Shown: positions 1-55,169 of the stretch, in pieces | Layout of the letters: each line of letters opens with the position of its first letter | Numbering within the stretch: the stretch's first letter is position 1 | Source: Patescibacteria group bacterium | GTDB lineage: Bacteria; Patescibacteriota; Patescibacteriia; JAHIZJ01 | Assembly (NCBI GenBank): GCA_028714495.1 | Contig: JAQTMH010000006.1 | Coordinates: forward strand, 1 to 55,169 | Length of the DNA stretch: 55,169 nt | Direction: 5' to 3' | The notes under the pieces: model-generated | Database searches by the model: none | Told to the model about the DNA's origin: nothing | What the model saw: only the letters and a program-made list of their open reading frames with translations | Position numbers and translations under genes: made by a program

Positions 1-394
1 GGGCCAATATCCAGACTACCGGCAAATAATCCCCCAGGATTACAAAACCGTGGCCAAGTTTTCTTGCGACGAGATGATCAAGGCGGTAAAAAGCGCCGCG
101 CTCTTCTCTAAGACTGGGATAAACGATGTCAATCTGAAATTTGACGCCAAGGCGGGAAGAATCATGGTGTCTTCGGCCAACACGCAATTAGGGGAAAGCA
201 CTACGGAAATCAGAGCGGAAATTACCGGGGAGGAAAATGTAACCGTCTTCAATCACCGCTATCTTTTAGACGGCTTAGCTAATTTAGACACTTCTCAGGG
301 CGCGCTCTCGTTAATTGATGGGTCAAATCCCGGCACCCTGACACCAAAAGATCTGGACGACTTTCTTTATATAATCATGCCAATTAAGCAATAA
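1..394 (+). CDS. dnaN: DNA polymerase III beta subunit (sliding clamp), C-terminal fragment; 5' end lies outside the window
   Basis: Frame 2 is open from the window edge (GQYPDYRQIIPQDY...) to ...LYIIMPIKQ*. The sequence looks like clamp domain III. A DUF721 gene follows, as is common after dnaN. Confidence 0.8.
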   Translation, partial: GQYPDYRQIIPQDYKTVAKFSCDEMIKAVKSAALFSKTGINDVNLKFDAKAGRIMVSSANTQLGESTTEIRAEITGEENVTVFNHRYLLDGLANLDTSQGALSLIDGSNPGTLTPKDLDDFLYIIMPIKQ

Positions 395-397
395 GTC

Positions 398-694
398 GTG
401 CTTAAGCTGGTTAGCAACCATTTGTGGGCGTCATCACTGGGTCGCGCTAAGATTAAGCAACAGGTAGAGGCGGCTCATGTCCTATTGTATTCAGAGGGGT
501 TGCTGAAAGAGGAGTTTGGCAATAAAGCCCAACGCTTGACCAAACCCCTAGCTCTAAAAAATAAGCAATTGGTGATCGCCAGCATGAGCTCGATAATGGC
601 CAGCGAAATTCAATTGAGAAGCCGGATGTTCATAAAAAAAATCAACCAAAGATTTGGCCAGGGGACGGTAGATAGAATTCACCTGGAAATCTAG
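398..694 (+). CDS. DUF721 (DciA-like) small protein
   Basis: 98-aa ORF with a GTG start 4 nt after the dnaN stop. The C-terminal pattern LKNKQLVIASMSSIMASEIQLRSRMFIKKINQRFG...V.RI is typical of DUF721 proteins encoded beside dnaN/recF. Confidence 0.55.
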   Translation: MLKLVSNHLWASSLGRAKIKQQVEAAHVLLYSEGLLKEEFGNKAQRLTKPLALKNKQLVIASMSSIMASEIQLRSRMFIKKINQRFGQGTVDRIHLEI

Positions 695-3555
695 CCAGAG
701 ACGGTCACGGCGACAGAGGGACTAGTAAGCTGCTGACCGTTTTTTGTTTCGAGCATGAAGTACAAGAGATAATCACCAGGACTGGGCGCGGTCGTCCAGT
801 CTATTTGAAATTGATTGAGTTGAAAATCGGCGATTTTCTGGATTAGAGTCGCAGTTTCACCAAACTGATAAAAAAACGAAACAGAAGCAACGCCGTCAGG
901 GTGGTAGGCTAGGCCAGAAATGCGGTAGGGAAAGTCGGAAGATTTAAGGGTAGTCCCGGCCTGAGGGCGGATCAAGTAGTAGCTAGGCGAGGCGGTGGTA
1001 AGCAGAAGGTTAAGTTCGCGGGTATCTTGAAGGACTTCGCCGGATTTTTTATAGAATAGGGCCTTAAGCGTGTAAAAGCCATTGGCAGTATCTGATAGGT
1101 CATAGTTAAGCTCAAGCGGGGCCTGGGTCAGGGTGCTGATAAGTTTATCGTCCAGGTAAAGCTCTACCCGATCAAGATCAAAGGCCTCGCTCACTTGGGC
1201 GGTTATTTGGAGAGGCGAGGTAGTGATCACGGCATTCGCGAGCGGAGAAACGAGAGAAGCCGAGCTGGTATTAGCTGGACTTTCGTCCGGCTTGCGTAAG
1301 GCGCAGCTCTCGTACTGAAGCGGATGGTTGGGAGTAATATAGTCCGGCTGACCATCAGCCCAGCGCTGCACCGCCTCTTCCCAGTGGGCGAATTGAGGAT
1401 CAGAGCTAGGATTGTCAGGTGGATTATCCTGGGGTTTGTCTTTTTGGACGTAATAAAGAATGGTGTGGGTCTCTTTGAAGGTTTTTTCTTTGACATATTC
1501 CTTGGGGTAGGACTCAAGACATTCGTTTGGGATTACCCGGCCGGTCAAAGAGTCGACTTTGTAAGTATGGACCAGGTCGATTTGACCATTAAGCATTGTT
1601 TTGTCCACTGATACAATTCCAGGAGCCTTGAAAGTCTCGACTGGCGTGCCTTTTAAAAGATTTTCCATAAAACTGTGCCAGATCGGCGCGGCGATTACCG
1701 AACCATCAGCCCCCCTTTTCATTTCCGTGTTGTCGTTATTGCCAGCCCAAACTCCGGCGACCAGGGAAGGAGTGTAACCGATAGTCCAGGCATCACGAAA
1801 ATCGTTGGTCGTACCAGTTTTGGCGGCCACTGGACGGTCAGACAGGGTCAGGTAGTTTTGACCTCCGAAGATAAAGCTTCGAGCCGCGTTGTCTGAAAGA
1901 ATGCTATTAATATTGCGGGCCACTTTTTCATCCATCACTTCAATCTCCTCTGGTTTAGATTCCTCGAGCACTTTTCCGTCTTTATCCTCCACCCGCAATA
2001 TCGCCTGAGTCGGATGCCTCAAGCCCTCCCGGGCGAAGGTGGCAAAAGCGCCGACGTGTTCCAGAAGTTTAACCTCACCGCCTCCGAGCGTCAGGGAGAG
2101 GCCATAACGCTCTTTATCGGTTAAGGTTGTATAGCCAAGGGATCGGGCGGTTTCCAGGACATTATCAAGGCCGGCCAGATATAGAGTTTTAACGGCCGGG
2201 ATATTAAGCGAGCCAGCCAGGGCTTTGCGCATTGAAACCGGGCCATGCTCTTTGCCGTCGTAGTTGTTTGGGATATAGGCCGGATTCCCGCCAAAATTGG
2301 TTTTCAGATCATAGAGCATTGTTTCAGGCGTATAGCCCCTGGCAAAGGCCGTCGCGTAAACCACGGGTTTAAATGATGAACCAGGCTGGCGATTTCTGAT
2401 TGTCACGTTAACGTTACCGTCGTTTTCCGTATCAAAATAATCAACCGAACCAACCATCGATAAAATTTCCCCAGTCTTTGGGTCAAGGGCGACCAAGGCG
2501 GCGTTTGAACCGCCATACTTTTTTATTTTTTCAATTCCTTCGGTAACCGCCGTTTCAGCCACCTGCTGTTTGTAAGCGTCTAGGGTAGTGATTACTTTCA
2601 GCCCGCCTTGCTCAACCATTTTTTCACCGTATTTTTCCGTCAGCTTTTCCTTCACATAAAAAACGAAATGCGGAGCCGTAATCGGTTCGCGTGACGGCTG
2701 GAATTTAAGCTCAACCTTTTTTGCCTCGTCAGCCTGTTCTTGGGTAATGTAATTCTGCTCCACCATCAGGTCGAGAATATATTGTTGGCGGCCGATCAAT
2801 TCGTCAACGTGGCTGCCATAGGGAGAATAATAGGTGGGTGATTGAGGCAGAGCGGCTAGGACGGCTGATTCCGCCAGATTCAGATCGCTGACGCTTTTGC
2901 CGAAATATATCTGGGCGGCTGATTCAACTCCATAGGAGACTGAGCCATAGGGGATTTCATTGAAATACAGTTTTAATATTTGATCTTTGGAAAACTTTCT
3001 CTCAATTTGATAGGACAAGACCAGCTCTTTAATTTTCCGGGTAAATGTTTTTTCCGTGGTTAAAATCGCGTTTTTGACAAGCTGCTGGGTAATAGTCGAA
3101 CCGCCCGGACGGCTTTTACCGACCGAGGTGATATTTATAAAGACTGCCCGGATCAATCCGGTAATATCAAAACCCGAGTGTTCGTAAAAATGCTTATCCT
3201 CAATAGCGATCGTGGCATTTTTTAGGTTGTCGGGTATGTCTTCCAGGGGAACCAGGGTCCGTTTGACATCGCCGTGAATTTCATAAAGCAAGACTTGGCC
3301 GGTCCGATCGTATATCCGGGTGCTCTGGGCCAGGTTGCGGCTGAGTAGCTTATCGGGGCTAGGCAGATCGCGACTGTACCAGGCAAAAGCGCCAACGCCA
3401 ACAAGCAGGCCCGCCAGAAATAAAACGGCGCAGATAATTAAAAGCTTGGACCACCAGCGCCGGCGCTTGGCGCTTCGGCTTTTGGGTTCTGGCTTAGATT
3501 CTTTGGTATGTTTCCAAGTTTTTTGGTAGGTTGGTTCGAGAGGCGGTATGGGCAT
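691..3555 (-). CDS. Class A penicillin-binding protein (glycosyltransferase + transpeptidase) with a C-terminal Ig-like extension
   Basis: N-terminal TM anchor. GT51 motifs IAIEDKHFYEHSGFD, GGSTITQQLVKN and RKIKE. Transpeptidase motifs SSFK (SxxK), SLN and KTGTT. ATG at 3555 is preferred over the upstream TTG at 3573. Confidence 0.9.
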   Translation of the reverse strand: MPIPPLEPTYQKTWKHTKESKPEPKSRSAKRRRWWSKLLIICAVLFLAGLLVGVGAFAWYSRDLPSPDKLLSRNLAQSTRIYDRTGQVLLYEIHGDVKRTLVPLEDIPDNLKNATIAIEDKHFYEHSGFDITGLIRAVFINITSVGKSRPGGSTITQQLVKNAILTTEKTFTRKIKELVLSYQIERKFSKDQILKLYFNEIPYGSVSYGVESAAQIYFGKSVSDLNLAESAVLAALPQSPTYYSPYGSHVDELIGRQQYILDLMVEQNYITQEQADEAKKVELKFQPSREPITAPHFVFYVKEKLTEKYGEKMVEQGGLKVITTLDAYKQQVAETAVTEGIEKIKKYGGSNAALVALDPKTGEILSMVGSVDYFDTENDGNVNVTIRNRQPGSSFKPVVYATAFARGYTPETMLYDLKTNFGGNPAYIPNNYDGKEHGPVSMRKALAGSLNIPAVKTLYLAGLDNVLETARSLGYTTLTDKERYGLSLTLGGGEVKLLEHVGAFATFAREGLRHPTQAILRVEDKDGKVLEESKPEEIEVMDEKVARNINSILSDNAARSFIFGGQNYLTLSDRPVAAKTGTTNDFRDAWTIGYTPSLVAGVWAGNNDNTEMKRGADGSVIAAPIWHSFMENLLKGTPVETFKAPGIVSVDKTMLNGQIDLVHTYKVDSLTGRVIPNECLESYPKEYVKEKTFKETHTILYYVQKDKPQDNPPDNPSSDPQFAHWEEAVQRWADGQPDYITPNHPLQYESCALRKPDESPANTSSASLVSPLANAVITTSPLQITAQVSEAFDLDRVELYLDDKLISTLTQAPLELNYDLSDTANGFYTLKALFYKKSGEVLQDTRELNLLLTTASPSYYLIRPQAGTTLKSSDFPYRISGLAYHPDGVASVSFFYQFGETATLIQKIADFQLNQFQIDWTTAPSPGDYLLYFMLETKNGQQLTSPSVAVTVSG

Positions 3556-3589
3556 AAGATAAGCAAAAAACAAGAAAATGATAGACTTT

Positions 3590-3753
3590 TAGGACTTACG
3601 CGTTTGAGACAAGTTCGAGGAAAAATGCGAGGATTTTGCGAGGCGTAGTCAAACTACGACGAGCAAAAACGAAGCATTTTGACGAAGAAATTGGCCAAAG
3701 CCGCTTGCTGACCCAGCTTTGCCGGGTCGAAAGCGGCAAGCGCGTAAGTCCTA
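3590..3753 (+). mobile_element. 164-bp MITE-like element, copy 1
   Basis: Terminal inverted repeats TAGGACTTACGCGYTTG. Flanked by the direct 5-bp duplication ACTTT (3585-3589 and 3754-3758). Near-identical to the reverse complement of 39429-39592. Confidence 0.8.
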
Positions 3754-3756
3754 ACT

Positions 3757-3785
3757 TTGTCATTATAACAAAACTACACTATAAT
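3757..3785 (+). promoter_or_regulatory. Candidate sigma70-type promoter of tyrS
   Basis: TTGTCA - 17 nt - TATAAT, with the -10 ending 11 nt before the tyrS ATG. This implies a very short or absent leader. Confidence 0.45.
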
Positions 3786-3796
3786 TATAAGTAACT

Positions 3797-4990
3797 ATGA
3801 CAATTCCAAAGAAACTACCCGAAGACCTTCTCAAGCGGGGCGTGGAAGAAATAATTCAGCGCCCGAGCCTGGAGGAGAAGCTGAACAGCGGACGGCCCTT
3901 GCGGATTAAGCACGGAGTTGACCCAACCACCAAGGATTTGCATTTGGGCTATGCCGTGGTTTATGAGAAACTTCGCCAATTTCAAGAAGCGGGTCACAAA
4001 ATTATATTTTTGATCGGTGGTTTTACCGGTCGATTTGGCGATCCGACAGACCGAGTATGGCAGCGTAAAATGAGAAAGCGGGAAGAGGTTGAGGCTCTGG
4101 CCGATGATTATAAAAAACAACTAGGTAAAATTCTGGATATTAGTAAGGTTGAGTTTCGGTCAAATGCGGAATGGTACGATGGAATGTCAGCAGAAGAACT
4201 TCTTCGGATTATGTCTAAAACAACTGTTCAGAAGATGTTAGCCCGAGACATGTTCGTAGAAAGAATTAAGGAAGAGCGCGAAATAGGTTTGCATGAAATA
4301 GTCTACCCCGTTTTACAAGGATACGACTCCTATATGCTAAAGGCTGACGTCACAGTAATTGGAAGAGACCAAAAGTTTAATGAGCTCCAGGGGAGATTTT
4401 TACAAGAAGCGTTCGCCCAAAAACCCCAAGACTTGATTATTATGCCATTATTAATTGGTTATCATGGAGAGAAGAAAATGAGCCAGAGTTTGGGCAATTC
4501 GATAAATTTTAATGATTCTCCAATTGATATGTACGGAAAAATTACGTCGATTTCAGATAGTGAAATAATGAACTACTTTACGCTTGTGACCAGGTTGCCG
4601 ATGAAAGAAGTAAATGAAATAGAGCATGAATTGAAGAACGGCGCAAATCCGTTGGATATTAAAGCCAAGCTAGCGACAGAAATCGTAAAAATTTATCATA
4701 CAAAGAAAGAAGCCAGAGAGGCAGAGAAATACTTTATACGTGTGTTTAGGAAAAAGAAGCAACCAGATGATGCCCGGAAGATTTTTTATTCACAAGAGCC
4801 ACAGTTGCTGGACGTAGTTGTTTGTTCAGATGAAAAACATCTTTCGAAATCTGAAGCACGTCGTTTAATAAAACAAGGGGCAGTCGAAATTGATGGTAAA
4901 ATTAATAAAGACGGTTCAGTGACAGTACAATTTGATGCAATTGTAAAAATAGGGAAGCACCGTTTTGTAAGAGTCTTTAAGAGCCAGTAG
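3797..4990 (+). CDS. tyrS: Tyrosyl-tRNA synthetase
   Basis: Class I motifs HLGY (HIGH-type) and KMSQS (KMSKS-type). C-terminal S4-like RNA-binding domain (LSKSEARRLIKQGAVEIDG). Confidence 0.9.
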   Translation: MTIPKKLPEDLLKRGVEEIIQRPSLEEKLNSGRPLRIKHGVDPTTKDLHLGYAVVYEKLRQFQEAGHKIIFLIGGFTGRFGDPTDRVWQRKMRKREEVEALADDYKKQLGKILDISKVEFRSNAEWYDGMSAEELLRIMSKTTVQKMLARDMFVERIKEEREIGLHEIVYPVLQGYDSYMLKADVTVIGRDQKFNELQGRFLQEAFAQKPQDLIIMPLLIGYHGEKKMSQSLGNSINFNDSPIDMYGKITSISDSEIMNYFTLVTRLPMKEVNEIEHELKNGANPLDIKAKLATEIVKIYHTKKEAREAEKYFIRVFRKKKQPDDARKIFYSQEPQLLDVVVCSDEKHLSKSEARRLIKQGAVEIDGKINKDGSVTVQFDAIVKIGKHRFVRVFKSQ

Positions 4991-5062
4991 AAAATAAATA
5001 CTTCAGAATATATTCTTAATTAACTATATAAAAATGGCCAGCAAGACATTTATTACTGGCTA

Positions 5063-5434
5063 CTATTGATTTACGAAATACTCCTTGCCTGGGTCAATCT
5101 CATTCAGGCTGATTTGTCGCTGGTAGTCCGGCGGATATATTTTTGTGATAATAAATTTACCTGTAGTGTTGTTTTTTTCGGCGTGAATTGTTTGTTCGAT
5201 TATCTGGCAATGACCCCAATAAAGCCATTTGCCATTGATATTATGAACGAGAAAAACACGCGTAGGGGCTGAATGAAAGAGGCGTTTATCTGGTTTGACA
5301 AAACTAAAAACACGACCATTGAAAGCGTCAGCTGTAAAAGGCTTTTTCAAATGCGTCTCAAGGATTAGTTCTCTTGGAAATCCCTGATCCGTGGTTATTT
5401 GCAGGGTGTCGTTGAGTTCGATCTGGCTGCCCAT
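5063..5434 (-). CDS. Hypothetical protein, last gene of the minus-strand glucan operon
   Basis: 123-aa ORF starting 7 nt downstream of the galT stop. I recognise no family. Confidence 0.5.
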   Translation of the reverse strand: MGSQIELNDTLQITTDQGFPRELILETHLKKPFTADAFNGRVFSFVKPDKRLFHSAPTRVFLVHNINGKWLYWGHCQIIEQTIHAEKNNTTGKFIITKIYPPDYQRQISLNEIDPGKEYFVNQ

Positions 5435-5440
5435 AAATGA

Positions 5441-6370
5441 TTATTTCCCCCGATAAAACTTGGCTGCCTCCTCAGGCGCGACCGTGTTAACGATTAAACG
5501 CGAGCCCAACTCCAGCCCGGCCCAGGTGTCGCGGCGCGGGCAGACCCTTAAATATAGATGCTCGTCCTTGTAGTGAACGACTTGGTGCAAGTAGAAATTG
5601 TAGGGGAGGTTAATCTCGTTGAGTTTGCCGATAATCATTTTTAGCATCTTGGCCAGGGAATGGAACTCGCGGTGCCTAAGTGAAGATATATTATCAACAT
5701 GGCGCCGGGGAAAAACCCAAGCTTCGTAGTTATAAGTTGAGGCGTAGGGAGTAAAGGCGGCGGTCAGAGAGTCGTGGCTGATCCAGCGCGGGCCCTTAAA
5801 CTCCCGTCGGATCAACCGGCAGTAATAGCACTCGCCGTGTTTAATTTCATATTCCTCCGCCCGCTTCAGTTTTTCCAGAACGTGAGGCGGGATGAATTCC
5901 GAGGCGAAAATTTGGGAATGAGCGTGATCAATAGAGGCGCCGGCTTTGCCACCGTCATTTTTAAAGACCAGAATGTAGTTTATTTTATTGTCCCGGGACA
6001 GGTCCTTGACCCGGCGGCCGAAGACTTCCAAAACAGCCGCGATGTCTTTGGTCGGAAGCTCGGCTAATTCCTTTTCATGATAACGCGATTCAATCACCAC
6101 TTCCTGTCTGCCGTAGACGGCCTGATTATGCTGATCAACGACCGGGAATTTATTTTTGATAACCTTGATCTTCCAGTTGGCACCACCCAGCTGATAAATC
6201 GGTTTTACTATATCAACCTTTTCGGGGCAAAAAGGACAGTCCCTCTTTGGCATCATTGTCGGGACATGGGAAGGGAAATTGTGGGGGCGCTTGGATCGGC
6301 CAGGGGCGATGATGACAGTCCGGTCGTGGATATAATTATCTCTAATTTCAGCTTTTTGTACTTTGGGCAT
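5441..6370 (-). CDS. galT: Galactose-1-phosphate uridylyltransferase-family (HIT superfamily) nucleotidyltransferase
   Basis: CPFCPE zinc motif and active-site DHAHSQIF (HxHxQ). 309 aa. The start lies 1 nt after the glgA stop. Confidence 0.8.
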   Translation of the reverse strand: MPKVQKAEIRDNYIHDRTVIIAPGRSKRPHNFPSHVPTMMPKRDCPFCPEKVDIVKPIYQLGGANWKIKVIKNKFPVVDQHNQAVYGRQEVVIESRYHEKELAELPTKDIAAVLEVFGRRVKDLSRDNKINYILVFKNDGGKAGASIDHAHSQIFASEFIPPHVLEKLKRAEEYEIKHGECYYCRLIRREFKGPRWISHDSLTAAFTPYASTYNYEAWVFPRRHVDNISSLRHREFHSLAKMLKMIIGKLNEINLPYNFYLHQVVHYKDEHLYLRVCPRRDTWAGLELGSRLIVNTVAPEEAAKFYRGK

Positions 6371-6371
6371 A

Positions 6372-7847
6372 CTATTGGCTAATTAATTTTTGGTAGAGAT
6401 TGAGGTATTCTCTGGCCGCCGTGATCCAGGACGAGTCGTAAGACATGGCTCTTTGGACAAGCATTAGCCAGTCGGCCTTATTTGTGGTAAAGACCCTGAG
6501 AGCCCGGATTATCGCTTCACGCAAGGCTTGGCTGGAGTAATCAGCGAAGACGAGGCCATGGCCAGAGCGGGTTTTTGGGTCATAATCCGCCACTGTGTCT
6601 TTAAGGCCGCCGGTAGCCCTGACAATAGGAATTGTACCATATCGCATGGCAATGAGCTGGCTCAGGCCGCAGGGCTCAAAGCGCGAGGGCATCAGGAACA
6701 TGTCAGAACCGGCGTAAATCTTTTGGGCTAAAACAGCGTCAAAGCCGATTTTCGCGTAGACGTTTTTTGGAAAACGCTCCTGGGCTGAACTGGCCATCTT
6801 CTCAAAATTCTCGGCGCCCTGCCCCAGGAACACGAGCTGGCCGCCATTTTCAACGATAGTGGGCACGCATTCAGCTACCAATTCAATTCCCTTTTGATCG
6901 GTCAGCCGTGAGATCAGGCTGAAAACCGGCACCTCGCTATTTATCGGCAAACCGCAGAGTTCCTGTAACGCTTGCTTATTTAGCGATTTTTTCTCGATAG
7001 CATTGATTGAGTAGTTGGCGGCAATGTCCGGGTCAGTCTCGGGGTTAAAGCGTTTTTGGTCAAGACCGTTGACAATGCCGGAAAGGTCTTTTTGGCGCTT
7101 GAGCAGGTCGGCTTCTAACCCCTCGCCGCAGGCTGGCGTAACGATTTCTTGGGCGTAGGTACGGCTGACCGTGTTAATGAGGTTGCTATTGATAATTCCC
7201 TGTTGGATTAGATTAATATCGGCCGGTTCGCCGGGTCCCGGAAATTCCTTCTCAGCTATTCCCAAAAAATTGAGCGCCTCAGCCCTTTTCCACTTACCCT
7301 GATTGGCCAGGTTGTGGATGGTAAAAAGGGTTTTGATGGTTTTGAGTTTCGGCTCCTTCTGCCCGGCTAATTTCAGCAGAGCCGGTGCTATTCCGACGTG
7401 CCAGTCTTGGCAATGGATAATATCGGGGTACCAGTTAAGAGCCCGGGGGATCGATAAAAGAGCCTGGGAGAAGAAAAGGAAGCGGTGAACTTCGCTAATC
7501 GATTCGACAAAAGCCGTCCGGTCGAAATAGATACCGTTTTGGCCGAGGTATTTTAGGTTGTCAATCAGGTAAATAATTACTTCTGTGCCCGGAATCTTGG
7601 TTTCAAATATCGAAACTTTTTCAGGCCCCGCGCCGGTTGGAACAGTCACATCCGACGCCAGCAGCCGACAGGGATATTTATTTTCATCGATCGTGCCGTA
7701 TTTTGGCAGAACCACCCTGACGTCCACGCCCAGCTCGAGAAGAACCGGCGGCAGGGCGCCAGCCACGTCAGCTAAGCCGCCGACTTTTGCCAGAGGGGTT
7801 AGTTCGGCGGTGGCGAAGAGAACGGAAATTGGTTTTTGGTTTGGCAT
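6372..7847 (-). CDS. glgA: Glycogen/starch synthase (GT5), paralog 1
   Basis: N-terminal KVGGLADV motif and C-terminal MPSRFEPCGLSQL. 491 aa. Confidence 0.9.
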   Translation of the reverse strand: MPNQKPISVLFATAELTPLAKVGGLADVAGALPPVLLELGVDVRVVLPKYGTIDENKYPCRLLASDVTVPTGAGPEKVSIFETKIPGTEVIIYLIDNLKYLGQNGIYFDRTAFVESISEVHRFLFFSQALLSIPRALNWYPDIIHCQDWHVGIAPALLKLAGQKEPKLKTIKTLFTIHNLANQGKWKRAEALNFLGIAEKEFPGPGEPADINLIQQGIINSNLINTVSRTYAQEIVTPACGEGLEADLLKRQKDLSGIVNGLDQKRFNPETDPDIAANYSINAIEKKSLNKQALQELCGLPINSEVPVFSLISRLTDQKGIELVAECVPTIVENGGQLVFLGQGAENFEKMASSAQERFPKNVYAKIGFDAVLAQKIYAGSDMFLMPSRFEPCGLSQLIAMRYGTIPIVRATGGLKDTVADYDPKTRSGHGLVFADYSSQALREAIIRALRVFTTNKADWLMLVQRAMSYDSSWITAAREYLNLYQKLISQ

Positions 7848-7883
7848 AGGAGAACCTTGGCGATATAATTTTTAATGTAGAAA

Positions 7884-8849
7884 TTACCCTTTGAGAATTT
7901 CCAGTATATTTTTTTGGTAAAAGGCGATCGCCTTTTTCTTTAACTTTTTCTCGACCGGTTGCGAAGTCCGATAAAAATAGTCTATGTTGCTTAGGCCCTG
8001 GAGGATCGTTTCCGTTTCAAAAAGACGTTTGAAGACACGGCGCGGGGTGGTTAACTTAGAAAATTTATTAACCAGGTATTTTTGCCAAGCCGGATGTTCA
8101 AAGGCGCGGTTCCAGATGATTGAGAGATCGTGAGCCGGGCTGCCCCAGTCGACATTTTCCCAGTCAATAATTTTGAAACGTTTTTGCTTGGTGTAGAAAA
8201 AATGGCTGGCGTACGGTTCATAGTGTGTCAGAACGTTTTGGTTTGAGTCAAAAAGCCGCTCCTGCTTCGAAAACCACGATTTAATCCGGTCAGTGGCGTT
8301 TGGTAGCGGGATGATTTGGGGAACTTTTGGCCAGTTGATCAGCCGAAGATTGGTTTTGAGCGTGTGTCTGGCGTAAACTCCTTTCATTGACCGAGGCAAA
8401 ACCCTGGAAGCGCGATGAAGATTTATAAAGAAATCAACCAGCCAGTCAGCCGTGCTTTTTGTGAAAAAAGAGGTCCGGAACACGAAATTACTACCCTGGA
8501 CGCTTTGGCATTGACCCACCAGATGTTCCCGGATATACCAGGTACGGCCAGAGGCGCCATAAAAAGCAACATCCGGAGTTGTCTGACTGAGAAGCCCTAG
8601 CTTGTGAGTATGAAAGTACTTTAATGTTATAGCCTCTCTTTTTAGGCCCTCATTGGTTCTCGGGTCAAGGCTGCGGGCGAAGAGACACATTTTAAAGATA
8701 ACCGGCTTTTTCCCCAGCCAGCAGTACGCGACGTAAAAACGGGGGCCATTTCGGTGAACCTTAATCAGGCGAAGTTTATATTTTGCCAGCAATTTTTTCC
8801 TCGAAGATTGAGCCAGACTAAGCTGCTGTTTTTTAACCGCGAGATCCAT
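7884..8849 (-). CDS. Aminoglycoside-phosphotransferase-fold (APH/maltokinase-like) kinase homolog with a non-canonical catalytic loop
   Basis: Putative beta3 Lys (VIFKM) and alphaC Glu (LKREAI). IIDWENVDWGSPAHDLS matches the APH IDWE...DL motif. The HGDxxxxN loop reads HYEPYASH. Overlaps the upstream GH57 gene by 17 nt. Confidence 0.55.
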   Translation of the reverse strand: MDLAVKKQQLSLAQSSRKKLLAKYKLRLIKVHRNGPRFYVAYCWLGKKPVIFKMCLFARSLDPRTNEGLKREAITLKYFHTHKLGLLSQTTPDVAFYGASGRTWYIREHLVGQCQSVQGSNFVFRTSFFTKSTADWLVDFFINLHRASRVLPRSMKGVYARHTLKTNLRLINWPKVPQIIPLPNATDRIKSWFSKQERLFDSNQNVLTHYEPYASHFFYTKQKRFKIIDWENVDWGSPAHDLSIIWNRAFEHPAWQKYLVNKFSKLTTPRRVFKRLFETETILQGLSNIDYFYRTSQPVEKKLKKKAIAFYQKNILEILKG

Positions 8850-10227
8850 GTTTTTTAGTCAATAGGTGCTTTTTCTCCTCCAGCTCGGTAACCCGGTCGC
8901 GAATTTGAGCCGCCCGTTCGTATTCGGTATTCTTGGCGGCTTCCAGCATCTGACGCTTAAGATTGGAGGTGATTTTATTGTACTCGGCTAGCGGAATATA
9001 TGGCAGTTCAGTGGTGATTCTTTGGGTGACATCTTCGTCAGCCTGGCGGGCCAAACTTTCAACTTTTCCGCTCCTCTGCCAGTCGAAGGCCGTATAAATA
9101 ATCTGTTGGTACAGCCTCTGCGCTTCCTGATAGATTGATTTTGACAAGCCCGGTATCATCAGAACAACATCACGAAGCTCCTTAGCGCCCGCCTCCATCA
9201 TTTCAATGCTCCACCAGGGCATTGCCGAAGCCCACCAGTATTGATCGCTGTGGAGAGAGCGATCAAGGGCCCGGCGGACAGCGGAAAAATTTTTAGCCTC
9301 GGGATTTAGTCGATTTACCAGTTTGATGGCCAGATTGGTTAATTTCCATTGCGCCTGATGGATTTCATTGTGCCGGTCGTTCCAGCGAGAGAAAGGGGTG
9401 TTTTGTTCGATGTCCTTTTGAAGAAGCGCCCAGCTCGATTCGTGGGGCACTAGACCATAACGTTTGGGAAAGAGGCGCGGTAATTCAGACAAAGTCACAC
9501 TTTTCATTTTAGGCACTTTGTACAGATCGAAAAGAAGCTGTTCCAGGCCGGGACGGTGGTGACCGAACGTCTCGCCGTCCATGGCGGTTACCAAATAATT
9601 GTGGGTTTGGAGTCGACCGCCTAACAGATTAACCAGCATTTTACTTGAGAAAACGCTTACCCCGACCTGGGCTGAAAGAATCCTAAAGCTAACGTCACGC
9701 TCACGAAAGAAAAAGTAGAGATTGGGGTCATTTTTCAAGTGATAAATAGTTTCATGATCCATCTGTTTCTGTTCGGGGTGGGCCAGCTCGTCGATTATGA
9801 GCCAGCGGTAGCCAAGCTTCTTGGCTACCCGGGCAATCTTCGGAGCATAGCCCATTTCAGTGGGGAAAAGGCCGGTGGGTTTATAGGTTGGGCCGAAAAA
9901 ACGTCGGTTAGTTTGGTAGTTGAGCTTGATTTGCCGGATTATTTCCGATTCAGGCAAAAGCGGCAGAAAGGGATGATATTTGGCCGTGTCAGTGAGTTCA
10001 ATTTGCCCCCTTTGAGCGAGCTTCTTGATGCCCAAAACGACGTCAAAACAGCCGTCGCGCTTTAGCAGTTCGACTAAAACGGCGTTGATGTTCAAAGTGA
10101 GGCGCGCCTTTGGATTTTTAAGCAAGCCAGCCACGATTTTACGGTAGCTTTCGTTAGCGATCTTTTTGACCCAGGACGATTTTTGGGTCGGAGGTTGATA
10201 AAAATGAAGAAAATTTGCCCAATACAT
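8833..10227 (-). CDS. Glycoside hydrolase family 57 protein with a C-terminal UVR domain
   Basis: FLHFYQPP N-terminus, DGETFGHH nucleophile motif and HSDQYWWA. C-terminal LKRQMLEAAKNTEYERAAQIRDRVTELEE resembles the UvrB/UvrC UVR motif. Confidence 0.8.
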   Translation of the reverse strand: MYWANFLHFYQPPTQKSSWVKKIANESYRKIVAGLLKNPKARLTLNINAVLVELLKRDGCFDVVLGIKKLAQRGQIELTDTAKYHPFLPLLPESEIIRQIKLNYQTNRRFFGPTYKPTGLFPTEMGYAPKIARVAKKLGYRWLIIDELAHPEQKQMDHETIYHLKNDPNLYFFFRERDVSFRILSAQVGVSVFSSKMLVNLLGGRLQTHNYLVTAMDGETFGHHRPGLEQLLFDLYKVPKMKSVTLSELPRLFPKRYGLVPHESSWALLQKDIEQNTPFSRWNDRHNEIHQAQWKLTNLAIKLVNRLNPEAKNFSAVRRALDRSLHSDQYWWASAMPWWSIEMMEAGAKELRDVVLMIPGLSKSIYQEAQRLYQQIIYTAFDWQRSGKVESLARQADEDVTQRITTELPYIPLAEYNKITSNLKRQMLEAAKNTEYERAAQIRDRVTELEEKKHLLTKKHGSRG

Positions 10228-10233
10228 GTTTTT

Positions 10234-11466
10234 TTAAGTTACCTTTCGCCCGCCAAAATAACGGGTGAATGGTTCAGCTGATAAATAAGTATATTTTTTT
10301 TGTTCGGCCGTTCCCGTGGTTTGCCATTTATCAACTAAAGCAATAATCTGATCATGGATTTTTTTAGCTGATAGAGTGGCCTTTGATTTAGGCAGACCGA
10401 TTTGGAGAGCTTGAAGTAGCTTGTCTGCCCCCCGGTCAACAATTTCCCTGCTCCACCAGGGTGAGGCGGCCGCCCACCAGTATTGATCAGAGGCCAAGGC
10501 TTGGTCGAGCAGGTCGCGAGCCCGGCTATATCTACGATTTGATACCGGGAGCGACTTAATCGATTCATAAACTAATTTAGTCAGTTTCCACTGAAGCTGG
10601 TGGATCGGGTTATGCAGATCGTTCCATAAGTAGTATGGATGATTCCCGCGGAGTTCCGATTGACGCGAAGCCCAGCTGGCCGGGACGGGAGCTACCTCTT
10701 TCCAGTGGCGGTATGAGGCGAGAACATCGGAGAGTTTGAGGTTTGTGAACCTCTTTGACTCAACCAGCTCGAGCCAGATGCGCAACAAATGAGGATTATG
10801 ATGACCGAGGTTTTCGCCATCAAAGCCGGTGATCAGGACAGAAGCGGCCCGGGGATCTTTCTTTAGGGCTTCATAAAATGAACGGGTATTTTTCAGAATA
10901 TCCATAAAAAACATGTCGCTGATAAAACGATTGCGAAATATGACTTTTAAAGATCCGGATAGAGTTTTATAGCCAGCATTGAATTGAACTTCCCCTAGAT
11001 TACCGTTATAAGATATTTCGTCAAGAATAATCCATTCATAGTCGAGCTTTTTGACGGTTTTCGCCACGGCTTGGCTATAGCACATCTCGGGCATGAAAAA
11101 ACCCTTAGGCTGATAGGCTGAACCAAAGAATCGCCGGTTGGTGTCATAGTTCAGCTGGATTTGGCGCTCCATCTCATAGCTTGATAGCAACGGCAGTATT
11201 GGGTGGTATTTGGCTGAGCCGGTGAACTCGATTTGCCCATTTTCGGCCAAGCCTTTGATGGTATTAAGAACCGAAGAAAACCCCAGTCGCTCTAGCTGTT
11301 CAGTCAGAGAGCCGCAGATATTGAGAGTTACCTTTATTCTGGGGCGGTTTTTAAGGGCTTGAAAGAGCGGGTGGTATGACTCCCGGACCACTTTTTGAAT
11401 GATTTTCTTGTCCCAGTTAGGTGGCTGGTAGATATGAAAAAAGTTTGCCCAGGAAGTCGTTGTCAT
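10234..11466 (-). CDS. Glycoside hydrolase family 57 protein, paralog without UVR domain
   Basis: FFHIYQPP, DGENLGHH and ASDQYWWA. 410 aa. Collinear similarity to 8833-10227. Confidence 0.8.
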   Translation of the reverse strand: MTTTSWANFFHIYQPPNWDKKIIQKVVRESYHPLFQALKNRPRIKVTLNICGSLTEQLERLGFSSVLNTIKGLAENGQIEFTGSAKYHPILPLLSSYEMERQIQLNYDTNRRFFGSAYQPKGFFMPEMCYSQAVAKTVKKLDYEWIILDEISYNGNLGEVQFNAGYKTLSGSLKVIFRNRFISDMFFMDILKNTRSFYEALKKDPRAASVLITGFDGENLGHHNPHLLRIWLELVESKRFTNLKLSDVLASYRHWKEVAPVPASWASRQSELRGNHPYYLWNDLHNPIHQLQWKLTKLVYESIKSLPVSNRRYSRARDLLDQALASDQYWWAAASPWWSREIVDRGADKLLQALQIGLPKSKATLSAKKIHDQIIALVDKWQTTGTAEQKKYTYLSAEPFTRYFGGRKVT

Positions 11467-11475
11467 AGAGTTGAA

Positions 11476-12951
11476 TTATACCTTGACCTTAGCGTAGCGT
11501 AAAGCTAAACGACAGAGCTTAATGTACTTTTTAGCGGGTATTTCCCAGGAATAGCTTTGCTGCATCCCGTGGACTACCAAGTCACGCCAGTAATCGGAGT
11601 ATTTATAGTTTACGATCGCCCGGGTAAGGGCGATTAACAAATCGCGGGAGTCGTAGCGTTTGAAAATGAAACCATTGCCCTTGCGGGTTTTCGGATTAAA
11701 ATCGGTTATCGTGTCTACCAGGCCACCCACGGCATTAACAATCGGGACTGAGCCGTAGCGCAGACTGATTAATTGGCCAAGCCCGCAGGGTTCGAAGCGC
11801 GAAGGCATCAGGAACATGTCAGAACCGGCGTAAATCTGGCTGGCCCGAGTGACGTCAAACTCGAGATGAACTCCGATTTTATTCGGAAATCTTTTGGCGG
11901 ATTTTCTAAAATATTTTTCGTATTTTTTTTCACCACCACCGACAATTACTAATTGGACATCCTGGCGCATTAATGGCTCGAGTATTTCCATTATTAAATC
12001 GAACCCCTTCTGTTCGGTAATCCGTGAGACCATGCCGATCAGGGGAATCTCGGCGTTTTGGGGCAAGCCGAACTCTTTTTGGAGGAAGAGCTTGTTCTTT
12101 TCTTTTCGGTGCAAAGAGTTGAAATCATAATTTTTGACTAAACCCGGGTCAGTTGATGGGTTGAAGTCAAAATAGTCGATCCCATTAATAATTCCGAAAA
12201 CCCGGTTTTTGCGGTTGAGCAAGATGCGATGTAGATCTTGGCCATATTCCTGGGTGAGTATTTCCTGGGCGTATTGTTCGGAGACGGTATTGATGACATC
12301 GGCGTAAAGGATCGCTCGTTTAGCGAAGTTGATGCAGGTGATGGCTTCTTTGTCGGAAAAATCTGGAAGGCGAGAGTGGCCGTAATCTTTCTTTTCCGGA
12401 GGCACGGTCCACCAGTCTTGGCCCATCTGGAAAGATAGATTGTGGATGGTGAAAAGGGTGGCCGTGTCTTCGTAGAATTTATTGTCGTGTAAGCGTTTTT
12501 TTAGATAGTAGGGGATTAAACCGGTATGCCACTCGTGACAATGGATAACGTCGGGTTGAAAGTCGATTAGGGTTAAAAGCTTGAGGGCGGCCAGCGAAAA
12601 AAACATGAAACGCCGGTTATCATTTTTTGAGCCATAGATAAATTTATAACGGCCGAAATATTCGGGATTATCAACAAAAAATATCGGCAGCCCGCGCATC
12701 AGCTCGCCCCGCCAGAATGAAGCCATTCGGGTATTTTTGTCATCAATCTGAATCGGGACCTCGTCGGCAATTTTTTTCAGGCCATACTGGGCAGTGTCTA
12801 TTACCCCATGAAGAGGCATAATAGCGATGACCTGGTGACCGAGGCGGCGCATGGCTTTAGGCAGGGAACGAGCCACGTCGGCTTGACCGCCGGCCTTGGC
12901 AAAGGGCGCCGTTTCGGCTGAGACAGAGACGATCTTTAGTATTTTACGCAT
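11476..12951 (-). CDS. glgA: Glycogen/starch synthase (GT5), paralog 2
   Basis: KAGGQADV and MPSRFEPCGLGQL. 491 aa, the same length as paralog 1. Confidence 0.9.
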   Translation of the reverse strand: MRKILKIVSVSAETAPFAKAGGQADVARSLPKAMRRLGHQVIAIMPLHGVIDTAQYGLKKIADEVPIQIDDKNTRMASFWRGELMRGLPIFFVDNPEYFGRYKFIYGSKNDNRRFMFFSLAALKLLTLIDFQPDVIHCHEWHTGLIPYYLKKRLHDNKFYEDTATLFTIHNLSFQMGQDWWTVPPEKKDYGHSRLPDFSDKEAITCINFAKRAILYADVINTVSEQYAQEILTQEYGQDLHRILLNRKNRVFGIINGIDYFDFNPSTDPGLVKNYDFNSLHRKEKNKLFLQKEFGLPQNAEIPLIGMVSRITEQKGFDLIMEILEPLMRQDVQLVIVGGGEKKYEKYFRKSAKRFPNKIGVHLEFDVTRASQIYAGSDMFLMPSRFEPCGLGQLISLRYGSVPIVNAVGGLVDTITDFNPKTRKGNGFIFKRYDSRDLLIALTRAIVNYKYSDYWRDLVVHGMQQSYSWEIPAKKYIKLCRLALRYAKVKV

Positions 12952-12963
12952 AGGTAGTAATTA

Positions 12964-13449
12964 TTAAAGCCGATATTTATTTGAGATGTTTTGGCAGGCG
13001 CAGAAAGCACAGGCAATCGCGTCGACTGTGTCGTCCTGTTTCGGCAGCGACTTAGTTTTCAAAATCATTTTTAGGATTTTATAAACCTGGACTTTTTCAG
13101 CGTGGCCATATCCGGTTACTGTTTGTTTTATTTGGAGTGGGGTAAGTTCGAGAATCGGCAGTTTAAACTCGCTGACCGTGAAGGTAATCACCCCCCAGGC
13201 CTGACCGACGCTGAAAGCGGTCTTGGCGTTTTTAAAGAAGAACAGCTTTTCGATGGAAACTAAATCTGGTTGATGTTTTTTAAGAACCTGACGGAGTGCC
13301 CGATTGATTAAGACTAGGCGGTCCGGCAGAGATTTATTCGCCGGAGTGGTGATGAGACCTGAAGCCACAAGCTTTTGGGAAGATCCGGTTTTGGCGATTA
13401 CTCCATAACCGATTCTGGCTAAACCAGGGTCAATTCCGAGAATGATCAT
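12964..13449 (-). CDS. ruvC: Holliday junction resolvase RuvC
   Basis: MIILGIDPGLARIGYGVI N-terminus and DDTVDAIACAF near the C-terminus. 4-nt ATGA overlap with yebC. Confidence 0.9.
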   Translation of the reverse strand: MIILGIDPGLARIGYGVIAKTGSSQKLVASGLITTPANKSLPDRLVLINRALRQVLKKHQPDLVSIEKLFFFKNAKTAFSVGQAWGVITFTVSEFKLPILELTPLQIKQTVTGYGHAEKVQVYKILKMILKTKSLPKQDDTVDAIACAFCACQNISNKYRL

Positions 13450-14174
13450 GGATTAGAATTAGTATAAACGGTATCAACGGATTGATTATCCTCAAGTTCA
13501 GCGATTAGGTCTTCGAGTTTTTTCTGGTCGGCGGGCTTTAGCGCGATCGTGTTTTGCGGCTGGTAGATGAGGCTGGAGTCGCCGCAAACCACGCCTAGAG
13601 CAACGAGTTTTTCCTGGACAGCCTTGAGCTGATCTGGCAGAGTTAGAATTTCGAAACCGGTGGGGGTTTGCTTGAAATCATCAGCCCCAGACTCGATAAT
13701 CTTGGCTTCGAGGTCTTCTGGTGTCAGGCCGGCGTTGTCAGTAAAATCCAGAATAATTTCGCCCCGATGATTGAATTGCCAGATAACTGATTTAGGCGAG
13801 CCAAAGGTTCCGCCGTATTTCGTGATGATTGAACGAATTTCGCTGGAGGTTCGATTTTTGTTGTCAGTGATTGCTTCAATCACCAGAGCCACCCCGCCCG
13901 GACCGAAACCCTCATAGACAACTGAAGACAAAATCTCACCCTCAACCTCGCCACCCCCTCGTTTAATGGCGCGTTCGATATTATCGTTCGGCAGATTGAT
14001 TGTTTTGGCTCGTTCAATCGCCAAACGAAGCTTAAAATTGTGTTCGGGATTCACGCCGCCTTCACGCGCGGCCGCGGTGATAGTGTTGCCAAGCTTAGTA
14101 AAAAGAGTGCTGCGTTTGGCATCAGCAGTTCCCTTTTGTCTCTTTATTTGTGACCACTTGGAATGACCCGACAC
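13446..14174 (-). CDS. yebC: YebC/PmpR family DNA-binding regulator
   Basis: VSGHSKWSQIKRQKG N-terminus. A GTG start at 14174 is preceded by AAGGAG 7 nt upstream. The longer ORF to 14240 is probably not translated. Confidence 0.85.
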   Translation of the reverse strand: MSGHSKWSQIKRQKGTADAKRSTLFTKLGNTITAAAREGGVNPEHNFKLRLAIERAKTINLPNDNIERAIKRGGGEVEGEILSSVVYEGFGPGGVALVIEAITDNKNRTSSEIRSIITKYGGTFGSPKSVIWQFNHRGEIILDFTDNAGLTPEDLEAKIIESGADDFKQTPTGFEILTLPDQLKAVQEKLVALGVVCGDSSLIYQPQNTIALKPADQKKLEDLIAELEDNQSVDTVYTNSNP

Positions 14175-14249
14175 GGATGAGCTCCTTAAAAATTGAGATA
14201 AATCCTCTATAATATAGCAGAAAAATAGGCCAAGAGTCAATTTGCCTAA

Positions 14250-15362
14250 ATGGAAAAAAATCGGTATTATGTTAGTATGTCAAAACTTGATCAGCCAAAA
14301 TACATCGCTAGCCTTGATCGCAGCCGAATGCTTGAGTCGATTAAGGAAATTAATTTACAATGCCAGCAGGTTTGGAATGATTGGCGAGGTCAAACACGGA
14401 TTAATATACCGGCTCGCTACCGAAAGTCATCAAACATTGTTTTAAACGGCATGGGCGGGTCGGCTTTGGCTGCCCACGTGGTCCAATCTCTTTATCGTGA
14501 TAGTTTGAAGACGCCATTCGAATTCATCCATGGATATAGTCTGCCGAAGATAGTAGGAAGGAACACTCTTTACATCATTGCAAGTTATTCGGGGAATACG
14601 GAAGAACCAATCGCTACCTTCAATGAAGCGTGGCGACGTAAAGCCAACATCTTTATTATTACAAAAGGCGGCAAGTTAGCCACCCTAGCTAGGCGCTATG
14701 GCGTGCCAGCCTATATTTTTGAAGAGAAGCACAATCCTTGCCAGCAGCCACGGATAGGGGTGGGCTATAATCTGATCAGCCTTTTTGTCCTGCTGAACAG
14801 GCTGGGGATTATCCGAGTCACGGAAAAAGATTTCCAGATCGCCAAATCGGCGCTTGAGCGAGGCCAGAAACTTTTTTCCCTGGAGAAACCGAGTAAGAGT
14901 AATTTGGCGAAGAAAATTGCCCAAAAACTTTACGGCGCTTTTCCGATAATTGTCGCTTCAGAACACCTGGAAGGCAGCGCTCACATTTTTGCCAACCAGA
15001 TTAATGAGAACGGTAAGAACTTTTCCCTCTATCAATATATCCCGGAACTGAACCACCATCTGCTTGAGGGATTAGAACATCCGCGTCTGCCTCGGCGGTT
15101 GGCGAAATTTTTATTTCTAGAGTCCAGCCTTTATCACCCCTATAATCAAATAAGGCATACCATAACAAAAAAGATTGTCCGAGGTCACGGCCTGGAGGCT
15201 TTGTCTTATCAAGCCCGGGGTCGTCAGTCCATTGAGCAGGTGTTTGAAATCTTGTCTTTTGGGAGCCACGTGGGATTCTATCTAGCGATACTCAACCGGG
15301 TTGATCCTTCACCCATACCCTGGGTGGATTACTTTAAAGCCGAATTAAAAAGGCGCCATTAG
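14250..15362 (+). CDS. Bifunctional-type phosphoglucose/phosphomannose isomerase (SIS domain)
   Basis: SIS motifs NGMGGSALAAH and IASYSGNTEE. C-terminal PGI/PMI-type domain. An alternative ATG start lies at 14277. Confidence 0.75.
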   Translation: MEKNRYYVSMSKLDQPKYIASLDRSRMLESIKEINLQCQQVWNDWRGQTRINIPARYRKSSNIVLNGMGGSALAAHVVQSLYRDSLKTPFEFIHGYSLPKIVGRNTLYIIASYSGNTEEPIATFNEAWRRKANIFIITKGGKLATLARRYGVPAYIFEEKHNPCQQPRIGVGYNLISLFVLLNRLGIIRVTEKDFQIAKSALERGQKLFSLEKPSKSNLAKKIAQKLYGAFPIIVASEHLEGSAHIFANQINENGKNFSLYQYIPELNHHLLEGLEHPRLPRRLAKFLFLESSLYHPYNQIRHTITKKIVRGHGLEALSYQARGRQSIEQVFEILSFGSHVGFYLAILNRVDPSPIPWVDYFKAELKRRH

Positions 15363-15373
15363 AAACATTAGAC

Positions 15374-16309
15374 ATGAAGAATCCCCTAGGTAGATTTGCC
15401 GATTGGATCAACCATAAACTAACATACCGGCAGTTGCTAATGGCCGGGTATATTTTTCTTGTCATTGTCTATCTGGTGGTGACCCAGGGAAGCGTTGGAT
15501 TCGATACTTTGTTTATTATATTTCTCGGTTTCGCGATATTTATTAGACGCGCCAAGACATTCATTATTGACTGGGCCCCGTTTGTATTGCTGATCTTTCT
15601 TTATGAATCTATGCGCGGTATCGCGGATGATCTCAACGCGCGCGTGCATATCACTGATTTAATCGCCTGGGAAAGGGGTTTGTTCGGTGGGGCCATGCCC
15701 TCGCTCAAGCTCCAGGGCTGGCTCCACCCTGACGGCTTAAGCCACTGGTTTGATTATATTTTCGGCTTTTTTTACGCGGCTCATTTCATTTTTCCACTGG
15801 CACTCGGATTTGTTCTCTGGCTCAAGCGCCGGCGGTATTTCAGATTTTTTGCCAACGGTTTTATCATCTTAACGCTCGCAGGATTTGCCACCTATGTGTT
15901 ATTTCCAGCCATGCCGCCGTGGATGGCCAGTGAGCAGGGCTATCTACCCCCGGTGACAAAAATATTAAACACCTTGACACAAGCAAGCACTGGCGTGCAT
16001 CTACCCACGGTTTATCGAGTGGTTGGCGCGAATCAGATCGCGGCCATGCCCTCGCTCCATGCGGCTTGGCCATGGTACACGTTTTTGTGTTTAGTGTTTT
16101 TCTTCAAAAAGCGTGGCCTTTGGTTTGGAATCGTGCCTCTGGCTACCTGGTTTGGGGTGGTTTATCTTGGCGAACACTATGTTATTGACGTCATCGCAGG
16201 CATAATTTATGCCAGTCTGGCATTTTTGGTGGTATTTTTATTTCGAAAAAGAATAATTTCAAAAGAAGCAACAGAAAATGCGACCAAAAAACCCAAGTCA
16301 CCTGACTAA
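15374..16309 (+). CDS. PAP2-superfamily integral membrane protein (PAP2_C / phosphotransferase-like)
   Basis: Multiple TM helices. PSLHAAW and GEHYVIDVIAG match the SxH and HxxxD PAP2 motifs. Confidence 0.65.
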   Translation: MKNPLGRFADWINHKLTYRQLLMAGYIFLVIVYLVVTQGSVGFDTLFIIFLGFAIFIRRAKTFIIDWAPFVLLIFLYESMRGIADDLNARVHITDLIAWERGLFGGAMPSLKLQGWLHPDGLSHWFDYIFGFFYAAHFIFPLALGFVLWLKRRRYFRFFANGFIILTLAGFATYVLFPAMPPWMASEQGYLPPVTKILNTLTQASTGVHLPTVYRVVGANQIAAMPSLHAAWPWYTFLCLVFFFKKRGLWFGIVPLATWFGVVYLGEHYVIDVIAGIIYASLAFLVVFLFRKRIISKEATENATKKPKSPD

Positions 16310-17864
16310 CTACGCAATTATTTTTGGTTTGGCGTTTATTTTCTTTTTTGTTTTGCAATACAACCAAACACTGGCTGACCCGGATTCGTTTTATCATGCG
16401 AAGATGGCCCTGCTGACTGAGGACCATGGGATCATCAAAACATTTCCTTGGCTGAGCGATTTCACGGTTCTGGGGAAGGCCTACGCTGACCAGCATTTTC
16501 TCTACCATGTTTTTTTAATTCCCTTTGTCAGCTGGCTCCACCCGATTGCCGGGCTTAAACTGGCTACCGTAGTTTTAGCCAGTCTTTTTGTCCTGGCTTT
16601 TTATTGGCTGTTACGCCGCCTCAGAGTTAAATACGCCATTGGTTTTAGCTTGCTGTTGCTGCTAATGAACCCGTTAGTTTTCCGCCTAAGCCTGGCCAAG
16701 GCGCCGAGCTTCTCCCTGATTCTTCTTACTATCGGCATCTATTTTATCGTCAGCCGAAACTGGAAATCGCTTCTCGTTTTGTCGTTTATCTATGTCTGGG
16801 CGTATGGAGGATTTGCCGTGATACTGCTGACCAGCGGCTTGTATCTGTTGGTAGACGTATTCGCGAATCTGATAAAAAAGACCTTCAACCCCGGCCCTGG
16901 TCAGCCGTCGGTAATCAAGATGCTATTTTTACGCTCGAGCTGGACCCCTTTGCTGAGTTCATTAACCGGCGTGATACTTGGCGTAATAATCAACCCCTAT
17001 TTCCCTCAAAACCTGGGTTATTACCGCTACCAGTTGTTTGAAATTGGGATGAAGAATTATCAGCAGATTGTCAGAGTCGGCGGTGAATGGTATAGCTACG
17101 CGCCCACGTCTTTAATCAGCGATTCGGTATTTCTTTCCATTGCCACCCTAATCGCCCTGGCGGTTTTTATCTATTATCACAAAAGACAAACTAGGCGAGA
17201 GGTATTCTTTCTGGTTTTAGCCGCGCTGTTTTTTCTGCTGACCATGAAGTCCAGGAGGTACGTTGAATATTATGTGCCCCTGGGATGCCTTTTTAGCTTC
17301 ACGGTTCTGGGCGCTTGGCTGAAGGAACTGAAGTTTAGGTCATATTGGGAGCGTTTTCTTGATCTAAAGCCACGAAAAAAAATCCTCATAGCTTTAGTGG
17401 GGGTATATTTTTTCGTAACCATACCGACGATAATCGTCCGTGGTTTTTTCCTGGAACGGAAGGACTTAGTTAATGGTATTCCCTACACTAAGTTTCAAGA
17501 AGCCAGCGAATGGTTGATAGATCATTCACAGCGCGGCGATATAGTATTCCACAGCAGTTGGGACGAATTTCCCATCCTCTTCTATCATAACGACGTAAAC
17601 AACTATATTGGAGGCCTTGACCTGACATTTAATTATCTCTACAACAAAGATTTATACCAAAAATGGGTTGATATAACCACGGGGAGTATGAGAAACAATC
17701 TAGCTGAGACGATTCGAAACGACTTCCACGCCAAGTATGTTCTGGTCAGCCAAAATCACACCGCGATGAAGAATAATATCAGAAATGACGGCAGATTAGA
17801 GCAAGTTTATGAAGATTCAGAGGCGGTTATTTTTAAGGTGCCTTGCTGTCTGACAACGCCATAA
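16278..17864 (+). CDS. Large polytopic membrane protein, GT-C-fold glycosyltransferase-like (ArnT/PMT/STT3-like)
   Basis: 528 aa with at least 10 predicted TM segments. First-loop motif ADPDSFYHAKMA resembles the DxD/DPDxYYH loop of GT-C enzymes. No WWDxG motif is seen. Overlaps the PAP2 gene by 32 nt. Confidence 0.5.
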   Translation: MRPKNPSHLTNYAIIFGLAFIFFFVLQYNQTLADPDSFYHAKMALLTEDHGIIKTFPWLSDFTVLGKAYADQHFLYHVFLIPFVSWLHPIAGLKLATVVLASLFVLAFYWLLRRLRVKYAIGFSLLLLLMNPLVFRLSLAKAPSFSLILLTIGIYFIVSRNWKSLLVLSFIYVWAYGGFAVILLTSGLYLLVDVFANLIKKTFNPGPGQPSVIKMLFLRSSWTPLLSSLTGVILGVIINPYFPQNLGYYRYQLFEIGMKNYQQIVRVGGEWYSYAPTSLISDSVFLSIATLIALAVFIYYHKRQTRREVFFLVLAALFFLLTMKSRRYVEYYVPLGCLFSFTVLGAWLKELKFRSYWERFLDLKPRKKILIALVGVYFFVTIPTIIVRGFFLERKDLVNGIPYTKFQEASEWLIDHSQRGDIVFHSSWDEFPILFYHNDVNNYIGGLDLTFNYLYNKDLYQKWVDITTGSMRNNLAETIRNDFHAKYVLVSQNHTAMKNNIRNDGRLEQVYEDSEAVIFKVPCCLTTP

Positions 17865-17871
17865 ATAAATC

Positions 17872-17904
17872 AAAAACACCCGTATTATTGTACTAGGTGT
17901 TTTT
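17872..17904. terminator. Bidirectional intrinsic terminator between convergent genes
   Basis: AAAAACACC ... GGTGTTTTT stem, flanked by an A-run and a T-run. Confidence 0.55.
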
Positions 17905-17957
17905 ATTTTGTGTATTATGGCGAACTTCTATTAGGTCCGAAGATCTTGTTTATAGGG

Positions 17958-18356
17958 TTAGCTCTCAGGAAGGTTAGAGCCACCTTCAAAGCCGCCGATG
18001 ACAAAAGTGACAATCGCCCAGGCGAGAATTATGACACCAATGCCGATGACTACGCCGGTAATAATTTTCTTTGCTTGGGTAACCTTTTCCTCATTGCCTG
18101 CCGCTGTCATCCAGGTATAACCAGCGTAGATGATGAGAATTACCGCCACGAAAGACAGAGAGTAGATCGCGTATTTAGCTATCTTGACCACGACGCTTTG
18201 CAAATCTTTTTCCAGGCCGAGCTTATCTTGTATATCCTGGCCTATTTCATAATCAGCCGACAAGACACTATTCAATAAAGGCCCGACCAAGACAAACAAA
18301 AGAGTTGAAAGGCAAGTGACAGCCAGAGCAACGCGATAAAGAAGGGATTGGCGCAT
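17958..18356 (-). CDS. TrbC/VirB2-like mini-pilin, paralog 1
   Basis: Signal/TM segment followed by two TM helices joined by the conserved IYAGYTWMTAAGNEEKVTQAKKII loop. Confidence 0.7.
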   Translation of the reverse strand: MRQSLLYRVALAVTCLSTLLFVLVGPLLNSVLSADYEIGQDIQDKLGLEKDLQSVVVKIAKYAIYSLSFVAVILIIYAGYTWMTAAGNEEKVTQAKKIITGVVIGIGVIILAWAIVTFVIGGFEGGSNLPES

Positions 18357-18384
18357 AAATAAAAGTTAATTACGATTCATATAT

Positions 18385-18413
18385 AGTATAGGAAATTCAT
18401 CGGTAAAAATCAA
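18385..18413 (-). promoter_or_regulatory. Candidate promoter of pilin paralog 1
   Basis: On the minus strand: TTGATT - 17 nt - TATACT. Confidence 0.45.
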
Positions 18414-18432
18414 ATGAGAAGAGGGGCACTGT

Positions 18433-18472
18433 AAAAAACAAAACTACTCTAATTTTTGTAGAGTAGTTTTGC
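18433..18472 (-). terminator. Intrinsic terminator after pilin paralog 2
   Basis: On the minus strand: AAAACTACTCT ... AGAGTAGTTTT stem followed by a T-run. Confidence 0.65.
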
Positions 18473-18506
18473 CTTATTCTATCGCGCGATTTTATTCTAG
18501 AAAATA

Positions 18507-18893
18507 CTAAGCGTTGTTTCCGGCATTGAGAAGGCCACCGGCCACAAACCAAACGATCGCCCAAGCGAGCAGAATGATTACTAAACCAATTATGGCCGCT
18601 GAGATTACCTTCTTAGCTGAACCAACACGCTCTTCATTGCCAGCCGCAGTCAGCCAGATAATACCGCCGTAGATAATCATAATAACCGCGACTAAAGCGA
18701 GAAAGCCGAGAATGTATTGGAGGATAGTGGTTATTTGTTCGGCCAGAGGCTTATCAGAAAAACCAATGCTATTTCCGACTTCTTGGTTGCCAATATTCAA
18801 GGCCAACGCAGTGGTTGGGGCGAAAGCCAATAAAAGCAGTCCAGTTAAACCGAGGTAAGGCATAATTTTTACTAGTTTTTTCATGGTTTTCAC
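18507..18893 (-). CDS. TrbC/VirB2-like mini-pilin, paralog 2
   Basis: Signal peptide ending in ALA, then IYGGIIWLTAAGNEERVGSAKKVI between two TM helices. Confidence 0.7.
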   Translation of the reverse strand: MKTMKKLVKIMPYLGLTGLLLLAFAPTTALALNIGNQEVGNSIGFSDKPLAEQITTILQYILGFLALVAVIMIIYGGIIWLTAAGNEERVGSAKKVISAAIIGLVIILLAWAIVWFVAGGLLNAGNNA

Positions 18894-18945
18894 CCCCTTT
18901 CAGATTTTTTTTAGCTGTTTAATTAAGAATTATTATAACAATGGC

Positions 18946-18974
18946 ATTGTACATCAAAAAAACAATTTTGTCAA
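18946..18974 (-). promoter_or_regulatory. Candidate promoter of pilin paralog 2
   Basis: On the minus strand: TTGACA - 17 nt - TACAAT. AAAGGGGTG Shine-Dalgarno sequence before the ATG. Confidence 0.55.
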
Positions 18975-18998
18975 ATCCACCTGAAATTATCAACCTGT

Positions 18999-19331
18999 TT
19001 ATTTAAATGCCCCGACGACAAAGTTTATTACTGCCAGACTGAGGAAAGCGATCACCATGCCGAGCAAAGCCCAGACGATCGTATCTTTGGCCTTTTTCAG
19101 CTGTTCTGGATTACCGGCTGAATAGATGTATTGAAAGCCGCCGTAGATCACCATCACCAGGGCGAAAAGAGACATAATGCCCAAGAAGCCAGTGATGATT
19201 TTCACCACTAAATCTGTTCCTGTGGCAGTATCACCCAGCGGGTTGTTTAAAGCAGCTTCCTCAGCCAAGGCGGTAAGCGGAGCGAGGCAGAACATGAGGC
19301 CGGATAAAACGATAGAAGAAAAAGTTTTCAT
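18999..19331 (-). CDS. TrbC/VirB2-like mini-pilin, paralog 3
   Basis: Signal peptide, then IYGGFQYIYSAGNPEQLKKAKDTI between two TM helices. Starts 11 nt after the solute-binding protein gene. Confidence 0.7.
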   Translation of the reverse strand: MKTFSSIVLSGLMFCLAPLTALAEEAALNNPLGDTATGTDLVVKIITGFLGIMSLFALVMVIYGGFQYIYSAGNPEQLKKAKDTIVWALLGMVIAFLSLAVINFVVGAFK

Positions 19332-19342
19332 AAGTATAAAAA

Positions 19343-20749
19343 TTATTCTTTGAGTTTTTCGTTCTGGTTAATCATTTTTTCGGCAGATTCCACCGCATCA
19401 CGAGCTTCAAACTCTTTGTTTACGACGCCGTCAATCATAATTTTGAAAACTTCCTCGACTTTTGTAAAGTCTCGGCCATGATACCACGAGACGCTAGTCA
19501 GAGCCTGGTTGATGAAAACCTCAACCTCAGGATCCTGCTCAGCCTGGATCGCCACTAATTCCCTAAGGGCCGAAGGGTTTTTAGTCGCGTTAAGATAACT
19601 GACCACGGCGTTTTTAGAAGTGGCATAGTACAAAAAGTCCCAAGCTTGGTTTACGTTTTCTGAATTGTTGTAAACAGACTCGACCCAATAGTTGGCATAA
19701 TTAGTCTGTTGGTTGAGGCTGACTTGAGGGAGCGGGGCAATATCGAAATTGAGATTTGGCGCGGTATCTTTAATCTGTGGTTGGTGGTAGGCGTAACCCA
19801 GGAAGTAGGCTAGCTGTCCCTGGGTGAAGGCTTCAAAGGCATCAGGCAGATCAGCGTTCCAAGAGTAGGCTTGTTTGGCCGGATTGGCCAAATCAGTGTA
19901 GAAAGTTAGGGCCTGGGCGCCGGGCAGGAAGCTATCCCCCTCATCATTTTTTGTGGACTTTGACAGGGTCGAGCGAAAAACGTTTTTTTCGCTCAGGGTA
20001 CCCATCGACGTACCGTTTTGAAGCATAAGAAGTGATAACAGGTCGGTGTAGCGCGGGATATTGTCGGAAGCGCCGAGAGCAATCGCCGCTTGCGTTAGCT
20101 CGCCCGCGTCATTTTCTTTTACTAACTTTGGTACCTGGGTCAATAATTCATTCCAGGTTTTAGGCGGCAAAGGGATAGAGGCCCGGTCGAGAATATCTCG
20201 GTTATAGTAAAGAACCAGGTTATCGAAGCCCAGCGGTAGGCCATAAATCTGCGCTTCTCCTTTGGCATCATAAAAAATCACGTCACTAGCCACGGCTGGG
20301 ACAAAGGCCGCGGCCAGACTTTTGGCAGTATAGGTTTTTACCTCGTCAACAACCTTTCGCTGCTCTTTCTTGAAACCGCAGGCTTTCTGGGTCACCAGCT
20401 TTGGGATTTCGAGAGTGGCCGGAAGCGCAGCGATAAAATCACGGTATTCGCCCACCCAGGAATTGGGAATCGAAAAAATATCCGGTCCCTCGCCTCTGGC
20501 CCAAGCAGCCAACAGCTCATTTTTGTATTCTTCATATCTTAGCTTCCGGTATTCAAATTCCACATTTGGGTGAGTGGAACGGTAGCTTTTTATGATCTCA
20601 GCCAAAGAATCTTCTTCATCCCAAACCCGCCAAATCTTCAGCTTGATCGGCTTGAGCGTCGCGTCCTCGCTGCCGCAGCTGGCTCCGAGCAATACGATCG
20701 AGCTGAGCAGGAGAATGATTAATGTTAAACGAAGTGGCCGATGACGCAT
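19343..20749 (-). CDS. Extracellular solute-binding protein (ABC family 1, sugar-type), probable lipoprotein
   Basis: Signal peptide with ...LLGASCGS. 468 aa. Sequence style resembles carbohydrate-binding SBPs. No permease or ATPase gene is adjacent. Confidence 0.7.
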   Translation of the reverse strand: MRHRPLRLTLIILLLSSIVLLGASCGSEDATLKPIKLKIWRVWDEEDSLAEIIKSYRSTHPNVEFEYRKLRYEEYKNELLAAWARGEGPDIFSIPNSWVGEYRDFIAALPATLEIPKLVTQKACGFKKEQRKVVDEVKTYTAKSLAAAFVPAVASDVIFYDAKGEAQIYGLPLGFDNLVLYYNRDILDRASIPLPPKTWNELLTQVPKLVKENDAGELTQAAIALGASDNIPRYTDLLSLLMLQNGTSMGTLSEKNVFRSTLSKSTKNDEGDSFLPGAQALTFYTDLANPAKQAYSWNADLPDAFEAFTQGQLAYFLGYAYHQPQIKDTAPNLNFDIAPLPQVSLNQQTNYANYWVESVYNNSENVNQAWDFLYYATSKNAVVSYLNATKNPSALRELVAIQAEQDPEVEVFINQALTSVSWYHGRDFTKVEEVFKIMIDGVVNKEFEARDAVESAEKMINQNEKLKE

Positions 20750-21630
20750 TACCTTATCTTTTTTAAATATTTCCTAAGTTCCGGACCGAGAGAGTCATGT
20801 TTCAGACCCTCGAAAATATTTGCCTTCAGCCAACCAAGCTTAGAGCCAAGGTCATAAATTGTCCCGGTAAATTCACAAGCGAAGATTGAGCGCTTTTTCA
20901 TCAGGGCGAGAACCGCGTCGGCCAACCAAATCTCACCGCCTTTGCCGCTCCGAGTTTTTTTGAGGACCGGGAAAATATCCGGAGTAAAAACATAGCCCTT
21001 GAGAACGGCTAAATTAGACGGTGCCTCGGCTAAAGAAGGTTTTTCAATAATCCCCAGGACCTCGTGGACATTGTTCTTGATGTGCTTGTTTTTGATAATG
21101 CCGTATTTAGTGATGTCGCCTCTAGGGACGGCCAGGACGCCGATAACCGGAGATTGGTATTCTTGATAAACATCAATCATTTGTTTGATGCAGAGTTTTT
21201 TCGAAACAATATAATCGTCTGTCCAAACCACTACAAATGGTTCTTGTCCCAGCACGCTTTCAGCTTGTAAGACAGCGTCGCCATTGCCCAAGGGACGAGT
21301 TTGCCTGATATAAATAAAATTGGCCAGCTCGGATACGCCGATAACTTCAGCCAGTTCTTTTGACTTTTTTGCTAACCTAAGGCGCATTTCCAGATCGGCA
21401 TTGCGGTCAAAATGGTCTTCAATGGCACGCTTGCTCTGGCCGGTGATAAGAATAATATCAGTAATGCCGGATCTTACAGCTTCTTCCACCGCGATTTGGA
21501 CAGCCGGCTTGTCTATTACTGGTAGCATTTCCTTTGGCTGAGCTTTTGTCGCCGGCAAAAACCTGGTGCCATAGCCAGCAACCGGGATTATTGCTTTTGT
21601 GATCTTTGTGTTTAAGCCAGAGCTTTTCAT
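20749..21630 (-). CDS. galU: UTP--glucose-1-phosphate uridylyltransferase
   Basis: KAIIPVAGYGTRFLPATKAQPKEMLPV N-terminal motif. ATG at 21630 is chosen because 21631-21707 holds a terminator and a TGnTATTAT extended -10. 1-nt TAATG overlap with the downstream SBP gene. Confidence 0.85.
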   Translation of the reverse strand: MKSSGLNTKITKAIIPVAGYGTRFLPATKAQPKEMLPVIDKPAVQIAVEEAVRSGITDIILITGQSKRAIEDHFDRNADLEMRLRLAKKSKELAEVIGVSELANFIYIRQTRPLGNGDAVLQAESVLGQEPFVVVWTDDYIVSKKLCIKQMIDVYQEYQSPVIGVLAVPRGDITKYGIIKNKHIKNNVHEVLGIIEKPSLAEAPSNLAVLKGYVFTPDIFPVLKKTRSGKGGEIWLADAVLALMKKRSIFACEFTGTIYDLGSKLGWLKANIFEGLKHDSLGPELRKYLKKIR

Positions 21631-21676
21631 AAGATTGTGTGTACGTGATAATACCATAAAATAGGAAAAAAGTAAA

Positions 21677-21707
21677 TAAAAAGCCAAAGGCGAGCTAAAC
21701 GCCCGCC
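21677..21707 (-). terminator. Intrinsic terminator after the SOD gene
   Basis: On the minus strand: GGCGGGC-GTTTA-GCTCGCC stem, then TTTGGCTTTTT. Confidence 0.5.
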
Positions 21708-21739
21708 GAATGGTTTATTGTCTGTATTATTGCCAATAA

Positions 21740-22318
21740 TTACTTAAGACGTCCCTGAACCGAACCCCAATCAATCGCCCTGAAAAATGCGGCAATATAA
21801 TCAGCTCGTTTCAACCCATAATCAAGCATAAAGGCATGTTCAAAGACGTCGATGACCAAAAGCGGCAGACAGCCGGTCAAATGGCCAACGTCGTGCTCGT
21901 TTATCCAGACATTGAAGGTTTTTTGAGCGATTGGGTCATAAGTCAGAATTACCCAGCCGATACCTCGCAGTGAGGCCGTGGCTTTGAAATCTTTTTCCCA
22001 GTCTTGAATCGTGCCGAAGTCTTTGATGATTTGTTTGGCCAACGGGGAATCCGCGTCAAGCGATTTGGGAGTTTTCGATAAATTGCTGAAGTACAATTCG
22101 TGGAGCCGTAGTCCGTTAAACTCCCAGCCAAACCGGCGCTTGGTTTCGGCAAATTCCGGGGTGGCGGTTCGGTCAGCGGCTAAAAGTTCGCGAAGCAGAT
22201 CAGAAAGTTTATTGGTGTTTGTGACGTAGCCTTGATAGAGGGTAAAATGGTTTTTTAACAAGGTCTCGCTAAAACCCTCAAGGCCCAGAAGATGAGAGAA
22301 ATCTTTTGGTTCGTACAT
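21740..22318 (-). CDS. Fe/Mn-family superoxide dismutase
   Basis: Metal-ligand contexts LKNHFTLYQGYV, LRLHELYF and DVFEHAFMLDY (the D-x-x-E-H-A motif). Confidence 0.8.
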   Translation of the reverse strand: MYEPKDFSHLLGLEGFSETLLKNHFTLYQGYVTNTNKLSDLLRELLAADRTATPEFAETKRRFGWEFNGLRLHELYFSNLSKTPKSLDADSPLAKQIIKDFGTIQDWEKDFKATASLRGIGWVILTYDPIAQKTFNVWINEHDVGHLTGCLPLLVIDVFEHAFMLDYGLKRADYIAAFFRAIDWGSVQGRLK

Positions 22319-22340
22319 AGTTGGGTATTAATTTGTTAAA

Positions 22341-23342
22341 TTAGGGCAGTCGGAGAATATCCCGGCCGCCGATATTAATATAGTTGTTGATAGTATTTTG
22401 AACTTCGTCAGCGTTTTTGCAGGCCATGAGCTTGACGCGGAGCGCCTTGGCGCCATTAAAACCCGAAGCGTAGGCCTTGAAATGCTTTTTCATAGTATCA
22501 AAGTTTTTCTGTCCGCGATAAAGTTTTTCAAAGAGCCTAGTATGCTCGGCCAAGACCAGCAGCCTTTCTTTCAGGGAAATGTCTTCAATATGCTTTTTGG
22601 CATTGAAAAACCAGGGATTGCCAAAAATAGCCCGGCCGACCATTATGCCGTCAACCCCAGTTTCTTCGGTTCGCAGCCTGGCCTGATCCAGTGACTGGAT
22701 GTCGCCATTGCCGACAATAAGTGTTCGACTTTTTAGTTGATTGCGAATTTTTACGGCCAGGGCGATTAAATTCCAATCCGCCCGCACTTTTGACATCTGC
22801 ATCCGGGTGCGGGCATGGATGGTGAGAACAGCCGGCTCGGTCTGGAGCAGGCCGGGCAGCCACTCTTCGAGGATGTTGGAATTATATCCGATGCGAGTTT
22901 TTATTGAGACTGGGAGCGGGCCGGCCCCGCGTTTTGCCGCCTTGATTATTTCCCAGGCCAGCTTCGGATTTTTCATCAGGGCTGCTCCGGCGCCCTGTTT
23001 TTCGACAGCCCTGTCCGGACAGCCCATGTTGATGTCCAGGCCGTCAAAACCCAGTTTACGGATGAGCCTAGTTGATTCGTAAAATTGTTCCGGTTCAGAG
23101 CCCCAAACCTGGGCCACAATTGGCCGCTCTTTTCTCGTGAAATACAGAGTTTTCGCCACTTTGTCCCGGTTGAGCGAGGCTAGGCCGGCCACGGAAACAA
23201 ACTCAGTGAAAAAAACATCGGGCTTGCCGTATTTGGCGATGATCTGCCGAAAAGCCGAGTCAGTGACATCGGACATCGGGGCCAGGCACATAATCGGTTT
23301 TTTGAGTTTTGACCAGAAGCCGAGAGTGGTTTTTTTAGGCAT
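22341..23342 (-). CDS. dus: tRNA-dihydrouridine synthase
   Basis: LAPMSDVTDSAFRQI, DINMGCP (catalytic Cys) and the TIM-barrel FMN pattern. Confidence 0.85.
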   Translation of the reverse strand: MPKKTTLGFWSKLKKPIMCLAPMSDVTDSAFRQIIAKYGKPDVFFTEFVSVAGLASLNRDKVAKTLYFTRKERPIVAQVWGSEPEQFYESTRLIRKLGFDGLDINMGCPDRAVEKQGAGAALMKNPKLAWEIIKAAKRGAGPLPVSIKTRIGYNSNILEEWLPGLLQTEPAVLTIHARTRMQMSKVRADWNLIALAVKIRNQLKSRTLIVGNGDIQSLDQARLRTEETGVDGIMVGRAIFGNPWFFNAKKHIEDISLKERLLVLAEHTRLFEKLYRGQKNFDTMKKHFKAYASGFNGAKALRVKLMACKNADEVQNTINNYINIGGRDILRLP

Positions 23343-23515
23343 GGGTTAATGATAACACATTCGTAGTGATTTAGATTGACAAAGTTTTACTATTTATGAT
23401 AGTATAATTTGATTTCGCGGATTATCTGCGAAATAAGCTCTTTTGCAGGTACGGTAAGCCTTAGGCCCTGAAATACAGGATAAGAGGCAGGCCGTAGAGA
23501 GAAGGAGACAGAGAG

Positions 23516-24145
23516 ATGTCGGAGAGAGTCAAGGTTGATGAAATCGGTTTGTTTGTGGCGTTCAAGCTCTTCAGTCGGTTTGTCCAGGTGATCACTTCGC
23601 TGGTCAACGGGCTGAAGGAGCGTGGCGGCACACTCGATGATCTCTGGAAGATCTATCGCAGCGTGGATGTCCGGAATAGAATCCTGGACATACTCAAGAG
23701 CGTTGACATCAACTTGATCAGTCTTCGAATTGACTGGTCAGACACACCCTGTCGGGTTGCAAGGCGCTCAGCTCTGCCTCGGGAAGGAGTGCCCCACGAC
23801 TTCGTCAATGTCAAAGAGATGCGTAAGTACCCAGAAGACGGGCAGGGAACCTATCAGTACGCGCTCATCGACTCACCTGCATACTCGATGACACAAAGCC
23901 AACTGATGACATGGTGTGATGAACAGGGACATGTGCCAGCCTCTGCTCTGGAGCTCTGCACGCTGGTCTTGCAGAATGAGCGACCCAGTCAACTGCTCCA
24001 AGGGGTAAGAATAGTATCGATTGTCGCTCGCGATGATAAGAATCTCCAGTGTCCCTATGTGTATTATGACGGTTCCTGGGCGGGCGATTTCATAGATCCC
24101 GAACATGGCCGTGATGCGTTCAAGATCCTGGTCCGGGTCTCCTAG
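23516..24145 (+). CDS. Hypothetical protein (orphan plus-strand gene)
   Basis: 209-aa ORF. GAAGGAGA Shine-Dalgarno sequence about 8 nt upstream of the ATG. Its own terminator lies downstream. I recognise no family. Confidence 0.55.
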   Translation: MSERVKVDEIGLFVAFKLFSRFVQVITSLVNGLKERGGTLDDLWKIYRSVDVRNRILDILKSVDINLISLRIDWSDTPCRVARRSALPREGVPHDFVNVKEMRKYPEDGQGTYQYALIDSPAYSMTQSQLMTWCDEQGHVPASALELCTLVLQNERPSQLLQGVRIVSIVARDDKNLQCPYVYYDGSWAGDFIDPEHGRDAFKILVRVS

Positions 24146-24163
24146 TTCGTTCGCGAACACGAG

Positions 24164-24200
24164 AGCCGGTGAGTCAATTAGACTTGCCGGCTTTTTAATT
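24164..24200 (+). terminator. Intrinsic terminator of the 23516-24145 gene
   Basis: AGCCGGTGAGTC-AATTA-GACTTGCCGGCT stem followed by TTTTAATTTT. Confidence 0.65.
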
Positions 24201-24272
24201 TTGACTAGAAAAAACAACTTTTTTCAAATATTTCATTGGCGCGCAGGCAAGGAGACCCGCGCTCGGAGGGTA

Positions 24273-24695
24273 TTATTTTGATTTCTTTTTCTCCTTCTGT
24301 TTCTGATAATCCTCGACGGCTTTTTTCAAAGCGTTAGCGGCCAAGACCGAACAGTGAAGTTTAATCGGCGGAAGGCCGCCCAGCGATTTCACTATTTTTT
24401 GATTGTCGATTTTCAGAGCAGCTTGTAATGTCTTTCCTTTTACTAAATCAGTCAAAATACTGCTGGTCGCGATGGCGGCCACGCAGCCGAAGGTTTCGAA
24501 TTTCACGTCCTCAATATATTCTTTTCTCCCCTTTTTGCCGATCTTGAGATAAAGCCACATGACATCTCCGCAAACAGGATTGCCAACTTTGCCGATACCA
24601 TCAGGGTTTTTTATTCGGCCATAATTTTTTGGATTGGTGAAGCACTTAATTGCTTTTTTTGTGTAGAGTCCGGTTGTCGAAGCGTTCTTGGTCAT
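24273..24695 (-). CDS. nifU: Fe-S cluster scaffold protein (NifU N-terminal/IscU type)
   Basis: Three conserved Cys contexts: NPVCGDVM, FGCVAAIATSS and LHCSVLA. Confidence 0.85.
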   Translation of the reverse strand: MTKNASTTGLYTKKAIKCFTNPKNYGRIKNPDGIGKVGNPVCGDVMWLYLKIGKKGRKEYIEDVKFETFGCVAAIATSSILTDLVKGKTLQAALKIDNQKIVKSLGGLPPIKLHCSVLAANALKKAVEDYQKQKEKKKSK

Positions 24696-24696
24696 A

Positions 24697-25863
24697 TTAT
24701 TTATATGGAGAAATCTCCCTTAATTTGTTAATTATTCCTGGCAAGACTTTAAGAAGATAGTCGATTTCGGATTTTTTTGTCCAGCGGCCCAAGCTTATTC
24801 TCAGGGAACCGTGGGCTTGCTCGTGTTTTAAACCAAGCGCCAGCAGCACATGGCTGGGTTCCAATTTGGCAGAAGAGCAGGCTGAACCGGTTGAGGCGGC
24901 AATCCCTAGCAGATCAAGCTGGACTACCATTGATTCGCCCTCGACATGATCAAACCGGAAATTAATATTGTTGGGCAATCTTTTTCGGGTATGGCCGAGC
25001 AAATATGCATTGGGTATTCTTTTCAATACCCCCTGGATCAGCCCGTTTCTTAATTTGATTAGTCTGACAGATTCGTGGCTCATTTCCCGGCCGCAGATTT
25101 CACAGGCCTTGGCAAAACCGGCAATGGCCGGGACATTGACAGTCGAAGACCGTAGGCCCTTTTCCTGGCCGCCGCCGTGAAGAATTGGTTCAATTTTTAC
25201 GCCCTTTCTGACGTATAAACAAGCCGCTCCTTTTGGGCCGTACATTTTATGGGCTGAGGCAGTCAGCAGATCAATATTGTCTTTGACAACGTTAATCGGC
25301 ACCTTGCCGAAGCTTTGGGCGGCGTCAGTGTGGAAATAAACACCTTTAGCTCTGCAGATTTTGCCAATCGCCCTAATCGGCTGGATCGTTCCGATTTCAT
25401 TGGAGGCGTGGATTATGGAAACTAAGACGGTGTCGGATTTAATTGCCCCTTTTAATGCTGCCAGAGAGACTAGCCCGTATTTATCGACCGGCAATCTGGT
25501 GATTTCAAACCCCTGACTTTCTAGCCACTCGGCACTTTCCATGACACAGGGGTGCTCGATTTGGGAGATAATAATATGCTTGCCCTTTTTGTGGTTTGCC
25601 TCAGCCACTCCTTTCAGAGCCAGGTTATTGCTCTCGGTCGCTGAACTGGTAAAGATAATCTCTTCGGGATTGGCCTTGATCAAACCGGCAACTATGGCTC
25701 GGCTTGTTTCCAGGATATTTTTCGCTGACTGGCCAAACTGGTGCAGGGACATTGTATTCCCAAAATAGTTTTTATTATGAAAAGACACCGCTTGGATAAC
25801 TCTCGGATCAACTGGAGTGGCGGCCGCGTAATCGAAATAGTATTTTGTACCTCGCTTTATCAT
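24697..25863 (-). CDS. nifS: Cysteine desulfurase (NifS/IscS type)
   Basis: PLP lysine context SAHKMYGPKG and active-site Cys loop STGSACSS. 388 aa. Confidence 0.9.
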   Translation of the reverse strand: MIKRGTKYYFDYAAATPVDPRVIQAVSFHNKNYFGNTMSLHQFGQSAKNILETSRAIVAGLIKANPEEIIFTSSATESNNLALKGVAEANHKKGKHIIISQIEHPCVMESAEWLESQGFEITRLPVDKYGLVSLAALKGAIKSDTVLVSIIHASNEIGTIQPIRAIGKICRAKGVYFHTDAAQSFGKVPINVVKDNIDLLTASAHKMYGPKGAACLYVRKGVKIEPILHGGGQEKGLRSSTVNVPAIAGFAKACEICGREMSHESVRLIKLRNGLIQGVLKRIPNAYLLGHTRKRLPNNINFRFDHVEGESMVVQLDLLGIAASTGSACSSAKLEPSHVLLALGLKHEQAHGSLRISLGRWTKKSEIDYLLKVLPGIINKLREISPYK

Positions 25864-25877
25864 ATTTTTATGACTGA

Positions 25878-26285
25878 TTAAGGTTTTATCAATTGAGACA
25901 GTTTAATTTTTTGAAGTGCGTCATCTAAAGCGGTTTGGACCTTTTGCCAGGCGGTTTTTGACGGACAGCAGTTTTCAAGCGGGCAGGCTGAGGTTAGGCA
26001 ATCAACTACCCGGGCTTTGTCTGAGATGAGATTCATAACATCGAGCAGAGTTAAACGCGTAGGATTTTTTATCATCTGATAGCCGCCTGACCGGCCGCGC
26101 AGGCTTTTGACCCAGCGGGCTCGTCTGAAGGGGACGATTAACTGCTCCAAATACTTTACGGAAATGCGCTCATGCCGGCCTATGGCCGATAGGGTAACGG
26201 GCTTTTTCGAGTAGGTTTGCGCCAGCCAGATGGCCAGGCGCAGGCCATAGTGTTCGCGGGTAGATATTTTGCCGAAATAAGACAT
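25878..26285 (-). CDS. Rrf2-family transcriptional regulator (IscR-like)
   Basis: N-terminal winged HTH (YGLRLAIWLA...ISVKYLEQLI) and C-terminal Cys cluster CLTSACPLENCC. First gene of the nifS-nifU operon. Confidence 0.8.
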   Translation of the reverse strand: MSYFGKISTREHYGLRLAIWLAQTYSKKPVTLSAIGRHERISVKYLEQLIVPFRRARWVKSLRGRSGGYQMIKNPTRLTLLDVMNLISDKARVVDCLTSACPLENCCPSKTAWQKVQTALDDALQKIKLSQLIKP

Positions 26286-26347
26286 TTTCTATATTCCTAG
26301 TGATATAGTAGGATTATAGGATATAGATTATTTTATGTCAAACTTAG

Positions 26348-26578
26348 CCGCTTTTCTTGTCGCCAAGAAAAGCGGCAGAAAAGAAGCGCCGCCTCCGAAA
26401 GACAATAAGTACCAATGTCATCCCGGACTTGATCCGGGATCCCATTATCTCTGCCACAACGGGATACTGAAACAAGTTCAGTATGACATTAAGGGCGGCG
26501 CTTTTGTCACGTTTTTTCGAAAAGGGCGGTTTGAATCTAACCTATTTTTCCAATCGCTGACTCCGCAATGGGCGGAAA
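26348..26578 (+). repeat. Hairpin-rich composite intergenic element, copy A (candidate structured RNA)
   Basis: Perfect 12-bp hairpin at 26348-26375 and hairpins at 26421-26439 and 26464-26484. A 78-nt 3' module (26501-26578) matches 31745-31822 at 66 of 78 positions by hand alignment. Confidence 0.6.
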
Positions 26579-26634
26579 GCAAAACATATACGAGTGCCAC
26601 GGCTCGGCGAGGAATAAAAATACATTAATAGCTA

Positions 26635-26667
26635 GCGACAAGGCATCCCGCCTTGTCGTTTTGTTTG
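26635..26667 (+). terminator. Intrinsic terminator downstream of element A
   Basis: GCGACAAGG-CATCCCG-CCTTGTCG stem followed by TTTTGTTTG. Confidence 0.55.
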
Positions 26668-26696
26668 ACTTAAGCAAGGGGCGGTGAAAACGATTA

Positions 26697-26724
26697 TTGA
26701 CAAAATATGGATATTAGCTATACT
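26697..26724 (+). promoter_or_regulatory. Candidate promoter of the zinc-finger mini-gene
   Basis: TTGACA - 16 nt - TATACT, about 50 nt upstream of an AGGAGG Shine-Dalgarno sequence. Confidence 0.5.
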
Positions 26725-26774
26725 TGGCACGGTTCCAGTTACCCTTTTCGGGATAGGTTGACCAGGAGGGATGA

Positions 26775-27152
26775 ATGAAGCAGTCAACATTGGCGCGAGC
26801 TTTGGAGACGATGTACGGACCATTGGACGAGAACGGGCGAAGGAGGTTTCGGAACGGTCATAGGCGCCATGTAAGCGCCGGATTGCGACGGAAAAAGCGG
26901 CGTCACCCGCGCGGGGTTGTCCGGCTTTGGAAAGGGAGGGGGCGTCGAGGCGGATCACCGGCGGTCGTCGAACTTCAGACTAGGACGGTTGCGTTTGTTC
27001 CCAGACAACCGGTGGCCGTGACGTGCGACAGCTGCGATGGCAGGGGAACCAAGCGGTGTAGCCACTGTCGAGGTACTGGATGCTTGTATTGCGGCTACTC
27101 CGGACGTATCACCTGCCGCAGATGTCGTGGCGAAGGCAAGGTCAAGACTTGA
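26775..27152 (+). CDS. Small Arg-rich protein with four DnaJ-type CxxCxGxG zinc-finger repeats
   Basis: AGGAGG lies 8 nt upstream of the ATG. C-terminal CDSCDGRG-x4-CSHCRGTG-CLYCGYSG-x3-CRRCRGEG. The N-terminal half is highly basic. The segment is G+C-rich. Confidence 0.6.
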   Translation: MKQSTLARALETMYGPLDENGRRRFRNGHRRHVSAGLRRKKRRHPRGVVRLWKGRGRRGGSPAVVELQTRTVAFVPRQPVAVTCDSCDGRGTKRCSHCRGTGCLYCGYSGRITCRRCRGEGKVKT

Positions 27153-27210
27153 ACGATCAAGGGGGAGAGTCCGAATCACGAATTCGCCTCACGGGGCGAA
27201 AAGTTCGTTT

Positions 27211-27250
27211 GGGCAGCGAGACGCAAGGTCTTACTGCCCATTTTTTATTT
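27211..27250 (+). terminator. Intrinsic terminator of the zinc-finger mini-gene
   Basis: GGGCAG...CTGCCC stem followed by ATTTTTTATTT. Confidence 0.6.
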
Positions 27251-27462
27251 CACGGCAATCTGGCGCTCGGCGGGACGCCTCGCTTTGCGGGTATTTTAAA
27301 GACACCTCGCTTAATGGAGATAGACAGTTATTGTATGGAGATTAATTATGGTTATATTGTGGGTTAATAAAAAGGCTATGTTTATACCTGGTGACAAGGC
27401 GTCACTCCTTGTCACTCGTTATGCTCGACAACACGCTTTTTTGCTGTCATAATTACTTCGAT

Positions 27463-28716
27463 ATGACAAACTATTTAGAAAAGTTAAATACCCAGGATCC
27501 GAAAGTCGCATCCGCTATCCAGGCTGAGCTTAAACGCCAGCGCGTAGGGATTGAATTAATCCCGTCAGAGAATTTTGTATCTCTGGCTGTGCTTGAGGCC
27601 CTGGGTTCGGTTTTAACCAATAAGTATTCCGAAGGCTACCCAGGCAATCGCTATTATGGCGGTACGCAGAATGTTGATGCGGTGGAGCAACTGGCCATTG
27701 ACCGGGTTAAGAAACTATTTGGAGCTGAACACGCGAATGTCCAGCCGTTATCCGGCGCGCCAGCCAACATTGCTGTTTATTCAGCCCTATTAGAGCCAGG
27801 CGACACGGTTCTGGGCATGGATTTATCACACGGCGGGCATTTAACTCATGGCCACCCGATTACCTGGATGGCGAAGATATTTAAATTCATCCGGTACAAA
27901 ACCACGCCCGATGGATTAATTGACTATGACCAGGTCAGGGAATTAGCCCAGGAAAATAAGCCAAGGCTGATTTTGGCTGGCTATTCAGCCTATTCGCGCG
28001 ACCTGGATTATCAGAGGTTTAAGGAGATTGCCGACGAGGTTGGCGCTTATACCATGGCGGATATTGCCCACATCGCCGGGCTGATCGCGGCTGGTGAAAT
28101 GAATAACCCCGTGCCGATTTTTGATGTTGTCACCTCCACTACCCATAAAACATTGCGCGGGCCGCGGGGCGGGCTGATCCTCTGCAAAAAAGAATTGGCC
28201 AAGAAGATTAATAAAGCCGTGTTCCCGGGATTTCAGGGTGGGCCGCATGAGCACAATATCGCGGCTAAGGCTGTGGCGTTTGGCGAAGCCTTGCAGCCAG
28301 AGTTTAAAGAGTATGCCAAACAGATAAAGAAGAACGCAAAAGTGCTATGTGAAACTCTGGCCAAAGGCGGGTTAAAAATTATGTTCGGCGGAACGGAAAA
28401 TCATCTCATTCTAGCTGATGTCACGCCGCTGGGATTAACTGGCAGACAGGCTCAGGAGCTTTTGGATTCGGTTAACATTACCCTAAACAAAAATATGATT
28501 CCAGATGACCCGCGCAAACCCATGGATCCCTCGGGTATACGTTTAGGCACGCCCGCGCTCACGACCCGGGGGATGAAGGAAAATGAGATGAAGCAAATCG
28601 GTCAAACAATGATTGAACTGTTGAAGCAACCAACATCAGAGCCAGTGAAGAATTCAGCCCGAGCCACGGTGAAAAAATTAACCAAGCAATTTCCCTTATA
28701 CCCTGAATTAGATTAA
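27463..28716 (+). CDS. glyA: Serine hydroxymethyltransferase
   Basis: [22 protein letters not shown] and PLP lysine [17 protein letters not shown] at 27463 is preferred over the GTG at 27391. Confidence 0.92.
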
Positions 28717-28720
28717 GCTC

Positions 28721-29560
28721 ATGAAACTGATCGACGGCCGCGCCATTTCCAAACGCCTTCTGGCGCAGGTAAAAAAGGATATCAAAAAAAACCAGCTCAA
28801 ACCCGGACTGGCGATTATTTTAGTTGGCGATGACCCAGCCTCCCGCCTCTATGTTCAGATAAAGGAGAAGGCCAGCGGAAAAGTCGGCATACGTTTTGAA
28901 AAGCTGGTTTTTCCCGCCGAGACACCGGAAGCGCGAGTTATCAAAACAATCAAAGAGCTGAATCAACGGAGGAATATTCACGGAATCGTGGTTCAATTGC
29001 CCCTGCCTGACCATATAAATGAACAGGCCGTGATTTCAGCGATTGATCCGGGCAAGGATGTCGACGGCTTTCATCCAGAAAACGTGAAAAAACTTTTATC
29101 GGGTGAGGGAAAAATCATACCCGCGCTGGTCCGCAGCATCCTGGCTCTCGTCGCCAGCGCGAAAATGCCTTTAGCCGGCAAACAGGCGGTAGTCATCGCC
29201 AATAGCCAGGAATTTTACGATCCGATTGCCTCTTGGCTAAAGCGCTTTGGCGTTACCTCGAAGTTTTGCCCGCCGGCTGAAGTTTTAAAATACGCGAACC
29301 AGGCTGACATATTGATTGTGGCGGCGGGTCAGCCGAAGCTCATTGACTCTTCGCAGGTCAAACCCGGCTCGATTGTGATTGACGTAGGCATAAATCAAAC
29401 AGACAGCGGCGTAGTCGGTGATGTTGACCAAAAGTCGTTGAAAGATGTCGAGGGATTTCTCACTCCAGTGCCCGGCGGAGTCGGCCCGGTTACGGTTGCC
29501 TCGCTTCTGGCAAATACTACCCAAGCCGCGAAAGAAATACAAAACCGCCCGGCCGAATAG
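28721..29560 (+). CDS. folD: Bifunctional methylenetetrahydrofolate dehydrogenase/cyclohydrolase
   Basis: LAIILVGDDPASRLYVQIKEKA, HGIVVQLPLP and TPVPGGVGPVT. Confidence 0.9.
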   Translation: MKLIDGRAISKRLLAQVKKDIKKNQLKPGLAIILVGDDPASRLYVQIKEKASGKVGIRFEKLVFPAETPEARVIKTIKELNQRRNIHGIVVQLPLPDHINEQAVISAIDPGKDVDGFHPENVKKLLSGEGKIIPALVRSILALVASAKMPLAGKQAVVIANSQEFYDPIASWLKRFGVTSKFCPPAEVLKYANQADILIVAAGQPKLIDSSQVKPGSIVIDVGINQTDSGVVGDVDQKSLKDVEGFLTPVPGGVGPVTVASLLANTTQAAKEIQNRPAE

Positions 29561-29591
29561 CCAGGCGGTGATATTGGATGGTGTAATTTAT

Positions 29592-30311
29592 TTAGCAACC
29601 CAGAGTCGTACCGCTTGGCAGGACGGTGGTTTTCGTACCCGTGCCATTGGGATCATAGCCGCCCTTGACCTCAACACAATCGTTATAGTTGTCGCCGTCA
29701 CTATCCTTATCGTAAGGATCAGTGCCGATTTGACGTTCAATCACGTCAGTCAAGCCGTCTTGGTCTGAATCGAGGCTGGCGTTCACGTTGCTGTTCGAAT
29801 TTAGATTCGCATTGGTGTTGGTATTCTTATTGCTATTTGTGTTGGAGTTCTGGTTAAGGTTTGAATTTATGTTGGTATTGGTATTGCCGTTGGTATTTAC
29901 ATTTGTGTTCACATTAGCGTTTGTTTGGTTGGTGTTGGCATTTGAATTTATATTGGCGTTGGTGTTAACGTTTGAATTTTTGTTGAAATTGATATTAGTA
30001 TTTGGAAGGTTGGTGTTGGCGTTGATATTGGCGTTATTCGCGTTGCTATTGTCATTAGAATTTGTCTTTGATAAGCCACGCAGGAGGAAAATGGCGGCGG
30101 TTACCACTCCAGCCACAACCACAACAATAATAATGCCGATAATAATATATTTTTTACGGCTCCCCTCGTCTCTTTGGACAGGTTCAGACGGTAGATTACT
30201 TGGCGGCGGCGGTGTATTGGGCTGAGAGGCAGCTGGCTGGGCCCAAGGGTCAACTGGGCTGGGAGTACCAGTTTGAGCTGGTTGATTGATTGGACCTAAA
30301 TCGTCAAACAT
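29592..30311 (-). CDS. Membrane-anchored protein with an Asn-rich low-complexity stalk and C-terminal TSP3-like Ca-binding repeats
   Basis: Pro-rich N-terminus and a TM helix (IIIGIIIVVVVAGVVTAAIFLL). About 95 aa of N/T/S repeats. DSDQDGLTD and DKDSDGDNYND motifs. Confidence 0.65.
   Translation of the reverse strand: MFDDLGPINQPAQTGTPSPVDPWAQPAASQPNTPPPPSNLPSEPVQRDEGSRKKYIIIGIIIVVVVAGVVTAAIFLLRGLSKTNSNDNSNANNANINANTNLPNTNINFNKNSNVNTNANINSNANTNQTNANVNTNVNTNGNTNTNINSNLNQNSNTNSNKNTNTNANLNSNSNVNASLDSDQDGLTDVIERQIGTDPYDKDSDGDNYNDCVEVKGGYDPNGTGTKTTVLPSGTTLGC
29775..30060 (-). repeat. Low-complexity coding repeat (AAY/ACN/AGY codon runs)
   Basis: Encodes NSNANTNQTNANVNTNVNTNGNTNTNINSNLNQNSNTNSNKNTNTNANLNSNSNVN. 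Confidence 0.8.
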
Positions 30312-30452
30312 AAAGTAAAAAGTGAATTATTATCTCAAGCTAAGTATATCGCCTTTTCAAAACTGGAGCAAATGGTAGAATGTTGGTGCAATTGACAATT
30401 AAGAATTCAGAAGGAATAATTAAGGAATAATTGATTATTAATTATCTTTACC

Positions 30453-31499
30453 GTGTCTTTCTCCATCGGTATTGTCGGTCTGCCCAATGTCGGGAAATCC
30501 ACGCTATTTCAGGCTTTGACCAAAAAAAAGGTTGATACGTCAAACTATCCTTTTGCCACGATTGATCCGAATGTCGGAATTGTGGCGGTGCCTGACGAAC
30601 GGCTGGAGCAGCTCGCCCGCCTCAGCCACTCGGCTAAAATCGTGCCTACGACGATTGAGTTTTATGATATTGCCGGGCTGGTAAAAGGCGCTTCCAAGGG
30701 GGAGGGACTGGGCAACAAGTTTTTAAGCCATATCCGCGAAGTTGACGCGATTTGTCACGTGGTCAGGGCGTTTTCAGATCCAAACGTGGTTCATATAGCC
30801 GGGAAGGTAGATCCGTCGTCTGACCAAAGGACTATTCTCTATGAACTGGCCATGGCTGATCTTGAGCAAGTGAGCCGGTCGCTTGAGGCTTCGAGCGGCA
30901 AGGCGCGGTCGGGTGATAAAGAGGCGGCAAAGCTAGTCGGCGTTTTGGAGAAGATAAAAAGCGCGCTTGACCGCGGGGAGCCAGCCCTGACGATTCCATT
31001 CACCGATGAAGAAAGGAAACTTTTAAAATCTTTTAACCTGTTGACCCTCAAGCCGGTTTTGACCGTGCTTAATGTTGACGAAAAAGATAATAAGCAAACA
31101 GACAACCAGCTTAAGATTTCAGTCAAGCTTGAATCAGAACTGGCTGGTTTCTCCCCTGATGAAGCAAGAGCCTATTTGAAGGAACTCGGCTGGACCGAAA
31201 GCGGGCTTGACCGGCTGATCCGGGCGAGTTACGACCAGCTGGGCCTGATAACATATTTAACCACGGGTCCGGATGAAACGCGAGCCTGGACAATTCCCAA
31301 AGGAACGAAAGCTCCGCAGGCGGCCGGCGCGATTCACACCGATTTTGAAAAAGGCTTTATTCGAGCTGAAGTGATCAATTGGAAAGACTTGATTGATGCC
31401 GGTTCTGAAGCCAACGCGAAAGCGAAGGGATTAATGCGGATGGAGGGAAAAGAATACGTATTTCAAGACGGGGATGTGGCAGTATTTCATTTTGCTTAA
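30453..31499 (+). CDS. ychF: Ribosome-binding ATPase YchF
   Basis: GIVGLPNVGKSTLF P-loop and C-terminal TGS-like FIRAEV...EGKEYVFQDGDV. GTG start. Confidence 0.88.
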   Translation: MSFSIGIVGLPNVGKSTLFQALTKKKVDTSNYPFATIDPNVGIVAVPDERLEQLARLSHSAKIVPTTIEFYDIAGLVKGASKGEGLGNKFLSHIREVDAICHVVRAFSDPNVVHIAGKVDPSSDQRTILYELAMADLEQVSRSLEASSGKARSGDKEAAKLVGVLEKIKSALDRGEPALTIPFTDEERKLLKSFNLLTLKPVLTVLNVDEKDNKQTDNQLKISVKLESELAGFSPDEARAYLKELGWTESGLDRLIRASYDQLGLITYLTTGPDETRAWTIPKGTKAPQAAGAIHTDFEKGFIRAEVINWKDLIDAGSEANAKAKGLMRMEGKEYVFQDGDVAVFHFA

Positions 31500-31549
31500 T
31501 ATTTCGGCTGGTAAAATCCACTGTCCAGACATTGTAAAAGATAGAGATA

Positions 31550-31822
31550 GCTACTTTTCTTGTTCGCAAGAAAAGTAGCACAAAAGAACTCCCGCCCGTT
31601 CGATAAAAATGGACAAAAGACACCCTCGTCGGCCTGTCACGTTGCAAACTCCTCGCACGTAGGCGAAGATGACCATCTTCGCCTACGGCTCGTCAAACAG
31701 TGCAACGTTTCTCCGGATGTAAATCCGGACCGGCCTCCTCAGGGCTTTTGTCACATTTTTTCGAAAGGGGCGGCATGAGTCTCAATTGTTTTTCCAAACG
31801 CCGACTTCGCAATGGGCGGAAA
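31550..31822 (+). repeat. Hairpin-rich composite intergenic element, copy B (candidate structured RNA)
   Basis: Perfect 13-bp hairpin at 31550-31579 sharing the core CTTTTCTTG/CAAGAAAAG with copy A. Perfect 12-bp hairpin at 31659-31686 and a further hairpin at 31712-31729. Carries the conserved 78-nt 3' module at 31745-31822. Confidence 0.6.
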
Positions 31823-31891
31823 ATAGTTTATATTGATAGGTGTTTAAAATGGGGGTATCTTGATTCTCCATCCTAGTAATTAAGAAAAGAT

Positions 31892-31933
31892 GCCAGTCCC
31901 ATCGAATGATGGGGTCGGCGGTTTTTCATTTTT
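31892..31933 (+). terminator. Intrinsic terminator downstream of element B
   Basis: GCCAGTCCCATC-GAAT-GATGGGGTCGGC stem followed by GGTTTTTCATTTTT. Confidence 0.55.
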
Positions 31934-31981
31934 CATAAGAACCGCTCGGTCTTTTAGATCGAGTTTTCCACTTATTTCAAT

Positions 31982-32010
31982 TTGACCGCTGATATTTACG
32001 ATAGTATTCT
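31982..32010 (+). promoter_or_regulatory. Candidate promoter of the orphan 32.0-32.3 kb unit
   Basis: TTGACC - 17 nt - TATTCT. Confidence 0.35.
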
Positions 32011-32016
32011 AAGAGT

Positions 32017-32276
32017 AGTTCGTTGGATTCTTTTGACCGACGTCTGCATCAGGCGAGTTTCTCCAAAAGGAAAGGAAACGGCATGAAAGGCGGTCAGGGG
32101 ACGATCAGAGTAACCCAGGACGTACTCAGAAAAACACGGCATTTCAGCGGATGGGTCCACATTGATCCGGGGTACGCGCGGCTGATGCTTTGCCGTTTGA
32201 GATCCAGGGTTGCTCGTACAACCCGACCATGGGGAATCCAGATACCCGCGGCTAGGTACTAGAAACGCCTAGTCAC
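32017..32276 (+). other. Orphan G+C-rich transcription unit: either an unclassified sRNA or a 59-aa basic peptide gene (ATG 32083 to TAG 32262)
   Basis: Bracketed by a promoter-like site and a strong terminator. AAAGGAAAGGAAA lies upstream of the ATG at 32083. Possible long-range pairing of AAACGGCA (32076-32083) with TGCCGTTT (32201-32208). Confidence 0.35.
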
Positions 32277-32309
32277 CAGTTGAGGCAATCACCTCAACTG
32301 TTTTTCTTT
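32277..32309 (+). terminator. Strong plus-strand intrinsic terminator overlapping the stop codon of the convergent methyltransferase gene
   Basis: Perfect 9-bp stem CAGTTGAGG/CCTCAACTG with a 6-nt loop, followed by TTTTTCTTT. Confidence 0.7.
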
Positions 32310-33559
32310 AGGACAAAAATTTCTCGGATAACGTTTTGATTAGGCCGCTGGTATTCAAATGGCTGCCGCCCGACCCAACCGGGAAAGCTGACCAGCGAGA
32401 AGCCGGTTTGCTGGATGATTTTATGGAGGTTAAAAACAATATCATTTTTACCAAAGCGCCAGCGGGGGACAATGATTACAATCCGGCCTTCGGGTTTTGT
32501 AATACGGTTAAAGTTTTTGAAAGTCTCCGAATAAAGATTCAAGATTTGTTTTTGGGCATTTTCAAGACGTTCGCGTTCTCTCGGCAGAGTCGCGGGTCCT
32601 AGGAAGGGTTCGGTGACAATCGCGTCAATGGATTTTTCCGGCAGAGCCTGGGACAGAGTTTTAGCATCTTGGATTTTAAGCGACAGCCGGATATTTGATA
32701 GATGATATTGTTCTTTGAGCCAGGCGAGGTTTGTTTTTGAATCCTGGATCGCTTGAGGATTGTTATCAGAACCGTAGAGATTTTTGTAACCCAGCAGCCA
32801 GGCTTCTTGCAGAATCGTGCCAGAGCCGCAAAATGGATCAACCAGCGAATCTTCAGGCTTGGCTTCGGATAAATTGACCATCATCTTTGCCAGCTTCGGC
32901 GGGAGCATGCCTTGTTTCATGTTTCGGCTGGGTCGGCCATAGTCGCGACGACTGTAATCCTCAAAATCTTGAACTGCCAGAGTTAGGCCGAGAGTCACCC
33001 GATCTTCCTGGCTGAGTAAAAGCACGATTTCCCCTCCTTTTTCAATAAGCTTGTTTTTGGCTATGATAACCGAAGAAAGAGGGTTTGATCGGGATTTTAT
33101 ATAGCGAACAGCCTGGCCGGGCTTTTTCAAAAGGCGTTTGAGAGTAATTCCCATTCGATCAATCTCCTGAGGCGGGACGCGCCCCCTTCCGCCATAGACG
33201 CTCAAGCCAAAGACAATTTTACCCTGATGGCTAGATAGCTCTGACATGATCGAGGGCAAGCCCAGCGCTTCTTCGATTCGGGTAAACGAAGTTTCAGTTA
33301 TCACCCGGCCGATTTTTATCGTCCCACCTAATAAACTAAGTATTTCTTCGGCTGGCGAGGGATTTAATAGATCGATAGTCAGGACATCGGAATCAGCTGA
33401 ATCAAGATGGTAATTTATCCCCCGGCGGGCCAAAAGAGAGAAGATTTCGGCTCGGCTCAAAGCCGGGTTATTCCCGAGAATAAAAAAGTACCTGGCCTTT
33501 TGAGCGGTCTTGCTTAATTTTTCTGAATGTGGTATTGTAGTCAAAGCAAATATAGTCAA
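32294..33559 (-). CDS. SAM-dependent RNA methyltransferase (UPF0020/Trm11-like, N-terminal THUMP-like region)
   Basis: SAM motif I VDPFCGSGTILQEA and motif IV-like IVTEPFLG. 421 aa. Confidence 0.65.
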   Translation of the reverse strand: MTIFALTTIPHSEKLSKTAQKARYFFILGNNPALSRAEIFSLLARRGINYHLDSADSDVLTIDLLNPSPAEEILSLLGGTIKIGRVITETSFTRIEEALGLPSIMSELSSHQGKIVFGLSVYGGRGRVPPQEIDRMGITLKRLLKKPGQAVRYIKSRSNPLSSVIIAKNKLIEKGGEIVLLLSQEDRVTLGLTLAVQDFEDYSRRDYGRPSRNMKQGMLPPKLAKMMVNLSEAKPEDSLVDPFCGSGTILQEAWLLGYKNLYGSDNNPQAIQDSKTNLAWLKEQYHLSNIRLSLKIQDAKTLSQALPEKSIDAIVTEPFLGPATLPRERERLENAQKQILNLYSETFKNFNRITKPEGRIVIIVPRWRFGKNDIVFNLHKIIQQTGFSLVSFPGWVGRQPFEYQRPNQNVIREIFVLKKNS

Positions 33560-33606
33560 AATCGACTAGATCTATTTTATCACTAATACCTAGTTTGACC
33601 AATCGC

Positions 33607-34086
33607 ATGAACCAGCCTTATGAACTTCTCTACTTAATCCCCAGCCAAGTGACCGAAGAGGAACTGCCTGAGATAACGGGTAAGGTCGCCGAAGTGATTC
33701 AAAAGCAGGGCGGAATAATTAAGTACAACGCTCTCTGGGGTAAACGACGACTCAATTATCAGATTAAAAGGAACCGGCAGGCTTACTATTGGCTAGTTCG
33801 CTATGAGGCGGCCGCCACTGCCAACCCGAAAATAATGCGGGAGCTCAGCTTAATCTCGAAGATTATCCGCTTTTTGATCACCCGGCCGGTAACAACCGAA
33901 GTGCTGCCCGAGAGGAAAAAAGTCGAGATGGTCAGCCGACCAGTTTCAATAGTCGAGCCAACGCCCATGCCCAGAAAACCAACGGTTAGCTCCAGGCCGG
34001 TCAAGGAAAAAGAGACAAAAGTCAGCCTCGAGGAATTAGATCGGAAACTAGACGAGATCCTTGATGATAACAATAGCGAAAGTTAA
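33607..34086 (+). CDS. rpsF: 30S ribosomal protein S6 with a C-terminal extension
   Basis: YELLYLIPSQVTEEE...WGKRRLNYQIK. ATG at 33607 is preferred over the TTG at 33595. Confidence 0.85.
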   Translation: MNQPYELLYLIPSQVTEEELPEITGKVAEVIQKQGGIIKYNALWGKRRLNYQIKRNRQAYYWLVRYEAAATANPKIMRELSLISKIIRFLITRPVTTEVLPERKKVEMVSRPVSIVEPTPMPRKPTVSSRPVKEKETKVSLEELDRKLDEILDDNNSES

Positions 34087-34107
34087 AAAATTAATTAGGA
34101 TAGAGCG

Positions 34108-34560
34108 ATGATGAATTTAAATAAAGCCATGATAATCGGTAATCTGACTCGGGATCCCGAGGTTCGGACCACGCCCAATGGACAATCAGTGGCCAGTTTC
34201 GGGGTGGCGACTAACCGAGTCTGGCGGGATCAGAAGTCGGGTGAGCGGAAAGAGGCGGTTGAATACCATAATATCGTAGCCTGGGGCAAGCTGGCTGATT
34301 TCTGCGGCCAATATATTCGCAAGGGGAGCCGGGTTTATGTCGAAGGCCGGCTGCAAACTCGTTCCTGGGACGATCCCTCAGGCGTCAAGAAGTACCGGAC
34401 TGAAATAATTTCTGAAAATTTAATAATGCTTGATCGCCGGAACACTGGGCCCGATCAAGGAACTGCGCCGACCACTCCGGTTGCCGAGGCTACTCCGTCT
34501 AACGAAAAAGCCACCCCGCCAGCGGATGAAGAAATTAGTGTTGAAGATATACCATTTTAA
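34108..34560 (+). CDS. ssb: Single-stranded DNA-binding protein
   Basis: NKAMIIGNLTRDPEVRTTPNGQSVASFGVATNR OB fold and acidic tail EEISVEDIPF. Confidence 0.92.
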   Translation: MMNLNKAMIIGNLTRDPEVRTTPNGQSVASFGVATNRVWRDQKSGERKEAVEYHNIVAWGKLADFCGQYIRKGSRVYVEGRLQTRSWDDPSGVKKYRTEIISENLIMLDRRNTGPDQGTAPTTPVAEATPSNEKATPPADEEISVEDIPF

Positions 34561-34570
34561 TGAAACTTAG

Positions 34571-34804
34571 ATGAGACCCAATCAGACAGAAACCATACCA
34601 AAGGAAAAAGCTTGCTATCTTTGCGCCCAAGGCATTAATGAGATCGATTATAAAGACGTTCAGTTGCTTCAGCGATTCATTTCTTCCTATGCGAAGATAT
34701 TGCCGAAGAAGCGAACCGGAACCTGCTCTAAACATCAGCGCAAATTGGCTCTGGCTATCAAGCAAGCCCGCCAGGTAGCGCTTTTACCCACGACCGGGAG
34801 ATAG
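34571..34804 (+). CDS. rpsR: 30S ribosomal protein S18
   Basis: IDYKDVQLLQRFISSYAKILPKKRTGTCSKHQRKLALAIKQAR. Confidence 0.9.
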   Translation: MRPNQTETIPKEKACYLCAQGINEIDYKDVQLLQRFISSYAKILPKKRTGTCSKHQRKLALAIKQARQVALLPTTGR

Positions 34805-34807
34805 TCT

Positions 34808-35368
34808 ATGCTGGAGATGAATGATTTAAAGATCGGGACGATTTTTAAATATCGGCAGGCTCCTCACACGGTTCTGAAGGCTGACCATGTCCAGATGGGC
34901 CGGGGCAGCGCTGTCCTGCGAACGAAAATACGGAATTTAATTACCGGACAGGTTTTTGACGTGACGTTTAAAGCCGGTGATCGGATTGAGGGAGCTGATC
35001 TCGACCGCCGAGGAGCATCCTATCTCTACCGCGACGAGGAGGGCTTGCATTTTATGGACAGCCAGTCGTACGAGCAGTTTGTCTTACCCGAAGCCGTCGT
35101 AGGCGATAAAATAAAATATCTCTGCGAAAATACTGATATCGACGTTTATCATTTTGAGCAAAAGCCCGTCACAGTCCAAATTCCGATCAAGGTTGAATTA
35201 ACAGTAGTTGAAACAGCGCCAGGGGTGCGGGGCGATACGGCCCAGGGCAGCGTAAGCAAACAGGCAAAATTGAATTCCGGAGCCACGGTCAATGTGCCCT
35301 TGTTTGTGAAGCAGGGCGACGTGATCCGGGTGAACACCGAAACGGGGCAATATATCGAGCGAGTTTAA
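34808..35368 (+). CDS. efp: Elongation factor P
   Basis: NDLKIGTIFKYRQAPHTVLKADHVQMGRGSAVLRTKIRNLITGQ. Three-domain length of 186 aa. Confidence 0.9.
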   Translation: MLEMNDLKIGTIFKYRQAPHTVLKADHVQMGRGSAVLRTKIRNLITGQVFDVTFKAGDRIEGADLDRRGASYLYRDEEGLHFMDSQSYEQFVLPEAVVGDKIKYLCENTDIDVYHFEQKPVTVQIPIKVELTVVETAPGVRGDTAQGSVSKQAKLNSGATVNVPLFVKQGDVIRVNTETGQYIERV

Positions 35369-35385
35369 ATTACCTCAGACAATAC

Positions 35386-35415
35386 AAAAAGCGGCCATTT
35401 AACGGCCGCTTTTTG
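35386..35415. terminator. Bidirectional intrinsic terminator between efp and recA
   Basis: AAAAAGCGGCC-ATTTAAC-GGCCGCTTTTT. Confidence 0.75.
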
Positions 35416-35430
35416 GTTGATTCGATTTTT

Positions 35431-36435
35431 TTAGGATTTACCAGCCGTTGCCAGAATGGCCTTGCGGATTTCAGCCATGATATTCGGATTGTTCTTTAAA
35501 TCCTGGCGGGCGGTTTCTCGGCCAACACCCAATTTCCTGTCCCCAAAAGAGTAAGAATTTCCAGCCTTGGTAATCACGCCGTATTTTAAGCCGGTATCCA
35601 GCAGATCGCCGCTCATTGAAATCCCTTCGTTGTACATTATATCGAATTCAGTGGTTTTGAACGGCGCCGCCACTTTATTTTTAACTATTTTGGCCTTGAC
35701 GCGGTTTCCGATGACTTCATCACCTAGTTTAATTTGGGCCGCCCGGCGGACTTCGATTCTGACAGAGGAATAGAATTTTAAGGCCGTCCCTCCGGGCGTG
35801 GTTTCCGGGTTGCCGAACATCACGCCGATTTTCATCCGGATTTGGTTTATAAAGATGACTATGGTTTTAGTCTTGCTGATGATACCAGCCAATTTACGCA
35901 GGGCCTGGCTCATAAGCCGGGCTTGTAAGCCGATATGCATATCACCCATTTCACCCTCAATCTCAGCTTTGGGGGTTAGCGCGGCAACCGAATCAATCAC
36001 CACAATGTCAACGGAATTTGATCGAACAAGCGTTTCAACGATTTCCAGGGCCTGTTCGCCGGTGTCTGGTTGCGAAATTAGCAAATCGTCAACCTTGACG
36101 CCGATCTTGCGGGCGTAATCAGGATCGAGAGCGTGTTCAGCGTCGACGAAAGCCACGATTCCTCCCTGATTTTGAGCCTGAGCGACGACATGCAAAGCTA
36201 GGGTGGTCTTACCAGAAGATTCGGGGCCGTAAATTTCGACTACCCGTCCTCGGGGCAAACCATTGACGCCCGTGGCTAAATCGAGGGACAGGCAGCCGGT
36301 TGGGATTGCTTCCACGTTCATGCGCTTAGCCTCGCCTAAGCGCATGATAGCGCCTTCGCCAAACCGCTCCTTGATGTGTTCCACCGCGGCCTGGGCGGTT
36401 TTGATCTTGTCGGTGATGAGTGTTGTCTTTTTCAT
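35431..36435 (-). CDS. recA: Recombinase RecA
   Basis: [11 protein letters not shown], Walker [10 protein letters not shown] and [22 protein letters not shown]. Confidence 0.95.
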
Positions 36436-36464
36436 AAGCTATTTCCTTGTTTCCTGCCGTATTT

Positions 36465-37187
36465 TTAAATTGGTTTATTGACTAAAACCCTTCTTTGGAT
36501 GACAGTCGCCGGCCCTCGTTTTTTACGAGCTTCTATTTCGATTACGTTGAGACCATCCTGGAGATTGACAACCTCGCGGAATTCGCCGTTTTGATCACTG
36601 AATATCTCCTGGTTGTTGATTCTGAGCAGGGCGTCCGACTCAACCCGGCCGGCAACCTCCAAAGAGCGATCAGTGGTAATGAGATTATCATTTGGCTCCC
36701 AAATCACCAGTTCCGGAGCTGAAAAAGCGTCATAAAGAATATATCCCAGATAGCTGAAGCAGGCGATGATAATTGCTCCGAGCAATAACCGGCGGAAAAG
36801 CTTGGGCAGAATTAGGAAATAGCGCCGAGATAGATTAAGCGAGATCTGGACCAATCGGGAAGTCGGCCGCTGGGATTTTTCTAAAAGGGTTATTTCCTTC
36901 TCGTAGAGCCTGATGACTGAAGCGGGGTTCAGCTCGAGAAAGTCGGCGTATTTTTTTAAAAAACTTCGAGTGTAAACCTCACTGGGCAGTAAATGATAGG
37001 CGCTTTTTTCCAGGGCCGCCAGGTAGTTTATCTGGATTCTGGTATCTTCAGCGGCTTGCTCGAGACTTATCCCGGCCTCGGTTCGAACGGCCGCCAGACG
37101 TTCACCCAAGGTATGGACACCGGGCAGGGATTTATTTTGAAAAGCCACTAGCTCATTCCTCCTCCCTTTCCTCCGGTTCTGAAGCAC
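36465..37187 (-). CDS. RodZ-like HTH membrane protein
   Basis: XRE-type HTH (LGERLAAVRTEAGISLEQAAEDTRIQINYLAALE), a single TM helix and a C-terminal beta-rich domain. The annotated start overlaps the ftsK 3' end by 35 nt. Confidence 0.6.
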   Translation of the reverse strand: MLQNRRKGRRNELVAFQNKSLPGVHTLGERLAAVRTEAGISLEQAAEDTRIQINYLAALEKSAYHLLPSEVYTRSFLKKYADFLELNPASVIRLYEKEITLLEKSQRPTSRLVQISLNLSRRYFLILPKLFRRLLLGAIIIACFSYLGYILYDAFSAPELVIWEPNDNLITTDRSLEVAGRVESDALLRINNQEIFSDQNGEFREVVNLQDGLNVIEIEARKKRGPATVIQRRVLVNKPI

Positions 37188-39330
37188 TGGGCGAATCTTC
37201 AGGCTGGCGTCTTAAAATATCACGGGGCTTGGCTCCTTCACCCGGACCAATGATTCCCTCCTCTTCAAGTAAATCAAGCAGTCTGGCTGCCCGGGCATAG
37301 CCGATCCGAAGGCGGCGCTGGAGCAGGGAGGCGGAAGCTTTATTCGCTTGCCAGACAACTTCCTTGGCGCTAGCCAGCAGTTCATCGTCTCCCAGATTTT
37401 CTAAACCGTTTGATGAAGCCGTGGCTTGCTTTTCAGTCACAGTTTCAAGATATTCTGGGCCGGATCCCCGGCGAAGATAATCAGCGACTCGGTCGAGCTC
37501 GGATTCGGTTACCAGAGCGCCCTGAACTCGTTTTGGCTTAGAAAGTTCAGACGAGACATAGAGCATGTCTCCGCGGCCCAGCAGTTTTTCCGCGCCAGCA
37601 TAATCAAGAATCGTACGGGAATCCATTTGTGAGGCCACGCTGAAAGCCATCCGTGAAGTAATGTTGGCTTTAATCAAGCCTGTGATGACGTCTACCGAAG
37701 GCCTTTGGGTTGAGACAACCAGATGGATGCCGACTGCCCGGGCCATTTGGGCCAGGCGGATAATCGCTCCTTCGACATCCTGGGCAGCGGCGGACATTAA
37801 ATCGGCTAATTCGTCAATTATTACAATTATGTAAGGCAGTTTATTAAGTAAGACGCTGCTGTTATAAACCGTGATGTTCTTTTTATTAGCTTCAGCCAAG
37901 AGGTGATAACGGCGATCCATTTCAGTGATGCACCATTTCAGAGCATTGATAGTTTTATCTACCTCGGTTATCACCGGGGTAAGAAGATGCGGGATGTTAG
38001 CATAAGAATTCAACTCGACCTTTTTCGGGTCAACCAGGATAAACTTGACTTCATCGGGTCCGTTTTGATAAAGCAGACTGACGATGAGGGAATGAATGGC
38101 CACGCTTTTGCCTGAACCAGTCGCTCCGGCGATCAACAGGTGAGGCATGGCTTCAAGATTGGCCAGCGCCACATTGCCGGCCACGTCACGGCCCAGACTG
38201 ATAATTAAGTTGCCGGAACGTTTTTTAAACTCAGAACTCTCGAGAATGTCTCGGAGTCTGACAGTCGCCACTTGTTGATTTGGCACCTCAACCCCGACTA
38301 AAGACTTGCCGGGGATCGGGGCTTCAATCCTGATTGGGTGGGCAGCGAGAGCGAGGGCTAGATCATTGCTTAGGCCGGTAATTTGCGAAAGTTTTACGCC
38401 TTCAGCCGGCCGGAGCGTGTACTGGGTCACAGTGGGACCGATTTTTATGTCGCCCATCTCGACCTGCAGGCCGAAGTTTTCCAGAGTCTTGCGAATTTTT
38501 TCAGCATTGCCTGCCGTATCGCCGCTCATTGGTTTGGCGCTTTTTGAATCAAGAAGGTCAAGCGGCAGATCAACTTTGCGGCGCCGGGCCGACGTTTCTG
38601 TTTTAGGCTGAGTTGATTTAACATCGGGAGCTGATTCCGTCAGAGTTGATTGTTTAAATTCGTGTTGAGTTTCAGGCGTTTTGTCGGGTTCAAATTCCTC
38701 AGGTGCGTATTCTTCCTCAGGAGGCGCGGCCCTTTTTCGGAACAAGCCGAAGAATGAAGTCAGGCTTTGCAGCGCCCGGCCAAGTTTAGTCGGCTTTTGA
38801 GCCAGCCGGCTCAGGGTAGTATTAAAAAGAATCAGTACGGAAATGAGACAGATAGCTAAGATTGCCACCAGGCTGGCCCAAAACCCCATAATTTTCTGAA
38901 AGGGGTAGCTCAGGAAGAAACCGGCATAGCCGCCGCCCCGTCCGTCCGAAATGGCTGAAGTCGCCTCGTCAAAAGGAATAAAGAGATGAAAAATAGCCGA
39001 GGCTGAAATCACAAAAATGGCCAACCCGACATAATTGTTTGTTTTCAGGAAGAACCGCTTAGGCCGCATTAACATGTAACCCCAACCCAGCAAAATCAAG
39101 GGGATGAGATAGCGAACCCAGCCAAAGATGTATCGCAGGGCGTCATTAATAAACTTTCCGATTGAACCAGCAAACCCAAACAGGCTCAGGATAAAGAGAA
39201 CCCCGAAAGCGAATAAAACAATGACACCGATTTCGCGCTGAGTTTCAGGATCAAGCGAGGGCTCACTGGGACCGGCGGGGTCAGCTGAGTGGCTTTCACT
39301 GCGTTGAGATTTTTTAATTTTTTGAGCCAT
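37153..39330 (-). CDS. ftsK: DNA translocase FtsK/SpoIIIE
   Basis: N-terminal TM helices, Walker A AGATGSGKS and a gamma winged-helix (LLQRRLRIGYARAARLLDLLEEEGIIG). ATG at 39330 is preferred because 39341-39369 reads as a promoter. Confidence 0.9.
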   Translation of the reverse strand: MAQKIKKSQRSESHSADPAGPSEPSLDPETQREIGVIVLFAFGVLFILSLFGFAGSIGKFINDALRYIFGWVRYLIPLILLGWGYMLMRPKRFFLKTNNYVGLAIFVISASAIFHLFIPFDEATSAISDGRGGGYAGFFLSYPFQKIMGFWASLVAILAICLISVLILFNTTLSRLAQKPTKLGRALQSLTSFFGLFRKRAAPPEEEYAPEEFEPDKTPETQHEFKQSTLTESAPDVKSTQPKTETSARRRKVDLPLDLLDSKSAKPMSGDTAGNAEKIRKTLENFGLQVEMGDIKIGPTVTQYTLRPAEGVKLSQITGLSNDLALALAAHPIRIEAPIPGKSLVGVEVPNQQVATVRLRDILESSEFKKRSGNLIISLGRDVAGNVALANLEAMPHLLIAGATGSGKSVAIHSLIVSLLYQNGPDEVKFILVDPKKVELNSYANIPHLLTPVITEVDKTINALKWCITEMDRRYHLLAEANKKNITVYNSSVLLNKLPYIIVIIDELADLMSAAAQDVEGAIIRLAQMARAVGIHLVVSTQRPSVDVITGLIKANITSRMAFSVASQMDSRTILDYAGAEKLLGRGDMLYVSSELSKPKRVQGALVTESELDRVADYLRRGSGPEYLETVTEKQATASSNGLENLGDDELLASAKEVVWQANKASASLLQRRLRIGYARAARLLDLLEEEGIIGPGEGAKPRDILRRQPEDSPSASEPEEREEE

Positions 39331-39340
39331 CGTAGAGAGT

Positions 39341-39369
39341 ATTTTACCATAAAATAAGATTTTCAGCAA
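39341..39369 (-). promoter_or_regulatory. Candidate promoter of ftsK
   Basis: On the minus strand: TTGCTG - 17 nt - TAAAAT with an upstream TGn. The -10 ends 10 nt before the ATG. Confidence 0.4.
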
Positions 39370-39428
39370 AGACACATTTTTTAAGACAAAAGGCTCCGTC
39401 CTCAGAGCCCTTTGTCGGTATATTTTTA

Positions 39429-39592
39429 TAGGACTTACGCGCTTGCCGCTTTCGGCCCGGCGAAGCCGGTTCCATCAGCGGCTTTGGCCAATTTCTTCGT
39501 CAAAATGCTTCGTTTTTGCTCGTCGTAGTTTGACTACGCCTCGCAAAATCCTCGCATTTTTCCTCGAACTTGGCTCAAACGCGTAAGTCCTA
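39429..39592 (-). mobile_element. 164-bp MITE-like element, copy 2 (inverted relative to copy 1)
   Basis: Same TIRs as copy 1. Flanked by the direct 5-bp duplication TTTTA (39424-39428 and 39593-39597). 9 differences from copy 1, 8 of them within one 22-nt internal hairpin. Confidence 0.8.
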
Positions 39593-39604
39593 TTTTAATG
39601 AGAT

Positions 39605-42600
39605 TTAATGCAGTTTATCGTGAGCCAACCCGGTTCCGGCCGGGATTAGCTTACCGATAATAACGTTCTCTTTCAAACCTCGCAAATGGTCAACCTTGCC
39701 GGAAACCGCCGCCTCGATAAGTACTCGGGCTGTTTCTTGGAAAGAGGCGGCTGACAGGAAGCTGTCGGTCGAAAGAGAGGCCTTAGTTATACCGAGAAGC
39801 AGATTTTCGCCGAGCGATTTCTTGCCACTGCCTTTTATTTTGTTGTTGGCTTCATGAAACTCATTTAAGGTAACAATCTCGCCAGCCAGCAATTCAGTGT
39901 CGCTCGCGTCTTTGATATAGATTCGAGAAAACATTTGTCTAACGATAACCTCAACATGTTTGTCGTTCAACTTTTGGCCCTGGGAGGAATAGATATAACT
40001 GATTTCCTTGATAATATATTTTTGAGTGGCCTCTTTTCCCTTTAGCCGGAATAGTTGATGAAGATCGAGATTGCCCTCGCAGATCTGGTCGCCCTTTTTT
40101 ATCAGGTCGCCGTCTTTTACCCAGAGACTGTAGCCAACCGGTACCGGATATTCATGGGTCCGTTCGACCGGTTTGATGATTTTGAGATTTTGATCGCCCA
40201 ATTCAATCTCGCCGGCGGTTCTGGCAAAACAGGTTTCTTGGCCGGCCTTCCAAAGAACCTCGCCCTTTTTGACTTTTTGCCCATTTTTTACTTTGAGTTT
40301 GAAGTCGGCTGGTAGTTTCGGTGGGAAGGAATAGGTTTCGCCATCCATTTCCTCGGCTACGACTTTCAGGGTAGCCTGTTTGCCCTGGCGGGAGATATAT
40401 ACTTGGCCGTCGGTCTCAGCCAAAATCCCAGGCTTCTTAATCGGTCTGGCTTCGAAAAGCTCTTCAACTCGCGGCAGACCCTGGGTGATATCGAGGCCAG
40501 CCACTCCGCCAGTATGGAATGTCCGCATGGTTAGCTGGGTGCCTGGCTCGCCGATACTTTGGGCCGCGATAATGCCGACTGCCGTACCGAATTTAACCAG
40601 CTCATTATACCCCAAATCAATTCCATAGCATTTCTGGCACAGGCCTCGTAGGGTTTGGCAAGAAAGCGGCGAGCGGATGGTGACTTCTTCAAGATCCAAG
40701 TCTTTAATTTTATCCAGTAATTCACGGGTGATTAATTCGCCCTTTTTAATGACGATCTTGCCGGTTTTTGGATGACGAATTTCACTAATCAGGAAACGGC
40801 CAAGTATTTTATCGGCCAGAGATTCACCAGCGTCAGCGCATTCTTTCTTTGAGATGGTAATGCCGGTTTGATCGCCGCAGTCTTCTTCGAGGATCACGAT
40901 GTCCTGGGCTACGTCGATTAAACGACGGGTTAAATAGCCAGCGTTGGCGGTTCTCAGAGCGGTGTCCGAGAGACCCTTTCTGGCACCATGAGTGGAAATG
41001 AAATATTCCAAAACGTCAAATCCTTCTTTAAAACTACCCTTGACCGGCAATTCAATAATTTCGCCAGCCGGGTTTGTGACCAAGCCCTTCATGCCCATCA
41101 TCTGAGTTACCTGGGCCCAGGAACCGCGTGAACCGGATTCAATCATGGCATAGACAGGACCAGCCGGATCAAGCGACTGACGGCAGGCCAGGGTTACTTG
41201 TTCTTTGGCCTTTTCCCAGGTCCCAATAATCTTAGCGTGGCGTTCTTCCACGGTGAGCAAACCTGATTGATATTGAGTTTCAATGCCTTCCACTTTGCCT
41301 TCGGCCTGGGTAATGATGTCATATTTTTCCTTTGGCACGGGCAGATCGTTCATACCCCAACTGATACCAGAACGGGTAACATACTTGAAACTGGCGGCCA
41401 TTAAATCGTCCAGGAATTTCACAGTTTGCTCAGCGCCAAATTCATAGAGGATTTTGCTGGTTAGGATCCGGAGTTCTTTTTTATCCATCGTTTTATTAAG
41501 GAAAGGCATCCCTTCAGGTAAAAGACTATTGAAAATCAGCCGACCGGTACTGGTAGTAACAACCGAACCATCCAGTCTAGCCCTGATAGGATCTTGCAGT
41601 TTAATGTGTTTGAGGCTGTAGGCTAGATGAGCTTCGTCAATTGAAGAAAAGGCTTTAAGCTTCTTGGGATCTACTTCAGCCTCTTGAAAAATATAAGTCA
41701 GATAAAAACAACCCAAAACAATATCTTGGTTCGGCATACAAACCGGCTCACCAGTCGCGGGCTTTAGAAGGTTCTTAGTGGAAAGCATTATTTCAGAAGC
41801 CTCCCATTTAGCCTTTTCCGTCAAAGGCACATGGACAGCCATTTGATCGCCGTCAAAGTCAGCGTTGAAAGCTGGGCAAACCAAGGGGTGGATCTGGATT
41901 GCCTTACCCTCGATCAGTATTGGTTGGAAGGCTTGGATGCCTAGCCGATGCAGAGTTGGGGCGCGGTTCAAGAGCACATTTGATTTTTGAGTAATCTCTT
42001 CCAGGATGTCCCAGATCTCGGGTCGATTTGATTCAATAAATCGGCCGGCTGAACGAACATTATGAACGTATTCCCGCTGGATTAGCTGACTGATGACAAA
42101 GGGTTTGAAGAGCTCAAGGGCCATCTTTTTTGGCAGACCGCATTGATTCAGTTTGAGCCTTGGTCCGACCACGATAACCGAGCGACCCGAGTAGTCGACC
42201 CGTTTGCCTAGGAGGTTTTGGCGGAAACGACCCTGTTTGCCCTTGAGAATATCGGCGATTGATTTAAGCATCCGTTTCTGGCCAGTCGAAGCGGTAACAG
42301 TTTTACCGTGGCGGGCGCTATTGTCGATTAGGGCATCAACGGCTTCTTGGAGCATCCGCTTTTCGTTTCGGCAAATAACCTCTGGAGCGTTAAGTTCAAG
42401 CAGGCGCTTCAGTCGATTGTTTCGGTTAATCACCCGCCGATATAAATCATTCAAATCAGAGGCGGCAAAACGCCCACCATCCAATTGAACCATCGGCCTC
42501 AAATCGGGTGGGATTACCGGCAAAACATCAAGCACCATCCATTCCGGCCTGATGCCGTTAAGTTTTAAATTCCGGACAAGCTTCAGGCGGCGGATGACCT

Positions 42601-43462
42601 TTCTCTTCCGGTTGAAAGATACCCCGATAAGTTCGTGCTCAAGCTGGGAAATTTGATCATCATAATTTACTTGGGATAAAAGAGTGCGAATAGCTTCAGC
42701 GCCAATGCTGGCTTCGAAGACGTGGCCGTATTTAAGCGACAAGTCCTGATAGGAACTCTCCGAGATTATCTGGTATTTTTTTAGACCCCGCAGCTCCTTT
42801 CGGGCGATGTCCACCAGGGCTTCTAGTTCTTTTAATTTTTCCTCTTTCAGTTTTACATTAGCGGTCAATTCATCGTTGAGTTTCTGCTCATTCTCCGGTT
42901 TTGACTTATCTTTGGCGGCTGCCCGCTGCCTGATTTCGTTAGCCAGGCGGTTGAAATTATTCTCAATCTGTTTCTTCTTTGACTGAGCCTCCTGGTCGAT
43001 TTGTTTCAAGCTTTCTAGCCGAAGGTTTTCATCAACGTGAGTAATGATAAAATTCGCGAAATAAATAACTTTTTCCAGTTCTTGGGTGGACAGGTCGAGG
43101 ATCAGGCCGATCTTTGAGGGTACGCCACGTAAAAACCAAATGTGGGAGACGGGCGCCGCTAAATCAATGTGACCCATGCGTTCGCGCCGGACAATACTCC
43201 GGGTTACTTCGACTCCGCATTTGTCGCAGATAATCCCTTTGTACCTAATTCGTTTGTATTTTCCACAGTAACATTCCCAGTCTTTCGATGGTCCGAAAAT
43301 CTCCTCGGCGAAAAGGCCGTCCTTTTCTGGTTTCTGGGTTCGGTAATTTATGGTTTCCGGTTTGGTAATCTCGCCATAAGACCACCGATGGATTTCGTCG
43401 GGCGAGGCCAATTTTAGCCTGATGGCGGAAAACTCCAAAGTTTTATTATCTTCCTGTAGCAT
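39605..43462 (-). CDS. rpoC: DNA-directed RNA polymerase subunit beta'
   Basis: Zn-binding CYCGKYKRIRYKGIICDKCGVEV and catalytic NADFDGDQMAVHVPL. 1285 aa. Confidence 0.97.
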   Translation of the reverse strand: MLQEDNKTLEFSAIRLKLASPDEIHRWSYGEITKPETINYRTQKPEKDGLFAEEIFGPSKDWECYCGKYKRIRYKGIICDKCGVEVTRSIVRRERMGHIDLAAPVSHIWFLRGVPSKIGLILDLSTQELEKVIYFANFIITHVDENLRLESLKQIDQEAQSKKKQIENNFNRLANEIRQRAAAKDKSKPENEQKLNDELTANVKLKEEKLKELEALVDIARKELRGLKKYQIISESSYQDLSLKYGHVFEASIGAEAIRTLLSQVNYDDQISQLEHELIGVSFNRKRKVIRRLKLVRNLKLNGIRPEWMVLDVLPVIPPDLRPMVQLDGGRFAASDLNDLYRRVINRNNRLKRLLELNAPEVICRNEKRMLQEAVDALIDNSARHGKTVTASTGQKRMLKSIADILKGKQGRFRQNLLGKRVDYSGRSVIVVGPRLKLNQCGLPKKMALELFKPFVISQLIQREYVHNVRSAGRFIESNRPEIWDILEEITQKSNVLLNRAPTLHRLGIQAFQPILIEGKAIQIHPLVCPAFNADFDGDQMAVHVPLTEKAKWEASEIMLSTKNLLKPATGEPVCMPNQDIVLGCFYLTYIFQEAEVDPKKLKAFSSIDEAHLAYSLKHIKLQDPIRARLDGSVVTTSTGRLIFNSLLPEGMPFLNKTMDKKELRILTSKILYEFGAEQTVKFLDDLMAASFKYVTRSGISWGMNDLPVPKEKYDIITQAEGKVEGIETQYQSGLLTVEERHAKIIGTWEKAKEQVTLACRQSLDPAGPVYAMIESGSRGSWAQVTQMMGMKGLVTNPAGEIIELPVKGSFKEGFDVLEYFISTHGARKGLSDTALRTANAGYLTRRLIDVAQDIVILEEDCGDQTGITISKKECADAGESLADKILGRFLISEIRHPKTGKIVIKKGELITRELLDKIKDLDLEEVTIRSPLSCQTLRGLCQKCYGIDLGYNELVKFGTAVGIIAAQSIGEPGTQLTMRTFHTGGVAGLDITQGLPRVEELFEARPIKKPGILAETDGQVYISRQGKQATLKVVAEEMDGETYSFPPKLPADFKLKVKNGQKVKKGEVLWKAGQETCFARTAGEIELGDQNLKIIKPVERTHEYPVPVGYSLWVKDGDLIKKGDQICEGNLDLHQLFRLKGKEATQKYIIKEISYIYSSQGQKLNDKHVEVIVRQMFSRIYIKDASDTELLAGEIVTLNEFHEANNKIKGSGKKSLGENLLLGITKASLSTDSFLSAASFQETARVLIEAAVSGKVDHLRGLKENVIIGKLIPAGTGLAHDKLH

Positions 43463-43467
43463 ATGGA

Positions 43468-46400
43468 TTATTTCTTCTTTCCTTCTTTTTTCTTAGGACC
43501 ATCTTTCTTATCCTCGGCTGGTTCGGTCTTTTCTTTGGCATCAGCCGGAGCAGGTATCTCAGATTCTTTCTGGCTGCCTACCAAGATCACGTCCAAAGCC
43601 AAGCCTTTTAATTCGCGCACCAAGACGTTAAATGACTCAGGGATATTGATTTTTCTGATCGGCTCACCCTTGATGATTGCCTCGTAGGCTTTTGACCGGC
43701 CGGGCACGTCATCTGATTTGATGGTCAGCATTTCCTGGAGCGTGTAGGCCGCGCCGTAGGCTTCGAGCGCCCAGACTTCCATCTCACCGAAACGCTGGCC
43801 GCCAAACTGAGCTTTGCCGCCCAAAGGCTGTTGAGTAACCAGGGAATAGGGGCCGATCGAACGCTGGTGGATTTTATCTTCAACTAAGTGATTAAGCTTC
43901 ATCATATACATGTAGCCGACAGCCACTTTCTGATCAAAAGGCTCTCCGGTGCGGCCATCGACGAGCGTTACTTTTCCGTCTTCTGGCAAGCCCGCCTTCT
44001 TAAGCTCGGCCTTTATTTGTTCATCGGAAATGCCATTCAAAACCGGAGAAGCGACCGTGTAGCCGAGTTTCTTGGCGGCGAAGCCAATATGAGTTTCCAA
44101 AATTTGTCCCAGGTTCATGCGCGAGACTACGCCCAAGGGATTGAGAATGATATCAACCGGCGTCCCGTCTTCCAAAAACGGCAGATCTTCCTGGGCGACA
44201 ATTCTCGAAATCACGCCTTTGTTGCCGTGACGGCCGGCAAGTTTATCGCCGACTTGGACCTTGCGAAGCTGGGCCACTGACACTTGGATAGTTTTGATTA
44301 CGCCAGCCGGCAGTTTATCGCCGCCCTCTTTTGAAAATATTTTAATATCAACCACTTTGCCATGTTCGCCATGTTCCAAATATAGCGAGCTGTCCTTAAC
44401 GTCTTTAGCCTTTTCACCAAAGATAGCCCGAAGCAACTTCTCTTCGGCTGAGAGTTCAGTCTCGCCCTTAGGCGTTATTTTACCGACCAAGATATCACCT
44501 GAAGCCACTTCGGCGCCGACTCGGACCACCCCGGTCTCATCCAGGTCTTTTAATTTTTCCTCGCTGACATTGGGGATATCACGCGTAATCAGTTCGGGTC
44601 CCAGCTTGGTGTCACGGATATCGACAGAATAGTCCTCGATATGGATCGAAGACAAACAATCAGCCTGGACAATCCTTTCAGATACCAAAATGGCATCTTC
44701 ATAGTTACCACCTTCCCAAGATATGAAAGCCGCCAGAATATTCTGACCCAGGGCCAGCTCGCCGAAATCAGTTGAAGGACCGTCAGCCAAAACCTGCCCT
44801 TTCTTCACTTTATCGCCATGGTTGATGATCGGTCGTTGATTCATGCAAGTAGCGGCGTTTGATCGAACAAAATTACCCAGGGTGTAGGTATGAACATTGT
44901 TTTTTTCATCAGTCACCTGAATTTCCGAAGCCTGGACTTTGCTAACTACACCGTCGGATTTACTAATTATGACATGGCCGGAATCTTGAGCGGCTCTGGC
45001 TTCAACTCCAGTTCCGACAATAGGAGCTTGCGGCTGGATGCAGGAAACCGACTGGCGTTGCATATTTGTACCCATCAGCGCTCGGGCCGCGTCATCGTGT
45101 TCCAAGAAGGGGATGAGAGAGGTGGCAACGCTGACGATCTGTTTCGGGGAAACAGCCATAAAATCAATTTCTTCGACGGATGTCAGAGTCGGTTCGCCGG
45201 CTTTTCTGACCTCAGCTCGATCAAAGGCGAAATAGTTATCTTCGTCGAGTGGAGTCGTGGCGGCGGTGGTGACATAGCGTTCTTCTTCAAAAGCGTCGAC
45301 GTAAACTATTTCATCAGTTACTTTCGGCCAGACTTTGATTTTATCTTTATTGATATGGCCTAGATTTTTAGCGTGTTCGGCCGAGATTAGATCACCCTTT
45401 TTCACAATCAACTGGCCCTTTTCATCGGTTAAATCTTCGCCAGCGCGCCAGCCGGTTATGGCCGCGGCGGAATTTTTTAGCTCTCTGATTACCTTGCGAT
45501 AAGGCGTTTCGATAAACCCAAAATCATTGACTCGGGCGTAAGATGTCAGATGTCCAACCAAACCAATATTTGGGCCTTCTGGCGTGGCAATCGGGCAGAT
45601 CCGGCCATAGTGAGTGCGATGGACGTCTCGGACGTCAAAGCCGGCCCGTTCCCGCGAAAGGCCGCCCGGGCCCATGGCTGAAAGTCGGCGTTTGTGCTCG
45701 AGCTCGGCCAGGGGATTGGTTTGGTCCATGAATTGGGAAAGCTGCGAAGACATGAAAAATTCCTTGACGGCGCCCATGACCGGCCGGGCATTAATCAACT
45801 GGCTGGGAGTCAGAGTGTTGATGTCGAGTGTGCTCATCCGGTCGCGGATGATTCTCTCCATGCGGGCCAGACCAACGCGGAATTTATTCTGGACCAATTC
45901 GCCAATCGCGCGGACCCGGCGGTTACCCAAATGGTCAATATCGTCAGCCTCTTTTTGCGAATTATTTAGAGAAATAATTTCTTTGACAATCGATACCAGA
46001 TCCTCGCGGCGCAGCACCCGAGTTTCTTTATTATTCGGAATATCGAAATGGAAGCGCTGATTCAGTTTGTAGCGGCCAACGCGGCCAAAGTCGTATCGGT
46101 CAAAAGAGAAAAACATTTTGTAAATTAAATCGCGGGCGTTGTCAACCGTGGCCAAGTCGCCGGGCCGGATTCGCTTGTAGACCTCTTTCAAACCCTCGGC
46201 TTCAGAACGCGCCGCGTCTTTGGCAATCGTCTGGTCGATATAACGAATATCGGGGTTAGTGTCGATATCCTTAAAAAGTTCCTTAATCTCCTCATCGCCG
46301 CCAAAACCGAAAGCCCGCAAAAGACTGGTAATCGGGACTTTTCTTTTCCGGTCGATCTTAACAATAATTACGTTATTAAAATCCGTCTCCAGTTCCAGCC

Positions 46401-46896
46401 AGGCGCCGCGGTTAGGAATTATCTTGGCGCCATAGAAACGCCGGCCACGATAAAACTCCGAAGTGAAAAAAACCCCAGCTGAACGAATTAGCTGGGAAAC
46501 CACTACGCGCTCGATCCCGTTAATAGTAAAAGTACCCCGGTCAGTCATAATCGGGAAATCGCCCAGATAAACTTCCTGTTCCTTTATTTCGCCAGTTTTT
46601 TTATTGACTAGCTTGGTATTGACGCGGAGAGCCGCCTCAAAAGTCAGATTTTTCGACTTGGCCGTACGTTCATCGAATCTTGGCTCGTCGAGATAATAGT
46701 CGGTAAAGTATAACTCAAGATTCCGGCCCATATGTTCGCGGACCGGCGAGACTTCCTCGAAGAGCTCTTTTAAGCCCTCGCGGAAAAACCAATCATAAGA
46801 TTTCCTCTGTATCTCAATAAGATTGGGCAGAGGGATAACCTCGCGGAGCGGATTAAAAAATTTCCGCTCTAATTTCGTCGTATGAGAATAATACAT
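43468..46896 (-). CDS. rpoB: DNA-directed RNA polymerase subunit beta
   Basis: [37 protein letters not shown] and a Lys/Glu-rich tail. 1142 aa. Confidence 0.97.
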   Translation of the reverse strand: [1142 protein letters not shown]

Positions 46897-47006
46897 AAAA
46901 ACTCTCCCGTCTCCGGCCTGCTAGAGACGGTTTTGGTGGGCTTTATTCAAAGTCCTTAAAAATTCTCAAATCGATACCCCAAAAAGGGGTGAAATGTCAT
47001 GAATTG

Positions 47007-47034
47007 ATAATAACACTATTTTCGGAGTTGTCAA
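47007..47034 (-). promoter_or_regulatory. Candidate promoter of rpoBC
   Basis: On the minus strand: TTGACA - 16 nt - TATTAT, about 105 nt upstream of the rpoB ATG. Confidence 0.45.
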
Positions 47035-47272
47035 GAATTACCTGAAATTAGCCAATAAATATTACTCATTTGGCTAATATTAGGCAAATAGTATATTATT
47101 TTCTCTAAAATAATAAATCAAACCAGATCTAATTGCCCAGAGGTTATAAACCCCTTATTGATAACTTATCCACAATGTTTTATTGATTTTTTGGTCAATT
47201 CAGCTCAGGAACATTCGACATCGGTTTATAAACCCAACACCTTGAAAGGTTCGGTCTTGTATATTTGTTACC

Positions 47273-50200
47273 CTATTGCTCTAAGCTATTCAGACGATTA
47301 GTCAGATTGTCAATCTCTTGTTGCTGTTTTTCAATCATCTGATTTTGCTCCTGGATGGCTTTTACCATCGGCGCTATAAGGTCATCATATCTGAGAGAAC
47401 GAGTTTGATTTTCATCATTTTCGATCGAAACCAAATTCACCTCATCAGGAGAAACTAACTTCTCAATGTCTTGGGCTATAAATCCATAGTCGGTTTTCCC
47501 ATTACCGTTGATCATTGAATACTGAACTGGCCGAAGTTTATTGATGAAACTGAGACCGAGTGCGCTATCCTGAATGTCTTTCTTTAGGCGAAGATCAGAG
47601 TCGGTTGACCATGCAACGTGGCCTCGAATCAGCGTGACACTGGCATTGCCGACTCTGACCATATCAGATTGGGTAGCTTGAGCCCCATTGCCGAGCGAAG
47701 TTGTATTCCAATAAGCCGCAGCATTCGGTCCTGCTTGATAACCTAGAGCCGTGTTCCAACTTCCCGACGTGTTCGTGATGAGTGCTTCATATCCGATGGC
47801 GGTATTCATGCTACCCGTAGTGGCAAAAGCAGCTTTATAACCAAGCGCGCTGTTTTCAGCATTTGTATTATTCATAAGAGCCTGAGCACCGACGGCAGTA
47901 TTGCCTGTGGTGTAGCCGGTATAAAATAGCGCACGATCACCTACGGCGGTATTACTACCACCAGTGGTGGCTTGCATCAGAGCGCGATACCCAAGGGCAG
48001 TGTTCTTAGTACCAGTAGTGTTGTTATTAAGGGAGCCTTCACCTACAGCAGTATTATCAGAACCCGTGGTGTTGTATTCGAGAGATGTGTATCCAATAGC
48101 AGTGTTCGCATCGTCTGTATTTAATTGAAGCGCCGCAAGGCCAACAGCGACGTTATATGATCCCGTGACACTCGATTTGAGGGCATACCGACCAATAGCC
48201 ACGTTTTGCCCTCCACCGTTATTAGACGTAAAAGCGTCATTCCCAAAAACCGTATTGGACTCGCTTGATGCTGGACCACGCCCCGCACGAATGCCATTGA
48301 TCATGATGTCCGCACCACTGAAGTATCCAGCCCAGGAATTAGTGCCAGTAGCTGAACCGTAGATACCGGCAACCGTTGCGCCGGTTCCGACAACGTTACT
48401 GGCGCTGCCATAGACACCGGCGCAGATTTGGCCAGCTGCGCAAGTTGCTCCGGTTGCTAGCTCGCCATAAACACCGCTGCCGGCGACGGCAGTGCCCATT
48501 TTGAAACCGGATAAAGCATTGTAGTTTGAAGTACTGTCATTATATGTGGCGATTGTGTGGTGTTGACTATAGCGATATGTTGAATTAGCCACCTGGAAAA
48601 GCGGAGCATCAGCAGTTGTAGAATCGTAGATGGTTGTTTCGCCTTGATCGGAGATGGACAAACGCCAGGCGCTTACTGCTTTATCATAGAGACCAAATCT
48701 TTCATCATATTGTAACTGTGTTTCTTTCCAGTTATTCGAACTGACCGCACCTAACTGCACGCTGGAATCGGCGTTTTCGGCAGAAGTGTCGTCAACCGAG
48801 ATTTTCAGCCAGGTATTCATATCCGCACCTTGTCGCGCAATATGAAGTGGTTGATCAGGCGCTATGGTACCGATACCGACTTTTTTCCCAGTATCTGTCG
48901 CGAGATAGGCGTTTCCTTCCGCGACCAAACCGTCATCGCCGACTGCCGGGACACCGCCGTTGGCGTAATCGCCGACGACGAAGCCGTTCGGGCTGTTAAA
49001 CAACATGAGTGAGCTATCGCGCGAGATAAGCTGGTCGTAAGCAGCTCCGGCGGCGCTATCATCAAAGTCTTTTAAGGTGAGATAGGCCGTGGCAAAAATA
49101 GATCCAGCCACGCCGAATTGAGATCCAGCTCCAGCGGTGAAACTCGGACTACCTACCCGGACTAAGCCGGCATCGTCGATCTTCAGCCCTTCGTCCGCAT
49201 CGCCATCATTCGTGATCCAATTTCCGTTCATTTTCAGCCGCTGGGTGGCCGTGTGATTGCCAAGGTTGTCAGCGCTTCCACCCGTGGCGCTGATTTGCAG
49301 GGTTTCATTAGCGCCATTATTTAATTCAGTCAGAGTAATATTTGAACCGGCAACCAGTTTGCCATTGAGATAACCAGCAGTGGTGTCATTAGAGCTGACT
49401 TTAACCAGTTCATCGGTGCCGGTGCCGCCAGCGGTTGCCCAGGTTAAATTTCCACTGCCGTCATTTTTCAGATAGGTATTGGCTCCACCCTGGCTAGCTG
49501 GCCAAACGTAGGAGATATTTTTAATTTTTATCAGATCGCCGCTGGAATTAACCTGAAACAAATCATTATTTCCCACAGTCAGCAGAGAAGCGGGGCTAGG
49601 GTCGCCGATGCCGACTTTGCCGTCATTGGTAATGCGAAATTTTTCGGTCAAATGAGGATCGGTGTCGCCGCCAGTATTGCCCTGACCAGTTGAGACTGTG
49701 AGCACACTAGTCATGCCTAGGTGGACGCCTCGCGATGGATTGCTGCCACCACCGTTATAAGCGCCGCTTGGATTAACGAACTCCCAAGCTGTCCCATTCC
49801 ACTTTATATTGCTGCCGTAGTAGGTATTGCCGCCGGAGTCAGTGCCGAGCTGAAGATAGGTGCTAATGCCAACCCGGCCGGAAAAATATCCGGCGTAACC
49901 AGCGGTGTTATTTTGTTGAGCGTAGAGAGCAGAAGATGTGGTGTTAGCATATGTGGCGATTGCATCACCAGCGCCGCCAGTTCCGCTCTGGTTGTTATTG
50001 ACCACTAATTTCCCCACTGGAGCTACTTGATTAACTCCGACATTGCCGCTAACAACCGTCAGACTGTCAGTCAAGGTTCCATTTACATCCGTGGCCAGGG
50101 TTAGTCTGGTGTCATCGTGCGTATCAGTCGTATACGAAGTAATCGAAGCCCGACCAATATCGTTTTCCGCGCCAGTCGCGCTGATTTCAAACAGCAAGCC

Positions 50201-52126
50201 AGTACCCATGCCTGTTCGGAGGTTTTCAAATGTGTCGCGATGAGTGAGCCTTAGGGGGTAGTCCACATCATTATTAACGGCGACTTCTTCCAGGACCGCG
50301 GTTTCCAGAAGATTTTGTGGAGCATCTGTGCCAATGCCGACATTGGCGTATTTATTGACCAGAAGAGTGGGTATGCTATCCCCAGCCTGGGCAAAAACCG
50401 AAAAGGTATCGCGGCCATGGGGGACGGTCAGATAAGCAGTGGCGCCTGTGCTCGGCCCCACGCTGGTATTGACTCTGACCCAGTAGCCACTTATGCCGTT
50501 AACATTAGTTGTTTGCCAGTTGGCTGGGAAGGTATAGGTAACCAACCCATCTTGGCTGAAATTGTTGGTCCCATCATTAACTGCGCTTAAAGACGTCCAA
50601 GAGCTACCATTCCAGTATCTGAAAGATAGGTTCATGCCAGCTCCGGCGGTGGCGAGATCGAAGAAGATTGAATTAAACGGAGCATTGGTTCGGCCAACAT
50701 AGAAATACCAATTGGTATTATTCAGCATGCCGTAGGGAACGCCCCCGCTAATTTTGGCTTCGGTCGCGTTGCTTAGATACGCGCTGCCGTTATAAGCAAA
50801 AACATAATCAAAAGCCTCATTTCTGACTGTCACAAACTGGTCAGCGCCGATTGAGCCGGTGCCTAAGAGCGCGGTTTTGCCGGAAAAGTATCCGCTAAAT
50901 CCATCCGGATCATTTTGTTCCGCATAGATGGCTGAATTATCAGAGCTGTTCTTCACTGCGAGCATGGTTGAATCACCCGTATTGCTCCAGCCGATTCTGA
51001 CCTTAGTTGAAGCTGACTGTAGAGGATAGATATGATCGCCGGCTGCGCCGTCCCAGAGCGAGTCGCCACCACCGCCCGTTGCGTCAATGCGTAGAGTTTC
51101 ATTCGCGCCATTGTTTAGCTCGGTCAGAGTAATATTTGTGCCAGCCACCAGTTTGCCATTGAGATAACCAGCAGTGGTGTCGTTTGAGCTGACTTTAACC
51201 AGTTCGTCGGTTCCGCCAGCGCCGCCTTGATCCGGTCCGCACAGGAGTTTCCCGCTGGCATCCGTGTCTAGAGTCGAATTGCCGGTACAGCCAACAACTC
51301 CAGGCAGGTAAACATCACCATTGGCGGCAACTCTGAATTTATTGGCCCCACTATCCTGGACTAAAAACTCACCCGCTCCATCAAGGTTGAAAGTCAGGTT
51401 ATTCGCTCCCTGGGTGATGGTGGTCGCTCGGTTTAAAGTTCCACCCAACTCAAAGATATTGCCATTTAAAGTTAAACCGTTGTTAGCCGTGTAGGTGGCG
51501 GTTTGCCAACTCTGAATACAGCTATCATTTAGACAGAGGTTAGCTGGCAGTCCGGCTTGGCCGATTCTGACATCCTGGCCAGCCCCTGGCACCAGCTCCC
51601 CATCATCGAAGTTCAAAAACAAGGGCACACCAATTGATTTGATATCCACTCCAGCGTCACTGGGCGCGGCTTTCACCTCCAGTTTTTTCCCATCCGGGCT
51701 GCCATTGTCAATCAGGATTGAGCCGTTATTAGCTCCGGCATTGGTGATTTTCACCTGACTGTAGAGTTCGAGTCGGCTATTGACCTCTTCACCTGGTGAA
51801 AGGTAGACGACATTACCCGCTTCTTCCAGGTGCGGTTTGGCGGGATCGTCAGAATCACTCCAAAAAATACCCCGGTCATCAGTACTGATAAGGACATTTC
51901 CACTGCTCACCTTGAAGGATTCTCCATCAATAGTCAGGCTTCCCAGCTTGGTTTGAGCCGCGCCCGAGACATTGATCGGGGCAGCCACATTGCCTCCTGG
52001 AGCCGCGTCCGTGGGATAGTTCCAGGCCGCCCTGGCCACCCTCAGCCCAATCAGGCTAAAGACACATAAAAAAGCCACCAGAAGAGTTAGTTTTGATAAC
52101 CTGGAGGCTTGGTTGTTTGATTTCAT
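47273..52126 (-). CDS. Giant secreted/anchored fibre-like protein with 14-residue head-type repeats and a C-terminal S74-type intramolecular chaperone domain
   Basis: N-terminal signal/TM (LTLLVAFLCVFSLIGLRVARA) and G/T/N/S-rich beta-type repeats. NTAIGY.AL..NTTG repeats at about 47640-48290. C-terminus DSDLRLKKDI...YGFIAQDIEKLVSPDE...LRYDDLIAPMVKAIQEQ plus a coiled coil. The ORF could also start at the TTG at 52135. Confidence 0.85.
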   Translation of the reverse strand: MKSNNQASRLSKLTLLVAFLCVFSLIGLRVARAAWNYPTDAAPGGNVAAPINVSGAAQTKLGSLTIDGESFKVSSGNVLISTDDRGIFWSDSDDPAKPHLEEAGNVVYLSPGEEVNSRLELYSQVKITNAGANNGSILIDNGSPDGKKLEVKAAPSDAGVDIKSIGVPLFLNFDDGELVPGAGQDVRIGQAGLPANLCLNDSCIQSWQTATYTANNGLTLNGNIFELGGTLNRATTITQGANNLTFNLDGAGEFLVQDSGANKFRVAANGDVYLPGVVGCTGNSTLDTDASGKLLCGPDQGGAGGTDELVKVSSNDTTAGYLNGKLVAGTNITLTELNNGANETLRIDATGGGGDSLWDGAAGDHIYPLQSASTKVRIGWSNTGDSTMLAVKNSSDNSAIYAEQNDPDGFSGYFSGKTALLGTGSIGADQFVTVRNEAFDYVFAYNGSAYLSNATEAKISGGVPYGMLNNTNWYFYVGRTNAPFNSIFFDLATAGAGMNLSFRYWNGSSWTSLSAVNDGTNNFSQDGLVTYTFPANWQTTNVNGISGYWVRVNTSVGPSTGATAYLTVPHGRDTFSVFAQAGDSIPTLLVNKYANVGIGTDAPQNLLETAVLEEVAVNNDVDYPLRLTHRDTFENLRTGMGTGLLFEISATGAENDIGRASITSYTTDTHDDTRLTLATDVNGTLTDSLTVVSGNVGVNQVAPVGKLVVNNNQSGTGGAGDAIATYANTTSSALYAQQNNTAGYAGYFSGRVGISTYLQLGTDSGGNTYYGSNIKWNGTAWEFVNPSGAYNGGGSNPSRGVHLGMTSVLTVSTGQGNTGGDTDPHLTEKFRITNDGKVGIGDPSPASLLTVGNNDLFQVNSSGDLIKIKNISYVWPASQGGANTYLKNDGSGNLTWATAGGTGTDELVKVSSNDTTAGYLNGKLVAGSNITLTELNNGANETLQISATGGSADNLGNHTATQRLKMNGNWITNDGDADEGLKIDDAGLVRVGSPSFTAGAGSQFGVAGSIFATAYLTLKDFDDSAAGAAYDQLISRDSSLMLFNSPNGFVVGDYANGGVPAVGDDGLVAEGNAYLATDTGKKVGIGTIAPDQPLHIARQGADMNTWLKISVDDTSAENADSSVQLGAVSSNNWKETQLQYDERFGLYDKAVSAWRLSISDQGETTIYDSTTADAPLFQVANSTYRYSQHHTIATYNDSTSNYNALSGFKMGTAVAGSGVYGELATGATCAAGQICAGVYGSASNVVGTGATVAGIYGSATGTNSWAGYFSGADIMINGIRAGRGPASSESNTVFGNDAFTSNNGGGQNVAIGRYALKSSVTGSYNVAVGLAALQLNTDDANTAIGYTSLEYNTTGSDNTAVGEGSLNNNTTGTKNTALGYRALMQATTGGSNTAVGDRALFYTGYTTGNTAVGAQALMNNTNAENSALGYKAAFATTGSMNTAIGYEALITNTSGSWNTALGYQAGPNAAAYWNTTSLGNGAQATQSDMVRVGNASVTLIRGHVAWSTDSDLRLKKDIQDSALGLSFINKLRPVQYSMINGNGKTDYGFIAQDIEKLVSPDEVNLVSIENDENQTRSLRYDDLIAPMVKAIQEQNQMIEKQQQEIDNLTNRLNSLEQ

Positions 52127-52173
52127 GGTATTCAAATATTAAGGATAATAATCTATGGTTGAAATTCGCCTTA

Positions 52174-52202
52174 ATTATAATGAAAAATCGAAGAAAATAC
52201 AA
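52174..52202 (-). promoter_or_regulatory. Candidate promoter of giant gene 1
   Basis: On the minus strand: TTGTAT - 17 nt - TATAAT. Confidence 0.35.
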
Positions 52203-52235
52203 AAAACCAGACCGGCTTGGATCCGGTCTTGGTTT
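52201..52235 (-). terminator. Intrinsic terminator after giant gene 2
   Basis: On the minus strand: ACCAAGACCGG-ATCCAAG-CCGGTCTGGT stem followed by TTTTTTGTATTTT. Confidence 0.6.
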
Positions 52236-52257
52236 ATAATAAGTTGTTACAAAGATT

Positions 52258-55169
52258 TTATAAGTCGCAACAGATAATATCAGTCAGACGGTCTAACTCA
52301 TCACCAGTACCACTATCCCAGAACTTCACCCCGCACACGTATTTACCCTCCGAACACATTACCGTAGTCCCATCTGGTTGGCCGGGCATGCTTATTACTT
52401 CGGACGCTCCATGAACATTGCCTTGTACTCCCAGATCTCCATACGAAAAAACACCATATCGGGTACCAGTGCCAGCGCCAGCTTTTCCGTAAACACCATA
52501 GCTGTATTCGCCAGCATCAGTCGGGCCAGCCTCACCCCAGACACCAACAGTGGTTCCGGTAGAACCAGTCGCTCCGCCTTTGCCCCAAACGCCAGCTGAA
52601 CGCCCCTGCTGGGCCGTAATGTCTCGTCCAATACCAGCCACACCGTAACTTCCGCGATTAGTAGTGGTGGTCGAACCGCCCACACCCAAAATACCAACGC
52701 CGGTATTGGAGGTTGATTCATTGATTGCTCGAAGTGTGCTTAGTGAATTCCAGGATGGCTCGAGAGTGGAAAAGCGGCCATACCCGCTGAAACTACCGGC
52801 ATATCCGCCTGCGTTATTCTGCTGGGCATAGAGGGTTGAATTAGTAGTATTAGCATAAACAGCAATCGCATCACCAACGCTGCCGGTTCCTGATTGGTCT
52901 TTATTAACGACGAATCTTCCCACTGGAGCTGTTTGGCTGATTCCGACATTGCCATCCTTGTCTATTCTCATATTCTCGTAGACATTTCCATCAACACCAT
53001 TTAGAAACTTGGTTATCGCCTTACCGCCCGCAGCGATTTCAAAATTGATTGCTCCACGCAGCGTGCCAGGATCGGCTCCGTCGTAGAATGAGTACTGAGC
53101 CTGGTCGGCCACAGCATCAGCAGTATTGCGCAGGCGGATGTTCGGACCGATAGCTCCACTAGCGCTTTTATTTATCTGTAATTGACTGGTTGGAGCATTC
53201 GTTCCGATGCCCACATTGCCAGTGTCTTGCTTCAGGTACATGATTGGATCAATAGTGCTCGAGGATATCTTCAAATCACGAGTTGGAGTATAGAGATTGT
53301 TTATTCCGCCATAAGCGCCAAGGGTTAGATATATTTCAGGAGAGCTGGGTGAACCAAGGTTTATCTGTGGGCCGGTACCTATACCCGCGAAGTCTAGCTG
53401 AACCGCGTAAGTTCCATTATCAGCCCGGACATTTCCTCCAATATGCAGTTTTTCTAATGGGTCTGATTTGCCGATTCCGACATTGCCGTCTGTTTTAACA
53501 AATACCCCCTCATCACCGCCGTCATTTGAAACCCAGAAGCCGCTCATCTTCAAGTTCTGCGTGGCCGTGTGATTGCCAAGGTTGTCAGCGCTTCCACCCG
53601 TGGCGCTGATTTGCAGGGTTTCATTAGCGCCATTATTTAATTCAGTCAGAGTAATATTTGAACCGGCAACCAGTTTGCCATTGAGATAACCAGCAGTCGT
53701 GTCATTGGCGCTTACTTTGGCAAGTTCATCGGTGACAGCTTGGCATGTTACGGTACCGTTCGCATTAATCACCCTGATTGCTTGTCCAGCTGCGCAATCA
53801 CTGAAGAATTTGGTTGAGCCGTCACCTTTGAAGATACTAGTAGCGATCGCGACACTGCCATTGACATCAAGGGTGGCATCAGGCGTTTCATCGTTGATAG
53901 CCAGCCGACCGTTTTGTAAATATAGAGTAGTGGTATTAGCTGAGCCAGTCTCATAGATTTGAAGGCGAGGGATGTTGTCTTCCCAATAGATTCCAGCTTG
54001 CTCACCGGGGGCAGTGTTAAAGGTAATAGCTGATTGACTTGAGGCTGGAGTTTTTAAGGTAAGATAGCTGATACCAGTGCCGCTTTCAATCAGCATTGGG
54101 GTGTCGCCAGAGTTGTAGAGATGGAGTTTATCAGTCGGGCTGGCTGTGCCGATACCGACATTGCCTGCCGTATCAATCACCAGCCGGTCTTTTTCCAATT
54201 CAGTTCCACCCGCACTGTTGTCCTTGAAGACCAATTTACCCTGACCCTCGCCCGCATCACCGCCGGCTGCGATGAGCGACCACATACGACCACCAGCTAG
54301 ACCAGTAGAGTCAAGGCGCGCATCACTGCCCCAGGTCTGACCGCCATAGACATGCAGTCGCGACACAGGATTAGCGAAGCCGATGCCGACTTTTGTGCTG
54401 GCCGGAGTTTTTGGATTTATGGCAACCCCCTGGGTTCCTTCCCAAAGTGATTCGCCGCCCGTGACAGTGGCCCAAGTTAAATTCCCGCTGCCGTTATTTC
54501 TCAGGTAGGTATTAGCCGCCCCTTGAGCCGCTGGCCAAACATAGGAGACGTTTTTAATCTTTACAAGATCGCCGATAGAATTGACCTGAAATAAATCATT
54601 GGTGCCAACGGTCAGCAAAGATACTGGGCTGGTATCGCCAATTCCGACATTACCCGCAGTGTCAATAGTTAAGCGGGCCATAGTTTGCGGATCTCCGCCA
54701 GCATCAACATCTCGTATGATGAATTTACCGATTCCATAATCAACTGCCGATCCTGACCCGGTGGATATGATATCCCATCTTCGGCCGTCAACTCCAGATT
54801 CCCGGGCGTTGAGAGCGATGTCCGCGCCGGCAGAATGTCCAGCGTCAGCATAGACTTCCAGTTTTGAGAGGGCCTGGACAGTGGTTGAACCAACCAAGAC
54901 GCTGATTGAGGAAGTGGGATGAAGCGTGACGCCAGTTATATCCCAGTGGCTGGTTCCACTGCCCGTGGCATCTGCTCCGCACTGAAGCTTGCCGCCAGTA
55001 CCAGTATCTAGCGTTTGCGCTCCACTACAATTTGGTAAAGCCGGCAGGTAAACATCACCATTGGCGGCAACTCTGAATTTATTGGCCCCACTATCCTGGA
55101 CTAAAAACTCACCCGCTCCATCAAGGTTGAAAGTCAGGTTATTCGCTCCCTGGGTGATGGTGGTCGCTC
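52258..55169 (-). CDS. Second giant fibre-like surface protein (paralog), 5' end outside the window, with a Cys-containing C-terminal tip instead of the S74 domain
   Basis: The frame stays open upstream of the listed TTG at 54897 to the window edge; I translated ...NGDVYLPALPNCSGAQTLDTGTGGKLQCGADATGSGTSHWDITGVTLHPTSSISVLVGSTTV. Shares modules and identical DNA blocks with 47273-52126. Ends ...VMCSEGKYVCGVKFWDSGTGDELDRLTDIICCDL. Confidence 0.8.
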   Translation of the reverse strand, partial: ATTITQGANNLTFNLDGAGEFLVQDSGANKFRVAANGDVYLPALPNCSGAQTLDTGTGGKLQCGADATGSGTSHWDITGVTLHPTSSISVLVGSTTVQALSKLEVYADAGHSAGADIALNARESGVDGRRWDIISTGSGSAVDYGIGKFIIRDVDAGGDPQTMARLTIDTAGNVGIGDTSPVSLLTVGTNDLFQVNSIGDLVKIKNVSYVWPAAQGAANTYLRNNGSGNLTWATVTGGESLWEGTQGVAINPKTPASTKVGIGFANPVSRLHVYGGQTWGSDARLDSTGLAGGRMWSLIAAGGDAGEGQGKLVFKDNSAGGTELEKDRLVIDTAGNVGIGTASPTDKLHLYNSGDTPMLIESGTGISYLTLKTPASSQSAITFNTAPGEQAGIYWEDNIPRLQIYETGSANTTTLYLQNGRLAINDETPDATLDVNGSVAIATSIFKGDGSTKFFSDCAAGQAIRVINANGTVTCQAVTDELAKVSANDTTAGYLNGKLVAGSNITLTELNNGANETLQISATGGSADNLGNHTATQNLKMSGFWVSNDGGDEGVFVKTDGNVGIGKSDPLEKLHIGGNVRADNGTYAVQLDFAGIGTGPQINLGSPSSPEIYLTLGAYGGINNLYTPTRDLKISSSTIDPIMYLKQDTGNVGIGTNAPTSQLQINKSASGAIGPNIRLRNTADAVADQAQYSFYDGADPGTLRGAINFEIAAGGKAITKFLNGVDGNVYENMRIDKDGNVGISQTAPVGRFVVNKDQSGTGSVGDAIAVYANTTNSTLYAQQNNAGGYAGSFSGYGRFSTLEPSWNSLSTLRAINESTSNTGVGILGVGGSTTTTNRGSYGVAGIGRDITAQQGRSAGVWGKGGATGSTGTTVGVWGEAGPTDAGEYSYGVYGKAGAGTGTRYGVFSYGDLGVQGNVHGASEVISMPGQPDGTTVMCSEGKYVCGVKFWDSGTGDELDRLTDIICCDL

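What the first reader, a model, noticed from the sequence alone, without database searches (positions are those of the whole stretch)
47273..55169. Tandem giant fibre-like surface protein genes beside rpoBC, built from shared modules with different C-terminal tips
Two adjacent minus-strand genes encode G/T/N/S-rich repeat proteins; each has its own promoter-like site, and an intrinsic terminator follows gene 2. Gene 1 is about 1617 aa. Gene 2 is more than 969 aa and is truncated by the window edge. They share recognisable modules: DEL[VA]KVS.NDTTAGYLNGKLVAG.NITLTELNNGANETL, LLTVG.NDLFQVNS.GDL.KIKN.SYVWPA.QG.ANTYL.N.GSGNLTWAT, and G[VI][YW]G glycine-rich runs.

Gene 1 ends in YadA-head-like 14-residue repeats plus a tail-fibre chaperone domain. 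Gene 2 ends in a short Cys-containing tip. This is the architecture of interchangeable receptor-binding fibres, yet the visible neighbours are core genes (rpoB/rpoC) and no phage structural genes appear. In a putative episymbiotic small-genome bacterium, such fibres are candidates for host-cell attachment.
Basis: partly seen in the sequence, partly recalled or inferred. Interest (0 to 1): 0.8.

Follow-up and report, generated by a model that had tools for sequence, protein, structure and literature searches.

The report
Phage-like adhesion fibres in a Patescibacterium
Two neighbouring giant genes next to rpoB encode secreted fibre proteins built like phage tail fibres and like the prey-recognition fibres of Bdellovibrio, so they are good candidates for how an ultrasmall symbiotic bacterium grips its host cell.

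Summary
Gene 1 (47273-52126, minus strand, 1617 aa) and gene 2 (52258 to the contig end, more than 969 aa) are real tandem paralogs. They share patches at 72-100% nucleotide identity.

Gene 1 has a Sec-type signal peptide and a conserved N-terminal domain. Its shaft carries four "GNVGIGTxxPxxxL" capping loops. It ends in eleven 16-17-residue repeats (not 14) and a Peptidase_S74 chaperone with SDLRLK. Gene 2 has six capping loops and a Cys-rich tip that is not S74.

A profile of gene 2's shaft hits only the Bdellovibrio "mosaic adhesive trimer" (MAT) fibre structures in the PDB (8OND, E=1.6e-30). Its AlphaFold model matches those same structures first, then the phage T5 fibre.

Five related Patescibacteria genomes (rpoB 82-85% identical) carry arrays of 2 to at least 5 such genes between a Mur-ligase gene and rpoB. 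N-termini are conserved and tips differ. No phage genes are present. The N-domain is absent from 2.9 million viral contigs, whereas the shaft modules are common there.

Verdict: these are chromosomal MAT-like adhesin fibres, a lineage variant not described in the literature I could search. Surface display, trimerisation and host binding are inferred. The window is the whole contig, and it breaks inside a 127-nt exact repeat, so gene 2's 5' end and promoter are unseen.

The parts
47273..52126 (-). Gene 1: complete 1617-aa fibre protein of S74 type
   Evidence: ORF and translation. In the protein database it is a singleton cluster carrying PF13884.
52028..52126 (-). Gene 1 signal peptide, aa 1-33 (MKSNNQASRLSK / LTLLVAFLCVFSLIGL / RVARA|AW)
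   Evidence: Read from the sequence: basic n-region, hydrophobic core and an A-x-A site. No signal-peptide predictor was available. The same layout occurs in all paralogs.
51506..52027 (-). Conserved N-terminal domain, aa 34-207: W..P...PGGNVAAPINVS...QTK.G.LT ... FW ... PH ... LY.SPG ... DIKS ... CLNDSCIQSW
   Evidence: Alignments A1 and A3. A profile of its first 62 positions finds 6937 cluster representatives, almost always directly after a signal peptide. No relative in viral contigs. The AlphaFold model is all-beta but of low confidence (pLDDT 54).
51302..51427 (-). Module A (ATTITQGANNLTFNLDGAGEFLVQDSGANKFRVAANGDVYLP), gene 1 copy
   Evidence: Its DNA is 100% identical to the last 127 nt of the contig.
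51092..51208 (-). DTTAGYL module, gene 1 copy 1 (aa 307-345)
   Evidence: This is the module most widely shared with other proteins. Viral contigs carry it at up to 90% identity.
50351..50878 (-). Insert unique to gene 1 (aa 417-592), probably a globular side domain
   Evidence: No homolog among the fibre relatives. Residues 465-554 match residues 526-618 of 'orf18' in the Legionella phage LME-1 portal-tail complex, PDB 9EFK, E=5.6e-9.
48845..50344 (-). Gene 1 shaft with four capping-loop motifs (50306-50344, 50006-50044, 49580-49618, 48845-48883), the YVWP module (49433-49585) and DTTAGYL copy 2 (49298-49414)
   Evidence: Motif scan. The motifs fit the MAT capping-loop consensus V-G-G/N-pi-x-x-P-x-x-x-L (PMC10769870).
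47708..48256 (-). Eleven repeats of 16-17 residues, consensus ..NTA.G..AL..NTTG.. (aa 1291-1473), forming the distal shaft of the mature gene 1 fibre
   Evidence: Repeat positions. PHROG tail spike phrog_4636 at 6.5e-49, plus virion structural protein families.
47276..47599 (-). Peptidase_S74 intramolecular chaperone with SDLRLK (S1510, K1515) and a C-terminal coiled coil
   Evidence: Pfam PF13884, 5.1e-11, 43.1 bits against a cut-off of 22. Motif located.
52127..52257 (-). Intergenic region: terminator hairpin 52229..52209 with T-run after gene 2, then TATAAT at 52179..52174, 48 nt before the gene 1 ATG
52258..55169 (-). Gene 2: fibre protein of non-S74 type, 3' 969 codons; the 5' end is missing at the contig end
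   Evidence: Open frame to the edge. 369 relatives at E<=1e-5.
52912..54651 (-). Gene 2 shaft: six capping loops (54613-54651, 54355-54393, 54124-54162, 53446-53484, 53179-53217, 52912-52950), YVWP module (54466-54618) and DTTAGYL module (53614-53730)
   Evidence: A profile of aa 540-969 hits only Bdellovibrio MAT structures in the PDB, with 8OND at 1.6e-30. The AlphaFold model has pLDDT 57-91 over aa 540-760. Its best Foldseek matches are Bd2133, Bd3182, Bd1334, Bd2439 and then T5 pb1.
52261..52593 (-). Gene 2 distal end: G[VI][YW]G glycine-rich run, then a four-Cys tip (...MCSEGKYVCGVKFWDSGTGDELDRLTDIICCDL)
   Evidence: The only relative found is the C-terminus of the 1588-aa gene in locus L004 (57% identity over 175 aa). 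No hit by PDB sequence, JGI metagenome scan or the protein database.
55043..55169 (-). Terminal 127 nt of the contig, an exact repeat of 51303-51429
   Evidence: It marks where the assembly broke.

Best explanation
The locus is part of a chromosomal array of secreted fibre adhesins in a Patescibacterium (CPR). The fibres are built on the plan of the Bdellovibrio mosaic adhesive trimer (MAT) fibres and of phage tail fibres.

Proposed mechanism:
1. Each protein is exported by a Sec signal peptide (shown for gene 1 from sequence features).
2. A conserved, lineage-specific N-terminal domain holds it at the cell envelope (inferred).
3. The chain then forms a long intertwined trimeric beta-helical shaft. 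The shaft is made of ~80-90-residue units, each capped by a GNVGIGTxxPxxxL loop. Homology to solved MAT trimers is shown; the trimer state itself is inferred.
4. Short modules that also circulate in phage tail fibres are interspersed in the shaft.
5. Gene 1 is folded and trimerised by its C-terminal S74 chaperone, which then cuts itself off at Ser1510. The motif is present; cleavage is inferred. This leaves the 16-17-residue-repeat beta-structure as the distal end.
6. Gene 2 ends instead in a small disulfide-rich knob.
7. The distal parts bind surface glycans or proteins of the host bacterium (inferred).
8. New specificities arise by recombination between the tandem paralogs and with phage fibre genes, at a fixed hotspot between a Mur-ligase gene and rpoB. 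The mosaic identity pattern and the variable array content are shown; the process is inferred.
For: - Architecture: signal peptide, conserved N-domain, 4 and 6 capping loops, S74 with SDLRLK in gene 1 and a non-S74 tip in gene 2.
- Homology to MAT: phmmer with gene 2 hits Bd2133 (8OND, 9.4e-7). The shaft profile hits only the five Bdellovibrio MAT structure sequences: 8OND 1.6e-30, 8OML 5e-16, 8OJN 1.8e-12, 8OL4 1.8e-8, 8ON4 7e-8.
- Fold: the top 15 Foldseek PDB hits are MAT fibres and T5 pb1, with TM normalised to target of 0.52-0.63 for the Bd3182 beta-helix. There are 192 BFVD hits to tail-fibre and S74 proteins.
- The MAT definition and capping-loop consensus come from PMC10769870.
- Chromosomal and conserved position: L001-3, L004/6, L007, L034 and L035/36 show LytR, (S8), Mur ligase, 2 to at least 5 giant genes, then rpoB. 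rpoB is 82-85% identical, while the fibres match only in mosaic at 30-50%.
- Constant N-terminus with variable tips: in L035 the first 370-620 nt of the array genes are 78-92% identical, and all C-termini differ.
- The cell-specific anchor is separate from the phage-shared shaft: the N-domain has 0 relatives in IMG/VR, whereas the YVWP plus DTTAGYL modules have 73 viral loci at up to 90% identity.
- The rest of the window holds housekeeping genes only.
Against: - No experiment or expression data exist.
- Surface location rests on a signal peptide judged by eye.
- Trimerisation, S74 self-cleavage and ligand binding are all inferred by homology.
- The N-domain model was poor (pLDDT 54). Its relation to the Bdellovibrio MAT N-domain could not be tested.
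- The tip of gene 2 was modelled at pLDDT below 50 and has no characterised relative.
- S74-bearing phage proteins are often glycan-degrading enzymes, so the fibres may cut rather than merely bind.
- Patescibacteria are monoderm-like, so anchoring must differ from that in Bdellovibrio.
- The host, and the episymbiotic lifestyle of this particular organism, are assumed from its phylum.
Confidence: 0.7

Rival explanations
1. The proteins are surface-mounted glycan depolymerases (tailspike-like enzymes) rather than adhesins. They would cut host capsule, exopolysaccharide or wall polymers to expose the host surface or to free nutrients.
For: S74 chaperones classically mature endosialidases and tailspikes (PMC10769870). 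PHROG 'tail spike protein' is the best family hit for gene 1's C-terminus (6.5e-49). A neighbouring array member in L001 carries Beta_helix, NosD and He_PIG domains.
Against: No glycoside hydrolase or lyase family is detected in either protein. The closest solved relatives, the MAT fibres, are described as adhesins, one with a bound glycan. Binding and cutting are not mutually exclusive.
Confidence: 0.15
2. The genes are remnants or cargo of a prophage, tailocin or contractile injection system: tail fibres that happen to lie near rpoB.
For: PHROG tail-fibre and tail-spike hits. Shaft modules are shared with viral contigs at up to 90% identity. NCBI labels a relative as 'tail fiber domain-containing protein'.
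Against: Gene 1 and all full-length paralogs carry Sec signal peptides, which virion fibres lack. No capsid, portal, terminase, tail, baseplate or integrase gene occurs in 55 kb or in the 10-kb flanks of five syntenic genomes. The position is conserved across genomes whose rpoB differs by 15-18%. The N-domain is absent from 2.9 million viral contigs.
Confidence: 0.04
3. The fibres are envelope or matrix structural elements (an S-layer-like coat, cell-cell or biofilm fibrils, or a phage decoy) with no role in recognising a host.
For: The N-terminal motif family is very large (6937 cluster representatives) and includes many small proteins (median 282 aa), which suggests a general surface-display system. 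Placement next to core, highly expressed operons (rpoBC here, the S10 operon in L037) fits abundant structural proteins.
Against: Fast divergence and tip swapping between close relatives while rpoB stays 82-85% identical is the signature of a recognition interface, not of a structural coat. The nearest characterised relatives recognise prey.
Confidence: 0.08
4. The tandem arrangement is an assembly artefact: two strain variants of one gene joined through a shared repeat.
For: The contig ends in a 127-nt exact repeat of an internal segment. From my own knowledge, that length is a common maximum k-mer in de Bruijn assemblers.
Against: The junction from gene 2's stop through the terminator and promoter to gene 1's start (52126-52258) is unique sequence inside the contig. 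Outside the short patches the two genes are only 30-40% identical. Tandem arrays of 2 to at least 5 such genes occur at the same place in five independently assembled genomes.
Confidence: 0.03

Closest known systems
Bdellovibrio bacteriovorus mosaic adhesive trimer (MAT) fibres (Bd2133, Bd3182, Bd1334, Bd2439; Caulton et al. 2024, PMC10769870)
   Same: Both have a signal peptide, then a conserved N-terminal domain, then a long shaft of beta-helix units with V-G-G/N-pi-x-x-P-x-x-x-L capping loops. Both end either in an S74 chaperone with SDxxxK or in an unrelated tip. Both occur as many paralogs per genome with swapped tips. Profile match is E=1.6e-30 and they are the best fold matches.
   Different: The organism is a Patescibacterium, a phylum not in that paper's list of MAT-bearing lineages. 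The N-terminal domain (W..P...PPGGNVAAPIN...QTK.G.L) belongs to a Patescibacteria-wide family, and its homology to the Bdellovibrio N-domain is untested. The genes form a tandem array at a fixed site next to rpoB. The shaft contains extra phage-type modules (DTTAGYL, YVWP). Gene 2's Cys-rich tip matches none of the described tip folds.
Phage tail fibres and tailspikes matured by an S74 intramolecular chaperone (T5 pb1 L-shaped fibre, K1F endosialidase)
   Same: Same C-terminal S74 domain with a Ser-Lys dyad motif. The shaft fold matches T5 pb1 (4UW7) and 192 viral tail-fibre or S74 proteins. Short modules are shared at up to 90% identity.
   Different: These proteins are cellular and carry a Sec signal and a non-viral N-terminal domain in place of a tail-attachment domain. 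There is no virion gene context.
Trimeric autotransporter adhesins (YadA family)
   Same: Both are long, repetitive, probably trimeric surface fibres with short Gly/Asn-rich beta repeats. A few relatives carry a precomputed YadA_head hit (PF05658; P0008, P0149).
   Different: There is no YadA_head or YadA_anchor hit in either protein. The repeat period is 16-17 residues, not 14. There is no C-terminal beta-barrel anchor: the C-terminus is an S74 chaperone or a Cys knob, and attachment would be N-terminal.

Membership tests
MAT (mosaic adhesive trimer) superfamily | N-terminal Sec signal peptide | tested here: met
   Gene 1 has MKSNNQASRLSK, then a 16-residue hydrophobic core, then RVARA|AW. 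All full-length paralogs have the same layout. This was judged from sequence, as no predictor was available. Gene 2's N-terminus is missing.
MAT (mosaic adhesive trimer) superfamily | [quoted passage not shown] | tested here: inconclusive
   A conserved N-domain of ~130-175 aa exists among the Patescibacterial paralogs (A1 and A3). It is predicted all-beta, but at pLDDT 54. No Bdellovibrio N-domain sequence or structure was available, so homology to it could not be tested.
MAT (mosaic adhesive trimer) superfamily | Beta-helical fibre shaft with capping loops V-G-G/N-pi-x-x-P-x-x-x-L | tested here: met
   There are 4 loops in gene 1 and 6 in gene 2. The shaft profile hits Bd2133 at 1.6e-30 and four other MAT structures, and nothing else in the PDB. 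The top Foldseek hits are MAT fibres.
MAT (mosaic adhesive trimer) superfamily | C-terminus is either an S74 chaperone with SDxxxK or a diverse non-S74 tip | tested here: met
   Gene 1 has PF13884 at 43.1 bits with SDLRLK. Gene 2 has no S74 and ends in a Cys-rich tip.
MAT (mosaic adhesive trimer) superfamily | Homotrimer displayed on the cell surface that binds target-cell epitopes | not testable with these tools
   Only monomer prediction was available, and there are no experimental data.
Peptidase S74 intramolecular chaperone proteins | Pfam PF13884 above the gathering score, with the Ser/Lys catalytic motif | tested here: met
   43.1 bits against a cut-off of 22. S1510-D-L-R-L-K1515. Self-cleavage was not tested.
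Virion tail fibre of a prophage or tailocin | Encoded within a block of tail, baseplate or capsid genes, with no secretion signal | tested here: not met
   No phage structural gene occurs in the window or in five syntenic loci. A signal peptide is present. The N-domain is absent from IMG/VR.
YadA-type trimeric autotransporter adhesin | YadA_head 14-residue repeats and a C-terminal YadA_anchor beta-barrel | tested here: not met
   Neither Pfam family hits at E<=0.1. The repeat period is 16-17. The C-terminus is S74.

The most novel reading that the evidence does not exclude
The conserved mature N-terminus (small-x-small | W/F..P...PPGGNV.APIN.S...Q.K.G.L) may be a Patescibacteria-wide, so far uncurated, surface-display or docking signal.

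- It heads at least 6937 protein clusters, ranging from 64-aa fragments and ~150-aa knobs to 1600-aa fibres.
- It is absent from viral contigs.
- In several genomes the small members sit inside type IV pilus loci next to PilB and PilC, and twice next to a dedicated S26 signal peptidase.

If the motif docks interchangeable tips onto one common envelope or pilus structure, the rpoB-linked giant fibres would be the long-reach members of a modular host-recognition system used across the Candidate Phyla Radiation.
Probability: 0.25. Interest if true: 0.85.

Novelty: new variant of a known kind. Interest (0 to 1): 0.62.

Why it matters
How ultrasmall Patescibacteria find and hold their host cells is largely unknown. 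A 2024 preprint states this outright, and so far it implicates only type IV pili (bioRxiv 10.1101/2024.11.25.624915).

This locus offers concrete candidate host-recognition proteins with a solved structural precedent, the Bdellovibrio MAT fibres. It has a defined variable hotspot (Mur ligase to rpoB) that could be tracked in metagenomes to link symbiont strains to hosts. It also has tips that can be expressed and screened on glycan arrays or on candidate host cells.

It extends the MAT fibre idea from predators with an outer membrane to a monoderm-like episymbiont phylum. It shows the same trade in shaft modules with phages. It also exposes a very large family of secreted proteins defined by an N-terminal motif that no Pfam or NCBIfam model matched in the members I scanned (six against NCBIfam, several fibre paralogs against Pfam).

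Tried and rejected
- Exact-protein look-up of gene 1 and rpoB to recover a longer contig: nothing on record.
- A wobble-tolerant DNA pattern from gene 2's unique 5' part in the metagenome contigs: no match.
- A scan of JGI metagenomes with the two-sequence alignment of gene 2's tip: 175 pattern matches, none confirmed.
- Together these mean the region beyond 55169 could only be inferred from synteny.
- NCBIfam: no hit for either fibre or for the four other N-motif proteins scanned, three small and one of 796 aa.
- Pfam: nothing for gene 2 or for relatives P0003, P0004 and P0055. The precomputed PF26696 seen in Flavobacteriales relatives is not in the local Pfam copy, so I could not identify it.
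- PDB sequence search: no hit for full gene 1, for gene 1's C-terminal 350 aa or for gene 2's tip.
- AlphaFold on the N-domain with 13 sequences gave pLDDT 54. I did not run a fold search on it because the matches would be meaningless.
- In the second model, gene 2's tip was below pLDDT 50, so no fold is claimed for it.
- Literature searches for Patescibacteria or CPR together with tail fibre, S74 or surface fibres found no description of such proteins. The library holds open-access papers only.
- YadA-type adhesin was considered and rejected (see membership test).
- A diversity-generating retroelement as the source of variation was considered. No reverse transcriptase is present in the window.
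Full report
**1. What is in the sequence**

The minus strand of 47273-55169 holds two long reading frames.

Gene 1 runs from an ATG at 52126 to a stop at 47273 and encodes 1617 aa. The ORF lister starts three codons earlier, at a TTG.

Gene 2 ends at 52258 and its frame stays open for 969 codons to the window edge.

The window is the whole contig. The protein database records gene 1 and gene 2 as singletons on a contig of exactly 55169 nt. The last 127 nt (55043-55169) are 100% identical to 51303-51429 inside gene 1, so the assembly stopped inside a repeat shared by the two genes. From my own knowledge, 127 is a common maximum k-mer for de Bruijn assemblers.

The junction between the genes is unique sequence inside the contig. 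It comprises gene 2's stop, a hairpin plus T-run at 52229..52209, a perfect TATAAT at 52179..52174 and gene 1's ATG. The tandem order is therefore assembled, not guessed. Gene 2's 5' end and promoter are not visible.

**2. The shared modules are real and patchy**

BLASTP between the two proteins gives several separate segments (E 2e-30 to 8e-21) in different orders. At DNA level the shared patches are 100%, 89%, 81%, 78% and 72% identical, and sequence that does not align separates them. This mosaic pattern is what recombination between paralogs produces.

**3. Anatomy of gene 1**

- A Sec-type signal peptide (aa 1-33, ending ARA|AW).
- A conserved N-terminal domain (aa 34-207). It starts W..P...PGGNVAAPINVS...QTK.G.LT and closes with a CLNDSCIQSW loop.
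- Module A.
- A DTTAGYL module.
- A 175-aa insert unique to this protein.
- A shaft with four GNVGIGTxxPxxxL-type loops, a YVWP module and a second DTTAGYL module.
- A glycine-rich GVYG run.
- Eleven repeats with a period of 16-17 residues (aa 1291-1473).
- A Peptidase_S74 domain (43.1 bits, cut-off 22) carrying SDLRLK, followed by a coiled coil.

The repeats are not 14 residues long, and Pfam YadA_head does not hit. PHROG families for tail spike (6.5e-49), virion structural protein and tail fibre cover aa 1225-1615.

Part of the unique insert (aa 465-554) matches residues 526-618 of 'orf18' in PDB 9EFK at E=5.6e-9. That entry is the portal-tail complex of Legionella phage LME-1. Six chains of 818 aa fit the hexameric nozzle protein; that assignment is my inference.

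**4. Anatomy of gene 2 (visible part)**

The visible part runs through module A, six capping loops, the YVWP and DTTAGYL modules, a GVWG/GVYG run, and a short tip with four cysteines. There is no S74 domain.

**5. Fold and family**

Gene 2 alone hits PDB 8OND (Bd2133, 9.4e-7) and 8OJN.

I built a 33-sequence alignment of gene 2 aa 540-969 with homologous segments (A4). Searched against all PDB sequences as a profile, it hits five sequences and nothing else. All five are Bdellovibrio bacteriovorus fibre structures: 8OND 1.6e-30, 8OML 5.3e-16, 8OJN/8ONB/8ONC 1.8e-12, 8OL4/8ONF 1.8e-8 and 8ON4 7.1e-8.

AlphaFold on the same alignment gave pLDDT 57-91 for aa 540-760 and below 50 for the tip. Foldseek against the PDB ranks Bd2133, Bd3182 (TM normalised to target 0.52-0.63), Bd1334 and Bd2439 first. 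The phage T5 L-shaped fibre pb1 comes next, followed by the T4 gp34 and Mu fibres at weaker scores. Against predicted viral structures there are 192 matches at E<=1e-3. The named ones are mostly tail-fibre-like proteins or proteins with an S74 chaperone domain.

[quoted passage not shown] Its features are a signal peptide, a conserved ~130-aa beta-rich N-domain, a meandering trimeric beta-helix with capping loops of consensus V-G-G/N-pi-x-x-P-x-x-x-L, and either an S74 domain with SDxxxK or a different tip. They are surface displayed, and one member binds a prey glycan.

The ten loops in genes 1 and 2 fit that consensus.

**6. Chromosomal, at a conserved hotspot**

Everything else in the window is housekeeping:

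- the C-terminus of the DNA polymerase III beta subunit, PBP1a, TyrRS;
- glycogen genes, RuvC, YebC, PGI, PAP2;
- three T4SS pilin paralogs, a solute-binding protein, SOD, Dus;
- NifU, a class-V aminotransferase (cysteine-desulfurase type), Rrf2, SHMT, FolD, YchF;
- a methyltransferase, S6, SSB, EF-P, RecA, a RodZ-like protein, FtsK, rpoC and rpoB.

Contigs encoding the closest relatives show the same neighbourhood:

| Locus | Gene order |
|---|---|
| L001-3 | LytR_cpsA_psr, S8 peptidase/FG-GAP, Mur ligase, 362-aa, 1311-aa, 1414-aa (S74), 1245-aa, rpoB, rpoC |
| L004 | LytR_cpsA_psr, S8 peptidase, Mur ligase, 1588-aa, 1469-aa, rpoB, rpoC, FtsK, RodZ-like |
| L007 | 1389-aa, rpoB |
| L034 | LytR_cpsA_psr, S8 peptidase, Mur ligase, 1148-aa, 1396-aa, 202-aa, rpoB |
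| L035/L036 | LytR_cpsA_psr, Mur ligase, at least five giant genes |

rpoB is 82-85% identical between the window and these genomes, yet the fibre proteins match only in mosaic at 30-50%. None of these flanks contains a phage gene. This answers by synteny what probably lies beyond 55169: more fibre genes, then Mur ligase, and not a prophage.

**7. Constant base, variable tip**

All full-length array members share the signal peptide and N-domain. In L035 the first 370-620 nt of four array genes are 78-92% identical, while every C-terminus differs.

The rpoB-proximal gene ends in S74 here. In L004 and L007 it ends in a Cys-rich "WCQECRCYVGDSP" tip, and in L001 in another Cys-containing tip. The S74 gene is second from rpoB in L001. 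Gene 2's tip recurs on the distal gene of L004 at 57% identity over 175 aa.

Two closely related genomes (L035 and L036) differ in the fourth gene: 1500 aa in one, against an N-terminally truncated 1011 aa in the other.

**8. Cell-specific anchor, phage-shared shaft**

The N-domain alignment finds no relative in 2.9 million IMG/VR contigs. A 108-aa stretch holding the YVWP and DTTAGYL modules finds 73 viral loci at up to 90% identity.

Among the protein hits to gene 1, those that match only through the DTTAGYL module include proteins that lack both a signal peptide and the N-motif. One carries nine copies of the module. A hit to gene 2 includes a cyanophage "cell surface protein".

In 185,579 species genomes the N-domain patterns recover 28 loci. 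Those with an informative label are Patescibacteria lineages: Kaiser-, Taylor-, Yonath-, Taga-, Nealson- and Kerfeldbacteria, Paceibacteria, and MAGs labelled Saccharibacteria. Four are labelled only "bacterium" or "uncultured bacterium". Two carry automatic labels of other phyla (Gammaproteobacteria for L006, Hyphomicrobiales for L023), which I take to be mislabels. L006 is the same contig as L004.

A 62-position profile of the mature N-terminus finds 6937 cluster representatives (1143 at E<=1e-10) among 1.84 billion. The motif almost always begins around residue 36, after a small-x-small site. Median protein length among the top hits is 282 aa. No Pfam or NCBIfam model matched this N-terminal region in the members I scanned.

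**9. Most likely mechanism**

These are Sec-exported fibres held at the envelope by the conserved N-terminal domain. They extend as trimeric beta-helical shafts, and their distal ends recognise the host.

- Gene 1 would be folded by its S74 chaperone and then self-cleaved at S1510.
- Gene 2 would be capped by a disulfide knob.
- Diversification would come from recombination among the tandem paralogs and with phage fibre genes.

Shown here: architecture, homology, fold class of the shaft, synteny, the mosaic pattern, and the separation of the N-domain from the viral gene pool. Inferred: surface display, trimer state, autoproteolysis, ligand, and role in episymbiosis.

**10. Comparison with what is known, and novelty**

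The closest known system is the MAT superfamily. Three of its sequence-level defining features are met. The homology of the N-domain is untested, and the biology cannot be tested here.

The MAT paper lists members from predators and some FCB-group and Omnitrophica bacteria, but no Patescibacteria. My literature searches found no description of tail-fibre-like adhesins in CPR bacteria. GenBank's automatic name for one relative is "tail fiber domain-containing protein".

I rate this a new variant of a known kind. It is a MAT-like fibre with a phylum-specific N-terminal module, organised as a hypervariable array at a fixed site beside rpoB.

**11. Limits**

- Gene 2 is incomplete.
- No signal-peptide predictor or multimer prediction was available.
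- The N-domain and tip models were poor.
- Attempts to extend the contig failed.
- The link between small N-motif proteins and type IV pilus loci rests on a handful of loci without a background estimate.

Noticed in passing
window 31500-32293: A ~790-nt stretch with no ORF of 100 aa or more lies between ychF and a methyltransferase gene. It has no Rfam hit at gathering score or at E<=1, and no tRNA or tmRNA. Its predicted RNA fold is far more stable than shuffles: + strand -303 kcal/mol, z=-10.4; - strand z=-6.9. It is a candidate large structured RNA of unknown family.
   Followed up: partly
N-terminus of gene 1 (window 51845-52030) and loci L008-L033, L037, L039: The mature N-terminal motif (small-x-small | W..P...PPGGNV.APIN.S...Q.K.G.L) heads at least 6937 protein clusters of 64-1617 aa, seemingly confined to Patescibacteria. 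No Pfam or NCBIfam model matched it in the members I scanned.
   Followed up: partly
L039:1-12621; also L014, L017, L025, L027, L029: Small N-motif proteins sit in type IV pilus loci. L039 has four paralogs plus a Peptidase_S26 signal peptidase between PilB and PilC/pilin. PilB or PilC lies within ~7 kb in L014, L025, L027 and L029. An S26 gene directly follows the N-motif gene in L017. No background rate was estimated.
   Followed up: partly
L037:4640-8092 (Yonathbacteria-type contig): A cluster is inserted inside the otherwise canonical S10 ribosomal-protein operon, between rplB and rpsS. It holds a small N-motif protein (272 aa), two unknown proteins and a PaaX_M-domain protein. Like the rpoB-linked array, this places a surface-protein gene inside a core, highly expressed operon.
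   Followed up: no
window 17958-19331 (-): Three tandem paralogs of T4SS_pilin (PF18895; 132, 128 and 110 aa). They are of the kind discussed for the Patescibacterial type IV secretion system (PMC12102498, listed).
   Followed up: no
window 50351-50878 (gene 1 aa 417-592): An insert unique to gene 1 matches a ~90-residue domain of 'orf18' in the Legionella phage LME-1 portal-tail complex (PDB 9EFK, E=5.6e-9). That is another phage-derived module, here on the side of a cellular fibre.
   Followed up: partly
L035 vs L036, positions 17700-22500: Two closely related genomes differ within the fibre array. The fourth gene is 1500 aa with a normal N-terminus in one. In the other it is 1011 aa without signal peptide or N-domain, preceded by two small opposite-strand ORFs. 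This may be decay or rearrangement at strain level.
   Followed up: no
window 46900-47040 (-): A near-consensus promoter (TTGACA-16-TATTAT with an extended TG, 47034..47007) lies upstream of rpoB. It is followed by a terminator-like hairpin (46930..46907) that ends about 10 nt before the rpoB start codon. This could be a leader or attenuator for rpoBC, transcribed independently of the fibre genes.
   Followed up: no
window 6372-12951 (-): Glycogen-type genes are duplicated in one block: two starch-synthase-like GT5 genes and two GH57 genes, with an APH-family kinase between them.
   Followed up: no

Follow-up and report, generated by a model that had tools for sequence, protein, structure and literature searches.

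How do two long genes whose products are largely different come to share stretches of DNA without a single mismatch? The question was raised by the window analyzed here, which is the entire contig JAQTMH010000006.1 (55169 nt) of assembly GCA_028714495.1, from a Patescibacteria group bacterium. For independent data, we used a k=31 assembly (Logan unitigs) of the landfill metagenome run X1 and a second landfill run, X2, the coverage of which is low (4–8x). The evidence consists of contigs instead of raw reads; k=31 contigs cannot show flank-to-flank joins across a 137-nt block or low-frequency variants inside a block.

The tandem genes upstream of rpoB

Two fibre genes are arranged in tandem on the minus strand, upstream of rpoB, which directly adjoins gene 1 on its downstream side. 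Every gene, domain, block and module given below is also on the minus strand. The fibre genes sit among housekeeping genes and are chromosomal; no prophage was found at the locus among the annotated ORFs of the 55-kb contig, and scanning the window for tRNAs and Rfam families gave no match. In the spacer that separates the stop of gene 2 from the start of gene 1, one terminator-like hairpin with a T-run (52209–52229, minus strand) was identified by consensus match. A single 1524-nt contig of X1 runs from the end of gene 2 through this spacer into the beginning of gene 1, which confirms the tandem order. The window also encodes RecA (35431–36435, minus strand; Pfam RecA, 8.9e-136) and RuvC (12964–13449, minus strand; Pfam RuvC, 7e-43); homologous-recombination machinery is available to the organism. 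Judged from its sequence, the locus probably consists of two genes that are transcribed separately and encode long trimeric fibre adhesins, which are phage-tail-fibre-like and resemble the MAT ('mosaic adhesive trimer') fibres of Bdellovibrio bacteriovorus.

Gene 1 (47273–52135) is an ORF of 1620 residues, predicted to encode a secreted S74-type fibre protein; the gene caller (P0002) placed the start at the ATG at 52126, giving 1617 residues. The Peptidase_S74 intramolecular chaperone domain (PF13884; 47438–47599, aa 1513–1566) was matched in Pfam with 43.1 bits, compared to a cut-off of 22, and the SDLRLK motif can be read in its translation. The protein matched PHROG tail spike/fibre families (6.5e-49). 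PDB sequences gave no match at E <= 1, and an exact look-up of the product returned no record. Scanning the GTDB representative genomes with gene 1 identified only one distant Bacteroidia S74 match, L001.

Gene 2 (52258–55169) is a non-S74 fibre paralogue, the frame of which is open to the contig end (55167). The window contains its 3′ 969 codons; the 5′ part lies beyond the contig end and was rebuilt from the unitig differences of X1, with the reading frame kept, giving a full length of about 1202 residues. It has no Pfam match and no S74 domain, matched PHROG tail fibre families and has a Cys-rich tail at its end; the tip (aa 781–969), modelled by AlphaFold from the single sequence, gave an unusable structure with a pLDDT of 33. 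The gene 2 shaft repeat 'RLVIDTAGNVGIGTASPTDKLHL' (54061–54195, aa 325–369) is homologous to solved Bdellovibrio MAT fibres: phmmer matched the shaft to 8OND (Bd2133, E = 1.9e-13), 8OJN (Bd3182, 1.1e-6) and 8OML (Bd1334, 1.2e-5), in several repeat registers. Among 20 family members, the consensus GNVGIGTTSP..KL.V recurs every ~70–90 residues.

MAT fibres form S74 and non-S74 subfamilies, and the N-termini of Bd2133 and Bd1334 are 75% identical while their tips are swapped (Caulton et al. 2024, PMC10769870). Like these fibres, the proteins encoded here are at least 1000 residues in length, with shafts built of 'GNVGIGT..P..L.V' repeats; a Peptidase_S74 chaperone terminates one paralogue and a different tip the other, and the N-terminal end is conserved between paralogues whereas the distal end is exchanged. 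The resemblance of both genes to MAT fibres is suggested by shaft and S74 domain, the N-terminal domain having been compared only with the homologues P0003, P0004 and P0005 (33–46% identity). Different from MAT fibres, which belong to a deltaproteobacterial predator, the two genes come from a Patescibacteria (CPR) bacterium and lie next to each other at a fixed position upstream of rpoB. In DNA, the parts that they share are 100% identical; the exchange is thereby caught nearly in the act and is not deduced from 75% protein identity.

Overall, the gene 1 and gene 2 proteins are only 27% identical, and the long alignments between the genes have synonymous divergence (pS) of 0.71–0.80. Uniform identity across both genes, which would have pointed to a simple recent duplication, is excluded by the 27% figure. 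The N-terminal domain is of a different character; here the two paralogues are nearly identical over ~270 residues. A candidate Sec-type signal peptide (aa 1–36, ...VARA|AW) was recognized by eye. No match to the shared N-terminal 291 residues was found in the JGI metagenome contigs.

Three identical blocks with sharp borders

Block A is 137 nt in length. As the first-pass annotation had stated, its copy in gene 1 (49245–49381; codons 919–964, TAGYLNGKL...SADNLGNHTA) is exactly identical to its copy in gene 2 (53561–53697; codons 491–536); we checked this directly. Both copies are in the same codon phase (phase 0), and the identity could not be extended on either side. A BLASTN self-comparison of the locus, the check proposed earlier, confirmed the other statements on the diverged surroundings; the abrupt switches from 100% to 70–85% identity or to no similarity are real. 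In this comparison, 49198–49418 and 53514–53734 are 89% identical, and 24 of the 24 mismatches are located outside the core (0/137 in the core, 17/47 and 7/37 in the flanks). The chance that all 24 miss the core is (84/221)^24 = 8e-11; with the flank identity of 0.71, a run of 137 straight matches has a probability of 1e-20. Block A has a pS of 0 over 34 synonymous sites; given a pS of 0.585, as observed against the older third copy, the chance of no synonymous difference is 3e-14. In X1, block A forms one 137-nt unitig with a depth of 19.5, compared to 9.4–11.3 for its flanks.

Block D is located in the N-terminal part. Its copy in gene 1 (51303–51463) is 161 nt in length and identical to that in gene 2, of which 127 nt are within the window (55043–55169) before the contig ends. 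Direct comparison confirmed that 51303–51429 and 55043–55169 match exactly over 127 nt, up to the window edge; the left border is real, whereas the length of 127 nt, as first annotated, holds within the window and is an artefact of the contig end. In X1, the independent assembly, block D is a 161-nt unitig with a depth of 24.5, twice that of its flanks, and it connects to the flanks of gene 1 as well as to those of gene 2. Its pS is 0.03.

Block E (51599–52096 in gene 1, ~codon 14 to 179) is 498 nt in length and covers the candidate signal peptide and the N-terminal domain. The copy in gene 2 is outside the contig; its identity is known from X1, in which block E forms one 498-nt unitig with a depth of 20, twice that of the flanks. 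This unitig branches at 52096–52109, leading to gene 1's own upstream region on one path and to a 4455-nt contig with the start of gene 2, ATGAACTTCAAAACC..., on the other. Between blocks D and E is a diverged patch of 135 nt (51464–51598 in gene 1); compared with it, gene 2 has 25 substitutions, which involve all four bases, and a 6-nt deletion, and retains ~80% identity and the reading frame. In X1, the patch region (51434–51628) is represented by two alternative unitigs, one of 195 nt (depth 13.3) and one of 189 nt (depth 14.7), each at about single depth. Thus, 25 of the 25 substitutions in the N-terminal 794 nt are inside 135 nt.

Taken together, blocks A, D and E are single unitigs in X1 that break precisely at the block ends, have double depth (flanks 7.6–11.3 overall) and each join two different flanks; no alternative unitigs were present inside the blocks in X1 at k=31. 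The blocks are identical, are present in two copies and have sharp borders, with a pS of 0–0.03 in A and D vs a saturated remainder. All repeats between the fibre genes are direct and none is inverted in the BLASTN self-comparison.

The repeats had also been flagged as an assembly hazard, and rightly so, since the contig stops precisely 127 nt into one of them. As 127 is a common maximum k in assembly, the assembler evidently failed at this point; at 137 nt, block A exceeds this k, and only reads or read pairs resolved the two passages through it. Could the blocks or their linkage then be due to near-identical repeats or strain variants that were collapsed, joined as chimeras or lost to bubble-popping? 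Besides the contig end and the dependence of the block A passages on read or pair information, this reading could draw on X2, in which the depth over block A is 7.2 and not clearly double at 4–8x coverage. However, the independent k=31 assembly gave the same exact blocks as double-depth single unitigs, the same data kept the two ~1:1 versions of the patch apart, and one independent contig crosses the gene 2/gene 1 junction. The flanks of block A in gene 2 are contiguous in homologue P0005. Both copies of blocks A and D are on one contig. Moreover, a swapped linkage would change which halves are paired, yet two identical copies would remain. An assembly artefact is therefore very unlikely in our estimate.

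Older modules and related populations

Both genes also share modules that have diverged for much longer. The third copy of the ~45-residue module A, A′ (51072–51215, gene 1 aa 307–354), was present as the first-pass annotation had reported, a few bases away from the position of 51066–51208 given there. A′ is 84.7% identical in nucleotides to 49278–49421 and 80.7% to 53594–53733; over 45 core codons, A′ and A have a pS of 0.585 and a pN of 0.143, and they have one 35-nt exact run in common. Module B (LLTVG.NDLFQVNS...SYVWP...; 49434–49621 in gene 1, 54467–54654 in gene 2) had been described as ~80% similar flanking sequence. The similarity is real (77.7% nucleotide identity, pS 0.71, pN 0.10, longest exact run 11 nt), but the segment is a separate module and no collinear flank: it adjoins block A in gene 1 and is ~730 nt away from it in gene 2. 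Module C (APVG..VV...YAQQNN.GYAG.FSG; 49890–50047 in gene 1, 52796–52953 in gene 2) has 72% nucleotide identity, with a pS of 0.72 and a pN of 0.19; the positions of its counterparts indicate that the order of modules differs between gene 1 and gene 2.

Module A, the 'DTTAGYL' module, is very widespread, with at least 2457 clusters in a library of 1.84 billion proteins and up to 19 copies per protein. The Pfam-A copy that we scanned contains no family for it; PF26696, given in the precomputed annotation of some homologues, is absent from the Pfam-A scan and does not coincide with module A. The module protein is 80–93% identical across phyla and in a cyanophage protein (A-HIS2). Such extraordinary conservation might suggest that selection on the protein module, on DNA or on RNA keeps the blocks identical and that recombination is not involved. 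However, module A of L009 is 93% identical in protein and only 67% in DNA, with 20% identity at third codon positions, so protein selection cannot explain the block identity. The tandem module copies of L010 are 91–98% identical in protein and 73–86% in DNA, and wherever else module A was tested, A′ included, DNA identity was 60–86%. Blocks D and E are identical despite having no comparable conservation across phyla. In the related population X3, block D has 13 differences, mostly spaced in multiples of three, which indicates that the DNA sequence is free to vary. Identity by selection only was rejected on the third-codon-position controls, and constraint is effectively refuted by the synonymous-site controls; we give it next to no probability.

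The fibre modules are common to phage proteins, as seen in the PHROG matches and the A-HIS2 protein, and module A is an insertion in gene 2 relative to P0005, in which the counterparts of gene 2's flanks of block A are adjacent, 7 residues apart. Both genes might accordingly have received the same foreign segment separately through horizontal transfer, a phage fibre gene being one conceivable source. Against this, there are three separate identical blocks, which include the family's own N-terminal domain, and the module copies tested in other organisms have only 60–67% DNA identity. Near-identical block DNA was not found outside this population, as the Logan index returned the same study only and the metagenome and genome scans were empty. 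Separate acquisition by both genes is thus exceedingly improbable. The P0005 comparison supports the linkage of block A as assembled, for gene 2 only.

The relatives of the locus bear on whether its variation is built in. In the syntenic relative L004/L006, module copies are 68–85% identical, no exact run between paralogues exceeds 33 nt and no identical block is present, indicating that the locus does not always undergo homogenisation. The phenomenon recurs in a homologous gene of L008, which has a 182-nt exact block, after which identity drops sharply to ~70%; this speaks for gene conversion. In a relative with an RpoB 82% identical, the order of S74 and non-S74 genes is swapped. The block D unitig of X3 has the same starting border and a depth of 17.4 vs 4.8–8.3, the X3 contigs representing a population and not one assignable genome. 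In X3, a single gene 2-like upstream unitig leads into distal parts of both the gene 1-like and the gene 2-like kind, and another contig is without module A.

The locus could be read as one of programmed variation, in which the blocks would be built-in joints for high-frequency re-assortment of shaft and tip or for gene fusion, altering host-receptor specificity. Crossovers between direct repeats of equal codon phase would all give in-frame products; the unlike module order in the two genes, the swapped gene order in the relative and the X3 junctions would fit as well. However, the 55-kb contig has no silent cassettes, recombinase, reverse transcriptase or inverted repeats, and the window offers no more than two full genes and three module A copies. 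The syntenic relative lacks identical blocks, and X1 and X2 revealed no alternative junctions, although k=31 contigs are incapable of showing these. With no reverse transcriptase, invertase or silent cassettes, a programmed system is not supported, and we consider it quite unlikely. The antigenic or receptor-variation and cassette-exchange systems brought up in the first-pass annotation likewise found no support in these full-length genes with direct repeats.

Specific systems of this kind were rejected on the contig itself. A diversity-generating retroelement (DGR) does not fit, as the 33 annotated ORFs include no reverse transcriptase, the repeats are identical and the patch changes are not adenine-specific. 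A shufflon or invertible segment is at odds with direct repeats and with a contig that has no site-specific recombinase. Cassette antigenic variation does not agree with two copies in long open frames that have their own starts and a terminator-like hairpin between them on this contig.

Probable recent gene conversion and its meaning

The reading that we prefer, with good though not complete confidence, is that very recent RecA-type gene conversion between the tandem paralogues made the identical blocks. Recent non-reciprocal recombination, as proposed in the first annotation, best explains the sharp switches in identity, given the pS of 0 in the blocks vs ~0.7, the doubled depth and the unitig breaks at the block ends. 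The genes would be ancient paralogues assembled from shuffled conserved modules, between which RecA-type homologous recombination copied DNA very recently in at least two places. The first would comprise the signal peptide and the cell-proximal domain at the N-terminus (blocks E and D), with the 135-nt patch between them either unconverted or re-imported; the second would be one mid-shaft module, block A. Conversion may have proceeded via heteroduplex or double-strand-break repair and may have started in short exact runs, such as the one shared by A and A′. Any direction of transfer would be conjectural, as donor and recipient are not distinguishable without close outgroup genomes. As a consequence, both fibres would have an identical anchoring end and different distal parts. 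With the blocks being direct repeats of matching codon phase, in-frame chimeric or fused fibre genes could result from crossovers between them.

The event is real and tidy, and it is of a kind that is already known. In Helicobacter pylori babA/babB and Moraxella catarrhalis uspA1/uspA2, paralogous adhesin genes undergo gene conversion and share a near-identical internal cassette. Like those pairs, the genes analyzed here are full-length paralogues, of the expressed type, with identical segments in otherwise divergent sequence, and the exchange would be RecA-dependent and non-reciprocal; different from them, they belong to another protein family and phylum, are in tandem and have no known phenotype. 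Cassette antigenic variation is represented by Neisseria pilE/pilS, Borrelia vlsE and Mycoplasma genitalium MgPa. These systems and our locus have in common that short segments are transferred non-reciprocally into a gene for a surface protein, whereas silent partial cassettes, asymmetry of expression site and donor and a large donor archive are absent from the window.

Tail-fibre genes of T-even and P2/Mu-like phages are mosaic, and their conserved motifs are recombination sites that swap adhesin segments. Phage fibre mosaicism was reportedly described by Tetart and colleagues in 1998 and by the groups of Haggard-Ljungquist and Sandmeier in 1992. The genes analyzed here are similar to mosaic phage fibres in their modular build, in short conserved motifs beside variable parts, in abrupt changes of identity at the borders and in their PHROG matches. 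Different from the phage genes, they are bacterial and chromosomal with no prophage, and the exchange would be between resident paralogues and not between co-infecting phages.

Attachment to other microbes is the presumed way of life of Patescibacteria; to our knowledge, how they recognize their hosts is largely unknown beyond type IV pili. For Patescibacteria, our literature search identified no paper that deals with gene conversion or with proteins of the S74 or tail-fibre-like type. The locus indicates that some Patescibacteria have tandem fibre genes of the design of Bdellovibrio prey-recognition fibres, with exchange so recent that synonymous changes are nil in block A. The repeat explains the contig break at this point and serves as a warning that fibre genes in such MAGs will often be truncated or mis-joined.

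The locus thus offers a concrete, testable case of an adhesin repertoire that would be kept compatible at the anchoring end and reshuffled distally. A bolder idea, which we regard as speculative and unlikely, is that the fixed locus upstream of rpoB is, in this group of Patescibacteria, a recombination-driven switchboard for host recognition, in which the N-terminal domain and the 'DTTAGYL' module serve as in-frame joints. If this is true, RecA-mediated crossovers would fuse, swap and re-assort shaft and tip segments of the tandem fibre genes, and an obligate epibiont would gain rapid heritable variation in the host surface that it can grasp.

The two fibre genes and their modules

Both open reading frames are on the minus strand. 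Gene 1 (47273–52135) encodes 1620 residues; its N-terminus, judged by eye, is a putative Sec-type signal peptide, and its C-terminus carries a Peptidase_S74 intramolecular-chaperone domain (Pfam, 43.1 bits against a cut-off of 22). Gene 2 extends from 52258 to the window end, its frame open to the last base; the in-window part has no Pfam domain. Phage tail-spike and tail-fibre PHROGs match gene 1, and tail-fibre PHROGs match gene 2. The shaft repeat of gene 2 is similar to the solved Bdellovibrio 'mosaic adhesive trimer' (MAT) fibres Bd2133, Bd3182 and Bd1334 (E down to 1.9e-13), and in an alignment of 20 relatives the unit 'GNVGIGTTSP..KL.V' returns every ~70–90 residues. MAT fibres comprise S74 and non-S74 subfamilies; their N-terminal end is invariant and thought to anchor the fibre to the cell, whereas their tips have been exchanged during evolution (PMC10769870). 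By sequence, the gene 1/gene 2 pair fits the MAT design, and the two genes also resemble mosaic phage tail-fibre genes. The terminator-like hairpin between gene 2 and gene 1 suggests that they are transcribed separately. At 46907–47034 (minus strand), a strong sigma-70-like promoter match (47034–47007, 11/12, extended TG) is followed by a GC-rich hairpin and T-run (46930–46907) just short of where rpoB begins (46896), an arrangement that may represent a leader or attenuator.

The two paralogues are of old origin and built from modules. Over a long alignment, their proteins are 27% identical with pS of 0.71–0.80, which rules out the uniform identity of a simple recent duplication. They have a few strongly conserved modules in common, and these are differently ordered: D, A′, C, B, A and S74 in gene 1; D, B, A, C and a Cys-rich tip in gene 2. 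In modules B and C, the protein is strongly constrained and silent sites are saturated (pS 0.71–0.72, pN 0.10–0.19), with exact runs of at most 11–12 nt.

Outside the fibre genes, the contig is ordinary chromosome, encoding PBP1, TyrRS, a glycogen cluster, RuvC, YebC, PGI, SOD, SHMT, FolD, YchF, S6, SSB, EF-P, RecA, FtsK, RpoC and RpoB; no prophage, reverse transcriptase or site-specific recombinase is present on it. The nearest named homologues come from 'Patescibacteria group bacterium' MAGs. The glycogen-type cluster (5441–12951, minus strand) contains duplicated genes: two GT5 starch-synthase-like genes (6372–7847 and 11476–12951) with a 73% identical stretch in common, and two GH57 genes (8833–10227 and 10234–11466). 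One 164-nt intergenic element occurs twice in opposite orientation, at 3590–3753 (plus) and 39429–39592 (minus), with 94.5% identity and 13-nt perfect terminal inverted repeats (TAGGACTTACGCG...CGCGTAAGTCCTA). It folds as a long branched hairpin (MFE -75 and -81 kcal/mol; z -8.2 and -9.3), and most of the 9 differences fall within one hairpin that remains paired; it has no Rfam match and may be either a MITE-like element or some structured RNA. In two ORF-poor stretches (~26.3–27.4 kb and 31.5–32.3 kb), there is a 79-nt direct repeat of 85% identity (26500–26578 and 31744–31822, plus strand), in which neither a tRNA nor, even at E <= 0.1, an Rfam family was recognised.

Identical blocks inside diverged paralogues

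The first-pass annotation had proposed two exactly identical stretches, and both are confirmed. Block A (49245–49381 and 53561–53697, minus strand) is exact over 137 nt and cannot be extended by even 1 base; block D matches over 127 nt (51303–51429 and 55043–55169), reaching the window end. BLASTN comparison of the window with itself also recovered the claimed third, diverged copy (A′, 51072–51215, 81–85% identical) and the claimed ~80% segment pair, a 78% identical module at 49434–49621 and 54467–54654; it added a 72% identical module at 49890–50047 and 52796–52953, and found no further long repeats in the fibre genes besides the A, A′, D, B and C stretches. Block A lies within a 221-nt homologous stretch of 89% overall identity, in which all 24 mismatches fall in the 84 flanking bases (17/47 on one side and 7/37 on the other); uniform spread of mismatches would give this core-free pattern with a chance of 8e-11. 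Next after block D, DNA identity drops to 49% over 34 codons. Block A shows no change at any of its 34 synonymous sites; for the portion of block D inside the window, pS is 0.03, its sole counted difference sitting just beyond the block border.

Module A is ~45 residues long (TDELVKVSSNDTTAGYLNGKLVAG.NITLTE.N.GANETL.I.A) and strikingly conserved as protein; its 'DTTAGYL' copies are at 49274–49417 and 51072–51215 in gene 1 and 53594–53737 in gene 2 (all minus strand). It is very widespread: a library of 1.84 billion representative proteins, scanned in full, contains it in at least 2457 clusters (50% identity) at E <= 1e-3, of which 594 reach E <= 1e-10. A single protein can have as many as 19 copies, and the module spans Patescibacteria, Flavobacteriales and one cyanophage. 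The scanned copy of Pfam-A has no model for it; PHROG 21412 (tail fibre) matches it weakly. Protein constraint is excluded as the cause of block identity, because the DNA of module A varies despite near-equal protein. A copy in L009 agrees with it at 93% of residues, 67% of DNA positions and 20% of third codon positions, and tandem copies in L010 are 91–98% identical as protein and 73–86% as DNA; A′ has 80–85% DNA identity to the module A copies. At the pS of 0.585 that separates A from A′, a complete lack of silent differences would have a probability of 3e-14.

Blocks in independently assembled data

The 31-mers of the locus are 99% and 96% present in two landfill metagenome runs (X1 and X2) of one study, whose k=31 Logan contigs were made independently of the window contig. 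These contigs split exactly at the block borders. In X1, block A is a 137-nt unitig of depth 19.5 with flanks of 9.4–11.3, and block D is a 161-nt unitig (51303–51463 in gene 1, minus strand) of depth 24.5, connected to both gene 1 and gene 2 flanks. Two alternative unitigs represent 51434–51628 (minus strand): the window form (195 nt, depth 13.3) and a variant (189 nt, depth 14.7) with 25 substitutions and a 6-nt deletion, which delimit a patch of 135 nt. Next after them comes block E, a 498-nt unitig (51599–52096 in gene 1, minus strand) of depth 20, which forks at 52096–52109. One branch is the upstream sequence of gene 1, on a 1524-nt contig spanning the spacer and the gene 2 end; the other is a 4455-nt contig reading ATGAACTTCAAAACC..., in frame with gene 1 codon 10. 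Applying the X1 variant to the window sequence, we reconstructed an in-frame gene 2 N-terminus, identical to gene 1 over approximately codons 10–277 save the patch, with its 8 amino-acid changes and 2-codon deletion; full-length gene 2 would be ~1202 residues. Coverage in X2 is just 4–8x, too low to inform copy number. The two genes therefore have in common no fewer than three blocks without a single difference (498, 161 and 137 nt), which lie between ~80% identical or unrelated sequence.

The longest contig recorded for the window's own protein is 55169 nt, so the window is a whole contig and its right end is an assembly break, exactly 127 nt into the repeat; the assembly hazard foreseen by the first-pass annotation is thus real. 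The figure of 127 probably reflects a common maximum k-mer size of the assembler. We consider it very improbable, however, that the blocks or their linkage are themselves an assembly artefact. An assembly made with another k recovers these blocks too, at twice the depth of their flanks, and no alternative unitig exists inside them, while the same data separate the patch variants at ~1:1. The gene 2/gene 1 junction is crossed by one independent contig. Flank-to-flank joining across block A is not readable from k=31 contigs, but the gene 2 linkage as assembled agrees with P0005, the S74 fibre of a syntenic relative, in which the upstream and downstream flanks of gene 2 are 7 residues apart; relative to P0005, module A looks like an insertion in gene 2.

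Relatives and probable gene conversion

In this relative, a Patescibacteria genome (L004/L006; RpoB 82% identical), the locus is conserved and reads P0005, the non-S74 fibre P0004, rpoB, rpoC and ftsK, so that the fibre-gene array is again directly upstream of rpoB. The two fibre genes are in reversed order there compared with the window; the fibres are just 30–50% identical to those of the window, piecewise. The module copies of the relative are 68–85% identical and no exact run between its paralogues exceeds 33 nt, so identical blocks are not a built-in property of the fibre family. Its array is adjoined by a short third N-terminal-domain paralogue (362–378 residues) and by a 1311-residue beta-helix protein. 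The gene of the closest homologue (L008, from another metagenome) contains a 182-nt exact intragenic repeat (3215–3396 and 3797–3978) that falls abruptly to ~70% identity beyond; this is the signature found in the window, and this kind of event thus recurs outside the locus. In a third run, X3, which contains a related population, the block D unitig has the same starting border and approximately double depth, and differs from the window at 13 positions, spaced mostly by multiples of three. There, one gene 2-like upstream unitig leads into both gene 1-like and gene 2-like distal parts, and one contig joins module B straight to the sequence following module A. As X3 contigs are not assignable to genomes, these data are only suggestive that tracts and module arrangements vary among lineages.

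The earlier proposal was gene conversion or cassette exchange. Its first part is well supported, as identical two-copy blocks with sharp borders were shown inside old paralogues; the second is not supported, since the hallmarks of cassette-type antigenic variation, of DGRs and of shufflons were looked for on the contig and not found. The blocks probably arose when RecA-dependent gene conversion copied sequence between the two neighbouring genes; the contig carries both recA and ruvC. Conversion was probably initiated where short stretches match exactly, for instance the 35 nt common to A and A′, and would comprise at least two tracts, the N-terminal domain and module A. The 135-nt patch would be a stretch spared by conversion or a later import; the X3 main lineage has the gene 1 form, and a more distant X3 homologue has some gene 2 letters.

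Paralogous adhesin genes, babA/babB among them, are known to undergo events of this kind, and the mechanism itself is not new. Our literature search found nothing on gene conversion, S74 or tail-fibre-like proteins in Patescibacteria; to our knowledge, gene conversion has not been described before in this family and phylum, and the locus is a clear, well-supported instance of a very recent one. Both fibres would likely retain the same cell-proximal end with differing distal parts. The blocks repeat in direct orientation and share one codon phase across the two genes, so crossovers between them would likely give rise to in-frame fused or swapped genes.
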